From: Candidatus Poriferisocius sp.
GTDB lineage: Bacteria > Actinomycetota > Acidimicrobiia > Acidimicrobiales > Bin134
DNA length: 64,000 nt
Assembly (NCBI RefSeq): GCF_965219815.1
Contig: NZ_OZ244791.1
Location: 34,007-98,006, forward strand
Direction of reading: 5' to 3'
In this document: in pieces, positions 1-64,000 of the stretch
Layout of the letters: each line of letters begins with the position of its first letter
How positions within the stretch are numbered: the first letter of the stretch is position 1
Notes under the pieces: generated by a model
Told to the model about the DNA's origin: nothing
Database searches by the model: none
Seen by the model: the letters and a program-made list of their open reading frames with translations, nothing else
Position numbers and translations under genes: made by a program

Positions 1-1
1 C

Positions 2-208
2 CCCGAAGCCTTCGAGGCGGCCATCCCCCACTGGCAGCGCCAAGGATTCCGCACCGGAATCATGAATGCCCACGAGGTGGCCAACGGCCTGGTTGCCTGC
101 ATGGATGCGCTGTTCGCCGCCCCCACCTTCGGGATCGAGTCGCTCCTGCTGCGGTCCCCCGAGCCCGAGGTGGCCAACGAATTCTCCTCCGACGTCGGCC
201 AGGAGTGA
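2..208 (+). CDS. 3' fragment of an unidentified CDS that begins upstream of the window
   Basis: Frame is open from the window edge to TGA at 206-208 (...PEPEVANEFSSDVGQE*). Third codon positions are GC-rich like neighbouring genes. No diagnostic motif. Confidence 0.4.
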   Translation, partial: PEAFEAAIPHWQRQGFRTGIMNAHEVANGLVACMDALFAAPTFGIESLLLRSPEPEVANEFSSDVGQE

Positions 209-221
209 GTAAGGCGAAGTT

Positions 222-1655
222 GTGGTAACCAAGCCAAGCGCCCTCGGCATCAAGGAACTCGCTGGCACCCCACCGGAGCTGATTCCCCGGAGTTACGACC
301 TCGAAGGCCTCGGCTACGTCGAGGCCGAATTCGAGGCTAGGGGCGAAGCGCATTCCTACAGGGCGGTTGGCGAATGGCGCCAGGACGGACGTGGAGAAGC
401 TGAGCCTGATGGATCAGCCCCCTTCACCACGAGATTGCTGGTGCGGCGCCCAGCCGAGTCCGCCAACTTCAGCGGCACGGTGGTGGTGGAGTGGCTGAAC
501 GTCTCCGGCGGTATCGACGCCTCCCCCGATTGGGACTATCTGCACCGTCATCTCATCCGGCGCGGCGATGCTTGGGTGGGGGTTTCAGCCCAAAAGGCCG
601 GCATCGACGGCGGCGGGCTCGCGTCTGGCATCCACCTCAAGCTGTTCAACGAAGAGCGGTACGGCCATCTGTCCCACCCGGGGGACGCCTTCTCCTTCGA
701 CATGTTCTCCCAGGTCGGCCAAGCCCTTGGGCTCGACGGGTCGCTCCTGTTGGGCGGCCTCGACGCCAACCGGGTGCTGGCGGTGGGGGAGTCGCAGTCG
801 GCTTCGTTCTTGGCCACCTACGTCAACATGGTGGATCCCTTAGTCCAGGTCTTCGACGGCTTCTTCCTCCACGGTCGGGCCGGAGTGCGGGTGGGGCTAG
901 ACGGCACCTTCAGGTCCCGCCGGCTCGACGACCAACCCGACCCGGCACGCGATCGGCCTGAGCAGGTCCGATCCGATGCCCGGGTGCCGGTGCTCCTGTT
1001 GAGCGCGGAGACCGATGTCACCGTGCTGGGCAACGGGGAGATCGAACAGCCCGACGGCGACCAAGTGCGGGTGTGGGAGCTTGCCGGGGCGGCTCACGCC
1101 GACACCTATCTGCTGGTGGCGTCACGCGCCGACGGAGGCCAGCTCGATCCCGAGGAATTCGCCCGAATGCTCGAACCGATCACCGAACTGGTGATCATGA
1201 CCGTGGAGCAGCCGATCAACTCCGCACCTCATCAGCACTACGTGGCCCAAGCCGCTCTGGAGCGCCTCGATCAATGGGTGGGCCAGGGCACCCCGCCACC
1301 CCATGCTGCCCGGCTCGACCTAGCCGAAGATGGCCGCGACTTCCGGCGGGACGAACTGGGCATTGCCCAGGGTGGCATCCGCAACCCCTGGGTCGACGCT
1401 CCCATCCGAGTGCTGTCCGGGCTCGGACAGCGGGGCGAGGGGTTCGCTCCCCTATTCGGAACCACCGCTGCTCTCGATCCGGACGCCGTGGCCCGGCTCT
1501 ACCCCGGAGGCCGCGGCAACTACCTCGCGGCGTTCACCCAGTCTCTCGACCAGACCATCACCAATGCCTTCATCCTGGAAGCTGACCGGGACGAGATTCT
1601 GGCCGTCGCGGCGGCAACTTACGAATTGGCCTTTCTAGACCCGGCGACCAGCTAG
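222..1655 (+). CDS. alpha/beta-hydrolase-fold protein, substrate unknown
   Basis: 477-aa ORF with GTG start. Nucleophile-elbow-like VGESQSA. Family assignment is from memory only. Confidence 0.6.
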   Translation: MVTKPSALGIKELAGTPPELIPRSYDLEGLGYVEAEFEARGEAHSYRAVGEWRQDGRGEAEPDGSAPFTTRLLVRRPAESANFSGTVVVEWLNVSGGIDASPDWDYLHRHLIRRGDAWVGVSAQKAGIDGGGLASGIHLKLFNEERYGHLSHPGDAFSFDMFSQVGQALGLDGSLLLGGLDANRVLAVGESQSASFLATYVNMVDPLVQVFDGFFLHGRAGVRVGLDGTFRSRRLDDQPDPARDRPEQVRSDARVPVLLLSAETDVTVLGNGEIEQPDGDQVRVWELAGAAHADTYLLVASRADGGQLDPEEFARMLEPITELVIMTVEQPINSAPHQHYVAQAALERLDQWVGQGTPPPHAARLDLAEDGRDFRRDELGIAQGGIRNPWVDAPIRVLSGLGQRGEGFAPLFGTTAALDPDAVARLYPGGRGNYLAAFTQSLDQTITNAFILEADRDEILAVAAATYELAFLDPATS

Positions 1656-1929
1656 CCCGATTGGGAGTGCCCTGACCACGATTCAACTCAGCACTCGCTG
1701 CATCATGCGGGCGAGCCGCGACTTTCTCTGGGTGATCATCCAGGGTTTTCTGGGTCTCGACTACGTCAGATGCGACACCTCAACTTGGTTGCTAGTGACT
1801 TCGACGCCCGCGAGGACGGTGTCATCGCTAGCGACGGTCATGGACTAGCTATTGACAAGGGGAATCAGTTGTAAGGCACTCGCGCGTGCTGGCACGAGCA
1901 CCCGCTTTTCGCAAACAGTTGATGGCTTG

Positions 1930-3462
1930 TTACTCCGGCGCGCCCTGTCTCATCCATTCCGACACATCCACGCCGACTCGCGACGCTGTCGAAGCGAAGC
2001 CGTGGACCGCATGAGATGCCACTTCGGCTCTCAGCCGCGTGATCGCCCGGTAGCTGACCTTGGTGCTCTCAAACCGCCAGTTCGGTGCTTCCCCTCCCGC
2101 CACCACCGACCCTTCCCCGTTTGGCTCGAACTCCGGCATGGCCAGTTTGTGCGGCTGCTGTTCGAACTTGACGGCCACAAACTGGCCATCTTCGTCCTGA
2201 AACATGGCGTCGGGTGTCTCATTCTCCGCGCTCTTGCGGAGCAGCATCATGGGGAAGGCCCTTTTTTCTTGGATGCGCACGCTGTCGCAAAGGGGTTGAA
2301 TGCAAAGCCAGTAGTTATCAGACGGGTCTTTGACCACCACTCCGAGTTCAAGTCTGGGGGGTTCAGAGCCAAACCCAGTCGAACACATGAGTGACGCGAG
2401 GGCATTGTCAGATTGTCGGTCATCGCCGAACGCTCCAACCAGGGTCTTCATATTTTTGGCACTGAGTTTGAGTGTCCCAACCTTCAACAGACCTGAAGCC
2501 ACTGCCTCTTGGGCAATCGCTGTGTCCTCTCCATTCTTGAGGTCGCTGGGGCAGTCTTCGGTGCTTCTCAGCAGCTCAGCCAATGCCTCAGGCGCAGAAA
2601 TCAGCCCTGCCTCTGCCAGGAAATCCCGCACTGCTTGGCCATCCCACTCTTCGTCTATTCGGTTGGCCATGAGCGTCTGCTTGAACTCGCTCGCCAGCAG
2701 CTCGAGGAACTGGGTGCCTGCGTCATCGGGCTCGGGCAGCAGGGCCCGGTGGACAAGCGCTCCTGCGTCCAATGTCGAATCGAAGGTCGCGAGCACCCGC
2801 GGAGCCGACTCGCGCAGCACGTTGATTCCTCGGAACGCGAATCTCGGCATCAGGCCCTTGAACACGAGTTCAAGGTCATCACGGACCATCTGCGGAAGGT
2901 CGGAATACCTTCTGGCGGTTCGACTGTCCTCCCCGCCAGTGAGCGGTATGCCCGGTTTCCCGAAGACCAGCACAATCGCATCATCTCGCCTCAGCACGAA
3001 ATCATGGATTTCTTCGAAGTCCGCATCATCCTTGAGGCGCGTGGCGACGTCCGTCAGGCTATGGGCGCCGGTGAATATGGCAACAACTACAAGACGGCCC
3101 TTGTTTTCCTCAGCGATGGCCTTGATCGCATTGACAGTTGCCGAGTGATCGCCGAACAACAGCCAGTCAAGTATCAGGAGATCGGCGATTTGAGCGCCGC
3201 GAAGCGCCAGGTTGACGAAATCAACGTGTTCTTCCAGTTCAAACACGCTGCAAACGATGTTCTCAGCAAGAAAGGCGCTTACCAAGCTCGATGGACGTAC
3301 AGGTGTTTCGTCCTCATCTGGCGGAGGGGTGAGCTCCGAATCTGGCTCACTGGGCAAGTCCTGCGCAATGTTGGAATCAAGAGCTTCGAGCTCCCTGAAA
3401 TCAGACTCAACACGATCGTCGATCACCAGGGCTGTTCGAAAGTAGTCGCTGATGGCAGTCAT
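1930..3462 (-). CDS. receiver (REC)-domain protein with a ~330-aa C-terminal domain of unknown function; third gene of the dcm operon
   Basis: 510 aa. D15-D16, D99 (LILDW), T131 (IFTG) and K169-P170 (FGKPG) reproduce the CheY-type receiver signature. An acidic/Pro-rich insert follows strand 1. Its ATG overlaps the upstream stop (ATGA, 3459-3462). Confidence 0.75.
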   Translation of the reverse strand: MTAISDYFRTALVIDDRVESDFRELEALDSNIAQDLPSEPDSELTPPPDEDETPVRPSSLVSAFLAENIVCSVFELEEHVDFVNLALRGAQIADLLILDWLLFGDHSATVNAIKAIAEENKGRLVVVAIFTGAHSLTDVATRLKDDADFEEIHDFVLRRDDAIVLVFGKPGIPLTGGEDSRTARRYSDLPQMVRDDLELVFKGLMPRFAFRGINVLRESAPRVLATFDSTLDAGALVHRALLPEPDDAGTQFLELLASEFKQTLMANRIDEEWDGQAVRDFLAEAGLISAPEALAELLRSTEDCPSDLKNGEDTAIAQEAVASGLLKVGTLKLSAKNMKTLVGAFGDDRQSDNALASLMCSTGFGSEPPRLELGVVVKDPSDNYWLCIQPLCDSVRIQEKRAFPMMLLRKSAENETPDAMFQDEDGQFVAVKFEQQPHKLAMPEFEPNGEGSVVAGGEAPNWRFESTKVSYRAITRLRAEVASHAVHGFASTASRVGVDVSEWMRQGAPE

Positions 3463-6347
3463 GGCTTCTTCCGCTGTGGGCGGATAATGAACTCAGCTCC
3501 ATCAGAACACCGTCCCAGGCTTATGTTCCATCCCGCCCGTTCGAGAACCTGGCTGGCGATGGCAAGGCCCAGACCACTGCCGCCCGGCTTGGTGGTGAAG
3601 CCGAAATCAAATACGCGTTCAGCGATATCATCGGCGATTCCCGGGCCACTGTCCTTGTAGACAAGCGCGTCTCCCTTTGTGCTTAATTCGATGCTGCGCG
3701 ATGGGCGTGGCTCGCTCTGCTCTATCCAATACAGGCTGTTGTCGACGAGATTGATGAACACGGGATAGAAGGTCGAGGTGTAGCCCTCGAGGGCGAATGC
3801 TTGGAATTCCCGGCTCGGGCGGATCTCGACTCCGACATGACGCAGGCGCTCGTAGAACAGCTCACCGAGAAACCGCGAGATGTCACTTCCCTTTATGGCG
3901 GTCTTCTTGCGCCTCAGCCGCCGCTGCATGGGAGTCAGCATTGAAAGGTAGCTGTCGAGGTGGTCGAAGTCCCGTCTCAGGTCTTCGTAGAGGCCGACGA
4001 GCTGGGGATTCTTCTTGGCCCACGTTCCCACCCTTCTCACATCGCTTCGAATGCTGTTCACGGTGGCGCGGAATTCGTGGTCAACCACGGCCAGCGCCAT
4101 TCCCAATTGGACGAGTTCTAGTTGCGCGTCGGCCTGGGCGCGGAGCTCGACGATCTCGGCGTCGGCTGCGGCCGCGAAATCGTCGGGAGTCGGCGCTTCA
4201 GCGGTGAACACAAGCCCGTTCGCCTGCACGAGATTGGAGACTCGGGCCAGCTTTCGGACTGTGTTCGCTGCCAGCGATTCCAGCGCTTGCTCGAAGTCAG
4301 CCTGTTCTTGGATCCATCCGCTGCTTTCCGACGTGTTCGGTGCCGCGAAGGCCGCCATCTCGGTGTCGAATTCCTGGCGAAGCCCGGTGAGCGTGTTCTG
4401 CACGGCCTCGCTCAAGCCAGTCAGGGCGAGGCTAGCCTCGTCATAGGCACCGGCAAACTCTTCCCGGGCCGCTGCGATTCGCTCCTCGACAAACGCCCGC
4501 CGCTCCTTTTCGTCTGCCTCCTGCGCAGCCAGCCGGGCCTCGACCGCAGCAGCCAGTGAGTCAACGGCGTCGAGTGCCGGTCGAACGTAGGAACTCTCCA
4601 CATCGGATAGGCCTCGTTCTACGTGACGCATGTCCTGGCGCATTGGGCCGGTTGGCGCGAAGCCTTCGGGCTCGTCGAACTCCAACGGCTCAAGGAGCTC
4701 ACGCAGGTCTCGCCTGGCCTCTGCAACGCTGATCGCCGCCGGCTGGAGGCGGTCAATGTCATCAAGGCGCTCGCTGAGATCCTGCACTATCTCCGACGCC
4801 TGTTCCTGAAAGTCCGTCTCATCGAGGAACTGAACTGCGGTCGAGAGCTGGGCTTGCAGGTGCTTTCGTCCCGCCGCGGCCTGTTTGTCACGCTGTTTGC
4901 GGAGGCTGTCCTCTCGCCTCAGCCGCTCTCGGCCCTTCTCATAGGCCTGATTCTGTGGAGCGTCGCCGCGAAAGAACCTGGCGGCCAACTCCACGAACAG
5001 GTTTACCAATAGCCGCTGGAAGTCGGTGTAGGCCCGGCCTCGGGTAAAGCCCTCTCGTCCTGCTTTTTCCTGCAAATCGGGGTTCTGGTCGCTGGAAAGG
5101 CGAACGGCGCCGAACATGCGCCGATAGGAGAAGTAGTAGTAGCTCGCTCCAAGGGTGCGGCGCTCTTCTATTGCCAGGTAGTCAAAGTCGGGGCGCCCAT
5201 AGGGCTGCACTCGGATTCCGTCCATGTACACGTACAGGCCCCCGAGCTTTCGAAGCTTCCGGCTCATCTCTGCGTACTCTTCGGGGTCGAGCCGGGACTC
5301 GCTCGCCAGTCCCTGCACGTAGCCCAGCTCAAATGAGAACGGCCCGCACCGCGGCTGCATTGAGTCAGGGCACTTGATCACGAAGTCTTCAAGGGTCTCG
5401 TCGTAGATCCGTATCGACCCGGTGAAATCCCCGTTGTCGTCGAACTGGCCGGCTATCTCGTGATCCGCATGGTTGAAGTCCGCGGCATCGAAGAAGTCTT
5501 CAGACTCGAGCAGATTCTGGTCGTCGCCTCCGCCGCGATGATCCACAAAACTGATGGAGAAGTCGGGCTTCGCCGATTTTGGGAGCCAGGCATCGGTGAA
5601 TCCGTGCAGTGTGTGGTCGAGCAGCGGGGCTTCCTTGGGGTTGGGGTTCTCAATCTCCGCGGGAAGGACGTCGGAAACCGGCGCGATGATGAACTGTGTG
5701 CCCGACCCGTCGATCGGCACGAGGTCGGGGATGTCTTCGAACGGGTCGGACGGCATGGCGTCCAAGTCGGCGAGAATCTGATCCAGCCGGGACGACCACT
5801 GCGGCGTGCTGTCCAATGCGCGAAAGCCGGCCACCGCCTCCTCCAGCGGCGCCTTCAAACGGGCGATGTCTTCACCGGTGAGCTCATCGGAGTCGAGCTC
5901 GGACAATCCCACGGGAACATCGTCCAAGTCGATTCGCGGGAGCTCGAACATCTTCCAGCTCACCAGCGCGGCAATCGCTGGGTGTCCCTTGCGCTTGGAT
6001 ACCACCAGCACCTGGCTGCCAAGAGCGCCGATGGCGAACCGGCCGATGCCCTTCTCGCCGAGTTGCACCCGCTCGCGCATCCCCTTTGGTTTGGGTACGG
6101 GGGTTCGGTCCAACTTCGACTCGGTTGCGATGGTCAGCCAAGCCTGCTCAAAGGTCTCGCGGTCCATCCCCACACCGTCATCGCTCACAACCAGCAGGTT
6201 GAGTGGGCGGAAGAAATCCGCGCGGGCTTTCGTGGCGTATGCGTCGTGGGAGTTCTTGAACAGCTCGCTCAGCGCGGTGGGAAGGTTTGCGATCTGCTGC
6301 CTTCCGAGCATGTCTACGGCCCGAGCCCTCGCCCGGAAACCGGTCAC
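3459..6347 (-). CDS. 962-aa protein: N-terminal MORC/HSP90-type GHKL ATPase module, central coiled-coil region, C-terminal histidine-kinase core
   Basis: N-terminal motifs: E28-x3-N32-x2-D35-A (SELFKNSHDA), DDGVGM 56-61, GEKGIG 97-102. C-terminal motifs: H-box VVDH757EFR (codon 4077-4079), N-box NLVDN870S, G1 DSGPG 899-903, F-box FDFGF, G2 GGSGLGLA 922-929. GTG start overlaps the dcm stop (GTGA, 6344-6347). Confidence 0.8.
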   Translation of the reverse strand: MTGFRARARAVDMLGRQQIANLPTALSELFKNSHDAYATKARADFFRPLNLLVVSDDGVGMDRETFEQAWLTIATESKLDRTPVPKPKGMRERVQLGEKGIGRFAIGALGSQVLVVSKRKGHPAIAALVSWKMFELPRIDLDDVPVGLSELDSDELTGEDIARLKAPLEEAVAGFRALDSTPQWSSRLDQILADLDAMPSDPFEDIPDLVPIDGSGTQFIIAPVSDVLPAEIENPNPKEAPLLDHTLHGFTDAWLPKSAKPDFSISFVDHRGGGDDQNLLESEDFFDAADFNHADHEIAGQFDDNGDFTGSIRIYDETLEDFVIKCPDSMQPRCGPFSFELGYVQGLASESRLDPEEYAEMSRKLRKLGGLYVYMDGIRVQPYGRPDFDYLAIEERRTLGASYYYFSYRRMFGAVRLSSDQNPDLQEKAGREGFTRGRAYTDFQRLLVNLFVELAARFFRGDAPQNQAYEKGRERLRREDSLRKQRDKQAAAGRKHLQAQLSTAVQFLDETDFQEQASEIVQDLSERLDDIDRLQPAAISVAEARRDLRELLEPLEFDEPEGFAPTGPMRQDMRHVERGLSDVESSYVRPALDAVDSLAAAVEARLAAQEADEKERRAFVEERIAAAREEFAGAYDEASLALTGLSEAVQNTLTGLRQEFDTEMAAFAAPNTSESSGWIQEQADFEQALESLAANTVRKLARVSNLVQANGLVFTAEAPTPDDFAAAADAEIVELRAQADAQLELVQLGMALAVVDHEFRATVNSIRSDVRRVGTWAKKNPQLVGLYEDLRRDFDHLDSYLSMLTPMQRRLRRKKTAIKGSDISRFLGELFYERLRHVGVEIRPSREFQAFALEGYTSTFYPVFINLVDNSLYWIEQSEPRPSRSIELSTKGDALVYKDSGPGIADDIAERVFDFGFTTKPGGSGLGLAIASQVLERAGWNISLGRCSDGAEFIIRPQRKKP

Positions 6348-7477
6348 GCCGCCGACCTCGCTGCCTGCTCGATATCAGCGGCGACCTTCCCGCTCTGATC
6401 TTGGATGCTCATGCTGCCAATTCGGCGCATCTCACCCACATGGTCCATGAGGTGGCGTCCGAAGTGCTCGGCCAGAAGAACCGGGACGGCGTTGCCGATC
6501 TGCTTGCCCTGGGAGGTGAGGCTGCCGGTGAACCGAAAGGAGTTCGGAAAGGTCTGGAGTCGGGCCGCTTCTCGCGCGCTGAGAGCCCGATCCTAGCTGG
6601 GGTGGCCGAAGCGCCCGTTGCTGTAGCTGAGGCACTTGGTGGTCAGTGTTGGCGCCGGACTGTCCCACCTCAACCTGCCGTACACGTCGGTGTGACCGTC
6701 AAAGCCTCCCTGGTGGCAGTCGGGCCAAAGACGGCGCGGCCAATCCCGGCGATCACCGCCCTCCGGCGTTGCCCGAATCCGCTTCAAGTTCAAGTCCGAG
6801 AGCATCATGGCCCTGTGGTTGCTGATGTCGGAATCCTCCTGCCCGGCTTCGATCGGGGGAAGAGAGCCGATCCAGTCTCGAATCGTCGAATGCGGCTCGC
6901 CGGCTTCGAGGCCATGGGTCGGAAGCGGCAGCTTGATGGGCCCGAGCCGGCTTGCCACCAGCACGAGACGGCGCCGCGTCTGCGGGATCCCGTAGTCGGC
7001 ACTCGAGATGATGTCGACGGACACGTCGTGTGTTTTGGACACCTCGTCCACGAACTCGGCCAAGGGGCCCCGCGAGGTGGACAGACGCTGCATCCCTGGG
7101 ACGTTCTCCACAAAGATCAGCTCTGGATTTGAGGCCTTCACGAACCGGAGAAACTCAAGCAGTAGGAACGACCGTTTGTCCAAGGCAGTCGGCCCGTGCC
7201 GGTGGCCTGAGAAAGGCTGACAAGGAGCGCACCCGGCAAAGAGCCTGATCGCCTCGCCGCGGGGCGGCAGCACCTCTTCCACCTCGTCAACCGAGAGGCT
7301 GAGGATGTCGCGCTCCAAAAACGTTGTCTCCGGGAAATTCAGCCGATATGTCGCCGCCGCATCCGAATCCCAATCGATGGCAAGCACAGGTTCGATGCCA
7401 GCATCGGCAAACCCCCGAGTCGAACCGCCGCATCCCGAGAAGAAGTCCGCCAGCACCACTCCTGCACTCATGTTCAT
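6344..7477 (-). pseudogene. DNA (cytosine-5)-methyltransferase interrupted by a single in-frame TAG (codon 295, nt 6593-6595)
   Basis: Upstream part carries motif I FFSGCGG, IV GCAPCQPFS, VI ENVPGM and VIII QTRRRLVLVA. The same frame after the TAG reads DRALSAREAARLQTFPNSFRF...QIGNAVPVLLAE (motifs IX and X) and runs to TGA at 6344-6346. Confidence 0.85.
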
Positions 7478-7825
7478 GGCTTTGCCCTCAGCGCGCTCAG
7501 CATGGGGAGTCCCCTTTCCTCACAACAGAAAGCAACTCGCTGGTTGGGCCTAAGCACCACCAGAAAGGCGACCGACCTAATGCGCACACCTGAACTCCAT
7601 TCTGACCAGCCAGCGCATGGTTCAAACACCGCTACAACAACATCGACAGTAAACCAGAGACCCATGACAAATTCCCATACTGGACCCCACTCGACCATCG
7701 CCACCAGCCGCTGTCGGTATCGGCAGCCGCCCGCAACCGGGCTTGGACCGGTCGGCATTGCGAGCAGTCCGCACGCACGCCAGCCGTAAACGCGCAACCC
7801 ATGATCGACCGAGTAGTTGTAGTGA

Positions 7826-7835
7826 GTCAGCTGAC
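7826..7835. promoter_or_regulatory. 10-bp perfect palindrome GTCAGCTGAC in the dcm / XRE-ImmA divergent intergenic region
   Basis: Read directly. Preceded by TGA, giving TGAGTCAGCTGAC, which is related to the palindrome at 7908-7921. Confidence 0.35.
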
Positions 7836-7907
7836 ATGGCAAATCACCTGTTATGCCTCTCAGCTTCTTGCCCATGTCGGCGCAACAAATCAGGTAAAGT
7901 TACGCGT

Positions 7908-7921
7908 TGAGTCATGACTCA
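7908..7921. promoter_or_regulatory. 14-bp perfect palindrome TGAGTCATGACTCA, candidate HTH operator
   Basis: Read directly. Lies 45 bp upstream of the XRE-ImmA start at 7966. Confidence 0.4.
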
Positions 7922-7965
7922 TCAGAATTCGTAACAAATCTGTCGTAGAGGGATCGGGGACTGCA

Positions 7966-9171
7966 GTGAGCCAGTTGGGAAAGGCGCTGGCGCGTGCTCG
8001 CACGAGCGCTCGCTACTCACAAGATGATGTGGGTGCCGCCCTAGGCATCAACCGGGCAATGGTGTCGTACTGGGAAGCCGGCACCCGAACTCCGAATGAT
8101 CGACAGTTGGGCGCAATGGCCCGGCTCTACGGCATCGAGCTGATCGATCTCGTCGAAGGCCGCGACGTCGACTCCGACGCCGACGACTTGGCGAGCATGC
8201 TTTTGCGTGCCAATGACGGCGTCGACCCTGGAGCCACTCCAGGCATCCGCGAGTTCGTCCAGTTCCTTGACCGCTACGCCGAGCTAGCTCGAATCGTGGA
8301 CGAACCCATCCGGGGCCTCTCCCAAAGCCCGTTCGTATTCCGGCAGAGGTTCTCTCAGAAGGACGACATTCGCCGCAAGGCAGAAGAGGTGCGCGATTAC
8401 CTCCGTCTCGGCTCGGCCCCGATTTCCGACCTAGACCCGGTTTGCGAGGCACTCGGTATCACCATCTACCGGGCGCGTCTCGGACCGGACCTGCGAACCT
8501 CTCCGTCAGGGGCGTTTCTCAAGCACCCTGAGGTGGGATTCTCGATCTTGGTCAATCTCGACATGACGCCGGGCCGGCGCCGGTTCACCGCCGCTCACGA
8601 ACTGGCGCATGCCCTGTTCCACAGTGACGAGACCAACCAGGTGCTCTCGCACGGCCGGGGTCCGCGCGAGATTTTCGCCGACGCGTTCGCTGGTGAGTTC
8701 CTCATGCCGAGTGAGGGTGTTCGACGCTTCGCCGAGGAGGTCGGTCTGCCACCTCGCATCAAGGACCCGGTCGACATCGTCCACATACAGAGGTACTTCA
8801 AGGTGTCGTGGCCCACGGCGCTCGTCCGGTTGCGCCAGATGAACGCCATTACACAAGTCACCTATACCGACCTCAGGGCCTCGGTTCGTCCGGTGTCGCT
8901 GGCTCGAGCCCTTGGATATGCCATCCATCCCGAAGAAGACATCCAGGATCCGGAGCTTTGGCGGATACGACGGTTCCCCCGGTCGTTTCTGCGGATGCTG
9001 CGTCACGCGGTAGTAACGGAGGTCATGTCGCCCCCCAGCGCCGCCGCCTTCGCCGGATTGGCCCTGCCTGACATTGTGCAGGTCCTCGGCAGTCCCCTCG
9101 GCGACGCTGAGCAAGAGTCACCGCATCTAGAGACTGAGTTCAATGAGTTCGAGGTCACGGGAGTTGTCTGA
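7966..9171 (+). CDS. XRE-family helix-turn-helix domain fused to an ImmA/IrrE-type zinc metallopeptidase domain
   Basis: N-terminus SQDDVGAALGINRAMVSYWEAGTRTPN is a typical HTH_XRE. HEXXH motif HELAHALFH with downstream FAGEFLMP is typical of COG2856/ImmA. Confidence 0.8.
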   Translation: MSQLGKALARARTSARYSQDDVGAALGINRAMVSYWEAGTRTPNDRQLGAMARLYGIELIDLVEGRDVDSDADDLASMLLRANDGVDPGATPGIREFVQFLDRYAELARIVDEPIRGLSQSPFVFRQRFSQKDDIRRKAEEVRDYLRLGSAPISDLDPVCEALGITIYRARLGPDLRTSPSGAFLKHPEVGFSILVNLDMTPGRRRFTAAHELAHALFHSDETNQVLSHGRGPREIFADAFAGEFLMPSEGVRRFAEEVGLPPRIKDPVDIVHIQRYFKVSWPTALVRLRQMNAITQVTYTDLRASVRPVSLARALGYAIHPEEDIQDPELWRIRRFPRSFLRMLRHAVVTEVMSPPSAAAFAGLALPDIVQVLGSPLGDAEQESPHLETEFNEFEVTGVV

Positions 9172-9269
9172 GGGTTCTCACGTCATCGACACCGTGGTAA
9201 TTGGGACTCCGGCCAGCCGTTCACCTGAGTCCCGCGCGACTGGAGCTGAATTGCTCAGGTTGATCCCGA

Positions 9270-10190
9270 CTATTGGGTATTCGCCAGGGGGGCGGTGAAG
9301 GTGGTGGTCTCGGTGCCGTTGACGAACACCGTGTAGGTCTGGCCGGGGGTGAGGGCGTCGCCGAAGCGGATTGCCTCTTCAACCACGACTCTTTCTGCGT
9401 CGCAGTCGATGGCCCATGGGGTGGGCGGCGGGACGGTGAGGGTGATGGTGGCGTAGATGTCTGAGCCGATGATCTCGAACGACTGGCTGCCCCGGCGAAC
9501 GCAGTTCTCGACGGTGGACTGGTAGTGGTCCACCAGAATGATGACCTCGGGGTGATACTCCACTACTTCGGCCCCGATCACCTCGACCTCTTCTTCGACC
9601 CACTGGTGGGAGTTCTCCTCGTTCCACTCGCCGGTGGGGTCGGGCGGAGGCTGAACGATCACCAGCACCATGTCGACTCGGGTGGGGTTGCCCCGGGTGA
9701 TCACGTCGTAGGCGGTGTCGTTGATGAAGGCCAGGCGGCCGTCGGACTCGGTTATCCGGGCTTGGATGGAATAGGTGTTGCGAGGATTGATGTCGTCCTC
9801 GTTGTAGTGCACTTCGAACTCGATGGGAACTTGGCCCGGATTGGTGATGACCTGCTCGGCAATCAGCTCGGAGGCCACATCCATGAGAGACGTGTCTCGA
9901 AGCTGCACGGTGACAACCGCACCGGGAGATAGCGCAATCCGCTCTCGGTAGGTGACCGTGCCCATGACCGAGGCATTGGCATCGGGGTCAACGGTGGACG
10001 TTGCTACCGCGGTCGCTGATGTCGTCGTTTCGGGAGACGGTGGGGTGGTGCTAGTGGCCGTTGCATCCGGTTCAGCCCCCACCACGGCGATTTGCTCCTC
10101 ATCTGCGCCGTCACCGCAGCCGGCGGCAATCAGAAGAGCGAGTGCCAGACCGATGGTGGCGATCAATTGGGTCGTGCGCTTGGCCTTCAT
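9270..10190 (-). CDS. YbaY-like lipoprotein with extra C-terminal domain
   Basis: Signal peptide plus lipobox LLIAAGCG. The segment GTVTYRERIALSPGAVVTVQLRDTSLMDVAS...RLAFINDTAYDV aligns by eye with E. coli YbaY. Confidence 0.65.
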   Translation of the reverse strand: MKAKRTTQLIATIGLALALLIAAGCGDGADEEQIAVVGAEPDATATSTTPPSPETTTSATAVATSTVDPDANASVMGTVTYRERIALSPGAVVTVQLRDTSLMDVASELIAEQVITNPGQVPIEFEVHYNEDDINPRNTYSIQARITESDGRLAFINDTAYDVITRGNPTRVDMVLVIVQPPPDPTGEWNEENSHQWVEEEVEVIGAEVVEYHPEVIILVDHYQSTVENCVRRGSQSFEIIGSDIYATITLTVPPPTPWAIDCDAERVVVEEAIRFGDALTPGQTYTVFVNGTETTTFTAPLANTQ

Positions 10191-10314
10191 CGGCGAACCT
10201 CGCTCATGGAGAAGTCTACGGCTGGGTCGACGCCTCTTGGTTCGACCTCAATAGATGAGACGAGGCAGCCGCCTGCTCAGGTTCCCGCCTTAGCGCGACT
10301 GGGGGTGGAGACGA

Positions 10315-10734
10315 TCATGTTGTGGCCAATTGGACACGGCCGGTCTGTTGCGCCCACGCCCGGAGCTTTGCGTCCTTGGTAAGGAGTTCGTGCTGGTGGA
10401 GGATTGCTGTGGCGACAATGAGCTGGTCGGCGGGGTCTTGGTGGAATCCCTCGTCCACCAGGCTGGTGGCGTCCACCCAGAGTGATCCGGTGACGGGTAT
10501 CTCGCTCAGGCCCTGCCTCAGGACACCGGCACGCAATTCCTTGATGCCTGGGAGGGGTGGCAGATTTCCTCGTGGCTTTCTGCGCTTGACCTCCAGTTCC
10601 CAGAAAGTGGCGGCGGAGACGGCTGCCTCACCTCGGCTGATGGCTCGATCAATGCCATCAAGGATGGTCTGAGGCAGCTTGGCGGTGTCGCCGGTCACGG
10701 CCCACACCAAGACATGAGTGTCCAGCAAGATCAT
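10315..10734 (-). CDS. vapC: PIN-domain toxin (VapC family)
   Basis: MILLDTHVLVW start and the acidic residues typical of PIN. Sits downstream of a small antitoxin gene. Confidence 0.8.
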   Translation of the reverse strand: MILLDTHVLVWAVTGDTAKLPQTILDGIDRAISRGEAAVSAATFWELEVKRRKPRGNLPPLPGIKELRAGVLRQGLSEIPVTGSLWVDATSLVDEGFHQDPADQLIVATAILHQHELLTKDAKLRAWAQQTGRVQLATT

Positions 10735-10761
10735 GCAGTTCCTTCGGTGCAGGTGGGGGCG

Positions 10762-11028
10762 TCAGCCCCAGTCGTCGGCCATGCCGGTCACTGCCTCCGG
10801 GTCTATGACCGTTTCGCTAGGGTCGTCCCAGAAACCGGCGAACTCCGGAAAAAAGCCGCAAATGCCCGTGCCTTCGCCATGTGCCGGAACAAGACGGGAC
10901 ACTGGTGTGCCTCGTTTGGTGATGACAATCGGAATGCCGGTTTCGTTGACCTCATCCATGAGCTTCAGGCACTTGGCCTTGAACTCTCCGGCGGAAATAG
11001 TTCTTGGCTGCTGAGTCTCTATTGCCAC
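10762..11028 (-). CDS. Phd/YefM-family antitoxin
   Basis: 88 aa. ISAGEFKAKCLKLMDEVNETGIPIVITKRGTPVSRLVP is the classic Phd/YefM N-terminal fold signature. Confidence 0.8.
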   Translation of the reverse strand: MAIETQQPRTISAGEFKAKCLKLMDEVNETGIPIVITKRGTPVSRLVPAHGEGTGICGFFPEFAGFWDDPSETVIDPEAVTGMADDWG

Positions 11029-11079
11029 GAACAGACCCTATCACCAGATGACCATGTTTGTGACCATGAATCTGTGGCC

Positions 11080-11850
11080 TTATCCGGTTTCAGGGCGGCG
11101 GGGGAGGAAGGCGCTGGTTCGCTGGATGTACTCGTCGTAGCCGGGGCGCTTTCGCTTCATGCGGTGCTCCACCATGGGCACGCCGGACACTTTGACCAGA
11201 ATCCAGGTGATGAGCGCCGGGGCGATCAGTCCCACGATTCCGATTGGTGTGGAGGCGGCTACCAAACCGATGCCCCACCAGGCGGTGGCGTCGCCGAAGT
11301 AGTTGGGATGACGGCTATAGCGCCACAGACCACGATCCATCAGCTTCCCCGCGTTGGCCGGATCTGCCTTGAACCGGGCGAGCTGCCAGTCGCCTGTGGC
11401 CTCGAAGCCGAAGCCGACCAGGAACACCACCGCGCCGATCACCCACAGTGCACTCCATCCCCGGTCGGCGTCGCTGATGCCGATCATGAGGGGAAGCGAC
11501 ATCACCCACATAGCCGCGGCTTGCAACCCGAACACCCGCACCAGGCTGGTGAGCCAGAAGCGATCTCCGGCTCTTCGGCGCATCGACTGGTAGCGGAAGT
11601 CCTCTTCTGCCCCGATGTTGCGAAACGCCAAATGGATGGCCAATCGCAATCCCCATGTGGTGGCCATGGCCACCAACAGGGCAGCCCGCACGCCGTGTCC
11701 GTCGGTGACCAGCAGGCTCACCCAGGCCGCCACCACAAAGCCGAAGCCCCACAAGATGTCGACGATGCCAGCGTCTCGAATCGCCACGCTGATGGCCCAC
11801 ACCGCCAGCATCATCCCGGCGATCACCGCCGCTACCACCCATAAGACCAT
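11080..11850 (-). CDS. DUF1295 / steroid-5-alpha-reductase-like polytopic membrane protein
   Basis: Multiple hydrophobic helices. WRYSRHPNYFGD motif is characteristic of the family. Confidence 0.7.
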   Translation of the reverse strand: MVLWVVAAVIAGMMLAVWAISVAIRDAGIVDILWGFGFVVAAWVSLLVTDGHGVRAALLVAMATTWGLRLAIHLAFRNIGAEEDFRYQSMRRRAGDRFWLTSLVRVFGLQAAAMWVMSLPLMIGISDADRGWSALWVIGAVVFLVGFGFEATGDWQLARFKADPANAGKLMDRGLWRYSRHPNYFGDATAWWGIGLVAASTPIGIVGLIAPALITWILVKVSGVPMVEHRMKRKRPGYDEYIQRTSAFLPRRPETG

Positions 11851-11952
11851 CTGCGATCAGCGTAGCGAGCGGTTGGCAGTGCTGGTATTTGGCCGATCAG
11901 CAAACACAGACAGGGTGATTGGAAGTTCGCCCGCCGCGTGTTCCTCGGCAGC

Positions 11953-13242
11953 TCAGCTCAGGAGCTCGATGCAGTGTTGGGCTCGGGTGGCGACTAGATC
12001 AACGAGGCGTCTGGGGAGGTCGGTGGGAAGTACTTGGATGGTGTTGTCGTGGGCAGCTTGGTCGAAGGCGGCGGGGAGGTTGCGGGCGAGATTGAGGATG
12101 CGGGTGATGGCCTCATTTCGATCCAACCCCAATTCATCGGCGGTTTTGTCCCACGCGCCGGGGCGATCGGTCCGTCGCAGCCGGTAGTCGCCCCCAATCT
12201 TCATGGCGAGGCTGATCTTGTGCCCCTTGCTCTTGTCGTAGGGCAGAAATGAGGCCACATCGTAGAGGGGCGCCAGGCGGGCCTGGGTGCCGGCGAGCAA
12301 CAGGCTGTAGTTCTTGGCGTGGGCATCGCTACCAGCGATCAGCCAGTTGAAGGCCAGCGCATCGAAGAACCCCCACAGATCGTTGGCTGCTCCACCTCCC
12401 GTCACCGCTGATCGCAGCAATGCGGCTACCTGTCCAGGTGAGGGACCACCGTCGGCCTGGTACTTCCGGGTGGGATGCAGCGACAGGGCTTGGCACAGGT
12501 CCTCGTGGTGAACACGGGTCAGGGTGCCCTGGCGTGAAACCCGGTCGAAGCGCTCCACAATGATGGCCGTCTGATCTTCAAACACGCCCATCTGCGGGCG
12601 GGCGGCACGCAGACCAGAGTTGGCCGCGGCCACCAGGCAGAGGTGCTCGTTGACGTCCAACCAGTCAAAGTCGGGAACGGTGGGCTTGAGGATATGCGTG
12701 GTCGGCACGTTGCCAGAGGGCTCACCCCACCCTTGTGCCGAGAAATGCAAAGCGGTCTTGGCCTGGGCGCCACCGAGGCTGAATTGACCGGTCCTTGCCG
12801 GCCCCAGCCAGGCGGTCGCATCGGCCTTCAGCGCTCGCAGACGAGCTGCGATATCTGCCTCGCTCATCTCGGATACATCGCCGCCTCGTCCTAGGAGATC
12901 GTCCACCGCCTCCGCTGGGCAGAACTGAACCGCGCCCGGACAGTCATATCCAACCTTGGTTCCCAACAGCGGAAACGGGTTGGCGATGGATACGCCGAAA
13001 TCGCGGCCCCAGCGGGCAAGCACATCGGCATTGTCGGGGAGCAGGCCCCAAAGCCATGGACTAACCCGGTGATCACTGTGCTCTTCGAGTTCTACGGGCA
13101 TTGACACCGACAATGGAGTCGCTGTCGGATTTGTGCGGTAGTCCTTGTGGTAGCGCAGACGCAGGCGGTTGTCGGTGAGGCGGCGAAGCTCACCCGCCAA
13201 TCGCCCGTTGATGATGACGGCGAGCATCGTCAATCGGCCCAA
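11953..13242 (-). CDS. hipA: HipA-family serine/threonine kinase toxin
   Basis: N-terminal HipA coupling region (GRLAGELRR...). Catalytic-loop-like GSDAHAKNYSLLL. Overlaps the upstream hipB-like gene. Confidence 0.85.
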   Translation of the reverse strand: MGRLTMLAVIINGRLAGELRRLTDNRLRLRYHKDYRTNPTATPLSVSMPVELEEHSDHRVSPWLWGLLPDNADVLARWGRDFGVSIANPFPLLGTKVGYDCPGAVQFCPAEAVDDLLGRGGDVSEMSEADIAARLRALKADATAWLGPARTGQFSLGGAQAKTALHFSAQGWGEPSGNVPTTHILKPTVPDFDWLDVNEHLCLVAAANSGLRAARPQMGVFEDQTAIIVERFDRVSRQGTLTRVHHEDLCQALSLHPTRKYQADGGPSPGQVAALLRSAVTGGGAANDLWGFFDALAFNWLIAGSDAHAKNYSLLLAGTQARLAPLYDVASFLPYDKSKGHKISLAMKIGGDYRLRRTDRPGAWDKTADELGLDRNEAITRILNLARNLPAAFDQAAHDNTIQVLPTDLPRRLVDLVATRAQHCIELLS

Positions 13243-13532
13243 GTGTCGATGTAGGCGTTTAGATCAAAGTTGTCCGGGTCGGAATCGACGGCTGCTCTCA
13301 GCGTGATGTTCAAATCCAGGGCGTCGAGAATCCACAGCACCCGCCCGACCTCGGCGGTTTGCTTACCGGTTTCCAGTTCGGAAAGCCACTGGCGCCCCAC
13401 TCGCGCCTTGGCGGCCAGTGCGGCCTGGGTTAGCCCTTGGTCCTTGCGGGATTGGCGAATAGCAGCACCGAGTTCCCGACAAGTTCGGATGGATCGCACC
13501 GGAAGCCTCCTTGGCCTAGCTTCTGTCGCCAT
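13230..13532 (-). CDS. hipB: HipB-like XRE HTH antitoxin
   Basis: 100 aa. LGAAIRQSRKDQGLTQAALAAKARVGRQWLSELETGK is an XRE HTH. Sits immediately upstream of hipA. Confidence 0.8.
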   Translation of the reverse strand: MATEARPRRLPVRSIRTCRELGAAIRQSRKDQGLTQAALAAKARVGRQWLSELETGKQTAEVGRVLWILDALDLNITLRAAVDSDPDNFDLNAYIDTWAD

Positions 13533-13533
13533 A

Positions 13534-13597
13534 CGACGACACTGCCAACATGTCGTTGTTCGACGACAATATCATGATGTCGTCGTTCGCAGACAAT
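13534..13597. promoter_or_regulatory. repeat/dyad cluster, candidate HipB operator in a divergent promoter region
   Basis: Imperfect 22-nt direct repeat: CATGTCGTTGTTCGACGACAAT at 13549-13570 and GATGTCGTCGTTCGCAGACAAT at 13576-13597. Each contains a TGTCGTYG..CRNNGACA dyad. CGACGACA at 13534-13541 is the inverted partner. Confidence 0.45.
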
Positions 13598-13650
13598 CTC
13601 TTTCCCGGGGTGCCGCTGTAGGGCTAGCAGCGACGCAGAACAGCGTACCG

Positions 13651-14409
13651 TTGTGGGTTGTGGGCTCCACCGACCACCATGTGCTGTTGACTTTCACCAA
13701 CCCGGTGATCGGTCAGGAGGCCCGGTATCACCAGTGGCACGACGTTCATCTCCGCGAGGTGGTGTCATGCGATGGGGTGGTCAGCGGGCAGCGCTACCGG
13801 ATGAGCCCCGACGCCGACACGCTGACACCCGGGTGGATGCGCACCCACGCCGACCGCAGCGATCTGCCGATGCCATTCGAGTTCTTGGCCGTGTATGAGA
13901 TTGAGGGCGACCTGGCCGCGGCCATCGAGGCGATTTCCACCAAAGACGACTATTCCATTCGGCCCGGTGACAGCCTCGACCACGACACGGTGGCCAGTTG
14001 GGCATTCACCCAGGCCGGAGCCCAGATCGGATCGGCCAGCCCCAGTGAGGTTGACCATCTCGGGATATCGCTGGCCAATCCCACCAAGGGCAACCTCGAG
14101 TGGTTTGAGCACTGGTACACCATCCACTACCGGGAAGTAATGGCGACCCCTGGCTTCCTCACCGGGCGGCGCTACTGGGCCGCCTCCAACACCCTCACCC
14201 CCCAATGGGCCATCGACCACGGTGAGACCGGAACCAACGGGATGCCGTTTCAGCACCTCGTTGTGTACGAAGTGGGCACACCGTACGCCGAGGCAAAACC
14301 AGCGCTAGAGGAGCAGCGGAAGAGCTTCACCGTCTTCCCCGACGGCGCCATGGACTACAACGAGATCATCGCCTGGCGTTACACCCCGTTCGGCGATCGA
14401 GCCGAGTGA
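13651..14409 (+). CDS. hypothetical protein made of two homologous ~120-aa halves
   Basis: TTG 13651 or GTG 13660 start within the long ORF. HVLLTFTNPVIGQEARYHQWHDVHLREVV...GQRYRMS is repeated as HLGISLANPTKGNLEWFEHWYTIHYREVM...GRRYWAA. Confidence 0.6.
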   Translation: MWVVGSTDHHVLLTFTNPVIGQEARYHQWHDVHLREVVSCDGVVSGQRYRMSPDADTLTPGWMRTHADRSDLPMPFEFLAVYEIEGDLAAAIEAISTKDDYSIRPGDSLDHDTVASWAFTQAGAQIGSASPSEVDHLGISLANPTKGNLEWFEHWYTIHYREVMATPGFLTGRRYWAASNTLTPQWAIDHGETGTNGMPFQHLVVYEVGTPYAEAKPALEEQRKSFTVFPDGAMDYNEIIAWRYTPFGDRAE

Positions 14410-14439
14410 CCTAGGACACCGATCTAACCTAAGAGCGCC

Positions 14440-14865
14440 ATGTCAGAAGAGATCAGAACCCTGTTGGCCCGCTATTCCGATGCAGTGTGCCGTTTCGACG
14501 CCGATCAGTGGGCGGCCACCTGGGCCACCGACGCAGTTTGGGAGATGGGCCCGATGACCAAGAGCGGTCGGGATGAGATCGCAACTTCTTGGAAGGGGAT
14601 GCTGGCTCGCCTTGACGGGGTGATCCACGCCTATCTCAACGGCTGGGTCGATCTGGATGAGGAGGCCGGCACCGGCACGGGGCGCTGGTACGTGATCGAG
14701 CACTTCAAGCGCCTCGGCGAAGGCCCCATGACCATGTACGGCTACTACGACGACGAATACTGCCAGGAAGAAGGCGAGTGGAAGTTCGCCCGCCGCGCCC
14801 TCCACCGCATCTACTACGGCCCGCCCGACATGTCCGGCGACTTCACGGGCTTCGGTCTCCAATAG
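14440..14865 (+). CDS. NTF2/SnoaL-like fold protein
   Basis: 141 aa. YSDAVCRFDADQWAATWATDAVWE and a C-terminal GEWKFARR pattern are typical of SnoaL-like/NTF2 proteins. Confidence 0.6.
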   Translation: MSEEIRTLLARYSDAVCRFDADQWAATWATDAVWEMGPMTKSGRDEIATSWKGMLARLDGVIHAYLNGWVDLDEEAGTGTGRWYVIEHFKRLGEGPMTMYGYYDDEYCQEEGEWKFARRALHRIYYGPPDMSGDFTGFGLQ

Positions 14866-14898
14866 TAAGAGTGTCGCAACCAATCTTGAAGGGGCTCA

Positions 14899-15924
14899 AT
14901 GTCTGACAAGCTCGCCAACATCTTGAAGAAGTCAGGAAGCACGGAAGCCGTCGACCCGACTATTCGCGAATACGAGCGCCGATTCAGGCAACTCAAGAAC
15001 AGCGATTCAGGCAGCGGGGAAGACGACCACGAAGAGTTCAACAATCTCTATTACGACGTGGCCACGGACTTCTACGAGTACGGATGGGGCAGGTCTTTTC
15101 ACTTTGCCCCCCGTGTCGCCGGGGAGAGCTTGGAGGCTTCCATCAAACGCCACGAGCACTTCTTGGCCCACAAGCTCGAGTTGCGACCTGGGATGGTTGT
15201 GGCCGACCTCGGTTGCGGCATCGGCGGCCCGCTATTGGAGATTGCCCGCTTTTCCGGGGCCAAGGTCGTCGGCGTGAACAGCAACGCCTACCAATTGGAA
15301 CGCGCCCGGAAGCTGGCGGAAGAGGCGAAGCTCACCCATCTGGCCGATTTCCTGCACTGCGACTTCTTGAACGTAGATGCCCCTGACGAGTCGTTCGACG
15401 CGGTGTACGGCATTGAGGCCACCTGCTGTGCCCCCGACAAAGAGAGCATCTATGGCGAGGCCTTCCGCTTGCTGAAGCCCGGCCAGTGCTTCGCCGCTCA
15501 CGAATGGTGTCTCACTGATCGCTTCGACGCTGAGAATCCCCTTCACCTCAAGATCAAGAACAACCTCCTGTTGGGAACCGGGCTGACTGACCTCGATGAC
15601 CAGCCAACCGTTGACCATGCGCTCAAGTCGGTGGGTTTCGAGATACTGGAAACAAGGGACCTCGCGATTCCAACCGGCCCGTCAATCCCCTGGTATCAAC
15701 CCCTGGTAAGCCCGGGATTCTCTCTGACGGGAATGCGGGCGTCGGCCATAGGACGCTGGATGACCACCCAGTCGCTACGGGTGCTCGAAGCGCTTCGCGT
15801 CGTGCCGCAAGGAGCAGTTCGCGTGTCGGAAACCCTGAACATCGGCGCGGAGGGCCTGGCCGAAGCAGGCAAGCTCGGCATCTTCACCCCGGCGTATTTC
15901 TTCCTCGCCCGCAAGCCGGATTAG
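14899..15924 (+). CDS. sterol C-24 methyltransferase (Erg6/SMT)-like SAM-dependent methyltransferase
   Basis: Collinear with yeast Erg6 by eye. Matches include YYDVATDFYEYGWGRSFHFA (SMT region I), ADLGCGIGGP (SAM motif I), YGIEATCCAP, and C-terminal LGIFTPAYFFLARKP (Erg6 LFTPMMLFVARKP). Confidence 0.8.
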   Translation: MSDKLANILKKSGSTEAVDPTIREYERRFRQLKNSDSGSGEDDHEEFNNLYYDVATDFYEYGWGRSFHFAPRVAGESLEASIKRHEHFLAHKLELRPGMVVADLGCGIGGPLLEIARFSGAKVVGVNSNAYQLERARKLAEEAKLTHLADFLHCDFLNVDAPDESFDAVYGIEATCCAPDKESIYGEAFRLLKPGQCFAAHEWCLTDRFDAENPLHLKIKNNLLLGTGLTDLDDQPTVDHALKSVGFEILETRDLAIPTGPSIPWYQPLVSPGFSLTGMRASAIGRWMTTQSLRVLEALRVVPQGAVRVSETLNIGAEGLAEAGKLGIFTPAYFFLARKPD

Positions 15925-15944
15925 CTCGATCAAGGAGGGTTTCA

Positions 15945-16970
15945 ATGTCTGTCAAGCTCACCAACGTCCTGAAGGACCAGGAAGCGTCCGCTGGCGTCGA
16001 TCCGGCCATCCGCGACTACGAGGACTTGTTCAATACGGCCAAGCAAAACGGATCGGAAGTCAGACAGCAGGGCTACGAGGAGTTCAACAACCTCTACTAC
16101 GACCTCGTGACCGACTTTTACGAGTACGGCTGGGGCACTTCCTTTCACTTCGCCCCTGGAGTTCCCGGCGAGAGAATGGAGACGTCGCAGCAACGCCACC
16201 AGCACCTCCTCGCGCACAGGATCGGCCTCGGACCCGGGATGACCGTCGCCGACCTCGGCTGCGGCATTGCCGGACCGCTGTTGGAGATCGCCCGCTTCTC
16301 TGGCGCCAAGATCGTCGGCGTCAACAGCAACTAATACCAGCTCAAGAAAGCTCGAAGGCGAACGGAGGAAGCGGGACTATCAGGCCAGGTGGAGTTCCTC
16401 CACTGCGACTTTTTGAACGTCGACGCTCCCGACGGGTCATTCGACGCCGTCTACGCCATTGAGGCCACCTGCTGTGCGCCGGACAAAGTCAGCGTTTACG
16501 GCGAGGCCTTTCGTCTACTGAAGCCCGGCGGGCACTTCGGTGCCTACGAATTCTGTCTGACTGACCGGTTCAACTCCCAAGATCCCCACCACCTCAAGCT
16601 CAAGACCGACATCGAACTGGGTGGCGGTTTGCTCGACATCGACTTCAAGCCAACCGTGGACAAAGCGCTGCAAACGGTGGGGTTCGAAATCGTGGAGACC
16701 CGGGACCTAGCGATTCAAACCCGCCCGTCGATTTCGTGGTATCAGCCCTTGGTGAGTCCGGGTCTGTCCCTGGCCGCTCTTCGCAAGGCAAGAGTCGGAC
16801 GCTGGATGACCCATCACCTGTTGAGAGCACTTGAAGCGCTTCGCTTGGCGCCACAAGGATCGGTTCGGGTCCACACGACCCTAAACCTCTGCGCAGATGC
16901 CATGGCCGAGGCGGGCCAGCTCGGCATCTTCACCCCCATGTACTTCATTCACGGCCGAAAGCCCGACTAG
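15945..16970 (+). pseudogene. second, tandem SMT-like methyltransferase with an in-frame TAA at codon 130 (16332-16334)
   Basis: 341 codons, collinear without indels with the upstream copy. GVNSN-TAA-YQLKKARR aligns with GVNSNAYQLERARK. All SMT motifs are present on both sides of the stop. Confidence 0.8.
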
Positions 16971-17692
16971 CGAGACGCTCGTTCAACCAGCCAGCCGAAG
17001 ATGGGGTCGGTGGGGCGGGTGGGCATCATCTCGGGGTGCCATTGGACGGCGACCACGTGATCTCCCATCTCCACGCCCTCGATGGTGCCGTCTTCGGCCT
17101 GGGCGGTGATGGTGAGGTCCCGGCCTAGATCGGCCACCGTTTGGTGGTGGAGGCTGTTCACCTGGGCTGAGGGGCCGTACAGCTCATGCAAGGTGGAGCC
17201 CTCGGCGAAGCTCACCTGGTGGATGGTGGAATCTATGGGCAAGTCGAAGCGGCCGTGTTCGGGCACGTGCTGGTGCAGCGTGCCGCCTTGGTGGACGTTG
17301 AGCACTTGGATGCCCCGGCAGATGCCCAGCACCGGGATTTCAGCTCTGAGGGCGGCAGAGAGCAACGCGAGCTCTAGATCGTCGCGCTCGGGCTCGAGGG
17401 GCAGTAGCTCGGGATCGGGATCGGCCCCATAGAGGATCGGATCGATGTCGGTTCCCCCGGGCAGGACGATCCCATCAAGCCGCTCCCCCACCGCGGCGGG
17501 GTCGACATCGATGGGGATGTGAACCGGGATGCCGCCGGCTTCGATGACACCGCGGGCGTAATCGGCCATGTACAGATCGACATCGCGCTGGGCCATCATC
17601 TCGGGAAAGCCGCTGATCTCCGATGCCTGCTTGCGCCGGCCCGGCAGTCCAATCAATGGGAGTTTTGTGGTCACCGAATTGTTCGCTTCCAA
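16967..17692 (-). CDS. gamma-glutamyl-amide hydrolase (PuuD-like, peptidase C26 class I amidotransferase)
   Basis: GICRGIQVLNV nucleophile-Cys motif. Downstream HHQ and VQWHPE motifs. Confidence 0.75.
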   Translation of the reverse strand: MEANNSVTTKLPLIGLPGRRKQASEISGFPEMMAQRDVDLYMADYARGVIEAGGIPVHIPIDVDPAAVGERLDGIVLPGGTDIDPILYGADPDPELLPLEPERDDLELALLSAALRAEIPVLGICRGIQVLNVHQGGTLHQHVPEHGRFDLPIDSTIHQVSFAEGSTLHELYGPSAQVNSLHHQTVADLGRDLTITAQAEDGTIEGVEMGDHVVAVQWHPEMMPTRPTDPIFGWLVERASR

Positions 17693-17725
17693 ACGCTCTC
17701 ACTGTGAACGTTAGTTTGGTTTGCG

Positions 17726-18529
17726 GTGGCTGCTCCGGTTCGAGACGTGGACGGCGCAATCGCCTGGCGAGAGGCCGGCGAAGGCGATGTGGTGCTGTTT
17801 CTCCACGGCCTAGGGGGCTCGCGGATGGCGTGGGAGCCCCAGATCGAGGCGCTCTCCCACGGGTGGCGCTGTGTGGCCTGGGACATGCCCGGTTACGGCG
17901 CGTCGGCGCCGATCAGCCCGCTTGCGTTCGAGGCCATTGCCGACGCAATAGCCGAGCTGCTCGACATTCTGGATGTGGAATCGGCACACCTGTGCGGTTT
18001 GTCGTTCGGCGGGCACCATGCGCTGCACACCGCCCTGCGCCATCCCAACCGGGTCAAGTCGCTGGTGCTGGCTGACACCAGCGCAGCGTTCGGGGGCGAC
18101 GGGACCGACCCCGACGAATGGCGCCGTCTACGCACCGCGCCGCTGGACGCTGGGCTCGAGTTGGCCGACATCGCCGACGAGGTGATCGCTTCCATCGCCG
18201 CCCCCGGTTTCCGCGGACTCGAACGCGACCGCACGGCCTCGGCCATGGCCCGCATCCCCGCGGCGGGATTCCAGGCCGCGTGCGGGCTGATCACTACTCA
18301 CGACTTGCGCCACCGACTCGACGAGATCACCGCACCCACGCTGGTAGTGGTCGGCGAGCTCGACGAGGAGACCCCGCCCGCCTATGCGGCTGAGATCGCG
18401 GAGGGCATCGCCGGCAGCCGGCTGGAGGTGATCCTTGGGGCCGGCCACCTCAGCCCGACAGAGGCCCCCGACGTTTTCAATCAGCTTGTCGGCGAGTTCT
18501 TGGGTTCGCTCCCGGCCGCTCAGCCATGA
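17726..18529 (+). CDS. alpha/beta hydrolase (enol-lactonase-like)
   Basis: GTG start. LFLHGLGGS oxyanion region. GLSFGG nucleophile elbow. Confidence 0.7.
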   Translation: MAAPVRDVDGAIAWREAGEGDVVLFLHGLGGSRMAWEPQIEALSHGWRCVAWDMPGYGASAPISPLAFEAIADAIAELLDILDVESAHLCGLSFGGHHALHTALRHPNRVKSLVLADTSAAFGGDGTDPDEWRRLRTAPLDAGLELADIADEVIASIAAPGFRGLERDRTASAMARIPAAGFQAACGLITTHDLRHRLDEITAPTLVVVGELDEETPPAYAAEIAEGIAGSRLEVILGAGHLSPTEAPDVFNQLVGEFLGSLPAAQP

Positions 18530-18569
18530 TGGGCTTTGGCTGCATCTTCGTCATGAGAGGAAGCCCACC

Positions 18570-19883
18570 ATGAGCGACTACGACCGGATTCGCGTGCTGT
18601 GGCCCGACCACCTCGGCCTGGCTCGGGGCAAGTACCTGCCCGTCCATCTGGCCGAGCAGGGCACTGGGCACTGCATCACCACGTTCGCCCTCGGCTATGA
18701 CCGCAGCCTGATCCCGGCTCCCGGCGCCTATCTGCTGGAGGGGCTCCCCGACGTGGTGGCCTCCTTCAACCCCGATGAGGTCCGCCCCAGCTGGGAAGAC
18801 GATGCCACCGGCGTGGTGGTCGGCCATCTGGACTTCCGGGGAAAGCCCTACACCGTCTCGGCCCGCCATGCCCTTCAGCAGGCCATCGCGGCGTGGGGCG
18901 AGCTGGGCTACTCGCCCAAGGTGGGCATCGAGTTCGAGGCCTACGTGCTCCAGCCCGACGGCGAGGGCGGCTGGGAGCGCTGGGACACTCCCCGGTCGTT
19001 CGTCTACGGCACGGGCCGCTCAGCCGACCCGACCGGGCTGATAGACGACATCACCCGCACTGCCTGGCGGTGCGGGTTCCCGCTGGAGAGCATCAACGCC
19101 GAGTACGACGAGTCGCAATTCGAGCTGACCCTGGAATACGACGATGCCCTGAAAGCCGCCGACGAGGCGTTCTTGTTTCGGGTACTGGCCCGGGAAGTGG
19201 CCCTGAGTCACGGGCTGGATCTCACCTTCCTGGGCAAGCCATTCGTGGGGGTGGCCGGCAGCGGGGTACACGTGAACTTCTCACTGGTCGACGCCGACGG
19301 CCAGAACGCCTTCAACGACACCACAGCCGATGACGGCCTGTCGGCCCTGGCCAAGGGGTGCCTGGCCGGGCTGGTGGCCCACCACCAGGGACTCGTCGCG
19401 CTATGCGCCCCCACGGTGAACGCCTACCGGCGGCTCCAGCCCGCAGAGCTCAACGGCTACTGGGCCAACTGGGGCCACGACCACCGCTGTGCGGCCAACC
19501 GGATGCCCGAGGCTCGGGGGGCGGCCACCCGGATCGAGAACCGGGTGGGCGACGGCGCGGTCAACATCCACCTCGGGGTGGCCACCATCCTCCAAGCCGC
19601 CCGACTCGGCGTGGTCAATGAGCTGGAGTGCCCCGATCCGCTCACCGCAGACGGCTTCGAAGAGGTCAACACCGATGTGGGCGCGGCACCCAGCCTGGCC
19701 GCCGCCCTCGTACACCTCATGGCCGATCCTCTGCTGATGGCCGCGGTGGGCGACGAGCTGTGCCAGAACTTCATCGCCAACAAACAGGCCGAGTGGGAGC
19801 GCTACATCGCCGCGGTGGGCGAGGACGTGCCCGGCGGCGAGGTAACCCAGTGGGAGCTCGACGAGTACCTCATGTACCACTGA
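18570..19883 (+). CDS. glutamine-synthetase-family gamma-glutamyl ligase (PuuA/GlnA3-like)
   Basis: ATG at 18570 with GAGAGGAAG upstream. GS-like blocks: GIEFEAYV, GSGVHVNFS, NAYRRL, ENRVGD. Confidence 0.8.
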   Translation: MSDYDRIRVLWPDHLGLARGKYLPVHLAEQGTGHCITTFALGYDRSLIPAPGAYLLEGLPDVVASFNPDEVRPSWEDDATGVVVGHLDFRGKPYTVSARHALQQAIAAWGELGYSPKVGIEFEAYVLQPDGEGGWERWDTPRSFVYGTGRSADPTGLIDDITRTAWRCGFPLESINAEYDESQFELTLEYDDALKAADEAFLFRVLAREVALSHGLDLTFLGKPFVGVAGSGVHVNFSLVDADGQNAFNDTTADDGLSALAKGCLAGLVAHHQGLVALCAPTVNAYRRLQPAELNGYWANWGHDHRCAANRMPEARGAATRIENRVGDGAVNIHLGVATILQAARLGVVNELECPDPLTADGFEEVNTDVGAAPSLAAALVHLMADPLLMAAVGDELCQNFIANKQAEWERYIAAVGEDVPGGEVTQWELDEYLMYH

Positions 19884-19892
19884 GCGAGTGGT

Positions 19893-20612
19893 CTAGTCCG
19901 CCAGCACCTCGTCTAAATACCAATCGACAAAGGCATGGCACTGCTTGATGTTGGCCATCTCGTGCTGGCGGGTCTCCTCCATGAGCTGGTCGAAGTCCAC
20001 CCCGCACTCGTCCAAGTAGTCCTGGGGGGCCAGGCGAAGGAACGACTCCACGTGGGCCACGTCGACCTCGGGATGGAACTGGGTTCCCACCGTGCTGCCG
20101 ATCCTGATGAGCTGCACGGAGCTGTCGTTGCGGGCCAGCACATCGGCTCCGGGGGGCGGGGTGAACCGGTCGTGGTGCCACTGCATCCACGGCCCCGGTC
20201 CGGCCGGGTTGGGGCCGTCCTCTCCGTCGGCGAGCTCGAACCAGCCAATCTCGGTCACCGGTGACACCTCGACTTCTCCGCCCAGCGCCTCAGAGATGAG
20301 CTGCCCGCCAAAGCAGATCCCCAACACGGGCTTGCCCTCCTCGTGGGCTTGTCTGATCATGTCGAGCTCTTCGTAAATCCAGGTGTCGATCTCGTCTTTG
20401 TCGGTGAGCGTGCGCACCGAGCCCATGGGCAAGAGCAGGTCGTAGTCATCCATCGACGGGAAGGGCACGGCGACGTTGGGGTAGTCGTAGTCGTGGGTCA
20501 CCACATGGATGTGGACCTCGTAGCCCCGCTGGCGCAAGCGGGTGGCTATCTGGCCGGGGAGACCGTCCAACTCGTGGGCGATGGCCAGGGCGCGCTTCAC
20601 GGGCTGAACCAT
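19893..20612 (-). CDS. class I glutamine amidotransferase-like protein
   Basis: PVLGICFGGQLI nucleophile motif and FHPE. Start is ATG 20612, or GTG 20600 (GTGA overlap with the upstream stop). Confidence 0.7.
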   Translation of the reverse strand: MVQPVKRALAIAHELDGLPGQIATRLRQRGYEVHIHVVTHDYDYPNVAVPFPSMDDYDLLLPMGSVRTLTDKDEIDTWIYEELDMIRQAHEEGKPVLGICFGGQLISEALGGEVEVSPVTEIGWFELADGEDGPNPAGPGPWMQWHHDRFTPPPGADVLARNDSSVQLIRIGSTVGTQFHPEVDVAHVESFLRLAPQDYLDECGVDFDQLMEETRQHEMANIKQCHAFVDWYLDEVLAD

Positions 20613-21457
20613 AGATGCACCTGGCCGGTTCCCGCGACCGCCTCGTATTGGCCGAATTGCTCGCCAGCGGCAGTGCAAGCCGCCCCGCCGAGGGCACCCA
20701 CCATGGTCAGGTAGTGGCCGAAGAAGCCTTCGGGGGCGTGGGTGGAGAACTCCGGCAGGTACTCAAGCACCCCGGCGTGGTCGCCCTTGGCCAGGCATCC
20801 GATCACATACTCGTCGGCGGCTCTGGCCTCGGGCGTGCGGAGATGCCGCGCTGGATCGGCCCCCTCGTGATCTCGGAACTGGCGCAGCGGCCAGAACCGG
20901 TGGCTCAGACCACCGCTGGCCAACACCACTACCCGGCGGTCCAAGTTGGCCACAGCTTGGGCCAACAGCTCGCCGAACAGCAGGAAGTCATCGGGCTCGG
21001 CGGTCTGGCAGATGCTGGCCGACACCCAGGCCTCGTCGCCCTGGAGAAACGGCAGCAGGTTGATGGTGGGATAGTGAACCGGCAGATGGGGGTCGTCGAT
21101 GGCCGTAATCCAGGTGTCGTCCCGCCCGACGGCCTGGGCGGCCCACGCCTCAGCCAGCTCCCGGTCGCCGGGCATGTCATAGGGCACCTGGCACATGCCC
21201 CGGGGCAGCTCTTCTGAGGTGAACAGTCCGCCGCGGCGGTCATGGGAGGTCACGATGTGCTCAACGGTGGTGAACCAGTGGGTGTCCACCACCACCACAG
21301 TCTCGGCGCCAACTGGGCGCAGCCGCTGGGCACCCAGATCGTGGAGTCCCTGGTAAAGCGTGGTGTCCTCGCCGTCGTTGAGATATCGGCGAATCTCCTC
21401 AGGCAGCACCAGCGTAGGAACGTGGGATATCAGGCCAGCCCCGACAATCGCGCCCAT
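20597..21457 (-). CDS. class III extradiol ring-cleavage dioxygenase (LigB family)
   Basis: MGAIVGAGLISHVP...VVVVDTHWF pattern is typical of LigB-type catalytic subunits. Confidence 0.7.
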   Translation of the reverse strand: MGAIVGAGLISHVPTLVLPEEIRRYLNDGEDTTLYQGLHDLGAQRLRPVGAETVVVVDTHWFTTVEHIVTSHDRRGGLFTSEELPRGMCQVPYDMPGDRELAEAWAAQAVGRDDTWITAIDDPHLPVHYPTINLLPFLQGDEAWVSASICQTAEPDDFLLFGELLAQAVANLDRRVVVLASGGLSHRFWPLRQFRDHEGADPARHLRTPEARAADEYVIGCLAKGDHAGVLEYLPEFSTHAPEGFFGHYLTMVGALGGAACTAAGEQFGQYEAVAGTGQVHLWFSP

Positions 21458-21509
21458 CAGTTTGCCTCCTGTGTCGAAAAGAGGTGGATGCCTGCAACTG
21501 GATGGCCCA

Positions 21510-22784
21510 TCACGCCACCTTGACCGGAAGCCGCTTGATCCCGGATATGAAGTTGGAGCGCAGCCGGTGGATCGGGCCGGCGGGCTCCAAACGGCTCACC
21601 CGCTTCATCAGCTCTTCGAACACCAGCCTCACCTCCATGCGGGCCAGCCAAGCCCCGAGGCACAGGTGCGGCCCGTTGCGGCCGAACGCCATGTGGTCGT
21701 TGTGCTCGCGACCCAAATCGAATCGGAACGGCCGCTCGAATCCCTCGGGGTCGTGATTGGCGGACACAAACCAGATCACCACCTTGTCCCCTGCCCGGAT
21801 CTGCGAGCCCCGCATCTCAACGTCGCAGGTGGCAGTGCGACGGAAGTGCATGGTGACCGATCCGCTGCGCAGAATCTCCTCCACCGCGGTGGTGGTCAGA
21901 CCGGGGTCGGACTGCCACGCCTGCCAAAGCTGGGGGTGGTTCAGCAGGGTCCACATGCCGTGGGTCATGGTGTAGCGGGTGGTGTCGTTGCCCGCGGCCA
22001 CCAGCAGGGTGAAGAAATTGTTGAACTCCAGGTCGGTGAGCGGGTCGCCGTCGATAGTGGGGGCCAGCAGCTTGGTGATGATGTCGTCTCGGGGACAGAC
22101 CCGCCGGTCGGCGGCCTGGTCTTGGGCGTACTGGAAGATCTCGATGGCCGCGGGACTGCGAAACGGGACCATCCGGAACTGCTCGGTGTCGGTGAGGTCC
22201 ACCGGAAAATCGGTGAAGTCGGGGTCGGTGTTGCCCAACAGTGCGTCGCCCCAGGCCACCAGCTTGCGGCCGTCGGTGTCGTCGGTGCCCAGCAGGCGAC
22301 CGAGCATCCTCATGGGGAGCTCCTCGGCGATGTCGTGGACGAAGTCGAACTCGTCGTTGGCCAGCGCTTTGTCGAGCACCTCCCCCACCAGCTCTCGGAT
22401 GGAGTATTCGAATGTCTCCACCGTCCGGCGGGTGAAGCCCTTGTTCACCAGGCGGCGCAGCCGGGTGTGCTCGGGGGGGTCCATCTCCATCATGGTGCGC
22501 CGGGCCTCGGTCTGCTCGGCGTCCATCTCCTCAAGGCGGATGCCCAGCGACGAGGTGAACGATTCGACGTCGCGGCTCACCGCCAGGCAGTCGTCGTAGC
22601 GCAGAATCGACCAGAACCCGGCCCCGTCGGCCTCCTCGGTCCAATGCACCGGATCTTCGGCCCGCAGCCGGGTGAACGTGGCGTGGGGGACGCCGGCCAC
22701 GTAGGTGTCGTGATCAGTGATGTCGGCGTTATCGGGGCCGAGGTCGGCCAGATAGTTGTCGGCATGGGCCGGGACGGCCATCAT
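21510..22784 (-). CDS. cytochrome P450
   Basis: Heme loop FGRNGPHLCLGAWLAR. EEILR (ExxR). AGNDTT I-helix. ATG 22784 overlaps the upstream stop (ATGA). Confidence 0.9.
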   Translation of the reverse strand: MMAVPAHADNYLADLGPDNADITDHDTYVAGVPHATFTRLRAEDPVHWTEEADGAGFWSILRYDDCLAVSRDVESFTSSLGIRLEEMDAEQTEARRTMMEMDPPEHTRLRRLVNKGFTRRTVETFEYSIRELVGEVLDKALANDEFDFVHDIAEELPMRMLGRLLGTDDTDGRKLVAWGDALLGNTDPDFTDFPVDLTDTEQFRMVPFRSPAAIEIFQYAQDQAADRRVCPRDDIITKLLAPTIDGDPLTDLEFNNFFTLLVAAGNDTTRYTMTHGMWTLLNHPQLWQAWQSDPGLTTTAVEEILRSGSVTMHFRRTATCDVEMRGSQIRAGDKVVIWFVSANHDPEGFERPFRFDLGREHNDHMAFGRNGPHLCLGAWLARMEVRLVFEELMKRVSRLEPAGPIHRLRSNFISGIKRLPVKVA

Positions 22785-23575
22785 TCGGATTCCATCGGGT
22801 TGGGGGCGGCCCACAGCGTGGTGCCCCCGGCCATGGAATTGCCCACCTGCCGGTAGTAGCCGTCGATGATCTCAAAGGGTGCTAAGCGGGCGAGCTCTTC
22901 GGTGGGGTTGTCGGGCAGCACCAGTTCGGCGTCGCCGCTGAACACGGGGCCGAGGTCGGCGTCGTAGCCCCGCATGGTGACCAGCTCATCCAGCGAGTCG
23001 CGCCCGTCCATCTCGATGGCCGGCATCTGGCGGCTGTGCAGCATGGGATGGCTGTTGACGAAACCGGGCGACTCGGCGTTGCCCCGGATGGTGAACTGAG
23101 CCTCGGCAATCCGCCGCCCCCATGTGCTGAGGGTGGCGCCGAACTGCCCCCCGGGCTCGAGCCGGGGTCCGGCCTTGCCGTAGGCCACCGGGCGGGTCAT
23201 CCAGATCTCGCTCATCTTCTTGGGGTAGCCCTGTAAGTGGCCCCGGGCCATGGCGAAGTCCTTGTCCACCCAGATGTAGGCCGCCCGGCTGAAGATCTGG
23301 CCCTGATAGGTGCAGCGAACCACTAAGAACACCTCCTTGTACTGGGCCCGGGCCGGGTCGAGGATCTCCTCGAAGGTGTCGCTGCAACTCTGCCAGTCGG
23401 CCCAGATGAGGGCCACGGCGCCGGGGTCGTCGTCGACCAGCTCCAGCGGCTCGGGGAGGAGCTCGGCCACATTGGGCGGATCGGTGCGGAACTCCACGGT
23501 GAGCATCTCTCCCGAGTAGTGCCACGGCGGACCCGGCAAGATGCTGCCAGCGCCAGTCGGCGTTCGGGGATACAT
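22781..23575 (-). CDS. acetoacetate-decarboxylase-family protein
   Basis: PGPPWHYSGEMLTVEFRTDP and overall ADC-like layout. Start chosen at ATG 23575; the ORF extends to 23743. Confidence 0.6.
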   Translation of the reverse strand: MYPRTPTGAGSILPGPPWHYSGEMLTVEFRTDPPNVAELLPEPLELVDDDPGAVALIWADWQSCSDTFEEILDPARAQYKEVFLVVRCTYQGQIFSRAAYIWVDKDFAMARGHLQGYPKKMSEIWMTRPVAYGKAGPRLEPGGQFGATLSTWGRRIAEAQFTIRGNAESPGFVNSHPMLHSRQMPAIEMDGRDSLDELVTMRGYDADLGPVFSGDAELVLPDNPTEELARLAPFEIIDGYYRQVGNSMAGGTTLWAAPNPMESE

Positions 23576-23608
23576 GAACCCTTGGAGGTCGGCCACGCCG
23601 ACAGTATA

Positions 23609-23626
23609 TTCGTTTGGTACCAAACG
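23609..23626. promoter_or_regulatory. 18-bp perfect palindrome TCGTTTGGTACCAAACGA (operator)
   Basis: Read directly. Sits in the divergent intergenic region between the ADC-P450-LigB operon and the acyl-CoA dehydrogenase gene. Confidence 0.6.
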
Positions 23627-23716
23627 ACTCAACTGGGCTAACGCAGACGAGCGCCGTGGAAATAGAGTCGAGGCTGTGGATAAGGGATTTGTGCCCATCA
23701 AGCGCCGGGAGGCGCC

Positions 23717-24928
23717 GTGATGCTCGCCGATCTTGCAGCACAAGATGGAGTGCTGACCCCCGAGCGAGCCGCCCTCGTGGAGCGGGTTCGAGCACTAGGC
23801 CCGGGACTGGCGGCACGCGCCGCCAAAAATGACCGGGACGCGGCCTTCCCCTTTGACAACTGGCACGAAATGGCTGACGCCGGATTGCTGGGCATCTGCA
23901 TTCCCGAGTCGGCGGGCGGCTTGGGCGCCGACTTCGTGGGCTATGCCCTTGCGTCCGAAGAACTCGGGCGACACTGTGCCGCCACCGCATTGACCTTCAA
24001 CATGCACGTGTGTACCACGCTGCTGGTGGGACAGATCGCCGACGATATGGATCTGGACTCCCAAGAGCAGTCCGCGCTGCACGCGCGCCGGGCCGGGCTG
24101 TGGCAGGGCATTGTCGAGCAGGGTCACATTCACAGCCAGCCCTTCTCGGAGGGAATCGCCGCCGGGGCCACCGAGGGGTATGCCACCACTGCCGTGCCGG
24201 TGGACGGCGGCTACCGGGTGAGCGGGCGGAAGATCTTCGCCTCGCTCAGCGGAGCGGCTCACATCCACAACGTCGTGTGCGTAGTGGAGGGCGACCCCCG
24301 GATCCGCCTCCTGGGCGTGGCTGCCGACTCCGAGGGCCTGCACATCGAGGGCGACTGGGATTCGCTGGGGATGCGGGCCACCGACTCCCGCAATTTGCTG
24401 CTGGAGGATGTGTTCGTGCCCGCCGAGCGCGAGTGGCTACCGCCGGGGATGTTCGACCAAGCCGCGGCCCGGTGGCCGTACTTCTTCATGACCCTGTCGT
24501 TCGCCTACATGGGCCTGATGGGGGCCATCATGGACGCCACCGCCGAGTACCTCATCGGCGACGGCGGTCCGACGGCCAAGCGCTCCCACCCCATCAAACA
24601 ACAGGGCTGGGCTGAGATGAACCTCATCTACGACCGGGCCCAGGCGCTGTGCTACCGGGTGTTGGGCGAGTCCGGAGTCGATCCCGAGCCAGCCGCGGTG
24701 CGGCGGGCGTGGAGCTCGATGGTCACCACCATGGACGGCGCTCCCCAACTGGCGTCATTGGCGCTGCGGGTGTGCGGCGGGCGAGCCCTGCTGCGGCCGT
24801 CTCGCCTGGAGCAGTTCTACCGCGATGCCCGGTGCGGCGCGGCCATGCACCCCTGGAGCATGGATGTGTGCCTCGAACGCCTCGGCCGAGCCAGCCTCTT
24901 TGACGACGCCACCGAGACTCCGGTGTGA
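23717..24928 (+). CDS. acyl-CoA dehydrogenase family protein
   Basis: 403 aa. ACAD-like N, middle and C domains (e.g. FTFNMHVC, GRKIFASL). GGGAGG RBS upstream. Confidence 0.75.
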   Translation: MMLADLAAQDGVLTPERAALVERVRALGPGLAARAAKNDRDAAFPFDNWHEMADAGLLGICIPESAGGLGADFVGYALASEELGRHCAATALTFNMHVCTTLLVGQIADDMDLDSQEQSALHARRAGLWQGIVEQGHIHSQPFSEGIAAGATEGYATTAVPVDGGYRVSGRKIFASLSGAAHIHNVVCVVEGDPRIRLLGVAADSEGLHIEGDWDSLGMRATDSRNLLLEDVFVPAEREWLPPGMFDQAAARWPYFFMTLSFAYMGLMGAIMDATAEYLIGDGGPTAKRSHPIKQQGWAEMNLIYDRAQALCYRVLGESGVDPEPAAVRRAWSSMVTTMDGAPQLASLALRVCGGRALLRPSRLEQFYRDARCGAAMHPWSMDVCLERLGRASLFDDATETPV

Positions 24929-25986
24929 TCAAGAGGCGCGTTTCTATGGTCGAAAGTGCCTGGGTGCAGCGGTACGCCGAGCAGTTCGAAGCGTGCAAGC
25001 TGGCGCCGACCGAGACCGCGGTTGTGCTGTCGGAAACCCGGAGCCGACCCGAGATCGTGCAGACCGCCCGCCTGGCCCTGTCGCAATTCGGAGTCGCCCC
25101 CGTGGATGTGGTGGTCACCACTCCGCCCAACCCCGGGCCGCTGCCGATCCGCTCCACCGGGGCGTCGGTTGCACTGGCCGCCAACCCGGCGGCACTGGGG
25201 GCGCTGTCCAATGCCGACTTCATCGTGGACTGCACGGTGGAGGGGCTGCTCCACGCTCCCGAGCTCGGCCCGATCCTGGCCAGCGGGGCCCGGGTGCTGA
25301 TGATCTCCAACGAGCATCCGGAGAACACCGAGCGGTGGCCCCACGACCCGACCCTGGCCGATCGGGTGGCAACCGGTGTGGCTCTACTGGAGCAGGCCGA
25401 GATGATGAATGTGGTCTCCAACGCAGGAACCGACCTTACCGTCGATCTCACCGGCGCAGTGCGGGCCGGGTCGCACGGCTGGTGTACCGATCCGGGGACC
25501 ATCGCCCACTGGCCCGGCGGCCTGGTGCTGGCGTTCCCCGCCGCGGGAACGGTGAACGGCGCAGTGGTGCTGGCCCCCGGCGACGTGAACCTCACCTTCA
25601 AGGAATACGTCCGGGATCCGGTGACGCTGACCGTGGTGGACGACTACATCACCGCCATCGAAGGCAGCGGGGTGGACACCGATCTGTTCCGCTCCTACTT
25701 GGCTGCCTTCGAGGAGTCCGACGCCTACGCCGTGAGCCACGTCGGCTGGGGCATGAACACCTCGGCCCGTTGGGAGGCCATGGCGCTGTGGGACAAGGCC
25801 GACCACAACGGGACCGAACTCCGGGCTTTCGCTGGCAACTTCCTGTATTCCACCGGGGCCAACGAGGTGGCCGGTCGATTTTGCCGGGGGCACTTTGACC
25901 TGCCAATGCGGGGCTGCACGGTGACCTTGGACGGCACGCCAGTGGTGGTGGCGGGCACGTTGGTAGCCGAGCTGCTTCCTGCTTGA
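24925..25986 (+). CDS. NicX-like (2,5-dihydroxypyridine 5,6-dioxygenase / M29 aminopeptidase-fold) protein
   Basis: VSHVGWGMNTSARWEAMALWD...RAFAGNFLYSTGANE...GHFDLPMRGCTV aligns by eye with the P. putida NicX C-terminal half. GTGA overlap with the ACAD stop. Confidence 0.65.
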   Translation: MIKRRVSMVESAWVQRYAEQFEACKLAPTETAVVLSETRSRPEIVQTARLALSQFGVAPVDVVVTTPPNPGPLPIRSTGASVALAANPAALGALSNADFIVDCTVEGLLHAPELGPILASGARVLMISNEHPENTERWPHDPTLADRVATGVALLEQAEMMNVVSNAGTDLTVDLTGAVRAGSHGWCTDPGTIAHWPGGLVLAFPAAGTVNGAVVLAPGDVNLTFKEYVRDPVTLTVVDDYITAIEGSGVDTDLFRSYLAAFEESDAYAVSHVGWGMNTSARWEAMALWDKADHNGTELRAFAGNFLYSTGANEVAGRFCRGHFDLPMRGCTVTLDGTPVVVAGTLVAELLPA

Positions 25987-26008
25987 CGGCATCTTCTGAT
26001 ACTGACCA

Positions 26009-26037
26009 TTGACAGTTCTGGGCAGGAAATGTATTTT
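26009..26037 (+). promoter_or_regulatory. near-consensus sigma-70-type promoter TTGACA-N17-TATTTT
   Basis: TTGACA at 26009-26014 and TATTTT at 26032-26037, in an AT-rich patch upstream of the ABC transporter operon. Confidence 0.5.
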
Positions 26038-26057
26038 GACTTTTGTATACAAAAGTC
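26038..26057. promoter_or_regulatory. 20-bp perfect palindrome GACTTTTGTATACAAAAGTC (GntR-type operator-like)
   Basis: Read directly. Abuts the predicted -10 element. The core TTGTATACAA resembles GntR/FadR-family operators. Confidence 0.55.
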
Positions 26058-26078
26058 GTTTGCTCCCAAACGACTTTT
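26051..26078 (+). terminator. 12-bp-stem hairpin AAAAGTCGTTTG-CTCC-CAAACGACTTTT (terminator/attenuator; also contains the TCGTTTG-N4-CAAACGA operator)
   Basis: Perfect inverted repeat with a 4-nt loop. The 3' arm ends in TTTT. Lies 65 nt downstream of the NicX-like gene stop and 41 nt upstream of the SBP start. Confidence 0.45.
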
Positions 26079-26118
26079 CCCGTAAGGTTCGCGCAACCTG
26101 ACCGAGGAGGGGGAGTTC

Positions 26119-27351
26119 ATGAAACTCAAGTTCAAGTTCTTGATCGCTTTGCTGGCGGTTTTTGCCCTAGTGGTGTCCGCCTGCGGCAACGACGACGATG
26201 ACGCCGCACCGGAGCCGGAACCAGAGCCGATGGCCACCAGCGTGGACATCGACGCGGTTCTGGCTGCCGACCTGAACAACTGCGCTGCCCCGCCCACCGG
26301 TGATCCCATCCGGGTGGGCATGGCCATGGACTTCAGCGACGTGGTGGGATTCGTGGACATCCCCGGCTCAAAGCTGGTGCCATTCATCGCCGAGAAAGTC
26401 AACTGCACCGGCGGCATCAACGGCTCCCCGGTAGAGGTCCGAGTGGCCGAGGTCGGCGACGACGCAGTGCTGGCCACCCAGGAACTCCTGGATTGGGGCG
26501 CACACTTTCTGATTGGTCCTCCGTTCGCCGACTTCGCCCTGCCGATTCTCCAGACCACCGAAGGCCAGGTTCCGCTGTTCGTGGCCGCCTCCACCGAGCC
26601 GACACTGGCCGACGCCTCGATCAACTCATTCCTGGTGACCTTCGACGACTACGGCATGTCGGGCGCCGCGGCCCAGTGGGCTTGGGACCAGGGCATCACC
26701 CGAGCCATCGTGTTCACCGAGGGTGCGGGCATCCCCTATACCGGGATCAATCCCGATGCCTTCATGGCCAAGTTCGAAGAACTCGGCGGGGAGATCGTAA
26801 GCGTCCAGACCTACGTATGGGCAGCCGACACCGACTTCTCCGCTCAGGTCAACGAGATCGCCGGAATTTCTCAGAACAACGAGGTTGTCTTCTCAGCCGC
26901 TCTCGGCTTCCAGGTCACCGCTTTGCGGGGCCAGCTCGAAGGCCAGGGCCTCGACGAACTGACCTACATCGGCACCGACGCGCTGGACGCCACCGGCATC
27001 CAATTCGAGGACAACAACGAGGGCATTGCCCACACCCCGCACACCAGCATTTCCTCCGGCGATCGCATCGACACGATGCTGGCCGACTTTGAGGCTGCCA
27101 AGGGTGAGGCATTGGAGAGCCGGGGATTCATGGCCCTGTACGTGGACTCCATGTTCCTGGGCATTCAGGGCATCTTGAACTGCGGCTGCACCAACCCTGC
27201 CGACATCGGCGCCGCGGTGGCCCAAATCGAGGGTTTCCAGGGCTTGACCGGCGAGATCACCTTCGCTGGTACCAACGGAATTCCGCCCAAGGCCGTCCCT
27301 ATCAATCGAATCGTCGACGGTGTGGACACCCTGGTCGCCACCATCGGCTAA
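26119..27351 (+). CDS. ABC transporter substrate-binding lipoprotein (LivJ/branched-chain amino acid or amide type)
   Basis: Signal peptide and lipobox LVVSACGN. Periplasmic-binding type I features. Strong GAGGAGGGGGAG RBS. Confidence 0.8.
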   Translation: MKLKFKFLIALLAVFALVVSACGNDDDDAAPEPEPEPMATSVDIDAVLAADLNNCAAPPTGDPIRVGMAMDFSDVVGFVDIPGSKLVPFIAEKVNCTGGINGSPVEVRVAEVGDDAVLATQELLDWGAHFLIGPPFADFALPILQTTEGQVPLFVAASTEPTLADASINSFLVTFDDYGMSGAAAQWAWDQGITRAIVFTEGAGIPYTGINPDAFMAKFEELGGEIVSVQTYVWAADTDFSAQVNEIAGISQNNEVVFSAALGFQVTALRGQLEGQGLDELTYIGTDALDATGIQFEDNNEGIAHTPHTSISSGDRIDTMLADFEAAKGEALESRGFMALYVDSMFLGIQGILNCGCTNPADIGAAVAQIEGFQGLTGEITFAGTNGIPPKAVPINRIVDGVDTLVATIG

Positions 27352-27398
27352 CCCCAGGCCCGAAAACTCAGGCCTGATGCTCACATACGATTAGCGCC

Positions 27399-28109
27399 AT
27401 GCTCGAAGTCTCGAGATTGACTACCCGGTACGGTGCGATCTCAGCGCTTCGAGATGCCGATCTGCACGTTGGGTCTGGTGAGGTGGTTGGCCTCATCGGA
27501 CCCAACGGCGCTGGCAAGACCACGCTGTTGGGATCGATAGCCGGGCTGCTCTCCCCCGCAGCCGGTACGGTCACCTTCGAGGGAGCCGAGATCACCGGCC
27601 GGTCGCCAGAAAGACTGCTGCGCCTTGGCGTGGCACTGGTTCCCGAACATCGGCGGATCTTTGGCGACCTCACCGTGGAGGAGAACCTCAAGATCGGCGG
27701 GATCACCCAGTCCCGCGACGAACGGGTCGAGTTGCTCGCAGAGATGGGCGAGCGGTTCCCGGTGTTGCGAGAGAAGCGGACGGTGGCTGCCGGCTACCTC
27801 TCGGGTGGGGAATCCCAGCAGCTGGCCATTGCCCGGGCACTGATGTCAAAGCCTCGACTACTGATGATGGACGAGCCCTCTCTTGGCTTGGCTCCCGTGC
27901 TGGTGGATGTGGTGTTCGAGTTGATCGAAACACTCCGAAGCCAAGGACGAACCCTACTGGTGGTGGAGCAGAACGCCACCCGCATGCTGGAGGTTGCCGA
28001 TCGGGCTTACGTGCTGCGATCCGGCGAGGTGGTGGCCGAGGGCACCGGAGCGGAGTTGCGGGAGCGCCCCGACCTGTTCGACACCTTCGTCGGGGGCAAC
28101 GGACAATGA
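27399..28109 (+). CDS. ABC transporter ATP-binding protein (LivF-like)
   Basis: Walker A GPNGAGKTT. Signature LSGGESQQ. Walker B LLMMDEPS. Confidence 0.9.
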   Translation: MLEVSRLTTRYGAISALRDADLHVGSGEVVGLIGPNGAGKTTLLGSIAGLLSPAAGTVTFEGAEITGRSPERLLRLGVALVPEHRRIFGDLTVEENLKIGGITQSRDERVELLAEMGERFPVLREKRTVAAGYLSGGESQQLAIARALMSKPRLLMMDEPSLGLAPVLVDVVFELIETLRSQGRTLLVVEQNATRMLEVADRAYVLRSGEVVAEGTGAELRERPDLFDTFVGGNGQ

Positions 28110-28993
28110 CCGAACTGCTCCAGAACCTCATCGACGGCCTGGGAAGAGGCAGCATTTATGCCCTGCTGGCGCTGGGCGTGGCCGTGATCTTCGGAGTTAT
28201 GCACCTTCTCAATTTCGCCCACGGCGAGTTGATCACCGTCTCGGGCTATGTGGCGTTTTGGACCATCAACGAGGGGTGGTCGTGGTTTGTGGTCACACCA
28301 GTGATCATTGGCACCGCCATTGCCACCTCGCTGGTCATCGAGAGGGTCGCGTTCAGCCGGGTTCGAGGAAGTTCCGACTTCACCCTGTTGCTGACATCAT
28401 TCGGCGTCCATTTCGTGGTGTTCGCCATCTTCCTGCTGTACGTCTCCGCGTCGGTGAAGACGTTCTCGAGGCCTGGGTGGGTCACCAACACTTACAGCGT
28501 GGGCTCATTTCACATCGAGGTATTCGACACCGTAGTGATAGGAGTGACGCTGGTAACCCTTTTGGCCACCACCTGGCTGGTGCAACGCACCATGTTCGGT
28601 CTGGCTCTACGGGCGGCGGCAGCCGACTTCGACACTGCACGGCTAATGGGTGTGCGGTCCGACTCTGTGATTCGGGGTGCGTTCGCCCTCTCTGGCCTGC
28701 TGGCCGGGATCGCCGGCGTGTTCTGGCTAATGCAACGCGGGCACACCACACCGAGTTCGGGTATAACCCCAATGCTCAAGGGGGTCTTGGCTGCATTGAT
28801 TGGCGGATTGGGAAGCTTGCGAGGAGCAGTTCTGGGTGGCTTCGTTCTGGGTCTAGCCGAGGTGTTGCTGCGCTCTCGGCTGCCTGACTCGGTAGCCAGC
28901 CTTACCGAGGGGTTTGTGTTCTTGTTGATTGCGCTCCTGTTCATCTTCCGACCCCAGGGACTTATCCGGGTTGCCCATGCGGAGAGGGTCTGA
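28106..28993 (+). CDS. ABC transporter permease (LivH-like)
   Basis: Polytopic membrane protein. LQNLIDGLGRGSIYALLALG start is typical of LivH. Overlaps the upstream stop. Confidence 0.85.
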   Translation: MTELLQNLIDGLGRGSIYALLALGVAVIFGVMHLLNFAHGELITVSGYVAFWTINEGWSWFVVTPVIIGTAIATSLVIERVAFSRVRGSSDFTLLLTSFGVHFVVFAIFLLYVSASVKTFSRPGWVTNTYSVGSFHIEVFDTVVIGVTLVTLLATTWLVQRTMFGLALRAAAADFDTARLMGVRSDSVIRGAFALSGLLAGIAGVFWLMQRGHTTPSSGITPMLKGVLAALIGGLGSLRGAVLGGFVLGLAEVLLRSRLPDSVASLTEGFVFLLIALLFIFRPQGLIRVAHAERV

Positions 28994-30921
28994 TGTCTGA
29001 ACAGAGCGGCCGCTCCGCTGCCCACCTGGGGGTGTTTCCCGACTTGCGTCGCGACGTGGCCTTCCCCGTCGTCGGAGTTGGGCTGCTTTTTGGTGCCTTC
29101 ATTGCCGTCGGGCTGCTCTACCAGAGCTTCTTCAGCGGTGCTGGGGAGCGCTTAGTCACCATCGCCATGATCGACGCCATCATCGTGCTTGGAATCCAGA
29201 TCTATGTCGGCAACACCGGGGTACTGTCGTTCGGCCACATCGGATTCGGCGCCATCGCCGGTTACACATTCGCCATCTTCGCAATCGCCCCGGCTGAGAA
29301 GGCCAAGCGCATCCCTGACGCACCCCTCGGGCTCACTGACGTCGACATGGGTTCTTGGGGAGCTGTGGGGGTTTCCATCGCCGTCACGGTGGTAGTCGCC
29401 ATCTTCGTGGGCATCGGCCTGGCCCGTTCCGGCGCTGAGTCGGGAGCGGTGGCTGCCACCGTCATCACGCTGGCCCTACTTTTTGTGACCCACGAGGTGG
29501 CTCGCAACTGGCCGGAGATGACGGGCGGTGAACGCGCTGGCCTGTCATTCCGCATCGGCGGCGCCCTTGACACCCGAGTACCGATCTACTTGGCACTGGG
29601 CGGGGCGCTGGTGCTGGCCCGCCTGTTTGCCCAGAGCCGGCGCGGCCGGCTGGCCAAGGCCGGTCGGGAAGACGACTTGGCGGCCCGAGCCATGGGGGTG
29701 AACCCCATGGTCCAGCAGATGATCGCGCTATTGATCTCGGTGGCAGTGGTATCGGTGGGGGCCAGCCTGCGGGTCTACGAAACCGGTTCCATCCTCCCCG
29801 AGAACTTCTTCTTCAACTACACGCTGCTGACGCTGGCCATGTTGATTGTGGGCGGGCGAAACAGCGTGACCGGGGCGCTATTCGGCGTGGCCGTAATGAC
29901 CGTGGGCCGGGAACTGGCCCGCCGACTGGGCCAAGACGGCTTCGAAGTGTTCGGCCTCGGCCTCGACAGCGCGCCGCTGGACTGGATCTTCCGGGAGAAC
30001 CTCCAAACCGTGTTCTTCGGCGCAGCCATGCTCGGCTTCATGATTTGGAGGCCCAAGGGCCTGCTCAGCGACTGGGAGTTCGACGAGTGGCTCCACCGCC
30101 GGTTCACCCGAGCCGAGAGCGCCCCGGCGGTACCAGAGGCCGCTATGGGCTCCGACCGTGACGCGGCCCTCGAGCCGGAGGCAGCCGCCACCAAGGAGGC
30201 CCGGCTTGAGGTCACCGACGTCAGTGTTGCCTTCGGCGGATTCCAAGCGCTCTCACAGTCGGGCTTCGAGGTGAGCAGCGGCGAAGTGGTGGGCATCATC
30301 GGCCCGAATGGCGCTGGCAAGACCACCATGCTGAACGTGATTACCGGGCTTGTTCCCGCAACCTCCGGGCGGGTCCGGCTGAACGGCACCGACCTCATCG
30401 GCACCCCGTCGCACGAGATCGCCCGGGCCGGGCTGGTCCGCACTTTCCAGAACCTGCGGCTGTTCGATTCGCTCACCGTGCGGGAGAACGTGGAGGTGAC
30501 CCGACTGGTGGCCATCGCCGAACGCGACGACCGCTCCACCCCCGAAACCGACGTGCTGGTGGCCGCCGCCGGCCTGTGGGACCACCGGGACCGACGGGCC
30601 AGCGAACTGGACTACGGCAACTCCCGCCGACTGGAGCTGGCCCGGGCCGCAGCCGCCCGGCCCCTGTTCCTGCTGCTCGACGAGCCCACCTCGGGGATGA
30701 GCGATACCGAGTCGCTGGCCATGGTCGAGCAGGTGCAGACCATGGCCGCGCTAGTGGGCGCCGGCGTGGTGGTGATCGACCACGACTTGGACTTCATCAT
30801 CGGCATCTGCGATCGCATCTACTGCCTCGACCGCGGCTCGGTCATAGCCTCCGGCACCCCCGAGGAAATCCAAGCCGACCCTGCGGTGCAAGCCGCCTAC
30901 CTCGGATCATCGGCGTCATGA
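28993..30921 (+). CDS. fused ABC permease (LivM-like) and ATP-binding (LivG-like) protein
   Basis: N-terminal ~380 aa is hydrophobic. C-terminal part has Walker A GPNGAGKTT, an ABC-signature-like region YGNSRRLELARA (no canonical LSGGQ), and Walker B LLLLDEPTSG. Confidence 0.85.
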   Translation: MSEQSGRSAAHLGVFPDLRRDVAFPVVGVGLLFGAFIAVGLLYQSFFSGAGERLVTIAMIDAIIVLGIQIYVGNTGVLSFGHIGFGAIAGYTFAIFAIAPAEKAKRIPDAPLGLTDVDMGSWGAVGVSIAVTVVVAIFVGIGLARSGAESGAVAATVITLALLFVTHEVARNWPEMTGGERAGLSFRIGGALDTRVPIYLALGGALVLARLFAQSRRGRLAKAGREDDLAARAMGVNPMVQQMIALLISVAVVSVGASLRVYETGSILPENFFFNYTLLTLAMLIVGGRNSVTGALFGVAVMTVGRELARRLGQDGFEVFGLGLDSAPLDWIFRENLQTVFFGAAMLGFMIWRPKGLLSDWEFDEWLHRRFTRAESAPAVPEAAMGSDRDAALEPEAAATKEARLEVTDVSVAFGGFQALSQSGFEVSSGEVVGIIGPNGAGKTTMLNVITGLVPATSGRVRLNGTDLIGTPSHEIARAGLVRTFQNLRLFDSLTVRENVEVTRLVAIAERDDRSTPETDVLVAAAGLWDHRDRRASELDYGNSRRLELARAAAARPLFLLLDEPTSGMSDTESLAMVEQVQTMAALVGAGVVVIDHDLDFIIGICDRIYCLDRGSVIASGTPEEIQADPAVQAAYLGSSAS

Positions 30922-31610
30922 CCGAGCTGGCCGTCTTCCCCGATCCCTACCAAGGCACCCGCCCGCCAAACCGCCGGCGAGGCGGACTGGCCGACGACGT
31001 GGTGCTGTATGTGAGGGAGCAAATCCTCACCGGTGCCCTGAAACCGGGGACCAAGATCGACCAAGAAGCTCTGGCCGCCGCGCTCGACGTCAGCCGCAGT
31101 CCGATCCGGGAGGCCCTGGTCATCCTGGGCCAAGAGGGGCTTTTGGACCTGATCCCCCGGCGCGGGGCCGTGGTGGCCGACCTGACCCCCGAGGACATCG
31201 TCGACCACTACGAGCTTTTCGGCGTGGTGGCCGGGCGGGCGGGAGCCATCGCGGCGAGCACTTTGGATGAGGATGAGATCGAGCAATTGCGGGCCATCCA
31301 CGACCGGTTCGTCGACGGGACTGACGACGACCTCTCCGCGCTCAACTGGGCCTTCCACCGCATCATCAACCGCACCGCCCCCCGCCGGACGCGCTGGCTG
31401 CTGCGGCTGCTGGAACGCTCGGTGCCAGCCGACTACTACGAGTTCACCGACGGCTGGAACGCCCAAGCCGTCGGCCACCACGCCGCCATCCTGGAAGCCA
31501 TCGTGGACCGCGACGCCGACGAGGCCCGCCGCCGCATGGAGCACCACCTCCACGAGTCGGGCGTGGCCGCGGTGGCCCATCTGGAGCGCCAGGGATTCTG
31601 GGAGGACTAG
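30918..31610 (+). CDS. GntR-family (FadR/FCD subfamily) transcriptional regulator
   Basis: ATG overlaps the transporter stop (ATGA). wHTH AAALDVSRSPIREALVILGQEGLL. A helical FCD-like C-terminal domain follows. Confidence 0.85.
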   Translation: MTELAVFPDPYQGTRPPNRRRGGLADDVVLYVREQILTGALKPGTKIDQEALAAALDVSRSPIREALVILGQEGLLDLIPRRGAVVADLTPEDIVDHYELFGVVAGRAGAIAASTLDEDEIEQLRAIHDRFVDGTDDDLSALNWAFHRIINRTAPRRTRWLLRLLERSVPADYYEFTDGWNAQAVGHHAAILEAIVDRDADEARRRMEHHLHESGVAAVAHLERQGFWED

Positions 31611-32777
31611 ATGACTGCTGGCTCCGACGATTTTGAGGTAATTCGCACTGAGGTCCGCCGACTGTGCGACAAGTTCGGCAACGAATACTGGCGCGAGCTG
31701 GAGCCCAGCGGTTACCCAGAAGAGTTCGTGGCCGAGCTGACCGCTCACGGGTGGCTCGGTGCGTTGATTCCCGAGCAATACGGCGGCGGTGGGCTGAGCT
31801 TGGCGGGGGCATCAGTGATCGTGGAGGAGATCTCGGCCAGCGGCGGCAATCCCAGCGCGTGCCACGCCCAGATGTACGTGATGGGCACGCTGCTGCGCCA
31901 TGGCACTGAGCAACAGAAGCAGCACTACCTGCCCCAGGTGGCCGATGGAAGAAAACGGTTGCAGGCATTCGGGGTCACCGAGCCCAGCGCTGGCTCCGAA
32001 ACCACCGCAATCCAGACTCGGGCGGTGCAGAACGGGGACACCTGGCGCATCAACGGCCAGAAAATCTGGACGTCGCGGGCGCTGTATTCCGACCTGATGA
32101 TCCTGCTGGCCCGCACCACCCCCGCCGATGAGGTGGACAACCGCACCGACGGCCTGTCGGTGTTTCTCATCGAGCTGCGGGGCGACGACGGCGAACTGGT
32201 GCCGGGGCTGACCATCAACCCCATCCCCACCATGATGAACCACAACACCACCGAGGTGTTCTTCGACGACGTTGTCGTGCCCTGCGACGCCCTGGTGGGC
32301 GCCGAGGGCCAGGGATTCCGCCACATCCTCGACGGCATGAACGCCGAGCGGATCCTCATCGCCGCCGAGTGCATCGGCGACGGCCGGTTCTTCCTGGAGA
32401 AGGCCAGCGAGTACGCCAAAGGGCGGGAGGTGTTCGGACGGCCCATCGGCATGAACCAAGGAGTGGCCTTCCCGCTGGCCAAGGCGTACACCAATCTCCA
32501 AGCTGCCGACCTCATGCGGTGGAAGGCGGCCAATATGTTCGATGCCGGAGAGCCGTGCGGGGCCGAGGCCAACATGGCCAAGCTGTTGGCGTCGGAGGCC
32601 TCCTGGGAGGCCGGCAATGCCGCGCTCAATACCCACGGCGGGTTTGGCTTCGCTCAGGAGTACGACATCGAGCGCAAGTTCCGAGAGACCCGGCTCTACC
32701 AAGTGGCCCCCATCAACAACAACCTGGTTCTGGCCTTTGTGGCCCAGAAGTGCCTCGGCCTGCCCAAGAGCTACTGA
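31611..32777 (+). CDS. acyl-CoA dehydrogenase
   Basis: FGVTEPSAGSE, WRINGQKIWTS and a C-terminal ARLYQVAP-type block are canonical ACAD motifs. Confidence 0.9.
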   Translation: MTAGSDDFEVIRTEVRRLCDKFGNEYWRELEPSGYPEEFVAELTAHGWLGALIPEQYGGGGLSLAGASVIVEEISASGGNPSACHAQMYVMGTLLRHGTEQQKQHYLPQVADGRKRLQAFGVTEPSAGSETTAIQTRAVQNGDTWRINGQKIWTSRALYSDLMILLARTTPADEVDNRTDGLSVFLIELRGDDGELVPGLTINPIPTMMNHNTTEVFFDDVVVPCDALVGAEGQGFRHILDGMNAERILIAAECIGDGRFFLEKASEYAKGREVFGRPIGMNQGVAFPLAKAYTNLQAADLMRWKAANMFDAGEPCGAEANMAKLLASEASWEAGNAALNTHGGFGFAQEYDIERKFRETRLYQVAPINNNLVLAFVAQKCLGLPKSY

Positions 32778-32778
32778 C

Positions 32779-33759
32779 ATGCGCGCCGTCGTACTCGAAG
32801 CCCGGAAATCACCACTGGTGGTGGTAGACGACTACCCCGAGCCCGGTGCGACCGGCGGTGAGACCATAGAGGTCATCGCCTGCGGGCTGTGCCACTCCGA
32901 CCTGCACGTGGTGGACGGCGAATTCCCCAGCCCGCTACCCATCGTGTTGGGCCACGAGGTCACCGGGTTCCATTCCGAGCTGGGGCCGGTGATGGTGTAC
33001 GCCCCCTGGGGGTGCGGGCAGTGCCGGGAGTGCGCCGACGGCAACGAGATGATCTGCGCCGATGCCACCGAGGCCGGGTTGGTGGTCGACGGGGGGTACG
33101 CCGAGCGGATGGCCATCGCCGACCGGGCGTACTTGTACCCGCTGGGCGATCTCGACCCGGTGGCCAGCGCACCGCTGGCTTGCGGGGGCCTCACCGGCTA
33201 TCGGGCGGTGCAGCAAACCCTGGAGACGCTGCGCCGTCCGGGCCGAAAGCGCCGAGTGCTGGTCATCGGCGCCGGAGGGATCGGTCAGTTCGCGCTGCGC
33301 TACCTGAAACTGCTGTCCGACGCTGAGGTGCTCGTCTTCGACCGGGCCGCCGACAAGCGAGCCACGGCGTTGGCCATGGGGGCCGACGGGGCGCTTGACG
33401 CCGACGACGAATTGCCACTCTGCGATGCGGTGATCGACTTCGTGGGCAGCGACACCACCCTGGCCACGGCGGCCGGCGCGGTGGCCAGGCAAGGCCTGGT
33501 GGTTGCTGTCGGTCTGTACGGCGGCCGCGTCCCGTTCGGCGTCGGGGCCGTCCCCCACGAGGCCCACTTCATGTCCAGCATCTGGGGCACTCGACCGCAG
33601 TTGGGCGAGCTCCTCGACCTGGCCCGCCGGGAGCCGTCCATCATCGCCCCGGTGGAGACCATGGCCTTCACCGACGCCCAACTGGCCCACGACCGTTTGC
33701 GCACCGGCGACGTCGAAGGTCGCCTGGTGCTCCTGATCAACCAAGCCCATGCCAATTAG
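32779..33759 (+). CDS. zinc-dependent alcohol dehydrogenase (MDR family)
   Basis: GLCHSDLHVVDGEFP and GHEVTG zinc-ligand motifs. GAGGIGQ Rossmann motif. Confidence 0.9.
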   Translation: MRAVVLEARKSPLVVVDDYPEPGATGGETIEVIACGLCHSDLHVVDGEFPSPLPIVLGHEVTGFHSELGPVMVYAPWGCGQCRECADGNEMICADATEAGLVVDGGYAERMAIADRAYLYPLGDLDPVASAPLACGGLTGYRAVQQTLETLRRPGRKRRVLVIGAGGIGQFALRYLKLLSDAEVLVFDRAADKRATALAMGADGALDADDELPLCDAVIDFVGSDTTLATAAGAVARQGLVVAVGLYGGRVPFGVGAVPHEAHFMSSIWGTRPQLGELLDLARREPSIIAPVETMAFTDAQLAHDRLRTGDVEGRLVLLINQAHAN

Positions 33760-33782
33760 CCCTTCAGAGAGGTATTCGAACC

Positions 33783-35132
33783 ATGGCTGAGCCCACCAGC
33801 ATCGACGACTTCCGCACTGCCTGTGAACAGGCGGAAGTCCACACTGTCGAGGTGGCGACACCCGACACCCTGGGCCACCTGCGGGGCAAGCGGGTTCCAG
33901 TGGAGCGCTATTTCCACCGGATCGCGGATCACGGCCTGCACATCGCCGACGCCATCTTCGTGTTCGACATGCAGAATGACCTGGCCGACAACCCCTACAT
34001 CAACATGGATGCCGGGTTTCTCGACTGCCATCTGGTGCCCGACCACTCCTCCGCCCGGGTTTTCAGCCACCGGCCCGGTTACGCCCTGGTGTTTGCCGAC
34101 ACCTTCGATCCCCATGACGACCCCCACCCCGTCGCCCCCCGCAATGTGCTGGCCAACCAGATCGAGCGGTGCCGCCGTGCCGGATTGGACCCGGTGGTGG
34201 CCACCGAGTTGGAGTTCTACCTGTGCAAGCCCGGCTGGGAACCGGTGCAAGACCACATTCAGTACTCCTCGCTTACCGATGCCATGGACGTCGAAGACTG
34301 CCTCCACGACATGCGAGCCGCTCTGTTGGGCGCCGGCCTCGAGGTGGAGTCGTCCAACCCTGAATACGGCCCGGGTCAGGTGGAGATCAACATCGAGTAC
34401 GCCGACGCCATGACCTGCGCCGACAACACCGTGCTGTTCAAGAGCATCGTCAAGCAGGTGGCCGTCCAGCATGGCCTGCGAGCCACCTTCATTCCCAAGC
34501 TCTGGACCGACCAGTCGGGCTCCGGCATGCACGTCCACACCAGCCTCGCTAATGCCGACGGAGGGGCAAACGCATTCGCTTCCTCCGATGGTCGCCCCAA
34601 TCAGATCATGGAGCACTGGGTGGCGGGGTTGATCGAGCACGCGCCAGCCCTCACTCTCTTGGGGGCGCCCAACGTGAACGGAGCCAAGCGCATCCGCCCG
34701 TATACGTTCGTGCCCACCCATATTCACTGGGGGCTCGACAACCGATCGGTGATGTGCCGTTGCATCTGCGAGGCCGGCTCGAGCGGTAACCGGGTGGAGT
34801 TCCGTTCGGCGGGGGCCGACGCCAATCCCCATGCGATCATCGCCGCCATCCTGGCCGCCGGGCTCGACGGCATCGAGCGCGAACTGGCCCTGCCCCCCAT
34901 GAGCGAGGGCGACATGTACGCCGACCCCGGCGATACCGAGCCCCTCCCCAGCGATCTGCCGGGGGGGATTGCCGCATTTCGAGGAAGCTCCCTCGCCGAA
35001 ATGCTGGGCGAGGAGTTCTCAACCACCTTCCTGCTGCTGGCCGAACACGAGCTGGCGCTGGCCACCGAGAACTCCCCCCACCCCGATGAGGTGAACGACT
35101 GGGAGCGGGCCCGGTACGCGGAGCACTGCTGA
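33783..35132 (+). CDS. glutamine-synthetase-family gamma-glutamyl ligase
   Basis: GS-like blocks ATELEFYL, GSGMHVHTS, EFRSAGADANPH. Second such gene in the window. Confidence 0.8.
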   Translation: MAEPTSIDDFRTACEQAEVHTVEVATPDTLGHLRGKRVPVERYFHRIADHGLHIADAIFVFDMQNDLADNPYINMDAGFLDCHLVPDHSSARVFSHRPGYALVFADTFDPHDDPHPVAPRNVLANQIERCRRAGLDPVVATELEFYLCKPGWEPVQDHIQYSSLTDAMDVEDCLHDMRAALLGAGLEVESSNPEYGPGQVEINIEYADAMTCADNTVLFKSIVKQVAVQHGLRATFIPKLWTDQSGSGMHVHTSLANADGGANAFASSDGRPNQIMEHWVAGLIEHAPALTLLGAPNVNGAKRIRPYTFVPTHIHWGLDNRSVMCRCICEAGSSGNRVEFRSAGADANPHAIIAAILAAGLDGIERELALPPMSEGDMYADPGDTEPLPSDLPGGIAAFRGSSLAEMLGEEFSTTFLLLAEHELALATENSPHPDEVNDWERARYAEHC

Positions 35133-35133
35133 C

Positions 35134-36405
35134 ATGGCTCCGGCTGCCGCGGTGGAAGCGCCGAACATCACCGAGCCCAGCCTCTATCTCGAGGGGATCC
35201 CCCACGACCGCTTCGCCCAGATCCGGGCCATTCCCGGGCTGGCCTGGCATCCCTACGAGAACGGTGGATTCTGGGCCGTGACCCGCCACGCCGAAGTGCG
35301 CTATGTGTCCCGGAACCCGGAGCTGTTCTCCTCGGCCATCGGCCACACCAACCTGTGGGACCTGGAAGCCGACGCGCTGGAGGCCCGGCGGTCGCTCATA
35401 GACACCGACGCCCCCGACCACACTCGGCTTCGGCGCTTGGTTGCCGGCGCTTTCACCCCCAAGAACATCCGCCGGTGGGAAGAAACGGTGCGGGCCATCA
35501 CCATCGAACTGCTCGACGAATTCGTCGCCCAAGGAGGAGGCGACTGGGTGGATATGGTGGCCGCACCTCTGCCTATCCAGGTGATCTTGACCATGCTGGG
35601 CGTTCCCACCGACGACGCCGACTATCTGGTAGAGCTGTCCAACTACCTGGTGGAGGGCACCGGCGACGCCCAGTCGATCCCCCCCGACGCATTCGGAAAC
35701 ACCACCGAGCTTCGCCTGCTGCCGTTCAATAGCCCGGCCAGCCACGCGCTGTTCGAGTACGGCGAGGGCATGCGACAGCAACGCCAAGGCGATCCCCAAG
35801 ACGACTTGGTCTCGCACTTGGTGCAGGCCGAATCTGATGAGGAGCGGATGTCGAGAAGCGAATACCGCAACATGTTCCACCTGCTGGTGTTCGCCGGAAA
35901 CGAGACCACCCGAACTGCCATCAGCCACGGGGGCCTGGCGCTGGCCGCCAACCCCGAGGAGTGGCAGCGGGTGCTTGACGATCCGGCACTGATCGAGTCG
36001 GCCACCGAGGAGATCCTGCGATGGGCCACTCCGGTGATGCATATGCGGCGCACAACCACCACCGACACCGAGCTGGCCGGTACCTCGATCGCCCAGGGCG
36101 ACAAGGTGGTGATGTGGTACGCCTCGGCCAACCGCGACGAGGCGGTGTTCGAGGATCCAGACAGGTTCGATGTAGGCCGCTTCGACGCAAGCCGGGCCAA
36201 CAGCGACCACTTTGCCTTCGGCGGCGGCGGTCCCCACCTGTGCCTGGGGGCCTTTCTGGCCCGGCTGGAGGTCACCGTGCTGCTGGAGGAGATGGCCAAA
36301 CGGTCGATCCGTCTGGAGCAGACCAGCGAGCCGGTGCGAGCCCGGTCCAACTTCGTCCACGGCGTGCTGTCAGTGGGCATGAGGCCAGCCGGGGGGAGCA
36401 ACTGA
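35134..36405 (+). CDS. cytochrome P450
   Basis: Heme loop FGGGGPHLCLGAFLAR. EEILRW. AGNETT. Start is 1 nt after the upstream stop. Confidence 0.9.
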   Translation: MAPAAAVEAPNITEPSLYLEGIPHDRFAQIRAIPGLAWHPYENGGFWAVTRHAEVRYVSRNPELFSSAIGHTNLWDLEADALEARRSLIDTDAPDHTRLRRLVAGAFTPKNIRRWEETVRAITIELLDEFVAQGGGDWVDMVAAPLPIQVILTMLGVPTDDADYLVELSNYLVEGTGDAQSIPPDAFGNTTELRLLPFNSPASHALFEYGEGMRQQRQGDPQDDLVSHLVQAESDEERMSRSEYRNMFHLLVFAGNETTRTAISHGGLALAANPEEWQRVLDDPALIESATEEILRWATPVMHMRRTTTTDTELAGTSIAQGDKVVMWYASANRDEAVFEDPDRFDVGRFDASRANSDHFAFGGGGPHLCLGAFLARLEVTVLLEEMAKRSIRLEQTSEPVRARSNFVHGVLSVGMRPAGGSN

Positions 36406-36620
36406 TGGCCAGCGACGACATGGTGCGGGTGGCCGTCGATCAGGAGCTCTGCATCGGCGGTGGCATCTGCGAGATGCTCGAACCCGAGGTGTTCGAACTC
36501 GACGACGACATAGTCATCTCATCGGTCATCGGCGATGGCCTGCTGCCTCGAGACCGAGCTGCCGTGGTGGTAGACCGCTGCCCCGGCCAAGCCATCTCCA
36601 TAGTGGAAGGGGAGTCTTGA
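36405..36620 (+). CDS. small ferredoxin (single-cluster, P450 redox partner type)
   Basis: 71 aa. ATG overlaps the P450 TGA. CIGGGICE cluster motif and a distal CP. Confidence 0.8.
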   Translation: MASDDMVRVAVDQELCIGGGICEMLEPEVFELDDDIVISSVIGDGLLPRDRAAVVVDRCPGQAISIVEGES

Positions 36621-38083
36621 TGGAGACCTACGACAACTGGATCGACGGGGGGTTCACTCCCCCGCCCAACGGACAGCGCATGGCCACGGCCAACCCGTTC
36701 ACCGGCGAGCCCTGGGCCGAGGTGGCTGACGACCCAGCCGCAGTGGACGACGCCGTCCGGGCGGCTCGGCGGGCGTTTACCGACGGCCCCTGGGCCACCA
36801 TGGCCGCCACCGAGCGAGCCCAGTTGATGCGCCGCCTGGGGGAGCTGCTGACCCGCGACGCCGAGCTGCTGGGTACCGTCGAGACCCGGGACAACGGCAA
36901 GATCATCCGTGAGACGTCGGCCCAGGCCAAGGGCTTGCAGGGCTACTACGAATTCTTCGCCGGAATGGCCGACAAGATCGGCGGCGAGCAGCTTCCCAGC
37001 CCCTCGCCCAACTTCTTGGTGTACACCGAGCGCGAGCCCATCGGGGTGGTGGGGGCCATCATCCCGTGGAATTCGCCATTGGCCCTACTGACCTGGAAGC
37101 TGGCCCCCCTGTTGGCCACCGGGTGTACCGCGGTTGTCAAGCCATCGGACATCACCCCGGTGACCGCGCTGATGCTGGCCGAGCGAACCGCCGAGGCCAG
37201 GTTTCCCCCCGGTGTCATCAACGTGGTGACCGGCGGGGCCGAGGTGGGAGCAGCCATCACCTCCCATCCCGATATCGACAAGATCACCTTCACCGGCGGC
37301 GGGGCCACTGCCAAGCACGTGGCCCGGGCCGCAGCCGACAACCTGACGCCCACGGTGCTGGAGTTGGGCGGCAAGTCGCCCCAGATCATCTTCGCCGACG
37401 CCGACCCCGAGGCGGTGACCAACGGGCTCTTGGCCGGGATCTTCGCCGCCAGCGGACAGACCTGCATTGCCGGGTCGAGGGCCTACATCCACCGGGACAT
37501 CGCCGATGAGGTGGTCGGACGGGTGGTGGCCCGGGCCGATGAGCTGGTGCTGGGCGATCCCGCCGATACTGCCACCGAGATGGGCCCGGCGGCATCCGAC
37601 GCCCAGCGCGACCGGATCTTGGCCATGATCGACCAGGCCCGTTCAGAGGGCGCCACCATTGCCGCGGGCGGAATGATCGACCCCGACCTCGGCGGGAGGT
37701 TCGTGCGCCCCACCGTGATCACCGGGGTGACCAACCAGTCCACCATCGTGCGCGAGGAAGTGTTCGGCCCGGTGCTAGCGGTGCTGGAATTCGAAGACGA
37801 GGACGAAGTGGTGAAGCTGGCCAACGACAGCGACTACGGCCTGGCCGCCGGCATCTGGACCAACGACATCCGCCGAGCCCACCGGGTGTCCAGAGCGCTC
37901 CGGGTAGGCACCGTGTGGATCAACACCTACCGCAACGTGAGCTACATGGCCCCCTTCGGCGGCTTCAAACAATCAGGCTACGGCCGAGACAACGGCCTGG
38001 AAGCCCTCGACGGCTTCCTCCAAACCAAAACCGTCTGGATAGAACTAACCGGCGCCACCCGCGACCCCTTCGTGATCGGTTGA
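36617..38083 (+). CDS. NAD(P)-dependent aldehyde dehydrogenase
   Basis: ELGGKSP and catalytic-Cys region GQTCIAGSR. EEVFGPV. Confidence 0.9.
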   Translation: MMETYDNWIDGGFTPPPNGQRMATANPFTGEPWAEVADDPAAVDDAVRAARRAFTDGPWATMAATERAQLMRRLGELLTRDAELLGTVETRDNGKIIRETSAQAKGLQGYYEFFAGMADKIGGEQLPSPSPNFLVYTEREPIGVVGAIIPWNSPLALLTWKLAPLLATGCTAVVKPSDITPVTALMLAERTAEARFPPGVINVVTGGAEVGAAITSHPDIDKITFTGGGATAKHVARAAADNLTPTVLELGGKSPQIIFADADPEAVTNGLLAGIFAASGQTCIAGSRAYIHRDIADEVVGRVVARADELVLGDPADTATEMGPAASDAQRDRILAMIDQARSEGATIAAGGMIDPDLGGRFVRPTVITGVTNQSTIVREEVFGPVLAVLEFEDEDEVVKLANDSDYGLAAGIWTNDIRRAHRVSRALRVGTVWINTYRNVSYMAPFGGFKQSGYGRDNGLEALDGFLQTKTVWIELTGATRDPFVIG

Positions 38084-38116
38084 CTCTACCCTCCCCACGG
38101 GGCGTACATCTTCCGC

Positions 38117-38321
38117 TCAGTCCAACACCCCGATAGCTCGAAGACGCTCACCAAGGACTTCGCCACTAAAGCGCGTTCGGTCTCTTGAGATGAAATGTAC
38201 CCCAGCCTCCGCAACCACATCTGGGGCACGTTGCGCAACAAGAACTTCAAACAAGAGCATCGTGGCCCCTGTGACGAAACGAACCGACTGGACATATCGT
38301 TCACTGCGAGCGTGGTTGGCG
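38117..38321 (-). pseudogene. 3' portion of the unknown gene split by the IS3-family element
   Basis: Joining 39558 to 38321 keeps the frame open (..YVGTLD|HANHARSERYVQSV...RAIGVLD*) down to TGA at 38117-38119. Confidence 0.55.
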
Positions 38322-38359
38322 TGACCCCCTGAGTTTGGTCCACCTGTTGTGAGAGTTCG

Positions 38360-38674
38360 TTGTCCAGTGTTGCTGGATGGAGGAGGATCACGACTATGGC
38401 GAGGCGAAGGCACACGCCCGAGCAGATTGTGCGCAAGCTGCGGGAGGCCGATCGGCTTTTGGGCGAGGGGGCGGAGATCGCGGATGTGGCGCGGCGTTTG
38501 GAGGTGTCGGAGGCGACGTTTCATCGGTGGCGCAATCAGTACGGGGGCCTCAAGGCCGACGACGTGAAGCGTCTCAAGGAGCTGGAGGCCGAGAACGCGC
38601 GGCTGAAGCGGATCGTGGCCGACAAGGAGCTGGAGATCGACGCTTTGCGGGAGATCAGCCGGGCAAAATGGTGA
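38360..38674 (+). CDS. IS3-family transposase OrfA (HTH + leucine zipper)
   Basis: RRRHTPEQIVRKLREAD...EATFHRWRNQYGGLKADDVKRLKELEAENARLKRIVADKELE is the canonical IS3/IS407-type OrfA. Confidence 0.9.
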   Translation: MSSVAGWRRITTMARRRHTPEQIVRKLREADRLLGEGAEIADVARRLEVSEATFHRWRNQYGGLKADDVKRLKELEAENARLKRIVADKELEIDALREISRAKW

Positions 38675-39528
38675 GCCCGCCGCAGCGGCGCAGAGCCGTC
38701 CGGCTGCTCTGCGAGCGGCTGGGGGTGTCGCAGCGGCGGGCGTGTGAGATCGTCGGGCAGCACCGCTCCACCCAGCGCTACGAGCCGGCCGAGCAGGACC
38801 CCGACCGGGACCTGCGGGCCGAGCTGCGCGACTTCGCCGAGAACCGCCCCCGGTGGGGGTATCGGCGGGCCCATGCGGTGCTGGTGCGCGACGGCTGGGC
38901 GGTGAACCGCAAGAAAGTCCAGCGCCTGTGGCGCGAGGAGGGCCTTCGGGTGCCGCCGAAGCGGCGCAAGCGACAGCGCACAGGAGACTCCGACGCCGAC
39001 GCCGGACTGCTCAAAGCCGAGCACCCCGACCACGTGTGGGCGCTGGACTACCAGTTCGACGCGACCGCGGCGGGCCGCAGGATCAAGATACTGCACGTTC
39101 TCGACGAGTTCACCCGAGAGTCGCTCGCCGACCTCGTGGACCACAGCATCGACGCGGACGCGACGGTGGCGTGCTTGGACAAGATCGCCTCGGCCAGGGG
39201 CCGGCACCCCGAGTTCATCCGGTGCGACAACGGCCCCGAGCTCACCGCCGCGGCCCTGCGCGATTGGTGCGAGTTCACCAGCACCAAGACCAGCTACATC
39301 GACCCCGGGTCTCCCTGGCAGAACCCCTGGGTCGAGTCATACGGCGCCAGAATGCGAGACGAACTCCTCGCCATCGAGCAGTTCGACAGCCTCCTCGAGG
39401 CCCAAGTACTTGTCGCCGACTGGCAAACCGACTACAACACCTACCGCCCCCACTCCGCGCTCGGCATGCTCACCCCAGCCGAATACGCAGACCAATGGGC
39501 AAAAAACAACCCGAAAAAACTCTCATAA
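38670..39528 (+). CDS. IS3-family transposase OrfB (integrase-core DDE domain)
   Basis: -1 frame relative to orfA. WALDYQFD...ILHVLDEFTRE...RCDNGPELT...PWQNPWVESYGARMRDELL...YNTYRPHSALG (D, D, E region). ATG 38670 overlaps the orfA stop (ATGGTGA). Confidence 0.85.
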
Positions 39529-39557
39529 CACCTGGACCAAAAAACGGGGTCCGGTCA

Positions 39558-40339
39558 TGGTCAAGGGTACCGACGTAGAACATTGACGGGTCGCCATAAT
39601 TGGACCTTGTCCTTGATCTCCACAAGAAGTCAAAGACTGTCGTAGGTTCACAGCTCTTATCGATTCGAACCCCCTCGCCTTTCGGAAGTTGCGACCTACC
39701 TAGATTCTGCCTCCGCTCTCTCTTAAGGTCCTCCAGCCTCCTACCTCTCGTTGTCTTCAAACACTTCGCAAGCAGGTCATATGGGTTGGGACTAGCAGCA
39801 AGGTTGCTCACCTCTTGCGGGGGCTGGTCGAATCCCTTGAAGCTCAGCGCCCCATGTCGTGTGCAAGTAAGCGACCAAGGCTGCGGAAAGATAGGAGAAC
39901 CCTTGACTGAAGCAGCAAGAGCCTTGAGTGTCTTGCGGTGACTCGTCGGAACTGCGTTATTTCTGACGAGTAGGAAACCTGCAGCAGCACGTGATGTCGC
40001 ATAGTACGCGTATACGTTGTTCCAAAGGTTCTGCAGCATCAGCCGAGGGTCGTCATCGTCCACGGCGTACAGGCCTAGCTCTTGAGTCCATGCACCGAGC
40101 AGGAGTTCCCTCAAGCCTTGTTCATCACCTTTGAATGGCTGTCCGGTTAGCTTCTTGACCGGCCGACGGGCCTTGAGGTCGTTGACTAGTGGCTGGTGGA
40201 AATCGATTCCGTATCGATCCTCAATCACTCCAGCGATGGCCCCCCAGTAGCCCATGTAGGTCGTGAAGGCCCTAGCCTCGGCCGTGTCAGCGTCTATGAG
40301 GCCATAGACGTCCAGAGTGTTGAAATCGACTGGGGACAT
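39558..40339 (-). pseudogene. 5' portion (about 260 codons) of an unknown gene split by the IS
   Basis: ORF 39470-40339 runs into the IS right end at 39557. Its last ~29 codons are IS-derived. GGAGAG RBS upstream of ATG 40339. Confidence 0.65.
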
Positions 40340-40621
40340 TCGAAAGCTCTCCGCCTGGTGATGCTCGTCTTGTCAGGCCAGAGTTCTTGGGAAGTGTGAA
40401 CTCCCCTTGGCCTCTTGGCATATGTGTGCAATACCCAAGCGGGCTGCAGGAGCCCTGCCCTGCTCCCACCGCAACCATATCCCCATCGTGTGACAATCGA
40501 AATCAATTTACCGTTACAACCTTCGGCGTACGCTCAAAGACCGGACCTCCTGGCTGTCGTACCCAGTTGGAGTAGGAGAAACGTCTGAGTCGCCCAGCTA
40601 GATCTGCCCAGACTCGACCTC

Positions 40622-43594
40622 TCAACCCGCCGCTTGCGTCACTAGGTCGTCAGGGCTGTTTGCCACCTTGTAGTCAACCCCAATTGCTTTGAAGTGCTTT
40701 TCCGCGCAGTCGATCTTGATGTTCTCCACTTCTCGGCGTTCGACAGCGTCGAGGCTGCCTTTTGTCTCGCGCACGAGGTAGAGCTTGGCCTCGGACTCAA
40801 GCATGATCGCCCAGTCAGGGTTGTAGGGGCCGACTGGTGTGTCGACCGTGAACCACGAGGGGAGCTTGATGTAGAAGCGGACATCCCTGTTGTCGTCTAG
40901 CGCTTTGGCGAAATGGTGCTCGACCTCGGAATCGAACTCGACGTGGTCGTACGGGGTCTTGTCCTCGTTCTGCACTTTGTAGAGGTTGCTGGCGTACCGC
41001 TCGATCGCCTCTTCGGCCTCGGGCTCAAGGCGGCGCATCTCCCACATCGAGCCGGCGACCTCCTCGTACTCGATCCCGCTGAGCACCTGCGACCGGAGCA
41101 CCATGGTGATGGTTCTCGAAGCAAGCTGGAGGAACGCTTGAGGGTTGACGAGGAAGTCGTCCAGGCGTCCTGATTCGGTGAGAATCCTCACGATGGTCTT
41201 GCGGGTCAGGTCGGTCTCGTTCTGGAGGTCGGCGAGGATGTCCGGCAGGAAGGTCGGCCTTTCGGTGTCGAGTGCCTGTTTCGTCTGCACTTCTGTTGCC
41301 TGCAAACCCGAGAGCTTGTGCTTGATGTCGGCAACCCGGATCGTGATCTTCGGCACCTCGACCGCCGGGGCTTCCCGAAGGGTGACCACGGTGTCGGCCA
41401 CCAGTGCATCGGTGTCGAGCGCGACCCGGTACCGGGTGCGGACGCTGATCCGATTCCAGAGTTCTTGGAACTCGGGATCCAGTGTGACTTGCTTCCGGTA
41501 GCGGACCGTCTGGCGCTTCCGCGCATCGCGAATCTGGATCAGCTCAACGCGCTTCGAGATCACCCTGGTGATGTCCTCCCTTGAACCCTCATAACCTTCA
41601 GGAACCGGGAGAACAAACGACTCGTCAAGCGGGTTGAACGAAGGGAGTACCTGGCCTTCGCTCCCGATGATGCCCTCCGCTTCGAGGTGGTCCCACACGA
41701 TGCTTGATCCGTCGGCACCGAACTTCTCGCCCGGATTCACCGGATGGCCTGCGGGCCGGAGCAGACGGGTGAAAGCTGTTCGCTCGACGACGCCGAACTT
41801 CCGCCCGGTGTCCTCCTCGTATTCGGTCTGGAGGGCCCGGGCGAAGTCTTCGTAGGCTTCGTTCGCGATCACCGTCAGCCGGTTGACATTGCGGTCTCGC
41901 ACCCGCTCCCCGTCGTGGTTGACAGGCAGGCGAAGGCCGCGACCGATCTCTTGCCGCTTGCGGTCGGCCGATCTGGACTCGTTGAGTGTGCAGATCTGGA
42001 ACACGTTGGGGTTGTCCCAACCTTCCCGGAGGGCCGAGTGGCTGAAGATGAACCGAAGCGGCTCGTCGGGGCTGAGAAGTCGCTCCTTGTCCCGCATGAT
42101 CAGCTCGTAGGTGTCTTCGTCGGCCTTGGTCCTGCCGCTCGTATCCTTCAGCTTCTCGGGCTTGTTCCGGGTGGCCTTGTCCTTGCTGAAGTAGCCGCCA
42201 TGGACCTCGGTCGCTGCTGAGAGCTTGAGAGCGGCATACTTTGGCTTGGCGGCGAGTTCGGCGTAGACCTCCTCGAACCACTCAGCAAACTGGCCGGGCC
42301 GGGGCCCGTCGTCGGTGTACTGGCGGTAGTTGGCCACTTTGTCCAAAAAGATGAGCGACAGCACCTTGATGCGCTTGCCTTGCCGATGCAGGGAGAGCTC
42401 CCGATCGAGATGCTGTCTGACGGTCTCCCAGATTTGGGCCCGGCGGACTTCGTCGCCGAATCCTCCTTGTGGCTCGCCTTCGTAGACGATCTGGCCAGAG
42501 TTGAACTCAACATTCTCGTCGCCCGCACGAAAGGAGATGTTGGCGACAATGAATCCATTGGCGTATTCCTGCCGCTCATCAGACAGCGCATGGAGGTCGG
42601 CGCCCACTTTGACCCAGACCGATTTCTGCCCACCAGCCGAACCGGTGCCTACGTTGATCTGCACCTGAGCCCGCATCCTCTTCTGATCGGTCCTCACCAC
42701 CTTGACAAAGGCGGCGTTGAGGTTCTCCTCACCGACGACGCTGGCCACCTCGATGCTCTTCACCAGGCGCATCTCGTGGGCTTCGACCGGCCCGAGCCGG
42801 TAGATCGGGTTGTAGTCCTTCTTATGGGTTGCGGAGTACCGCAAGGTACACATCGGGTTGAGCCGCTCGATGGCCGCAGCCGCCTTTTCCGATTCCATGT
42901 TCTGCGGCTCATCGACCACCACGACCGGACGACAAGATTGGATGAACTCGATCGGGCGCCGCCCCGACATGGCATCGCTGGCCCGGTTGATCACGTTGGC
43001 GTTGCGGGAACCCTCCTCGCCATCTGCTGACACGTCCTTGCGGAAGGCATCGATGTTGAGGATGAGGATCTGCATGGTGTTGGAGGTGGCGAACTGCCGT
43101 ACCCGGCCGAGATTCTTCGAGTCGTAGACCTGCGCGTCGAACGGAATCGAATACAGAGACTGAAAGTGGTCTCGCATGAGTTTGATGCTGGCCAACACGC
43201 CCTCTCGGACAGCAACGGATGGGACAGCAATCACGAACTTGGTGAACCCGTAGTGCTTGTGCAGCTCAAACATGGTTCGCAAGTAGACATACGTCTTGCC
43301 GGTCCCCGTCTCCATCTCAATCGTGAAGTGCGGCCCTCCAAGCTCCGCGCTGACCGGAAGCTCGTTCTCCTCCTGGACCTGCTGGAGGTTAGAGAGCAGA
43401 TCGGACTCTAGGGAGTCGCCCGGGTCGGGGTTCCCGACTCCCAACTCGGTCAACGCGAGCTGGGCGCCCGTGGCGGTGGCAACGCTGAACTCACCGCTGA
43501 CCAACGGCATCCCGGAGAACAGGTCGACCGCAGCCTGCACCGCGTCGTGCTGGTACGCGAGATCGGGCTCGAACTTCAGCCTGACCGAGGACAA
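40622..43594 (-). CDS. res: Type III restriction endonuclease subunit (Res; SF2 helicase + C-terminal PD-(D/E)xK nuclease)
   Basis: Walker A ETGTGKTY. Motif II VVVDEPQNM. C-terminal PDWAIML...LYLVRETKGS nuclease motif. Starts 2 nt after mod. Confidence 0.9.
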   Translation of the reverse strand: MSSVRLKFEPDLAYQHDAVQAAVDLFSGMPLVSGEFSVATATGAQLALTELGVGNPDPGDSLESDLLSNLQQVQEENELPVSAELGGPHFTIEMETGTGKTYVYLRTMFELHKHYGFTKFVIAVPSVAVREGVLASIKLMRDHFQSLYSIPFDAQVYDSKNLGRVRQFATSNTMQILILNIDAFRKDVSADGEEGSRNANVINRASDAMSGRRPIEFIQSCRPVVVVDEPQNMESEKAAAAIERLNPMCTLRYSATHKKDYNPIYRLGPVEAHEMRLVKSIEVASVVGEENLNAAFVKVVRTDQKRMRAQVQINVGTGSAGGQKSVWVKVGADLHALSDERQEYANGFIVANISFRAGDENVEFNSGQIVYEGEPQGGFGDEVRRAQIWETVRQHLDRELSLHRQGKRIKVLSLIFLDKVANYRQYTDDGPRPGQFAEWFEEVYAELAAKPKYAALKLSAATEVHGGYFSKDKATRNKPEKLKDTSGRTKADEDTYELIMRDKERLLSPDEPLRFIFSHSALREGWDNPNVFQICTLNESRSADRKRQEIGRGLRLPVNHDGERVRDRNVNRLTVIANEAYEDFARALQTEYEEDTGRKFGVVERTAFTRLLRPAGHPVNPGEKFGADGSSIVWDHLEAEGIIGSEGQVLPSFNPLDESFVLPVPEGYEGSREDITRVISKRVELIQIRDARKRQTVRYRKQVTLDPEFQELWNRISVRTRYRVALDTDALVADTVVTLREAPAVEVPKITIRVADIKHKLSGLQATEVQTKQALDTERPTFLPDILADLQNETDLTRKTIVRILTESGRLDDFLVNPQAFLQLASRTITMVLRSQVLSGIEYEEVAGSMWEMRRLEPEAEEAIERYASNLYKVQNEDKTPYDHVEFDSEVEHHFAKALDDNRDVRFYIKLPSWFTVDTPVGPYNPDWAIMLESEAKLYLVRETKGSLDAVERREVENIKIDCAEKHFKAIGVDYKVANSPDDLVTQAAG

Positions 43595-43596
43595 GG

Positions 43597-45504
43597 TCAG
43601 ACAACCTTGAGGGTGATGTCGGCACCGCCGCTCTGGTTGGCCGATCGGATCGTTTGCATGGCGTTGACCTTCATCTCGTCGTCATCACCGAAGCACCGAT
43701 CCAAGACGAGGATGAGCGGCGGCCGTCTCGCGACAATCTCCTCAACGGCTTCGAGAGTGAGCTTCCCGTCTACGACGATGACGAGCTGGCCGTCAGCCAC
43801 GGAATGCAGCACCACGCCAGCGGCTTCGACCACATCGACCTGCTCGGTGAGCTCATACCCGGCCTTGAGCAACAGTTCGGCCACGATTTCTTCAGCCGTT
43901 GACGACTGGCTCACCCCGTCAGCGAACAGCGACAGCCTTGCTTCCAGTGCCTCACCGCCGTCAGCCTCGCCATCCCAAACGCGGAAGTTGGACTCAGCCA
44001 GCGCGAAGCTGCGGAAGCCCATTGGCCCTGGTGGTTCAAGTGTCCCATTGCCATCAGCAGTCAGCGCGGTTGCCGCACCCTTGAGCCGAGCACGCGTGAT
44101 GCCAGCGACGGTCTCGTAGTCGTCGTATCCCGTCGGCTCGGGAAGCTGCACCAGCACAAATCGCCGGTTGCCGCCGTCCTCGGCATTGAGCTTCCACACT
44201 GCCTCACCAGTGGCCCCTGACCCCGCGAAGAAGTCCAATACGATGTCTCCTGTCGCCGGGGTTGTTGCGAGTCGGAGCATTCGCTCAATCAGCCGCGTCG
44301 GCTTCGGCGTGTTGAAGACGGATTCCGAGGAAGCAAATTCGACTCGTTCGAGAAGTTCCTTCTTGGCCTCATCAGTGTGGCCAACTTCCTCATACTTCCA
44401 GAGCGTCTGCGGGACCCTCCCCTCTCGCACCTCACTGAGGAAGCGCTTGACCGCCGGTGTTCCCGAACCGTCAGCCCCGAACCAGATGCGGTTGTCCTCA
44501 ACCATCTCCTTGAACTTCTCCTCCGAGTAGCGCCAATAGGTGCCCGGAGGCGGACCAGGGATTGGACGGCCTGACGGCGTCTCGATCGGGTAGGTGCCCT
44601 TGCTGTAGTAATTGCGGGCAGATAGGTCACCGCTTTTCCACGGGCCGCGTGGATCATCGTCCGGATTCTGGTAGCGGGCCTCCATTTTTTCCGTTCTCGG
44701 CAACGGATTCGGTTCCCACTCCGCCGCGTTCCTCGCGTAGACGAGGACGTAGTCGTGATCCTCGCTGAAATGCCGTGCCGAGTTCTTGGGACCGTACACC
44801 TTCTGCCAGATGCAGCTGGCGACGAAGTTCTCAGGACCGAAGATCTCGTCCATCAGCAGGCGCAGGTTGTGTACCTCGTGGTCGTCGATGGTCATGAAGA
44901 TCGCACCATCCGGCCGCAGCAGGTTCCGCGCCAGCGCCAAGCGGGGAAACATCATCGAGAGCCAGTTCGAGTGGTAGCGCCCACTCGTCTCGGCATTGGC
45001 CGACAACCTCTTCCCCGACTCATCACTCTGACCGGTAAAGCGCAGATAGGTGGCAAGCCCCTCGCGGAAATTGTCCGGGTAGATGAACTCCTTGCCCGTG
45101 TTGTACGGCGGATCGATGTAGATCATCTTGACCTTGCCGTAATAGGCCCGCTGGAGCAGCTTGAGCACCTCCAGGCTGTCGCCCTCGACTACCACATCAC
45201 GGGCGACATCGGCGCGCAGCGACCGGTCGGCATCCGGACGGAGACTCCCGACCGAGGGCTCCTGCATCGCAGCCGCCGCAGCCGCCTTCCCCGGCCAAGA
45301 CAGCCCATACCGCTCCTGCTGAGGATCAACCGCCCTCTGCCCCATCGCCACCGCCAGGTCCTCAGGCACCAACTCCATCTCAGAGAACGCCTCAGGAACA
45401 AGATCCCGAAGAACTGCATACCGATCGTCCTTCGGAACCAAGCTCGTCAGATCGAACCTCTCAATCGCCCCGCCAGCAGCGTCCGCTGTCATCCCAACCC
45501 CCAT
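43597..45504 (-). CDS. mod: Type III R-M DNA methyltransferase subunit (Mod; beta-class N6-adenine/N4-cytosine MTase)
   Basis: Motif IV IYIDPPYNTG precedes motif I DFFAGSGATGEAV (beta-class order). Immediately upstream of res. Confidence 0.9.
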   Translation of the reverse strand: MGVGMTADAAGGAIERFDLTSLVPKDDRYAVLRDLVPEAFSEMELVPEDLAVAMGQRAVDPQQERYGLSWPGKAAAAAAMQEPSVGSLRPDADRSLRADVARDVVVEGDSLEVLKLLQRAYYGKVKMIYIDPPYNTGKEFIYPDNFREGLATYLRFTGQSDESGKRLSANAETSGRYHSNWLSMMFPRLALARNLLRPDGAIFMTIDDHEVHNLRLLMDEIFGPENFVASCIWQKVYGPKNSARHFSEDHDYVLVYARNAAEWEPNPLPRTEKMEARYQNPDDDPRGPWKSGDLSARNYYSKGTYPIETPSGRPIPGPPPGTYWRYSEEKFKEMVEDNRIWFGADGSGTPAVKRFLSEVREGRVPQTLWKYEEVGHTDEAKKELLERVEFASSESVFNTPKPTRLIERMLRLATTPATGDIVLDFFAGSGATGEAVWKLNAEDGGNRRFVLVQLPEPTGYDDYETVAGITRARLKGAATALTADGNGTLEPPGPMGFRSFALAESNFRVWDGEADGGEALEARLSLFADGVSQSSTAEEIVAELLLKAGYELTEQVDVVEAAGVVLHSVADGQLVIVVDGKLTLEAVEEIVARRPPLILVLDRCFGDDDEMKVNAMQTIRSANQSGGADITLKVV

Positions 45505-45783
45505 CGCACCATGAAGCAGTCCCCGGATTCCATCTGTCCCGCTAGTCGATCCCCAACATGGTCTATCAGTTCATCCCCCCAAGGCACCGCACCTCGTCTG
45601 GTCAAGTCTTGCTGAGATCCTTAGGCGATACACCAAACGGCCAGCAGACTACGTAGCGCAGCCGCTACGGAGAATGGTTCATGGGACAAAGTAGCAGGTC
45701 AGAGGCGCAATTTCGTGTCTAAGGGACCAAACTGTCACAACTGCCATCTACCATTGGGCGCCAATCCAAGAAACGAGGAAGAC

Positions 45784-46431
45784 ATGGCAGATGAGAAACT
45801 CCCGTACGTAACTAGCACTGGGTCGCTGACCAAGGCCCTTACGAAGATCCAATCCGCGGCAACTCCAGATAGGTTCACACAGGATTTTCTAGCGACGAAG
45901 TTAGGACTATCTGGTGGGGGCGCTAAACCAGTAATTCCCTTCTTGAAGCGCACCGGATTTCTTGCCTCCGATGGAACTCCGACCGAGACCTACAAACACT
46001 TCAGAAATCAGAAACAGCGAGGGGCAGCAGCAGCTGCAGCCCTCCGAACAGGCTACGCACCCCTATTTGAAGCGAATGAGTACGCCTACGAGCTCAACGA
46101 CGACGACCTCCGAGGGCTGATTGTGCAAATCACAGGAGCCGAAGAGGGCTCTCGAATGCTGACAGCGATTGTCGGCTCCTTCAAGGCCCTGCTCGAACTC
46201 GCTCAATTCGACGAGTCGGACGATCACGAGGCCGATGGTCCTGGCTCGGCGACCAGCGGAGACGACGGCGACGACCCCACATCCTTGCCGGACCAAGGTC
46301 AAGACGGGAAGGAGTCCTTGCTCGGAGACCTGAGCATCGGGTACACGATCAATCTCCACCTACCTGCCACCTCTGACATTGCTGTATTCAATGCCATCTT
46401 CAAGAGCCTCCGAGAGAACCTCCTTCGATAG
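45784..46431 (+). CDS. DUF5343-like protein (family recalled from memory)
   Basis: ATG 45784 with a GAGGAAG RBS; the ORF extends to GTG 45715. KLPYVTSTGSLTKALTKIQSAATPDRFTQDFLATKLG. Acidic low-complexity linker. Coupled to the next gene (2-nt gap). Confidence 0.6.
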   Translation: MADEKLPYVTSTGSLTKALTKIQSAATPDRFTQDFLATKLGLSGGGAKPVIPFLKRTGFLASDGTPTETYKHFRNQKQRGAAAAAALRTGYAPLFEANEYAYELNDDDLRGLIVQITGAEEGSRMLTAIVGSFKALLELAQFDESDDHEADGPGSATSGDDGDDPTSLPDQGQDGKESLLGDLSIGYTINLHLPATSDIAVFNAIFKSLRENLLR

Positions 46432-46433
46432 TC

Positions 46434-47021
46434 ATGGCAGCAGCTGAAGACAGACTGAAGCTATTTTCCCTCTCAAATCAGCTCGTCGAGCACGAACTCG
46501 ATCGGGTAGAGCGAGAGTTCGCTATCGATCTGCGGAGACAGCACAAGCAAGTGCTTGACTCTGACGAGGACTATTACCCACAGATCGAGCAGGAGTACCG
46601 CTCAGAGGCCGCGGCAATGGCACCCCGTTACGAAGTCTTCTACTCACTCGAGAAATCCATCCGGCGGCTAATTTCTGACCCGCTCGAAGCTGAAGAAGGC
46701 CCCAACTGGTGGACCAGCGGTCGCATTCCCTCCACATTGCAGCAAGAGGTCGCAGACAGACAGCAACGGGAAATGGACAGCGGCACGACGCCCCGGTCGT
46801 CCGACCCCATCGACTTCACAACCTTCGGTGAGCTTGGTGAGATAATCAAGAAGAACTGGGATGTCTTCGACTCCCTGTTCACGAGCGTGAGGGCAGTTGA
46901 GAAGGTCATGAGCAGTCTCAACACGCTCCGAGGCCCGATCGCTCACTGCTCCCTGCTAGCTGAAGACGAGGTGCTCCGGCTCCGCTTGGCGGTTCGTGAT
47001 TGGTTCCGTCTGATGGAGTAG
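46434..47021 (+). CDS. Swt1-like HEPN-domain protein (predicted RNase)
   Basis: C-terminal R-x4-H motif LNTLRGPIAHCS. Upstream DFTTFGELGEIIKKNWDVF block is typical of Swt1-type HEPN. Confidence 0.65.
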   Translation: MAAAEDRLKLFSLSNQLVEHELDRVEREFAIDLRRQHKQVLDSDEDYYPQIEQEYRSEAAAMAPRYEVFYSLEKSIRRLISDPLEAEEGPNWWTSGRIPSTLQQEVADRQQREMDSGTTPRSSDPIDFTTFGELGEIIKKNWDVFDSLFTSVRAVEKVMSSLNTLRGPIAHCSLLAEDEVLRLRLAVRDWFRLME

Positions 47022-47229
47022 CCGGCACGAGCTGCAAATCGTGGAGCGGCCACACGCCACCGATTACCAGCGACAATAGGGCCCGACCAATGGAAACGCA
47101 GCCAGGCACCCATCGGTCAAGTCAGCGGATAGTCGATTCTCGCCGATCAACCCTCACACTCAGTTAGGGCGAGCATCAGCTTGGGGGACCAGCACGAAGG
47201 CCAGTGCCCTGCATTCACAGCCATTTCGA

Positions 47230-47424
47230 CTAGCGCTTCTTGCGCTTGGCTCTCTCCTGGCTTTCTTTCACGTACTCGTCGAAGAGCTCTGCTGCAACAC
47301 GGCGACCAAAGGCCTTGGGGTCCACAGGCTGGGGATCCCAAGGCTGGGGAAACGGCAGGCGTGCCCTTTCGGAGCTACCCTCCGAGAGTTTCTGACGCAG
47401 TGCGTCCTCAGCGCTTCTCGTCAT
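47230..47424 (-). CDS. 64-aa protein with basic C-terminus (ERAKRKKR), unknown function
   Basis: ATG overlaps the stop of the upstream 438-aa gene (ATGA, 47421-47424). No recognisable motif. Confidence 0.5.
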   Translation of the reverse strand: MTRSAEDALRQKLSEGSSERARLPFPQPWDPQPVDPKAFGRRVAAELFDEYVKESQERAKRKKR

Positions 47425-48737
47425 GGCCTCACCCCCATTATGCCAGCGTTTCGGAGCCCTTGGTCGCGACCAAAGTAGCGCGGGTTGAGCTCGGGCGCGA
47501 AGTAGTGCTTTCGCCTAATCCACACTAGCCCGTCTCCCTTCGAGATCACGGCCACATCGACCGGGCCCCCAACCGTCTCAGCTTCCGGTGTAACCCGTCG
47601 CTTGAAGGAGGTGAGGTTTACTAGAGCCTCTGCCATCTCCGCGATTTCCTCCTTCGGGAGCAGCTCCACGATCGACATGATCGGGGCAGAGTTGTTTGCC
47701 TTCAGCAGCTCACGAAAGTGATCCTGGAAGCGATCGGCGATCACCGCTTTGGCCGCAGCCATCTCATTGAGTAGCTGGGAATGCGCAGCCGGAGAAAGAG
47801 CGCCTTTCACCCGTCCACTGAAGTGGTCGATCAACAGGCCAATCGTCTGGTCGACCAATTCGCTGAGTGCCAGTCGATAGTCAGGGTGAATGCCCTCCAT
47901 GAAGGTGGCCACCATGTCCTCCTGCGCGAAGGGGTAGATGCCGGCGGACTGGTCCTTTCCAATGCAGACGCCGCCGACCCTCCACGCTCGAACACGGCCA
48001 GCGACAATGCCGTCGACGAAGTACTGAGACATCGCAGGAAAGAGTTGGTCAGTACCAAACCCCGTTACTACGACTCCGCTACCCCAAGGCGACTGCTGGG
48101 CCGCCCTCAATGAGGCTCGGGCCATGACCCGAGCTCGTCGCTTGATCACCGAGTTCGTAGGTAACCCGTTGAGATATTCGTCTACAAACGCCGGCCAGTC
48201 TTTGATTGCAGCGCTTATCTCTCGTCCGACAATTGCCGTGCTGATGCCATCGATGAAGCCAATCTGCTGCAAATGGCTGATCCGAGCATTGACCCTGCTG
48301 AGAATCTCGCTCCTGATCTGAGCATTAGTGAGCGGAGTACCTGCTGATGCAGCAGCCAATGCAGTGCTCTCTACCGAAGTTCGCACCATGTCCAGCTCCC
48401 ACCACGCGGTCATAACCACACGCTCCCGTTGCTCTTGTCTGGACACATGTCGAACCAAGGAAGGCAAGTAGGCAACTAGCGCTTCTGCATATTCCTCAAC
48501 TGAGCCGTAGGAGGTTGAGGCAAGGTCACGGCGGTGCTCCTTTATGACGGTTTCCCAAGGGATCGACGCAAACGAACCCCCTCCATAAACCATTACTGCA
48601 ACCGGCTCAACGGTTGAGAGGGGAAATAGCTTGTTCGCGGTGTTGTAGATCTTGCGACCTGGCGCACCAACAGTGGCGGCGCTGTCGGCAGCGATAGCAA
48701 CGGCACCACGATTGAGGATCACCACTTCCGCTGTCAT
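47421..48737 (-). CDS. divergent proteasome-beta/HslV-like Ntn hydrolase with a large helical insertion
   Basis: M-T1AEVVILNRGAVAIAAD17SAAT...NK35LFPL...PVAVMVYGGGSF mirrors the proteasome beta T1/D17/K33-LF layout. C-terminal GGPVDVAVISKGDGLVWI resembles the terminal beta strands. Strong AGGAGGTGA RBS. Confidence 0.65.
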   Translation of the reverse strand: MTAEVVILNRGAVAIAADSAATVGAPGRKIYNTANKLFPLSTVEPVAVMVYGGGSFASIPWETVIKEHRRDLASTSYGSVEEYAEALVAYLPSLVRHVSRQEQRERVVMTAWWELDMVRTSVESTALAAASAGTPLTNAQIRSEILSRVNARISHLQQIGFIDGISTAIVGREISAAIKDWPAFVDEYLNGLPTNSVIKRRARVMARASLRAAQQSPWGSGVVVTGFGTDQLFPAMSQYFVDGIVAGRVRAWRVGGVCIGKDQSAGIYPFAQEDMVATFMEGIHPDYRLALSELVDQTIGLLIDHFSGRVKGALSPAAHSQLLNEMAAAKAVIADRFQDHFRELLKANNSAPIMSIVELLPKEEIAEMAEALVNLTSFKRRVTPEAETVGGPVDVAVISKGDGLVWIRRKHYFAPELNPRYFGRDQGLRNAGIMGVRP

Positions 48738-48844
48738 CTATCCTTCACCTCCTGAGCGATAGATATTTACACGGCGCAGTGACAACTTCGCGGACCTGGC
48801 TCAGCGTCATGTGCGGCAGGCTCAGCTGGCGTGATGCCGATGGC

Positions 48845-49396
48845 CTACTCAGAGGCGTTGGTGGTGACTGCTCGCAAGAGGCGAGCCAAGTCGTGCTTCT
48901 CCGCGACGCTGAGTCCTCCGCTCATTTTGCCTTCGAACTCGTTGAACTGGGGGAAGAGTTGCTCGATGGTCCTGAGCCCGGAGGAGGTGAGGGCCACTGT
49001 GACTCGGCGGCGGTCCGACTGCATGCGGGTGCGCTCCACCCGGCCTTGCTTCTCCAGAGTGGTCACCATTCCGGTCAGCGTGCCCTTGGCCAAGTCGCAT
49101 TCGGAGGCCAGTTGAGCGGCTTCCATCTCTCCCCACACCCACAGCACCCACAAAATGGTGAAGCCGCCCCACGACAAACCGGCCTCAGCCAGCACCTCTC
49201 GCTCCGCCCGGCGCCGAACCGCCGCCGCAGCCCGATAGATGTTGGAGATGGCCTGCATCGAGTCGAAGTCGAGAGGCCGATCGCCCAACCGAGCCTGGAT
49301 GTCTACCTCGGCATCGAGGAGGCGTTCGGTGGGAGTGGAGTCGGCTGGCATGGGTTCTCTAGGTAGATTGCCAGACATGCCCGAATACCGCCGCAT
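48845..49396 (-). CDS. MarR-family transcriptional regulator
   Basis: wHTH LASECDLAKGTLTGMVTTLEKQGRVERTRMQSDRRRVTV. Alternative start at ATG 49351. Confidence 0.85.
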   Translation of the reverse strand: MRRYSGMSGNLPREPMPADSTPTERLLDAEVDIQARLGDRPLDFDSMQAISNIYRAAAAVRRRAEREVLAEAGLSWGGFTILWVLWVWGEMEAAQLASECDLAKGTLTGMVTTLEKQGRVERTRMQSDRRRVTVALTSSGLRTIEQLFPQFNEFEGKMSGGLSVAEKHDLARLLRAVTTNASE

Positions 49397-50261
49397 CCTC
49401 CTCGACGGCTATCCCTGTGATGTTGAACGCGTTGGCGATCAGCTGGTTTCCGGCGATGGCCGATCGGTGGCCATCGACGAAGCCGTCCATCTGGCGCCGG
49501 TGACGCCCACCAAGATCATCTGCATCCATCTGAACTACCGCAGCCGGGTTGAGGAGTTCATGACCAAGCTGCCCCCGGCGCCCACCTACTTTCACAAGCC
49601 CATCACCGCGCTTACCGGGCACAAGAGCGACGTGGTGCGCCCCGAGGGGTGCCAGTGGCTGAACTACGAGGGCGAGATTGCCATTGTGATCGGAAAGACC
49701 TGCCGAAACGTGTCCCCTGCTGAGGCGGGGGACTACATCGCCGGTTACAGCGTGGCCAACGACTACGGCCTCCACGACTTCAGGGACACCGACGCGGGGT
49801 CGATGCTGCGAGTGAAGGGCAGCGACACCCTTTGTCCCGTGGGCCCTGGTCTGATCACCGGCTGGGACTTTCGGGGCAAGCGCATCCAGACCATCGTGAA
49901 CGGCGAAGTGAAGCAGGACGCCACTACCGACGAGATGGAATGGGACATGCACTACATCGTGGCCGACATCGCCCGCACCATCACGCTGGTGCCCGGCGAC
50001 ATCCTCTTGTCGGGAACGCCGGCCTACTCCCGCCCGGTGGTGCCCGGCGACGTGGTCACCGTGGAGGTCGAGGGCTTGGGGGCGCTGACCAACACCATCG
50101 TGTCCGGCCCGACTCCCATCCGAGACGATGTGGGTGCGCAGCCGTCCGACTCCGAGGAAGTGCAGTCCACTGCCAAGGGCGGGGATTGGGAGTTCCGAGG
50201 CATCCGCGCCCCCCGAGGTCCCGGTGCCCAGCGCTACGAGTCCACCGTCGAGGAGGAATGA
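49377..50261 (+). CDS. fumarylacetoacetate hydrolase (FAH)-family isomerase/decarboxylase (HpaG-like)
   Basis: KIICIHLNYRSR, YEGEIAIVIGK and GTPAYS are typical FAH-family blocks. Start chosen at ATG 49377. Confidence 0.8.
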   Translation: MPEYRRILLDGYPCDVERVGDQLVSGDGRSVAIDEAVHLAPVTPTKIICIHLNYRSRVEEFMTKLPPAPTYFHKPITALTGHKSDVVRPEGCQWLNYEGEIAIVIGKTCRNVSPAEAGDYIAGYSVANDYGLHDFRDTDAGSMLRVKGSDTLCPVGPGLITGWDFRGKRIQTIVNGEVKQDATTDEMEWDMHYIVADIARTITLVPGDILLSGTPAYSRPVVPGDVVTVEVEGLGALTNTIVSGPTPIRDDVGAQPSDSEEVQSTAKGGDWEFRGIRAPRGPGAQRYESTVEEE

Positions 50262-50265
50262 CTCC

Positions 50266-51717
50266 GTGACCCGCCAGGATGTCGGCGGCGTCTCGGTACC
50301 GACCGATCACCTGATCGGGGGGTCGTGGGTCCCCTCACCTCAGCGGTTCGAGACTCGGTCGCCGATGGGCTGGGAGCACCTGGCCGACATCGCCCGCGGC
50401 GATGAAGCCACGGCGGAGTCCGCGTTAGCCGCTGCCGTGGATGGATTCGAGGCCTGGAGCGCCTTCAGCGTCAAAGAACGAGCCGACGTGCTGCATCGTC
50501 TGGCCGACCTGATTGAGGCCAACAACGATGACATTGCCCTGGTGGAGACCCTGGACATGGGCTTTCTCTATGAGTCGATGAAGCAGCGGCTGGTGGCCCG
50601 GGGGGCGCTCAACTTCCGCACCTACGCCGACCTGATCACCGAGCACGAGAACCGCACCTGGGATGCCAAGAGCATGCGGAACCAAGTGCAGCGCATGCCC
50701 GCCGGTCCGGCGGTGGTCATCACCCCCTGGAATGCGCCGTTCATGCTCAGCACCTGGAAGCTAGCCCCCGCGTTGGCCGCGGGAAACAGCGTCATCCACA
50801 AGCCAGCCGAGTGGTCGCCGCTGTCGGCCGCGCTGCTGGCCGAGCTCACCCTGAAAGCCGGTTTCCCGCCTGGCGCCTACAACCTGGTACAGGGCATCGG
50901 CGAGGAGGTAGGCGCAGCGCTGGTGGCCGACCCCCGAGTGCGGCGCATCACGTTCACCGGATCACCGGAGACCGCCCGGCAGATCGGACGGGCCGCCGCG
51001 GCCAACATCGTCCCGTTCACCGCGGAACTGGGCGGCAAGGGCCCGTTCCTGGTGTTCGCCGACGCCGACCTCGACGCCGCCGCCCACAGGGCTGCCTGGC
51101 AATTCGATGATTCGGGGCAGGTGTGCCTGGCTGGCACCCGGCTGCTGGTCGCGGCCGAAATCCGAGACGAGTTCCTCAAGCGATTCCATCACCACGCAGA
51201 TGCGCTGGTGCTGGGGGATCCCCGTGATCCCACCACCGACATCGCCCCGCTGGCCCACCCCGATCACCGCGACCGGGTCCACGGATTCGTGGAGCGGGCC
51301 CGAGCCGCGGGCGACGTCATCGTGCGGGGCGGCCAACCGATGGAAGGCAGCCTCCACTACGAGCCGACGCTCATCGAACCGGCATCCAACCAGAGCGAGG
51401 TGGTGCAGCAGGAGATCTTCGGCCCGGTGCTCACCCTCCAGACCTTCGCCGACGAGGATGAGGCCATCGCCCTGGCCAACAGCACCGACTATGGCCTCTC
51501 CGCTCAGATCTGGACATCGTCACAGGCCCGGGCCGAGCGGGTGGGCGCAGCCGTGCGGGCTGGCTTGGTGTGGGTCAACACCTTCTTGGTGCGCGACCTC
51601 ACCGCCCCGTTCGGCGGCTGCGGGATCTCCGGCATCGGCCGAGAAGGAGGCGACTACGCCCTCGACTTCCACAGCGATCTCAAGACCCTGATGATCCTGG
51701 ACGACTCGACTGAGTGA
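50266..51717 (+). CDS. aldehyde dehydrogenase (HpaE-like semialdehyde dehydrogenase)
   Basis: GTG 50266 with AGGAGGA upstream. ELGGKGP. Catalytic GQVCLAGTR. EIFGPV. Confidence 0.85.
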   Translation: MTRQDVGGVSVPTDHLIGGSWVPSPQRFETRSPMGWEHLADIARGDEATAESALAAAVDGFEAWSAFSVKERADVLHRLADLIEANNDDIALVETLDMGFLYESMKQRLVARGALNFRTYADLITEHENRTWDAKSMRNQVQRMPAGPAVVITPWNAPFMLSTWKLAPALAAGNSVIHKPAEWSPLSAALLAELTLKAGFPPGAYNLVQGIGEEVGAALVADPRVRRITFTGSPETARQIGRAAAANIVPFTAELGGKGPFLVFADADLDAAAHRAAWQFDDSGQVCLAGTRLLVAAEIRDEFLKRFHHHADALVLGDPRDPTTDIAPLAHPDHRDRVHGFVERARAAGDVIVRGGQPMEGSLHYEPTLIEPASNQSEVVQQEIFGPVLTLQTFADEDEAIALANSTDYGLSAQIWTSSQARAERVGAAVRAGLVWVNTFLVRDLTAPFGGCGISGIGREGGDYALDFHSDLKTLMILDDSTE

Positions 51718-51765
51718 CCGCGCTTGGTGATTGCATTATGACAGCAATGCGGCCATAATGCTGTC

Positions 51766-52002
51766 ATGACTGTGCAGATCACGATTCGAGGGGTACCTGA
51801 GGAAGTCCGCGATGAACTTTCAGCTCGGGCTGCGCTCAACCGGCAATCCATGCAGGAGTACTTGCGCGGCGAACTTGAGCGCATTGCGTCCCGGCCAACG
51901 CTGCGTTCTTGGCTTGACGAAGTCCAGCGCCGCAAGGCCGCAGCGGGAACCGGCGTCCCGACTTCGATGATCCTCGAAGACCGAGACGCCGATCGGAGGT
52001 GA
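51766..52002 (+). CDS. vapB: RHH/FitA-like antitoxin (VapB)
   Basis: MTVQITIRGVPEEVRDELSARAALNRQSMQEYLR. 4-nt overlap with the PIN gene. Confidence 0.8.
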   Translation: MTVQITIRGVPEEVRDELSARAALNRQSMQEYLRGELERIASRPTLRSWLDEVQRRKAAAGTGVPTSMILEDRDADRR

Positions 52003-52397
52003 GTGCCGTCGTCGACGCCTCCGTGCTGGTGGCCGTGCTCGTCGACTCTGAGCATGACGGCCCATGGGCAGAAGAGGCGATCTCAACCGGCCCTCTGGCC
52101 GCACCAGAACAGGCTCTGGTCGAAGCCACCAACACCCTTCGTCGACAGGAGCTAAGGGGCGTCCTCACACGACTGGAAGCGACAGCCGCCCACCGAGACC
52201 TGCTCCGCCTTGATATTGACCTCTACCCGTTTACGCCTTTCGCTGACCGCGTATGGGAACTCAGGGCCAACCTCACCAGCTACGACGCCTGGTACGTGGC
52301 GTTGGCCGAAGCGCTCGATTGGCCGCTGTTGACCCTCGACCGCCGGATCAGCCGAGCAACCGGACCCTTGTGCCAAGTGGTGACTCCCCAACCCTAA
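51999..52397 (+). CDS. vapC: PIN-domain toxin (VapC)
   Basis: SAVVDASVLVAVL start with conserved Asp. C-terminal LTLDRR pattern. Confidence 0.8.
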   Translation: MSAVVDASVLVAVLVDSEHDGPWAEEAISTGPLAAPEQALVEATNTLRRQELRGVLTRLEATAAHRDLLRLDIDLYPFTPFADRVWELRANLTSYDAWYVALAEALDWPLLTLDRRISRATGPLCQVVTPQP

Positions 52398-52405
52398 GCG
52401 GGACG

Positions 52406-53245
52406 CTACATCGAGCGGGAGGGGTCCATGGGGGCGGGGGCGGCTTTGGCCATGGAGTCTTGCTGGAAGGTGGCCACTAACTGGCCTTCGGCGGTGAACA
52501 CTTCGCCTTGGCCGTAGACCCGGCCGTTGGCCGCCTTGGTGGCCGACATCTGGATGAGCAGCCACTGGGATGCGTCCAGGCGATCCAGGAAGTGGAGGGT
52601 GTGGGCGATCACCCCGGTGGACAGGGTGCGGTGGGCGTCCTCGATTCGGATGGTTTCTCGATGGGGGCGCATGGCCAACCCGATGATGTTGCCGCAGGTG
52701 GCCCATCCGGCGATGCCCTGGTTGGCCGCCTGCGACTCCACCCCCGCCTCGTAGCGGTGCCAGGCCCGCTCAACCGGCACTCCGTCGATCTCCGGTTCGC
52801 CGGGCACCGGCCGCCACTCGGCGCCGGGGAAGATGAAGGCGAAGCCGGGATCCAAGCCATCGGGACCGGGCACATCGGGCATGGCCGGCTCGTGACGCAT
52901 CAGGTCGTCGTCCACTGTGCTCATCAAGATCAGCGCCCGGCTGAGCAGCTTGCCCCCCTGGGTGGCGGTGACCGCATCGCTGGCCCAGGTGCGCCCGGCC
53001 TGCATGGAATCGACGTCCACCTCTATGGGCAGGGTGTAGGTGCCGGCCCGGGCGAAGATGGCGTGCACGGAGCGGATGTCCTTGGCGCTGCCCGCTTCCC
53101 TATCCGACGCCATCATCATCTGGGCCATGAGCTGGCCACTGAACACCACATCGCGCCCCTCAGCCGACTCCGCCGGCTGGAATACGTGATAGCGATGCTC
53201 CCCGACTTCGGTGAGCTCCAAGATGTCAGGCAATTGGCCGCTCAT
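52406..53245 (-). CDS. acyl-CoA thioesterase II (TesB-like double hot-dog)
   Basis: 279 aa. GGQLMAQ-type region (FSGQLMAQMM) and a C-terminal GQGEVFTAEGQLVATFQQD block. Confidence 0.75.
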   Translation of the reverse strand: MSGQLPDILELTEVGEHRYHVFQPAESAEGRDVVFSGQLMAQMMMASDREAGSAKDIRSVHAIFARAGTYTLPIEVDVDSMQAGRTWASDAVTATQGGKLLSRALILMSTVDDDLMRHEPAMPDVPGPDGLDPGFAFIFPGAEWRPVPGEPEIDGVPVERAWHRYEAGVESQAANQGIAGWATCGNIIGLAMRPHRETIRIEDAHRTLSTGVIAHTLHFLDRLDASQWLLIQMSATKAANGRVYGQGEVFTAEGQLVATFQQDSMAKAAPAPMDPSRSM

Positions 53246-53258
53246 TAGAAGAGCGGGC

Positions 53259-54110
53259 TCATTCGTCCATCCCGAACATGGCCGGGTCGAAGTCCATCAT
53301 GCCGGCCATGACCTTCACGAAGGGGTCGTCCCAGGCGTCCACCAGAGAGGCGTTGGTGTGGCCCTGGTCCACCAGCAGGTTGATCCCGTTGATGCCGCTG
53401 GCGGCGTCGCTGCTCAAGAACAGCAGAGTGTCGCCCATCTGCTCGGGAACCAAGGTGGGCACATCGGCGGCCTCCCGATAGCTGGCCCCAAATCCGAGCC
53501 ATAGGTCGGCGTTGGCCCGGGCCAAGGGGGTGTCGGTGGGCCCGGGCATGATGGAGTTGATGCGGATGCCCCTTTGCAGGAAGGGGAACGCCTGGGCGGC
53601 CACATACCCGTTGATGGCCTGCTTGGAGAACATGTAGCTGTCGGTGCCCTCGTTCTCGTCGATCCACGCCGCGGCGGTGTCCCAGTCGGGGGTGGCCAGA
53701 AAGTCCTGCACCTGCTCCAGTTTGCTCATCCATCCCAGCCCGGCCGCCGAGGAGATGAAGCTCACCGAGCCGCCCCGGCCCAGCTTGCCGCCCTTGATCA
53801 GCGCTTCGATGAGATGGCGCTGCGATGTGAAGTTGATCAGCATGAGATTGCCGGTGCCGTCGGCCACCCCCGCGCAGGCCAACACGGTATGCACTGGGCC
53901 TTCGATGGCCTCGATGGCCGCGTCCACGCTGGCCTGGTCGCCCAGGTTGACGTTGATGTACTGCCCGCACTCGTAGGTCATGTCGGCGATGTCCAACACA
54001 ATGGTATGTCCACCCAGCGCGGCTGCCTTCTGAGCCGCGGCCGCTCCCATCCCGGTGGCGCCCCCCACCACCAGCACCCGCTTGCCCTCGTAGTTGACCA
54101 GATCAGCCAT
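53259..54110 (-). CDS. short-chain dehydrogenase/reductase (SDR)
   Basis: VVGGATGMGAAAA cofactor motif. YMFSK (YxxxK). Start chosen at ATG 54110. Confidence 0.8.
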   Translation of the reverse strand: MADLVNYEGKRVLVVGGATGMGAAAAQKAAALGGHTIVLDIADMTYECGQYINVNLGDQASVDAAIEAIEGPVHTVLACAGVADGTGNLMLINFTSQRHLIEALIKGGKLGRGGSVSFISSAAGLGWMSKLEQVQDFLATPDWDTAAAWIDENEGTDSYMFSKQAINGYVAAQAFPFLQRGIRINSIMPGPTDTPLARANADLWLGFGASYREAADVPTLVPEQMGDTLLFLSSDAASGINGINLLVDQGHTNASLVDAWDDPFVKVMAGMMDFDPAMFGMDE

Positions 54111-54172
54111 TTCCGTTCCCCTTCTTGTCCTTGCTTGTGAATGGTCTAGCCGATATTGGGAGACTTCTGGCA

Positions 54173-55171
54173 ATGAGCAGAGGGCAACCCAACATCGCTA
54201 TTGCCCACTGGCCGGGCATGGGGCTGTTCGGCGAGGCCGACCACGACCGGCTGCGGGCGCTGGGGCGGCTGTTGAACACCGAGCCCATCGGGGCGTGGGA
54301 CGACGAGGCCAACGCCGTGCTGGCCGAGGCCGAGGTGATCGTCGGCCACTGGGGGTGCCCGCCGCTAGACGCCGCCATGCTCGATCGGGCGCCCCGGCTC
54401 GGGCTGTTCGCCTACGCGGCGGGCACGGTCAAGATGACCCTGACCGATGCGGTGTGGGATCGCGGCATCCGCGTGACCAGCGGGGCCAACGCCAACGCCG
54501 AGCCGGTGGCCGAGTTCACCCTGGCCGCCATCCTGTTCGCCAACAAGGGGGTGCTGTGGCGCCGGGGCCGGGCTGACTTCTCAGCCATGTCGGCCATGGG
54601 CGACCGCCAGTGGGGCAACTACGGCCGCACCATCGGCATCATTGGGGCATCGCTGATCGGCCGCCGGGTGATCGAGCTGCTGCGCCCCTTTCCCCACTTG
54701 ACGGTGACGCTCTCCGACCCCTACGTGACCCCAGAAGAAGCCGCCTCGCTAGGGGTGGACAAACTGGAGTTGGATGAACTGTGCGCCGGGGCCGATGTGC
54801 TGTCTATCCATGCGCCAGCCCTGCCCGAGACGATGCACTTGATCGGCGCCAACCAGTTGGCCGCATTGCCCGACGGCGCCACGGTGATCAACACCGCCCG
54901 CGGGCCGCTGATCGACCATGAGGCGCTGACGCCTCACCTGGCCTCGGGGCGGCTGTATGCCATCTTGGATGTGACTGATCCTGAGCCGCTGCCCGAAGAC
55001 AGCCCGCTGCTGGAGATGGCCAACGTGTGGATCAGCCCCCACTTGGCCGGCAGCCAGGGCACCGAACTGGCCCGCATGACCGACTACGTGATCGATGAGA
55101 TCCGGCGGTGGTCGGCCGGAGAGTACGCCCTCAACGAAGTGACCAAAGAGCGATTGGCCACCATGGCATGA
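54173..55171 (+). CDS. D-isomer-specific 2-hydroxyacid dehydrogenase family protein
   Basis: GIIGASLIGRRV NAD motif. NTARGPLID. DVTDPEPLP. Confidence 0.8.
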   Translation: MSRGQPNIAIAHWPGMGLFGEADHDRLRALGRLLNTEPIGAWDDEANAVLAEAEVIVGHWGCPPLDAAMLDRAPRLGLFAYAAGTVKMTLTDAVWDRGIRVTSGANANAEPVAEFTLAAILFANKGVLWRRGRADFSAMSAMGDRQWGNYGRTIGIIGASLIGRRVIELLRPFPHLTVTLSDPYVTPEEAASLGVDKLELDELCAGADVLSIHAPALPETMHLIGANQLAALPDGATVINTARGPLIDHEALTPHLASGRLYAILDVTDPEPLPEDSPLLEMANVWISPHLAGSQGTELARMTDYVIDEIRRWSAGEYALNEVTKERLATMA

Positions 55172-57825
55172 GCATGGACTTTCGATTTCCCGAACACCCC
55201 TTGGCTGGCACCACCACCTCTGGCGCCCTAGCCGACCGGCTGATTGCGGCGACCGCGGACAAGATGGCGGAGTTCGAGCAGTCTGCCGCTCCCGGACTGG
55301 AGCTGCCCCGGCTCTATGCCGGCCATGCGGTTCTGGACGACGCCACCGCCGACCTGTTGTACGTTCTGGGGCTGCTCATCGAGTGCGGAGTCGAAGAGGT
55401 GGGCGGGTGCGAACTGCGAGCCCGGATCCCACCGCTGATCGCTTCGCTTGATCCCGCCACGGTGGAGGCGTTCGCCAGCTACCGGGTGGGAGAAACGGTG
55501 CTGCGCATCGGGGGTCTCGATTCCCTACCCTCCGAGCTCCACCAGACCGTGCTCGACGCGGTGCACTCTCCGGGCATCGTCGACCGGCTGGCCGACACTG
55601 ACGCCATCCCGCCCAACTTCGCGGTGGTGGCCTCCCGATGCCTGCGAGCCCTGGCCGAGCTTCGGGGCGGCGAGGCGCCTGCTGAGCTTCCCGATCTACT
55701 CGACCGGGTGCGCTCGATGTTCTCCAGCCCCACGGGCTGGCTGAACGACGGCATGGGCAACTGGGTCCATTACGACATCTACACCCCGGATATGTACCTG
55801 TTTGCCGAGCCGCTGGCCGATCAGCTCGGTCCGGGGTGGGCCAGCGGGCTTTCAAAGGTGCTTACCGACCTCGACGAGGTGGCTCAGCCCGGAGGAGCCA
55901 TCGTGTGGGGTAGGTCTATCGGTGCGCTGGGCATGGCCATCACCATCGAGCTGGCCGCTATTGCCGCGGGGCGCGACCTCGACGTACCCCAAGACCGCTG
56001 GCTGGCCCGAGCCGATGCGACTCTTGACGATCTTGTGGAGTGGTTCCCCAACGGGGTCATCGCCGCTCACCAAAACCGGGCCGCCATGTTCTACCGCGGC
56101 CCGGCCCGACGGCTTCAGATGACCCTGGACATCTACGGCAAGCTGCTGCTCTCCGCCCTCGAACTGCGCCAGAGGCCTGACGTGGTCGGCGCTGCTTCCA
56201 CCGACGCCTATCTCCCTGCGGAACGCTTCATCTCATTCGACGATTCCCAGCGGGCCACGGTGTGGTCGTACCGGGCCAAGCCGCTGTCGTTCGCCCTGCC
56301 CACGGTGTTCGGATTCTCAGCCGACTACGCCGCCTCTCCGCGGAGCCCGGGCCTATTTGAGCAGCCCACCTCCGGCCATCCGGTGATGCTGCCGGTGATC
56401 ACCCCACTGGGGCGAGACGACCGCACCGGCACCAGCAATGCTCCCCTGGTCCCGGCGGGCTTGCCCACCTCGGTGGAGCACAACCCGGGCTCGGTCACCA
56501 TCGTCCACGACGGGTGGGCGCCAGCGGGCAGCGACGAGCCGACGGTGGCGGGCCGTCGTACTGCCACCTACCGGGTGGAGGGGCGCTCGCTGGTTGTTGC
56601 TGAGCACCTCCAATTCGACGACCCTGACCTTCCCGGCCCGCTGACCCTCACGGTGGCCGAGCCTGCCGGACGACCGCTGGACGTGGAGTTCGACGCCGGT
56701 CGGGTGCAGGCCATCGACACCTCGGGGATCGCGGAGTGGCGCAGCTTCTGGGGTGAGCTGCCCCGGGTGTACCAGGCTGAACTCGAACCCGCTGCCATGG
56801 TGAACTTCACCTGGAAGGTCACCCCCCGGCTGCGGGTGGCCAGCACCATTCACGGGCACCCCTACGACCGCTCGCTGTACGACCCGCTGGCCGACCGGGT
56901 GGTGGCACTCGGCGCAGGCATCCCCGACGACAAGCTGGTGCAGAGGCTCCACGAAATCGACGTGCTGCACATGGCCTGGCCGGAATGGTGGAGCGGTGTC
57001 GACCCTCAACGCACCGCCGAGGTGCTGGCGCAGGTGAAGGCCACCGGAACCGCCATCGTGTGGACCCAGCACAACCTGCTACCCCACTTCTTCAAGACCG
57101 ACGAGGCCGCAGCCAGCTACCAGCTATGGGCCGAAGCGGCCGACGCGGTCATCCACCACAGCCAGGCCGGCTACGACGTGGCATTGGCCACCTACCAATA
57201 CGGTCCCAACACCGAGCACCACGTCATCCCCCACGGCCATTGGGGGCGCGAGTACGAGGCGGTGGCCCACACCACCCGCGAAGATGTCGAGTTGGCCGAG
57301 GGCTGGGCACCATGCAGGCTGCGGGTGGCGGTTATCGGGACCCCTCGGGTGGAAAAGAACCTCCAGCTGGTGGTCGACGCGGTGCATGCATGCGCCCGGG
57401 ACGACATCCAGCTGGTGATCCGTGTGGACCTGTCGGTGGCCGTTCCCGACGATCCCCGGATCATCGCCGAGTTCGGCCATCTCGATTTCAACCAGTACCT
57501 GCGGCGCGTGAAGGCCTTCGACGCGGTGATCCTCCCGTTCGCCCCCTCCGGGATGCTCACCACCGGCACCGCGTTCGACTGCATCGGAGCAGGCGTGCCC
57601 GCCATCACCAGCAACTGGGACTTCTTCGACGAGACCTTCGCCGGCGCCGACATCCGCTACGGAGAAACCGTCGAAGACCTCACCCGGTGCCTCGACAATC
57701 TCACCCCGGAAGACTTGGACCGCTCCCGCCAAACCCTGATCGACCTACGCCCCGCCTTCGACTGGGAACCGATTGCCGACCAAACCTTGGCCGTGCTTGA
57801 AGCGGCCGCCCTCAGCAAGGCTTGA
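55168..57825 (+). CDS. 885-aa hypothetical protein, possibly with a C-terminal glycosyltransferase-like domain
   Basis: ATG overlaps the upstream stop (ATGA). Long ORF with coding-type composition. The C-terminal third has a GT-B-like alternating pattern, which is a weak call. Confidence 0.5.
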   Translation: MSMDFRFPEHPLAGTTTSGALADRLIAATADKMAEFEQSAAPGLELPRLYAGHAVLDDATADLLYVLGLLIECGVEEVGGCELRARIPPLIASLDPATVEAFASYRVGETVLRIGGLDSLPSELHQTVLDAVHSPGIVDRLADTDAIPPNFAVVASRCLRALAELRGGEAPAELPDLLDRVRSMFSSPTGWLNDGMGNWVHYDIYTPDMYLFAEPLADQLGPGWASGLSKVLTDLDEVAQPGGAIVWGRSIGALGMAITIELAAIAAGRDLDVPQDRWLARADATLDDLVEWFPNGVIAAHQNRAAMFYRGPARRLQMTLDIYGKLLLSALELRQRPDVVGAASTDAYLPAERFISFDDSQRATVWSYRAKPLSFALPTVFGFSADYAASPRSPGLFEQPTSGHPVMLPVITPLGRDDRTGTSNAPLVPAGLPTSVEHNPGSVTIVHDGWAPAGSDEPTVAGRRTATYRVEGRSLVVAEHLQFDDPDLPGPLTLTVAEPAGRPLDVEFDAGRVQAIDTSGIAEWRSFWGELPRVYQAELEPAAMVNFTWKVTPRLRVASTIHGHPYDRSLYDPLADRVVALGAGIPDDKLVQRLHEIDVLHMAWPEWWSGVDPQRTAEVLAQVKATGTAIVWTQHNLLPHFFKTDEAAASYQLWAEAADAVIHHSQAGYDVALATYQYGPNTEHHVIPHGHWGREYEAVAHTTREDVELAEGWAPCRLRVAVIGTPRVEKNLQLVVDAVHACARDDIQLVIRVDLSVAVPDDPRIIAEFGHLDFNQYLRRVKAFDAVILPFAPSGMLTTGTAFDCIGAGVPAITSNWDFFDETFAGADIRYGETVEDLTRCLDNLTPEDLDRSRQTLIDLRPAFDWEPIADQTLAVLEAAALSKA

Positions 57826-57837
57826 GGGCTTCAACCG

Positions 57838-58104
57838 TCAAACGATGGCAGGCACCAGCAGCGTGATCCAGATGGTGAGCATGAACCCCACCATGGTGGT
57901 CATGATGAGGCGAGTGTGCTTGGAGATTGCGGAGTCAACATACGACCGCATTTCAGCGCTCAGAACTCTCAGGTCGTCTTTGGTGGCCAGTTGGTCTCGC
58001 CCTTCGGGGATGATGCAGTTCATGAGCGTCTCGGTGGCCTCCTTGCCGATGGCCAATACCAGCCGGTTGGCCAACTCCGTGCGCTCGATTTCGGTTACTG
58101 CCAT
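57838..58104 (-). CDS. small C-terminally membrane-anchored coiled-coil protein (DUF1640-like)
   Basis: ATG 58104 preceded by GGAGGG. C-terminal hydrophobic helix MTTMVGFMLTIWITLLVPAIV. Confidence 0.5.
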   Translation of the reverse strand: MAVTEIERTELANRLVLAIGKEATETLMNCIIPEGRDQLATKDDLRVLSAEMRSYVDSAISKHTRLIMTTMVGFMLTIWITLLVPAIV

Positions 58105-58243
58105 GGGTTCCCTCCATCGTCTCTTGGATTCTGAGGGGAACCCTTTATGCTCAGGGGCGGTGCCGGTTCCGACTGCTTTCGTCAGGGTACAGAAGGCAAC
58201 CGGCTGAAGCAACCACCTATAAGCCCCTGATAGAGGACACCCC

Positions 58244-59071
58244 ATGAGCGAGTACAGATACGTCGATTACGAGACCGCAGACGCGGTGGCCACCATCACA
58301 CTGGCCCGACCGGAAAAGGCCAACGCCCAGAACGAGCGGATGCTCGATGAGTTGCACCACCACTTCTTGGCTGCGGAGTACGACGACGACGTGAAGGTGA
58401 TCGTGCTGCGGGGCGAGGGCAGGCACTTCTCGGCCGGCCACGATCTTGGCGGGGGCGACCCCGACCCCGACGCCGTGTCGCTGGCCGAGGCCGACGGCAG
58501 CTGGCAGCTGAACAAGATCTACCGCTGGGAGGCCCGCAAGTACCTGGGCTACTCGTGGCACTGGCGCAACATCCCCAAGCCCACCATCGGGGCCATCCAG
58601 GGCAAGGCCATCGCCGGGGCACTCAACCTGATCTGGCCGCTGGATCTGCTGGTGGTGGCCGACGACGTGGAGTTCTCCGACCCGGTGGTGCTGATGGCCA
58701 TCGGCGGGGTGGAGTACCACGGCCACACCTGGGAGTTGGGCGCCCGCCGGGCCAAAGACCTGCTGTTCACCCAGCGCACGCTGGGGGCCGAAGAAGCCGT
58801 CCAGATCGGGGTTGCCCGGGAGGTTGTTCCCCGCGACCAACTCTGGGAGCGCACTCATGAACTGGCCGCGCAAATCGCCCAGAACAACGCCTTCGGTTTG
58901 GCCCAGGCCAAGCGGGCGGTGAACCAGACTCTCGATGTGCAGGGCTACTACACCGCCCTTCAATCGGTGTTCGACGTGCACCACACCGGCCACGGCAACG
59001 CCATCAGCGTCAGCGGCTATCCCATCTTGATGCAGCTCGACGAGATGAAGCAGAACCTGAAGAAGCAGTAG
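58244..59071 (+). CDS. enoyl-CoA hydratase/isomerase (crotonase) family protein
   Basis: ATITLARPEKANAQN, FSAGHDL and GAIQGKAIAGAL are crotonase-fold blocks. Confidence 0.85.
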   Translation: MSEYRYVDYETADAVATITLARPEKANAQNERMLDELHHHFLAAEYDDDVKVIVLRGEGRHFSAGHDLGGGDPDPDAVSLAEADGSWQLNKIYRWEARKYLGYSWHWRNIPKPTIGAIQGKAIAGALNLIWPLDLLVVADDVEFSDPVVLMAIGGVEYHGHTWELGARRAKDLLFTQRTLGAEEAVQIGVAREVVPRDQLWERTHELAAQIAQNNAFGLAQAKRAVNQTLDVQGYYTALQSVFDVHHTGHGNAISVSGYPILMQLDEMKQNLKKQ

Positions 59072-59115
59072 CCGCCTGATGCCGCAGAATCGCCCCGACC
59101 GCTAGCCGGCCCGGA

Positions 59116-60459
59116 ATGGCTACCGACTACGACGCCATCTTCAAGGCCTACGACGTTCGGGGCACCGTGGGCGATCAAATAGACGCCGATGGGGCTCGGG
59201 CCATCGGAGGCGCCTTCGCCCGGTTCGTGGCCTCATCGGGGGCTGCCGCGGTGCTGGTCGGGCGGGACATGCGCCCCGAGGGCGAAGAATTCTCTGCCGC
59301 GTTCGGCGAAGGCGCGATGGACCACGGCATCGACGTGGTGGACATGGGACTGTGCGCCACCGACATGCTCTATTACGCCTCGGGCTACCTTGATCTGCCC
59401 GGAGCGGTGTTCACCGCCTCCCACAATCCCGCGGGCTACAACGGTATCAAGATGTGCGGCGCGGGTGCCGCGCCCATCGGCGCCGACACCGGGTTGGAGA
59501 ACATCAAGGCCATGGCCATCGCCGGCCCCGATCCGTCAGCTGCCAAGGGCAACCGCACAAGCCGCGAATTGCTGAGCGACTACGTCGCCCATGTCCGCTC
59601 GTTCGTAAACGTGGACGCGCTGGCCCCCCTGCTGGTGGTGGCCGACACCGCCAACGGCATGGGCGGCCTGGTAGTGCCCGCGGTGTTCGAGGGTCTGCCT
59701 CTCGTGCTTGACCACCTGTATCCCGAGTTGGACGGCACCTTCCCCAACCACCCGGCCGATCCTCTACAGCCGAAGAACCTACGAGACCTCCAAAGCCGGG
59801 TGCTGGAAGTGGACGCCGATGTGGGGATGGCCTTCGACGGCGATGCCGACCGCATGTTCTTGGTGGACGAAAACGCCCGACCGGTGTCGGGGTCGTCGAC
59901 CACCGCCATCATCGCCCGCACGGTCTTGGAGCGGGAACCCGGCGCCAGCATCATCCACAACCTGATCTGCTCTCGGACCGTTCCCGAAGCGATCGCCGAG
60001 GCGGGTGGCACCGCGGTGCGAACCAAAGTAGGCCACTCCATCATCAAGCAGGCCATGGCCGACACCGGTGCCATATTCGGAGGGGAGCACTCGGGCCACT
60101 ACTACTTCCGGGATAACTATCGGGCCGACAGCGGCCTGATCGCCGCCCTGATGGTGCTGGAAGCCCTCAGCAGCCACCCAGCGGGCCTGTCCGATCTCGT
60201 GTCGGACTTCGACCGCTATGCCTCATCGGGAGAGCTCAACACCACGGTGGACGACGCGGCAGTGGTGATCGAGCGGGTGGCGGCCGCCTACCCGAATGCC
60301 CGCCAAGACCGCCTCGACGGGCTCACCGTGGACCTGGGCGACTGGTGGTTCAATCTGCGCCCCTCCAATACCGAACCCCTGCTTCGGCTCAATCTCGAGG
60401 CCCCCACCTGCGACGAAGTGCAGCAGAGGGTGGCCGAAATCCAGGCCCTTATCGCTTGA
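59116..60459 (+). CDS. phosphomannomutase/phosphoglucomutase
   Basis: Active-site loop TASHNPAGYNGIK. Metal loop FDGDADR. GEHSGHY sugar-binding loop. Confidence 0.9.
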   Translation: MATDYDAIFKAYDVRGTVGDQIDADGARAIGGAFARFVASSGAAAVLVGRDMRPEGEEFSAAFGEGAMDHGIDVVDMGLCATDMLYYASGYLDLPGAVFTASHNPAGYNGIKMCGAGAAPIGADTGLENIKAMAIAGPDPSAAKGNRTSRELLSDYVAHVRSFVNVDALAPLLVVADTANGMGGLVVPAVFEGLPLVLDHLYPELDGTFPNHPADPLQPKNLRDLQSRVLEVDADVGMAFDGDADRMFLVDENARPVSGSSTTAIIARTVLEREPGASIIHNLICSRTVPEAIAEAGGTAVRTKVGHSIIKQAMADTGAIFGGEHSGHYYFRDNYRADSGLIAALMVLEALSSHPAGLSDLVSDFDRYASSGELNTTVDDAAVVIERVAAAYPNARQDRLDGLTVDLGDWWFNLRPSNTEPLLRLNLEAPTCDEVQQRVAEIQALIA

Positions 60460-60504
60460 ATTACGCGCCGTTTCAAGCCCACATCCCGGTTTAATGAATG
60501 ACAC

Positions 60505-60549
60505 AGCCGGGGAGAGGAATGCCCCCCTCCCATCCTCCTCTCCCCGGCT
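60505..60549. terminator. 14-bp-stem hairpin between convergent genes (possible bidirectional terminator)
   Basis: AGCCGGGGAGAGGA (60505-60518) and TCCTCTCCCCGGCT (60536-60549) are perfect complements with a 17-nt loop. No clear U-tract. Confidence 0.35.
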
Positions 60550-60623
60550 GCGCCGTAATTTAGTGGTTTCGTTCCAACCTCGCACGACGGGTCGCGGGGG
60601 AGGGTCTTCGATCAGGGCAAGCG

Positions 60624-61319
60624 CTAGGAAACGGGGGTCAGCTCCAGAGTGGCCAACAGGGCCTGGACACGGCCCCTGATGTCGTCCCGAATGGGACGCA
60701 CTGCCTCGATGGGTTGCCCGGAGGGGTCGTCCAACTCCCAGTCTTCGTAGCGCTTGCCGGGATAGATGGGGCAGGCATCACCGCAACCCATGCTCACGAT
60801 CACATCGGCGGCTCGGGCGATCTCGTCGGTCCATGGCTTGGGGTACTCCTGGGAGACGTCGATGCCATCCTCGGCCATGGCCGCCACCACCACCTTGTTG
60901 GTGTCAAAACCGGGGTCGGAGCCGCCGGTGAACACGTCCACCCGGTCGCCAGCCAAATGACGCAGGTAGCCGGCGGCCATTTGGGAGCGCCCCGCGTTGT
61001 GGACGCACAGGAACAGCACGCCGGGCCGGTCCAAGGTGCCCACCTCCAAGCGGGCCAAAGCAACCAGCCGGTCGTGGGTGAATCGCTCGATCAGCACCGG
61101 CAACCAGGTGGCGAATTTGGCCCGGCTCTCCAGCCGGGTCTGCGAGTCGGTGATGTACCGCTCGATGGTCTCGGCGTTGAAGGTGCCCTCAAACTTGGTC
61201 TTCAGCCGTTGGGCAGCCTGCTTGATCAACAAGATCTGCTCAGTGGTCAGCTTGACCTGCGGCTCCAACGAAGACTGCTCATCCATCCAGGCATTCTCGC
61301 CTGCCCAATTGGAGGCCAC
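60624..61319 (-). CDS. arsC: LMW-PTP-type arsenate reductase with an N-terminal helical extension
   Basis: CX5R P-loop LFLCVHNAGRSQMA. Distal GCGDACP Cys pair. Confidence 0.8.
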   Translation of the reverse strand: MASNWAGENAWMDEQSSLEPQVKLTTEQILLIKQAAQRLKTKFEGTFNAETIERYITDSQTRLESRAKFATWLPVLIERFTHDRLVALARLEVGTLDRPGVLFLCVHNAGRSQMAAGYLRHLAGDRVDVFTGGSDPGFDTNKVVVAAMAEDGIDVSQEYPKPWTDEIARAADVIVSMGCGDACPIYPGKRYEDWELDDPSGQPIEAVRPIRDDIRGRVQALLATLELTPVS

Positions 61320-61364
61320 TTGGAAACCAAGTGAACACTCCCTAGACCGAAGGTGAATTGTGGC

Positions 61365-62192
61365 CTAGCCGATGGTGATCAGGGTGGTGCCGGCCAGCAC
61401 GGCGGCGATGCCCATGGCCTGCCACCAGCGCAGGGTGTCGTCGTCGAAGATTACGGCCATAGCGATGGTGACCACCGGGTAGAGCGAGCCAGCCACTGAC
61501 ACCTCCCCCACTGGGCCGCGCTGCACCCCCGCGATGAAAGACGCCATGCCCAAGCCGCCGGCGATGCCTCCGGCCAGGCCGGCCAGCCGCAGGAAGCGGG
61601 GCAGGATCTGGGGGATGCGCCTAGCCCGGGTGACCATCAGCATGAACACCAGGGCGGCGGCCCTCTGGGTGGCGGCGGGCCACATGCCGCTGTCCACGCT
61701 GGTTCGATCCAGTAACACGATGGCCGCGGTGAAGGCGAGACCGCCGAGGATGGCGTAGGCGATGCCTGTGCCGACGTTTGTCACGGTCTGGGGCACGATC
61801 ACGGCCAAAAGCAACCCGGCCACGGCCACCGCGATGCCGATGTTGGCCGCCAGAGTGGGGCGTTCGCCGGTGGCCAGCCCATAGATCAGCGGCCCCAACG
61901 ATGTGAACGCGGCCACGATCGGCGAGGCGATGGCCGACGAGGATACGGCCAAGCTGTGCCACATAGCCGAGAGGGCGATGGCGATGAGTGCCCCCGAGGC
62001 CGCCCCCAGCAGCAAGTCGGCCGCGGTGATGGCACTGGGCACAATCACTAGCAGCACCATCGTGATGCCCAGCCCGCCCACGAACGCGGTGCCCACCGTG
62101 GTCATGGCCTGGGCGCGCCGACTGCAATATCGCCCGAAGTAATCGGAAACGCCGATCAGCCCCGACGCCAAAGCCCCCAGCAACACCGGCAT
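61365..62192 (-). CDS. EamA/DMT-superfamily membrane transporter
   Basis: 275 aa, about 10 hydrophobic helices, duplicated-halves organisation. Confidence 0.65.
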   Translation of the reverse strand: MPVLLGALASGLIGVSDYFGRYCSRRAQAMTTVGTAFVGGLGITMVLLVIVPSAITAADLLLGAASGALIAIALSAMWHSLAVSSSAIASPIVAAFTSLGPLIYGLATGERPTLAANIGIAVAVAGLLLAVIVPQTVTNVGTGIAYAILGGLAFTAAIVLLDRTSVDSGMWPAATQRAAALVFMLMVTRARRIPQILPRFLRLAGLAGGIAGGLGMASFIAGVQRGPVGEVSVAGSLYPVVTIAMAVIFDDDTLRWWQAMGIAAVLAGTTLITIG

Positions 62193-62252
62193 GCCCCCCG
62201 CACGCTAGTGGCCGGAATGCGAAGATGACGCGCCGGGACCGGGTCTGGATGA

Positions 62253-63539
62253 CTACGCGGCGGGGTTGACGAGGCGGCCTACGAACAAGAGTGCGCCGGT
62301 TTCTTGGTGGGTTATGGCCCAGAGGAAGGGGCGATCAGCGACGACGGTGAGATCGGGCTCGGGAGGCGCAGACTCGACGAAGGCCGCAGCAGTAGCGGCG
62401 GCGGCTTCGGTGCCCTTCTCGTCCACAATCACCTTGGCACCGTGAAGGGCGGCGGTGATGAAGATACCGGGGGCAATGCCGTCGAAACCTGCGCCAGCGC
62501 AGAATCCGAGCGGACAGAGCCATTCGAACAGATCAGTGGGCGGAAGGGTCTGCTCCCATTTGGGCATGGTGACATGGACCAATCCCTCTTGCGCCATATC
62601 GGCCAGCCCCGTTAGGGCTTCGGCGTTGAGGGAATCCTCGACAGCGGCGAGTCCGACGAGTTCGTGGGGGACGATAAGCCACATGGCCAATTCACCCCCC
62701 TGATAGGGGAGTTCCACCGCATCGGCGTGGATAAATCGGACAAAACGACGTTCAATGGGGTCGTAGTCGCGCATGAACGGCGCCGCCACTTGCTGGCCGT
62801 CGGCGGTGGTGAACTCGTCAACCCGGGTGAAGTCGGCCAAGAAGGGCACCAGCCAGTCGGCCTTCAGATAAACGGTGTTCACCAAGATCAGCTTCTGGTT
62901 CCTGACCGAGTTCTCATTGACGATGGTGGGAACAAGCCCGCGGGTGCGTTCCGACACCCAGCCGTTGATGGCACTTGCTGCATTACCGGCATCAGCAGTG
63001 TCGACTGGTTGGATGGCCGCTCCATAATGGGCTGAGGCGATGTCAATGAAGGCCGACAGTGGCAGGAACTCGTCATCAGGAAAGAGCCGATTGGCCACTT
63101 CCAAAGTGATGGGATCGGCCGATGCCTCCGCCAATCGGAGAGAGACGGCGTTGGCGGCACTGTGGATGCCCATCTCCGGAAACCCAAAGATTCTGTCAAG
63201 TGTTTCCCCGGAATCAGCCGATGCTCCGGCCCGGCTGAGGCTGAATGCGATGCCAATGCTCATCGGGCTGGATACGGCGTTTCCCTCTAGATGTCGGTGG
63301 AAGTCCCATCCGGCGGCGTTGAGTCCGGCTACCCACTCGCTTGCGGGGGCTCCCGGATCAACGGGCAGACGAGCAACGGTCGGCGGCAACGCGGTCGATA
63401 CCGCGGGCTCAGGGGCGATGGTTGCGGTGGCAGAAACTTCAGGGGTCGCGGTTGGAGGTGATGCTCTCGTCGTGTCTGTTGAACCGCAGGCCAGCGCGAT
63501 AGAGCCGAGCACGACAATCAAACCGATCAGCTTCGCCAT
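62253..63539 (-). CDS. serpin-family protease inhibitor, predicted lipoprotein
   Basis: Start chosen at ATG 63539 (MAKLIGLIVVLGSIALACGS lipobox). Hinge GTEAAAATA. C-terminal signature DRPFLWAITHQETGALLFVGRLVNP. Confidence 0.85.
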   Translation of the reverse strand: MAKLIGLIVVLGSIALACGSTDTTRASPPTATPEVSATATIAPEPAVSTALPPTVARLPVDPGAPASEWVAGLNAAGWDFHRHLEGNAVSSPMSIGIAFSLSRAGASADSGETLDRIFGFPEMGIHSAANAVSLRLAEASADPITLEVANRLFPDDEFLPLSAFIDIASAHYGAAIQPVDTADAGNAASAINGWVSERTRGLVPTIVNENSVRNQKLILVNTVYLKADWLVPFLADFTRVDEFTTADGQQVAAPFMRDYDPIERRFVRFIHADAVELPYQGGELAMWLIVPHELVGLAAVEDSLNAEALTGLADMAQEGLVHVTMPKWEQTLPPTDLFEWLCPLGFCAGAGFDGIAPGIFITAALHGAKVIVDEKGTEAAAATAAAFVESAPPEPDLTVVADRPFLWAITHQETGALLFVGRLVNPAA

Positions 63540-63586
63540 GCTTGTTTGACGCCCCAGACCCATCACTGGTTCCCTGGGGTTGGGAA

Positions 63587-64000
63587 TTAGAGCGCTGCTC
63601 GCAGGGCCACAAGGTCGCGTTGGGCGGACTGAAGGATGTAAGCCGGATTGTCGAATTCGGCGTCGTCGCGGCCGAAGCCCCACATGCCGTGGGAGAACTC
63701 GATGGTCCAGGTGGCTTCAGGGGAGGCGGTGCTTATGGCTTCGGCGGCTGGCCGGAGCACTTCGCTCAATTCGGCGGCGCTGGTGGATTGAGGAACCTCC
63801 GCCACCTGAACGTGAACGTGGCGTACCCGATCTCCGAGCACACCTAACGGCTCCGACCACTCGTCTCGGGCCATGGGGTGAACGTGGACAATGGCCCCCA
63901 AACGGTCGGCGTCGGCAACGGAGTCGAACATGTCGCGGGCCACTTTGGGATCTTCAGCCACCGTTCCAAAGTGGCATTCACACAGCAGCCGGGCGCTCTC
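63587..64000 (-). CDS. 3' part of a CDS continuing beyond the window (possibly a TIM-barrel sugar-phosphate isomerase/epimerase-like protein)
   Basis: Frame is open to the window edge (ESARLLCECHFGTVAEDPKV...). Function is a weak guess. Confidence 0.4.
   Translation of the reverse strand, partial: ESARLLCECHFGTVAEDPKVARDMFDSVADADRLGAIVHVHPMARDEWSEPLGVLGDRVRHVHVQVAEVPQSTSAAELSEVLRPAAEAISTASPEATWTIEFSHGMWGFGRDDAEFDNPAYILQSAQRDLVALRAAL

Follow-up and report, generated by a model that had tools for sequence, protein, structure and literature searches.

The window analysed here, a 64,000-nucleotide stretch of DNA from Candidatus Poriferisocius sp., contained a DUF5343 protein gene (gene A) followed by a gene for a Swt1-type HEPN protein (gene B), next to a Type III restriction-modification (R-M) operon (Table 1). 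Gene A opened with an ATG at 45784 and closed with a TAG at 46429-46431, and gene B ran from an ATG at 46434 to a TAG at 47019-47021. The junction between them read TAG-tc-ATG, giving a gap of 2 nt on the forward strand, as described in the original prediction for this locus, which had been made from the sequence alone. An alternative, longer start of gene A was available at a GTG (45715), but the ATG at 45784 was preferred because both the homologue alignment and independent gene calls favoured it. A GAGGA Shine-Dalgarno sequence preceded gene A at 45775-45779. The pair was divergent from the mod-res operon across a 279-nt spacer, again as predicted, and the promoter presumably lies within this spacer; no sigma-70-type promoter was found there, and a repeat search returned a small, weak 10-nt inverted repeat (45649-45672) that was seen in this window only. 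An Rfam scan of positions 45300-47500 at E <= 1 gave only a spurious lncRNA match, and the AbiF ncRNA (RF03085) was absent. Three neighbouring open reading frames in the window (ORF438, ORF64 and ORF289), none with a Pfam, PADLOC, NCBIfam or PDB match, were rejected as extra components, as they were not conserved in 80 related loci.

Table 1. Positions in the window of the gene pair, its parts and the adjacent R-M genes
Feature	Position	Strand	Evidence
Type III restriction subunit (res), neighbour outside the module	40622..43594	-	Pfam ResIII + RE_endonuc; PADLOC REase_III 4.3e-289
Type III methyltransferase (mod), neighbour outside the module	43597..45504	-	Pfam N6_N4_Mtase 5.6e-37; PADLOC MTase_III 1.1e-176
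Divergent intergenic region between mod and gene A, 279 nt	45505..45783	.	Sequence
Gene A, DUF5343 protein (PADLOC PDC-M34A), 215 aa	45784..46431	+	Pfam, PADLOC
A N-terminal domain, residues 1-142	45784..46209	+	AF2, homologue alignment
A linker, residues 143-184	46210..46335	+	AF2, homologue alignment
A C-terminal peptide, residues 185-215	46336..46428	+	Homologue alignment, AF2
Gene B, Swt1-type HEPN protein (PADLOC PDC-M34B), 195 aa	46434..47021	+	Pfam, PADLOC
HEPN R-x4-H catalytic motif, R166-G-P-I-A-H171	46929..46946	+	Sequence

Protein A matched Pfam DUF5343 (PF17278) over residues 7-146 with an E value of 1.5e-44 and a score of 152.1 bits (cut-off 27), covering positions 1-139 of the 140-position profile, which upheld the family assignment made earlier. 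The PADLOC model PDC-M34A (PDLC04589) aligned with residues 6-213 over profile positions 5-207 of 208 (E 9.2e-49), an NCBI protein from Candidatus Poriferisocius sp. had the same sequence (100% identity), and 3362 homologues were found. The layout first proposed for A, a conserved N-terminal domain (KLPYVTSTGSLTKAL...DRFTQDFLATKLG, both strings being present), an acidic disordered linker and a short C-terminal domain, was recovered in an AF2 model and an alignment of 133 homologues. The N-terminal domain was modelled with pLDDT mostly >90, with helices at residues 12-22, 33-38 and 50-57, strands near residues 60 and 66, and further helices to residue 137. Across homologues it had a mean pairwise identity of 0.53 and a median net charge of +4, with K55, R30 and R74 invariant and a nearly invariant putative recognition helix. 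The modelled helix-helix-helix-hairpin stretch is suggestive of a winged helix. A Foldseek search of the domain against the PDB returned nothing significant, its weak top matches being wHTH regulators of the MarR, GntR and Rrf2 types, and we use the winged-helix label because of these matches together with the secondary-structure pattern. Neither a nucleotidyltransferase domain nor another enzymatic signature was present in A.

The linker of A was disordered (pLDDT <50 at residues 147-184) and hypervariable, with a pairwise identity of 0.10 and a length of 29-50 aa; it was net negative in 97% of the 133 homologues and enriched in E, D, G, A, P and S. The C-terminal peptide of ~30 residues (consensus LGYTINLxLPATSDxAVFNAIFKSLRExLL) was, at a pairwise identity of 0.78, the most conserved element of the system. 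Its residues Y187, I189 and P194 were invariant (133/133), while N190, L191, L193, T196, V201, A204, I205 and F206 were kept in at least 131 of the 133 homologues, and its predicted structure was a strand and then an amphipathic helix, which AF2 placed at residues 199-213. One fusion of DUF5343 to a protein kinase was seen (P0272), which at first suggested that the N-domain is a modular sensor. As the 120 nearest relatives contained no further case, it was treated as a singleton and is possibly a chimera.

Protein B matched Pfam HEPN_Swt1 (PF18731) over residues 68-193 with an E value of 2.5e-10 (41.1 bits, cut-off 27.5), so that its Swt1-type HEPN assignment also stood, and the PADLOC model PDC-M34B (PDLC04592) over residues 6-192 (E 2.2e-36; profile positions 4-188 of 192). 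The block singled out in the original prediction (FGELGEIIKKNWDVF) lay at residues 131-145, ahead of the R-x4-H motif RGPIAH at residues 166-171; R166 and H171 of this motif, as well as N163, were conserved in 133/133 homologues. The AF2 model of B was all-helical (pLDDT 83), in agreement with the all-alpha HEPN fold, and its closest PDB fold by Foldseek was the PbAbiF HEPN dimer (8vz6_A; probability 0.99, E 0.095, TM 0.43). Having AbiF as the top fold match agrees with the 2013 HEPN classification, in which, in the part of the text searched, Abi2/Swt1 forms one branch (Anantharaman et al. 2013, PMC3710099). B was strongly acidic (median net charge -9), and from its family and motif it is predicted to be an RNase effector.

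For annotation purposes the locus is ordinary: NCBI already has names for both genes, and PADLOC already detects the pair. By profile and gene order it is PDC-M34, a bioinformatic phage-defence candidate in PADLOC, of which this locus is a member: both the A and the B model matched, and A directly preceded B on the same strand (A>>B). What had been put forward as a candidate two-gene module is therefore a real coupled pair, but one that had not gone unnoticed. PDC-M34 (phage defence candidate, multi-gene no. 34; Payne, Hughes, Fineran and Jackson, bioRxiv 10.1101/2024.01.29.577857) corresponds to cassette CAS_00130 (FAM_01148>>FAM_01657) in supplementary table 8 of that work, was represented by 97 cassettes in RefSeq v209, and was chosen because copies of it lie inside BREX, DISARM or Type I R-M loci. 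The pair in the window has the same architecture and adjoins an R-M operon instead of being embedded in one. [quoted passage not shown] If validated, PDC-M34 would extend HEPN-based defence by a compact module of ~1.2 kb whose protein partner is of a new kind; members occur in hosts as different as sponge-symbiont Actinomycetota, CPR bacteria and enterobacteria.

The co-occurrence of the two families, proposed earlier as a check on the module, took the form of a near-obligatory A-then-B operon. B lay directly downstream of A at 72 of the 76 genome loci with room for it, A lay upstream of B at 69/69 B-anchored loci, and across 132 intact pairs in this order the distance from the stop of A to the start of B had a median of -1 nt and mostly fell between -8 and +10. 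Pairwise identities of A and of B were correlated (r = 0.78, against a permutation maximum of 0.14). The coupling of the two genes is thus close to obligate, and A and B co-evolve. Pairs of positions linking the C-terminal peptide to B were not enriched in APC-corrected mutual information across 133 paired sequences, an underpowered set (Neff ~105).

We hold with moderate confidence that A and B constitute one mobile two-subunit module, with the HEPN endoribonuclease B as effector and A as its obligate protein partner. Translational coupling would yield the two proteins in fixed proportion, from which they could assemble into a complex. The strand-helix peptide at the C terminus of A may dock on B and hold the RNase latent, while the basic, winged-helix-like N-terminal domain, tethered by the acidic linker, would bind nucleic acid or another conserved ligand and so could provide sensing or specificity. 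B would then be set free by a trigger, for which phage infection or loss of A is the most plausible candidate, and the freed RNase might cut cellular or phage RNA and halt growth, with an abortive-infection-type or toxin-type outcome. A bolder proposal, which we offer tentatively, is that DUF5343 embodies a previously undescribed control of HEPN RNases, comprising a winged-helix-like head that senses nucleic acid, a flexible acidic linker and a 30-residue C-terminal strand-helix plug that docks on the HEPN protein and gates it, and that PDC-M34 is a genuine anti-phage abortive-infection system, prophage-borne and spread over >8 phyla including CPR bacteria.

Alternatively, the pair might be a classic type II toxin-antitoxin system, in which a labile, DNA-binding A represses its own operon and neutralises a constitutively toxic B, and the outcome is post-segregational killing with no sensing of phage. 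We regard this as unlikely, even though much of the layout is suited to it: the partner comes first, the open reading frames overlap or nearly so, both proteins are small, the distribution is mobile and patchy, and the arrangement of A (folded N-domain, disordered linker and conserved C-terminal element) resembles that of many type II antitoxins. Moreover, to our knowledge all known HEPN toxins are restrained by a cognate inhibitor, such as RnlB, MntA or the AbiF ncRNA. An autorepressing antitoxin should nonetheless have an operator, and across 126 homologous loci we found no conserved upstream k-mer (relative to downstream and shuffled controls) and no palindrome excess (score 6.16 upstream vs 6.03 in the downstream control), despite the nearly invariant putative recognition helix of A; the inverted repeat at 45649-45672 is therefore unsupported as an operator. 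Close homologues of B were found neither on the 72,556 plasmids of PLSDB, which also speaks against a type II system, nor in INPHARED phages.

The pattern of decay weakened the toxin-antitoxin reading further. In A-anchored loci, B had been destroyed in 6/76 cases, by ISL3, IS21, a deletion, a frameshift or a nonsense codon, which looked like the one-sided decay expected of an antitoxin gene, retained while its toxin is lost. The imbalance came from ascertainment, through anchoring on A, and disappeared once loci were anchored on B, where A was frameshifted or truncated beside an intact B with its R-x4-H motif in 6/69 metagenome loci. Since an essential antitoxin should not vanish while its toxin survives, these six loci argue against A as an indispensable inhibitor, and together with the symmetry of decay and the lack of a conserved operator they leave the antitoxin role given to A in the original prediction unsecured. 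At least one of the broken-A loci sits at a G8 homopolymer, and some of the frameshifts may be sequencing errors. The comparative data caution against assigning A a simple antitoxin role, or the pair a functional link to R-M; experimental handles on the system include the three-part design of A, its invariant C-terminal peptide, R166/H171 of B, the near-obligate coupling and the symmetric decay.

The same broken-A loci, in which B alone may be harmless, would suit a model in which A acts positively, as an RNA-targeting or adaptor subunit whose winged-helix-like N-domain supplies the HEPN active site with a conserved RNA (tRNA, rRNA or a phage transcript), B being inert by itself. Conservation of the N-domain across phyla, including K55, R30 and R74, in loci that share no operator suggests a ligand other than a promoter, and with B acidic and this domain basic, A could supply the substrate-binding surface. 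We think this somewhat less likely again than a type II system: we know of no precedent among HEPN systems for a positive-acting partner, a translationally coupled pair with the partner in front is what inhibitor-first systems typically look like, and the structural search gave no support for RNA binding by A.

The original prediction had the pair backing up the adjacent Type III R-M system, implicitly in the manner of PrrC and EcoprrI, so that the nuclease would fire when a phage disables restriction. Locally there is something to recommend this, as the pair and mod-res diverge from a shared 279-nt region, the mod-A-B arrangement recurs in a related marine scaffold (L171), and the PDC-M34 cassette first came to notice inside other R-M or BREX loci. 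In line with the earlier remark that Swt1-like HEPN genes had been noted next to R-M operons, the searched part of the 2013 survey places Abi2/Swt1-clade HEPN domains in R-M contexts and describes the bacterial Swt1-like versions as catalytically active and present in R-M-type operons (Anantharaman et al. 2013, PMC3710099). As a property of the family, however, the link was unsupported. Homologues of this res gene occurred at 0/80 genome loci and distant similarity to mod at 3/80, and the association statistics proposed as a check returned R-M Pfam or PADLOC families near only ~5/73 loci (~7%), of mixed types (I, II, IIG and III). Scaffold L171 was syntenic with the window at 79-90% nucleotide identity, which points to one vertically inherited island and not to an independent association; that the R-M adjacency is common only to this close relative is consistent with such inheritance. 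The GC content of the pair (0.54-0.57) was also below that of the R-M genes (0.60-0.63), suggesting separate acquisition. PrrC is itself an HEPN-related RNase that adjoins R-M genes (a Type I operon), but it carries an ABC-ATPase N-domain, is embedded within the hsd genes and is almost exclusively R-M-linked. Lacking such steady adjacency, the pair was rejected as a PrrC-like R-M-guarding nuclease, and we consider wiring to the neighbouring R-M system highly improbable.

When a collection representing 185,579 species by a single genome apiece was scanned by pattern, 130 stretches proved to hold relatives of the query, at 43-66% identity, from Actinomycetota, Patescibacteria, Planctomycetota, Chloroflexota, Proteobacteria, Acidobacteriota, Cyanobacteria and Spirochaetes. 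In the window the pair lay within a low-GC island of ~9.5 kb (0.54-0.63, with flanks of 0.64-0.70) adjoining an IS3 element. Elsewhere its neighbours included integrases (10 proteins), prophage genes, R-M genes of Types I, II, IIG and III, and genes for a DRT reverse transcriptase, AbiE, ThsB, a CBASS cyclase with a 2TM effector, a dGTPase and BilA, and ten IMG/VR contigs carried the pair amid repressor, excisionase, primase and head/tail genes. The pair is a self-contained, horizontally mobile and patchy module. A role as a conflict system is plausible given this patchy distribution, the low-GC island and the integrase, prophage and defence neighbours, though defence-island enrichment is probably modest, given that most flanking genes in other genomes were housekeeping genes (e.g., gyrB, PNPase, uvrA and aconitase). 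Such flanks and the good conservation of both proteins could also fit a pair that serves RNA processing or regulation as a housekeeping function, outside any genetic conflict, but this is very improbable for genes so sparse and scattered, which lie here in a low-GC island beside an IS element and elsewhere are disrupted by IS elements, often pseudogenised and carried on prophage-like contigs.

Among characterised systems, AbiF/AbiD (Abi_2) includes the best structural match to B and likewise has a HEPN toxin restrained by a genetically linked partner. That partner is an ncRNA (RF03085, bound to the PbAbiF dimer in PDB 8vz6), whereas here it is a 215-aa protein; B had no Pfam Abi_2 match at E <= 0.1, only HEPN_Swt1, and no RF03085 lay nearby, so that the pair does not qualify as an AbiF/AbiD-type ncRNA-linked system. 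RnlA-RnlB and LsoA-LsoB pair a HEPN-type toxin with a labile protein antitoxin and are activated on T4 infection. They share with the module proposed here the concept of an abortive-infection device in which a small protein partner restrains a HEPN RNase, but belong to unrelated families, have a larger multi-domain toxin and a toxin-first gene order, and no sequence or fold match of the pair to them was seen. Eukaryotic Swt1 and bacterial proteins of the Ava_2192 type lent their name to HEPN_Swt1, the Pfam family that B matched. [quoted passage not shown]

HepT-MntA (HEPN-MNT, type VII toxin-antitoxin) and the related PADLOC candidate PDC-M05 are likewise two-gene operons in which the partner comes first and a HEPN RNase with an R-x4-H motif second. 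They differ from the pair in the window in that A has no nucleotidyltransferase domain, so that neutralisation of the AMPylation type cannot apply, and in the HEPN subfamily as well. The partner in PDC-M05 comprises an ArsR-like HTH and a nucleotidyltransferase, and A may likewise carry a domain of the helix-turn-helix type. PDC-M05 was protective, and candidate pairs of this kind can thus guard against phage (PMC12881386).

In the window, which is from Candidatus Poriferisocius sp., gene A, encoding a DUF5343 protein, and gene B, encoding a Swt1-type HEPN protein, were separated by 2 nt (TAG-tc-ATG), with a GAGGA sequence 5' of the start of A at positions 45775-45779. Pfam profiles matched both families (DUF5343, E 1.5e-44, residues 7-146 of A; HEPN_Swt1, E 2.5e-10, residues 68-193 of B), and the peptide strings quoted in the original prediction were all present in the two proteins; together with the 2-nt gap, these results confirm its observation of a DUF5343-HEPN pair. 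Each protein was 100% identical to an existing NCBI entry ("DUF5343 domain-containing protein" and "Swt1 family HEPN domain-containing protein"), and each was a full-length match to a PADLOC-DB v2 model (PDC-M34A, E 9e-49; PDC-M34B, E 2e-36). PDC-M34 corresponds to cassette CAS_00130 (FAM_01148>>FAM_01657; 97 instances in RefSeq v209), one of 145 phage-defence candidates identified by their position inside BREX, DISARM and Type I R-M loci (Payne et al., bioRxiv 10.1101/2024.01.29.577857, supplementary table 8). The systems assayed in that study were HEC-01 to HEC-09, and a later paper assaying several PDCs left out M34 (PMC12881386). Our literature search found no mention of DUF5343 or PDC-M34 in paper texts. 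PDC-M34, though catalogued before, is a predicted defence candidate only, and the locus in the window is a new member of it.

Features of the gene pair, its products and its surroundings (window positions unless residues are given)
Feature	Position	Strand	Details
IS3-family element	38360-39528	+	HTH_Tnp_1 ORF and rve integrase-core ORF
289-aa ORF	39470-40339	-	downstream of res, same strand
res	40622-43594	-	Type III R-M restriction subunit; PADLOC REase_III 4e-289
mod	43597-45504	-	Type III R-M methyltransferase; PADLOC MTase_III 1e-176
Gene A	45784-46431	+	ATG 45784 to TAG 46431, 215 aa
A N-terminal domain	residues 1-142		confident helical domain (AF2, alignments)
A linker	residues 143-184		disordered; 29-50 aa across homologues
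A C-peptide	residues 185-215		strand and amphipathic helix; LGYTINLxLPATSDxAVFNAIFKSLRExLL
Gene B	46434-47021	+	ATG 46434 to TAG 47021, 195 aa
ORF64	47230-47424	-	64 aa; 4-nt overlap with ORF438
ORF438	47421-48737	-	438 aa
Type II TA pair	51766-52397	+	~5 kb downstream of the A/B pair

The original prediction had proposed counting how often the two families co-occur. In a pattern scan of one genome per species (185,579 species), 130 stretches contained relatives of A; the best 80 of these were analysed as genome loci and, where there was room for it (76 loci), B lay directly 3' of A in 72. From the other side, 90 B-anchored loci were collected (10 IMG/VR and 80 metagenomic), and A lay directly 5' of B in all 69 that had at least 700 nt upstream. 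The distance from A stop to B start had a median of -1 nt (mostly -8 to +10; n=132 intact pairs), which indicates probable translational coupling. Divergence in the A N-domain tracked divergence in B (pairwise identities, r = 0.78; permutation maximum 0.14); the pair is inherited and evolves as a single unit.

Homologue alignments and an AF2 model (pLDDT 81) divided A into three parts, bearing out the acidic disordered linker and short C-terminal part previously described. The N-terminal domain (mean pairwise identity 0.53, median net charge +4) had near-invariant K55, R30 and R74, and its modelled helix-helix-helix-hairpin stretch hints at a winged helix. Foldseek searches of PDB and BFVD gave no significant structural relative of A, and the best of the weak matches were MarR, GntR and Rrf2-type winged-helix regulators. 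The linker was poorly conserved (identity 0.10) and carried a negative net charge in 97% of homologues; nothing in the system was better conserved than the C-peptide (identity 0.78). The model of B was all-helical (pLDDT 83), and R166, H171, N163, W92 and Q50 were invariant in 133/133 homologues, so the R-x4-H motif noted near its end holds throughout. Its best PDB match was the AbiF HEPN dimer with its ncRNA (8vz6_A; probability 0.99, E 0.095, TM 0.43), which fits the Abi2/Swt1 HEPN branch (Anantharaman et al. 2013, PMC3710099). We found no Abi_2 Pfam match in B and no RF03085-type ncRNA near the pair.

On balance, we lean towards reading the pair as a mobile HEPN RNase conflict module that is self-contained and would have two subunits: B, the predicted RNase effector, and A, an obligate partner with a regulatory role. 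The C-peptide may dock on B, leaving the N-domain as a putative head that binds nucleic acid or a ligand. In its inhibitor-first order, its coupling and the three-part design of A, the pair resembles type II antitoxins, but a classic addiction-type TA system, with A as antitoxin (one of the two roles originally suggested), we consider unlikely, because a strict form of this model found no backing in three tests. First, no conserved upstream motif was found despite a near-invariant putative recognition helix in A, and upstream palindromes showed no excess over controls; second, decay of A and B was symmetric across A-anchored and B-anchored loci; third, covariation analysis did not locate an A-B interface. 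Among A-anchored loci, B was lost by ISL3 (L001), IS21 insertion (L008), deletion (L011), frameshift (L035) or a nonsense codon (L062), and L060 was damaged in A and B alike. In 6/69 B-anchored loci A was frameshifted or truncated while B retained RGPIAHC; one frameshift, at a G8 run, may be a sequencing error, and the remaining cases look real. The IS21-type element (IstB and rve transposase; L008:10637-13366) lay within the 5' part of B, and the ISL3 transposase (L001:5895-6845) stood in place of B beside a Bpu10I-type Type II R-M system. That A is instead a positive adaptor subunit for B seems to us quite improbable.

The Type III R-M operon lay upstream of A and was transcribed divergently. 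The pair had the lowest GC (0.54-0.57) within a low-GC island of ~9.5 kb (0.54-0.63, against 0.64-0.70 in the flanks), whose left boundary is marked by the IS3 element. A contig with an identical gene A (L173, compared over 2082-4556) lacked this element and its counterpart of the 289-aa ORF was longer (325 aa), so the IS3 element appears to have inserted into or beside the 3' end of that ORF. The ORF had no family or structure match and was not found beside the pair in 80 related loci; it may belong to the R-M operon as an accessory gene, or be separate cargo. A homologue of res was found in 0/80 genome loci and distant mod similarity in 3/80. Pfam and PADLOC models were also used for a census of the 259 proteins flanking 73 loci, and this placed R-M families, of mixed types, near ~5 of them. 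The mod-A-B arrangement recurred only in L171, a TARA scaffold whose synteny and nucleotide identity with the window (79-90%) mark it as carrying that island in a near relative rather than as an independent association. The Type III R-M link thus does not extend beyond one inherited island. The proposal that the pair guards this system specifically is very unlikely; a housekeeping role is equally hard to credit. Housekeeping genes formed the majority of neighbours in the census, which also held 10 integrases and scattered defence genes (DRT reverse transcriptase, AbiE, ThsB, dGTPase, BilA, TIR proteins and a CBASS cyclase with 2TM effector). The pair also occurred on 10 viral contigs amid repressor, CII, excisionase, primase-helicase and head/tail genes; no close homologue was found on PLSDB plasmids or isolated phage genomes. 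Compared with the window (44355-47476, 52401-53832), mod, A, B and ORF64 of L171 were 79-82% identical and the flanking thioesterase and SDR genes ~90%; the island has either evolved more quickly than the core flank or been exchanged.

Outside the window, one 457-aa protein (P0272) had a DUF5343 N-domain (E 1e-39) followed not by the linker and C-peptide but by a Ser/Thr protein kinase domain (E 8e-33). No second such fusion was found among the 120 nearest relatives, and P0272 may thus be either a chimera of the assembly or a fusion that is rare. Pfam, PADLOC and PDB searches returned no match for ORF438 and ORF64, which are convergent with gene B in the same low-GC island; in NCBIfam, ORF438 had a sub-threshold match and ORF64 none. 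The N-terminus of ORF438 (MTAEVVILNRGAVAIAADSAAT...) we take, by eye, to be reminiscent of N-terminal-nucleophile, proteasome-like hydrolases. L171 keeps ORF64 and has an AAA_14/DUF4143 ATPase in place of ORF438. The type II TA pair farther downstream comprised a 78-aa FitA-like ribbon-helix-helix antitoxin (E 7e-10) and a 132-aa PIN-domain toxin (E 1e-12), their genes overlapping by 4 nt.
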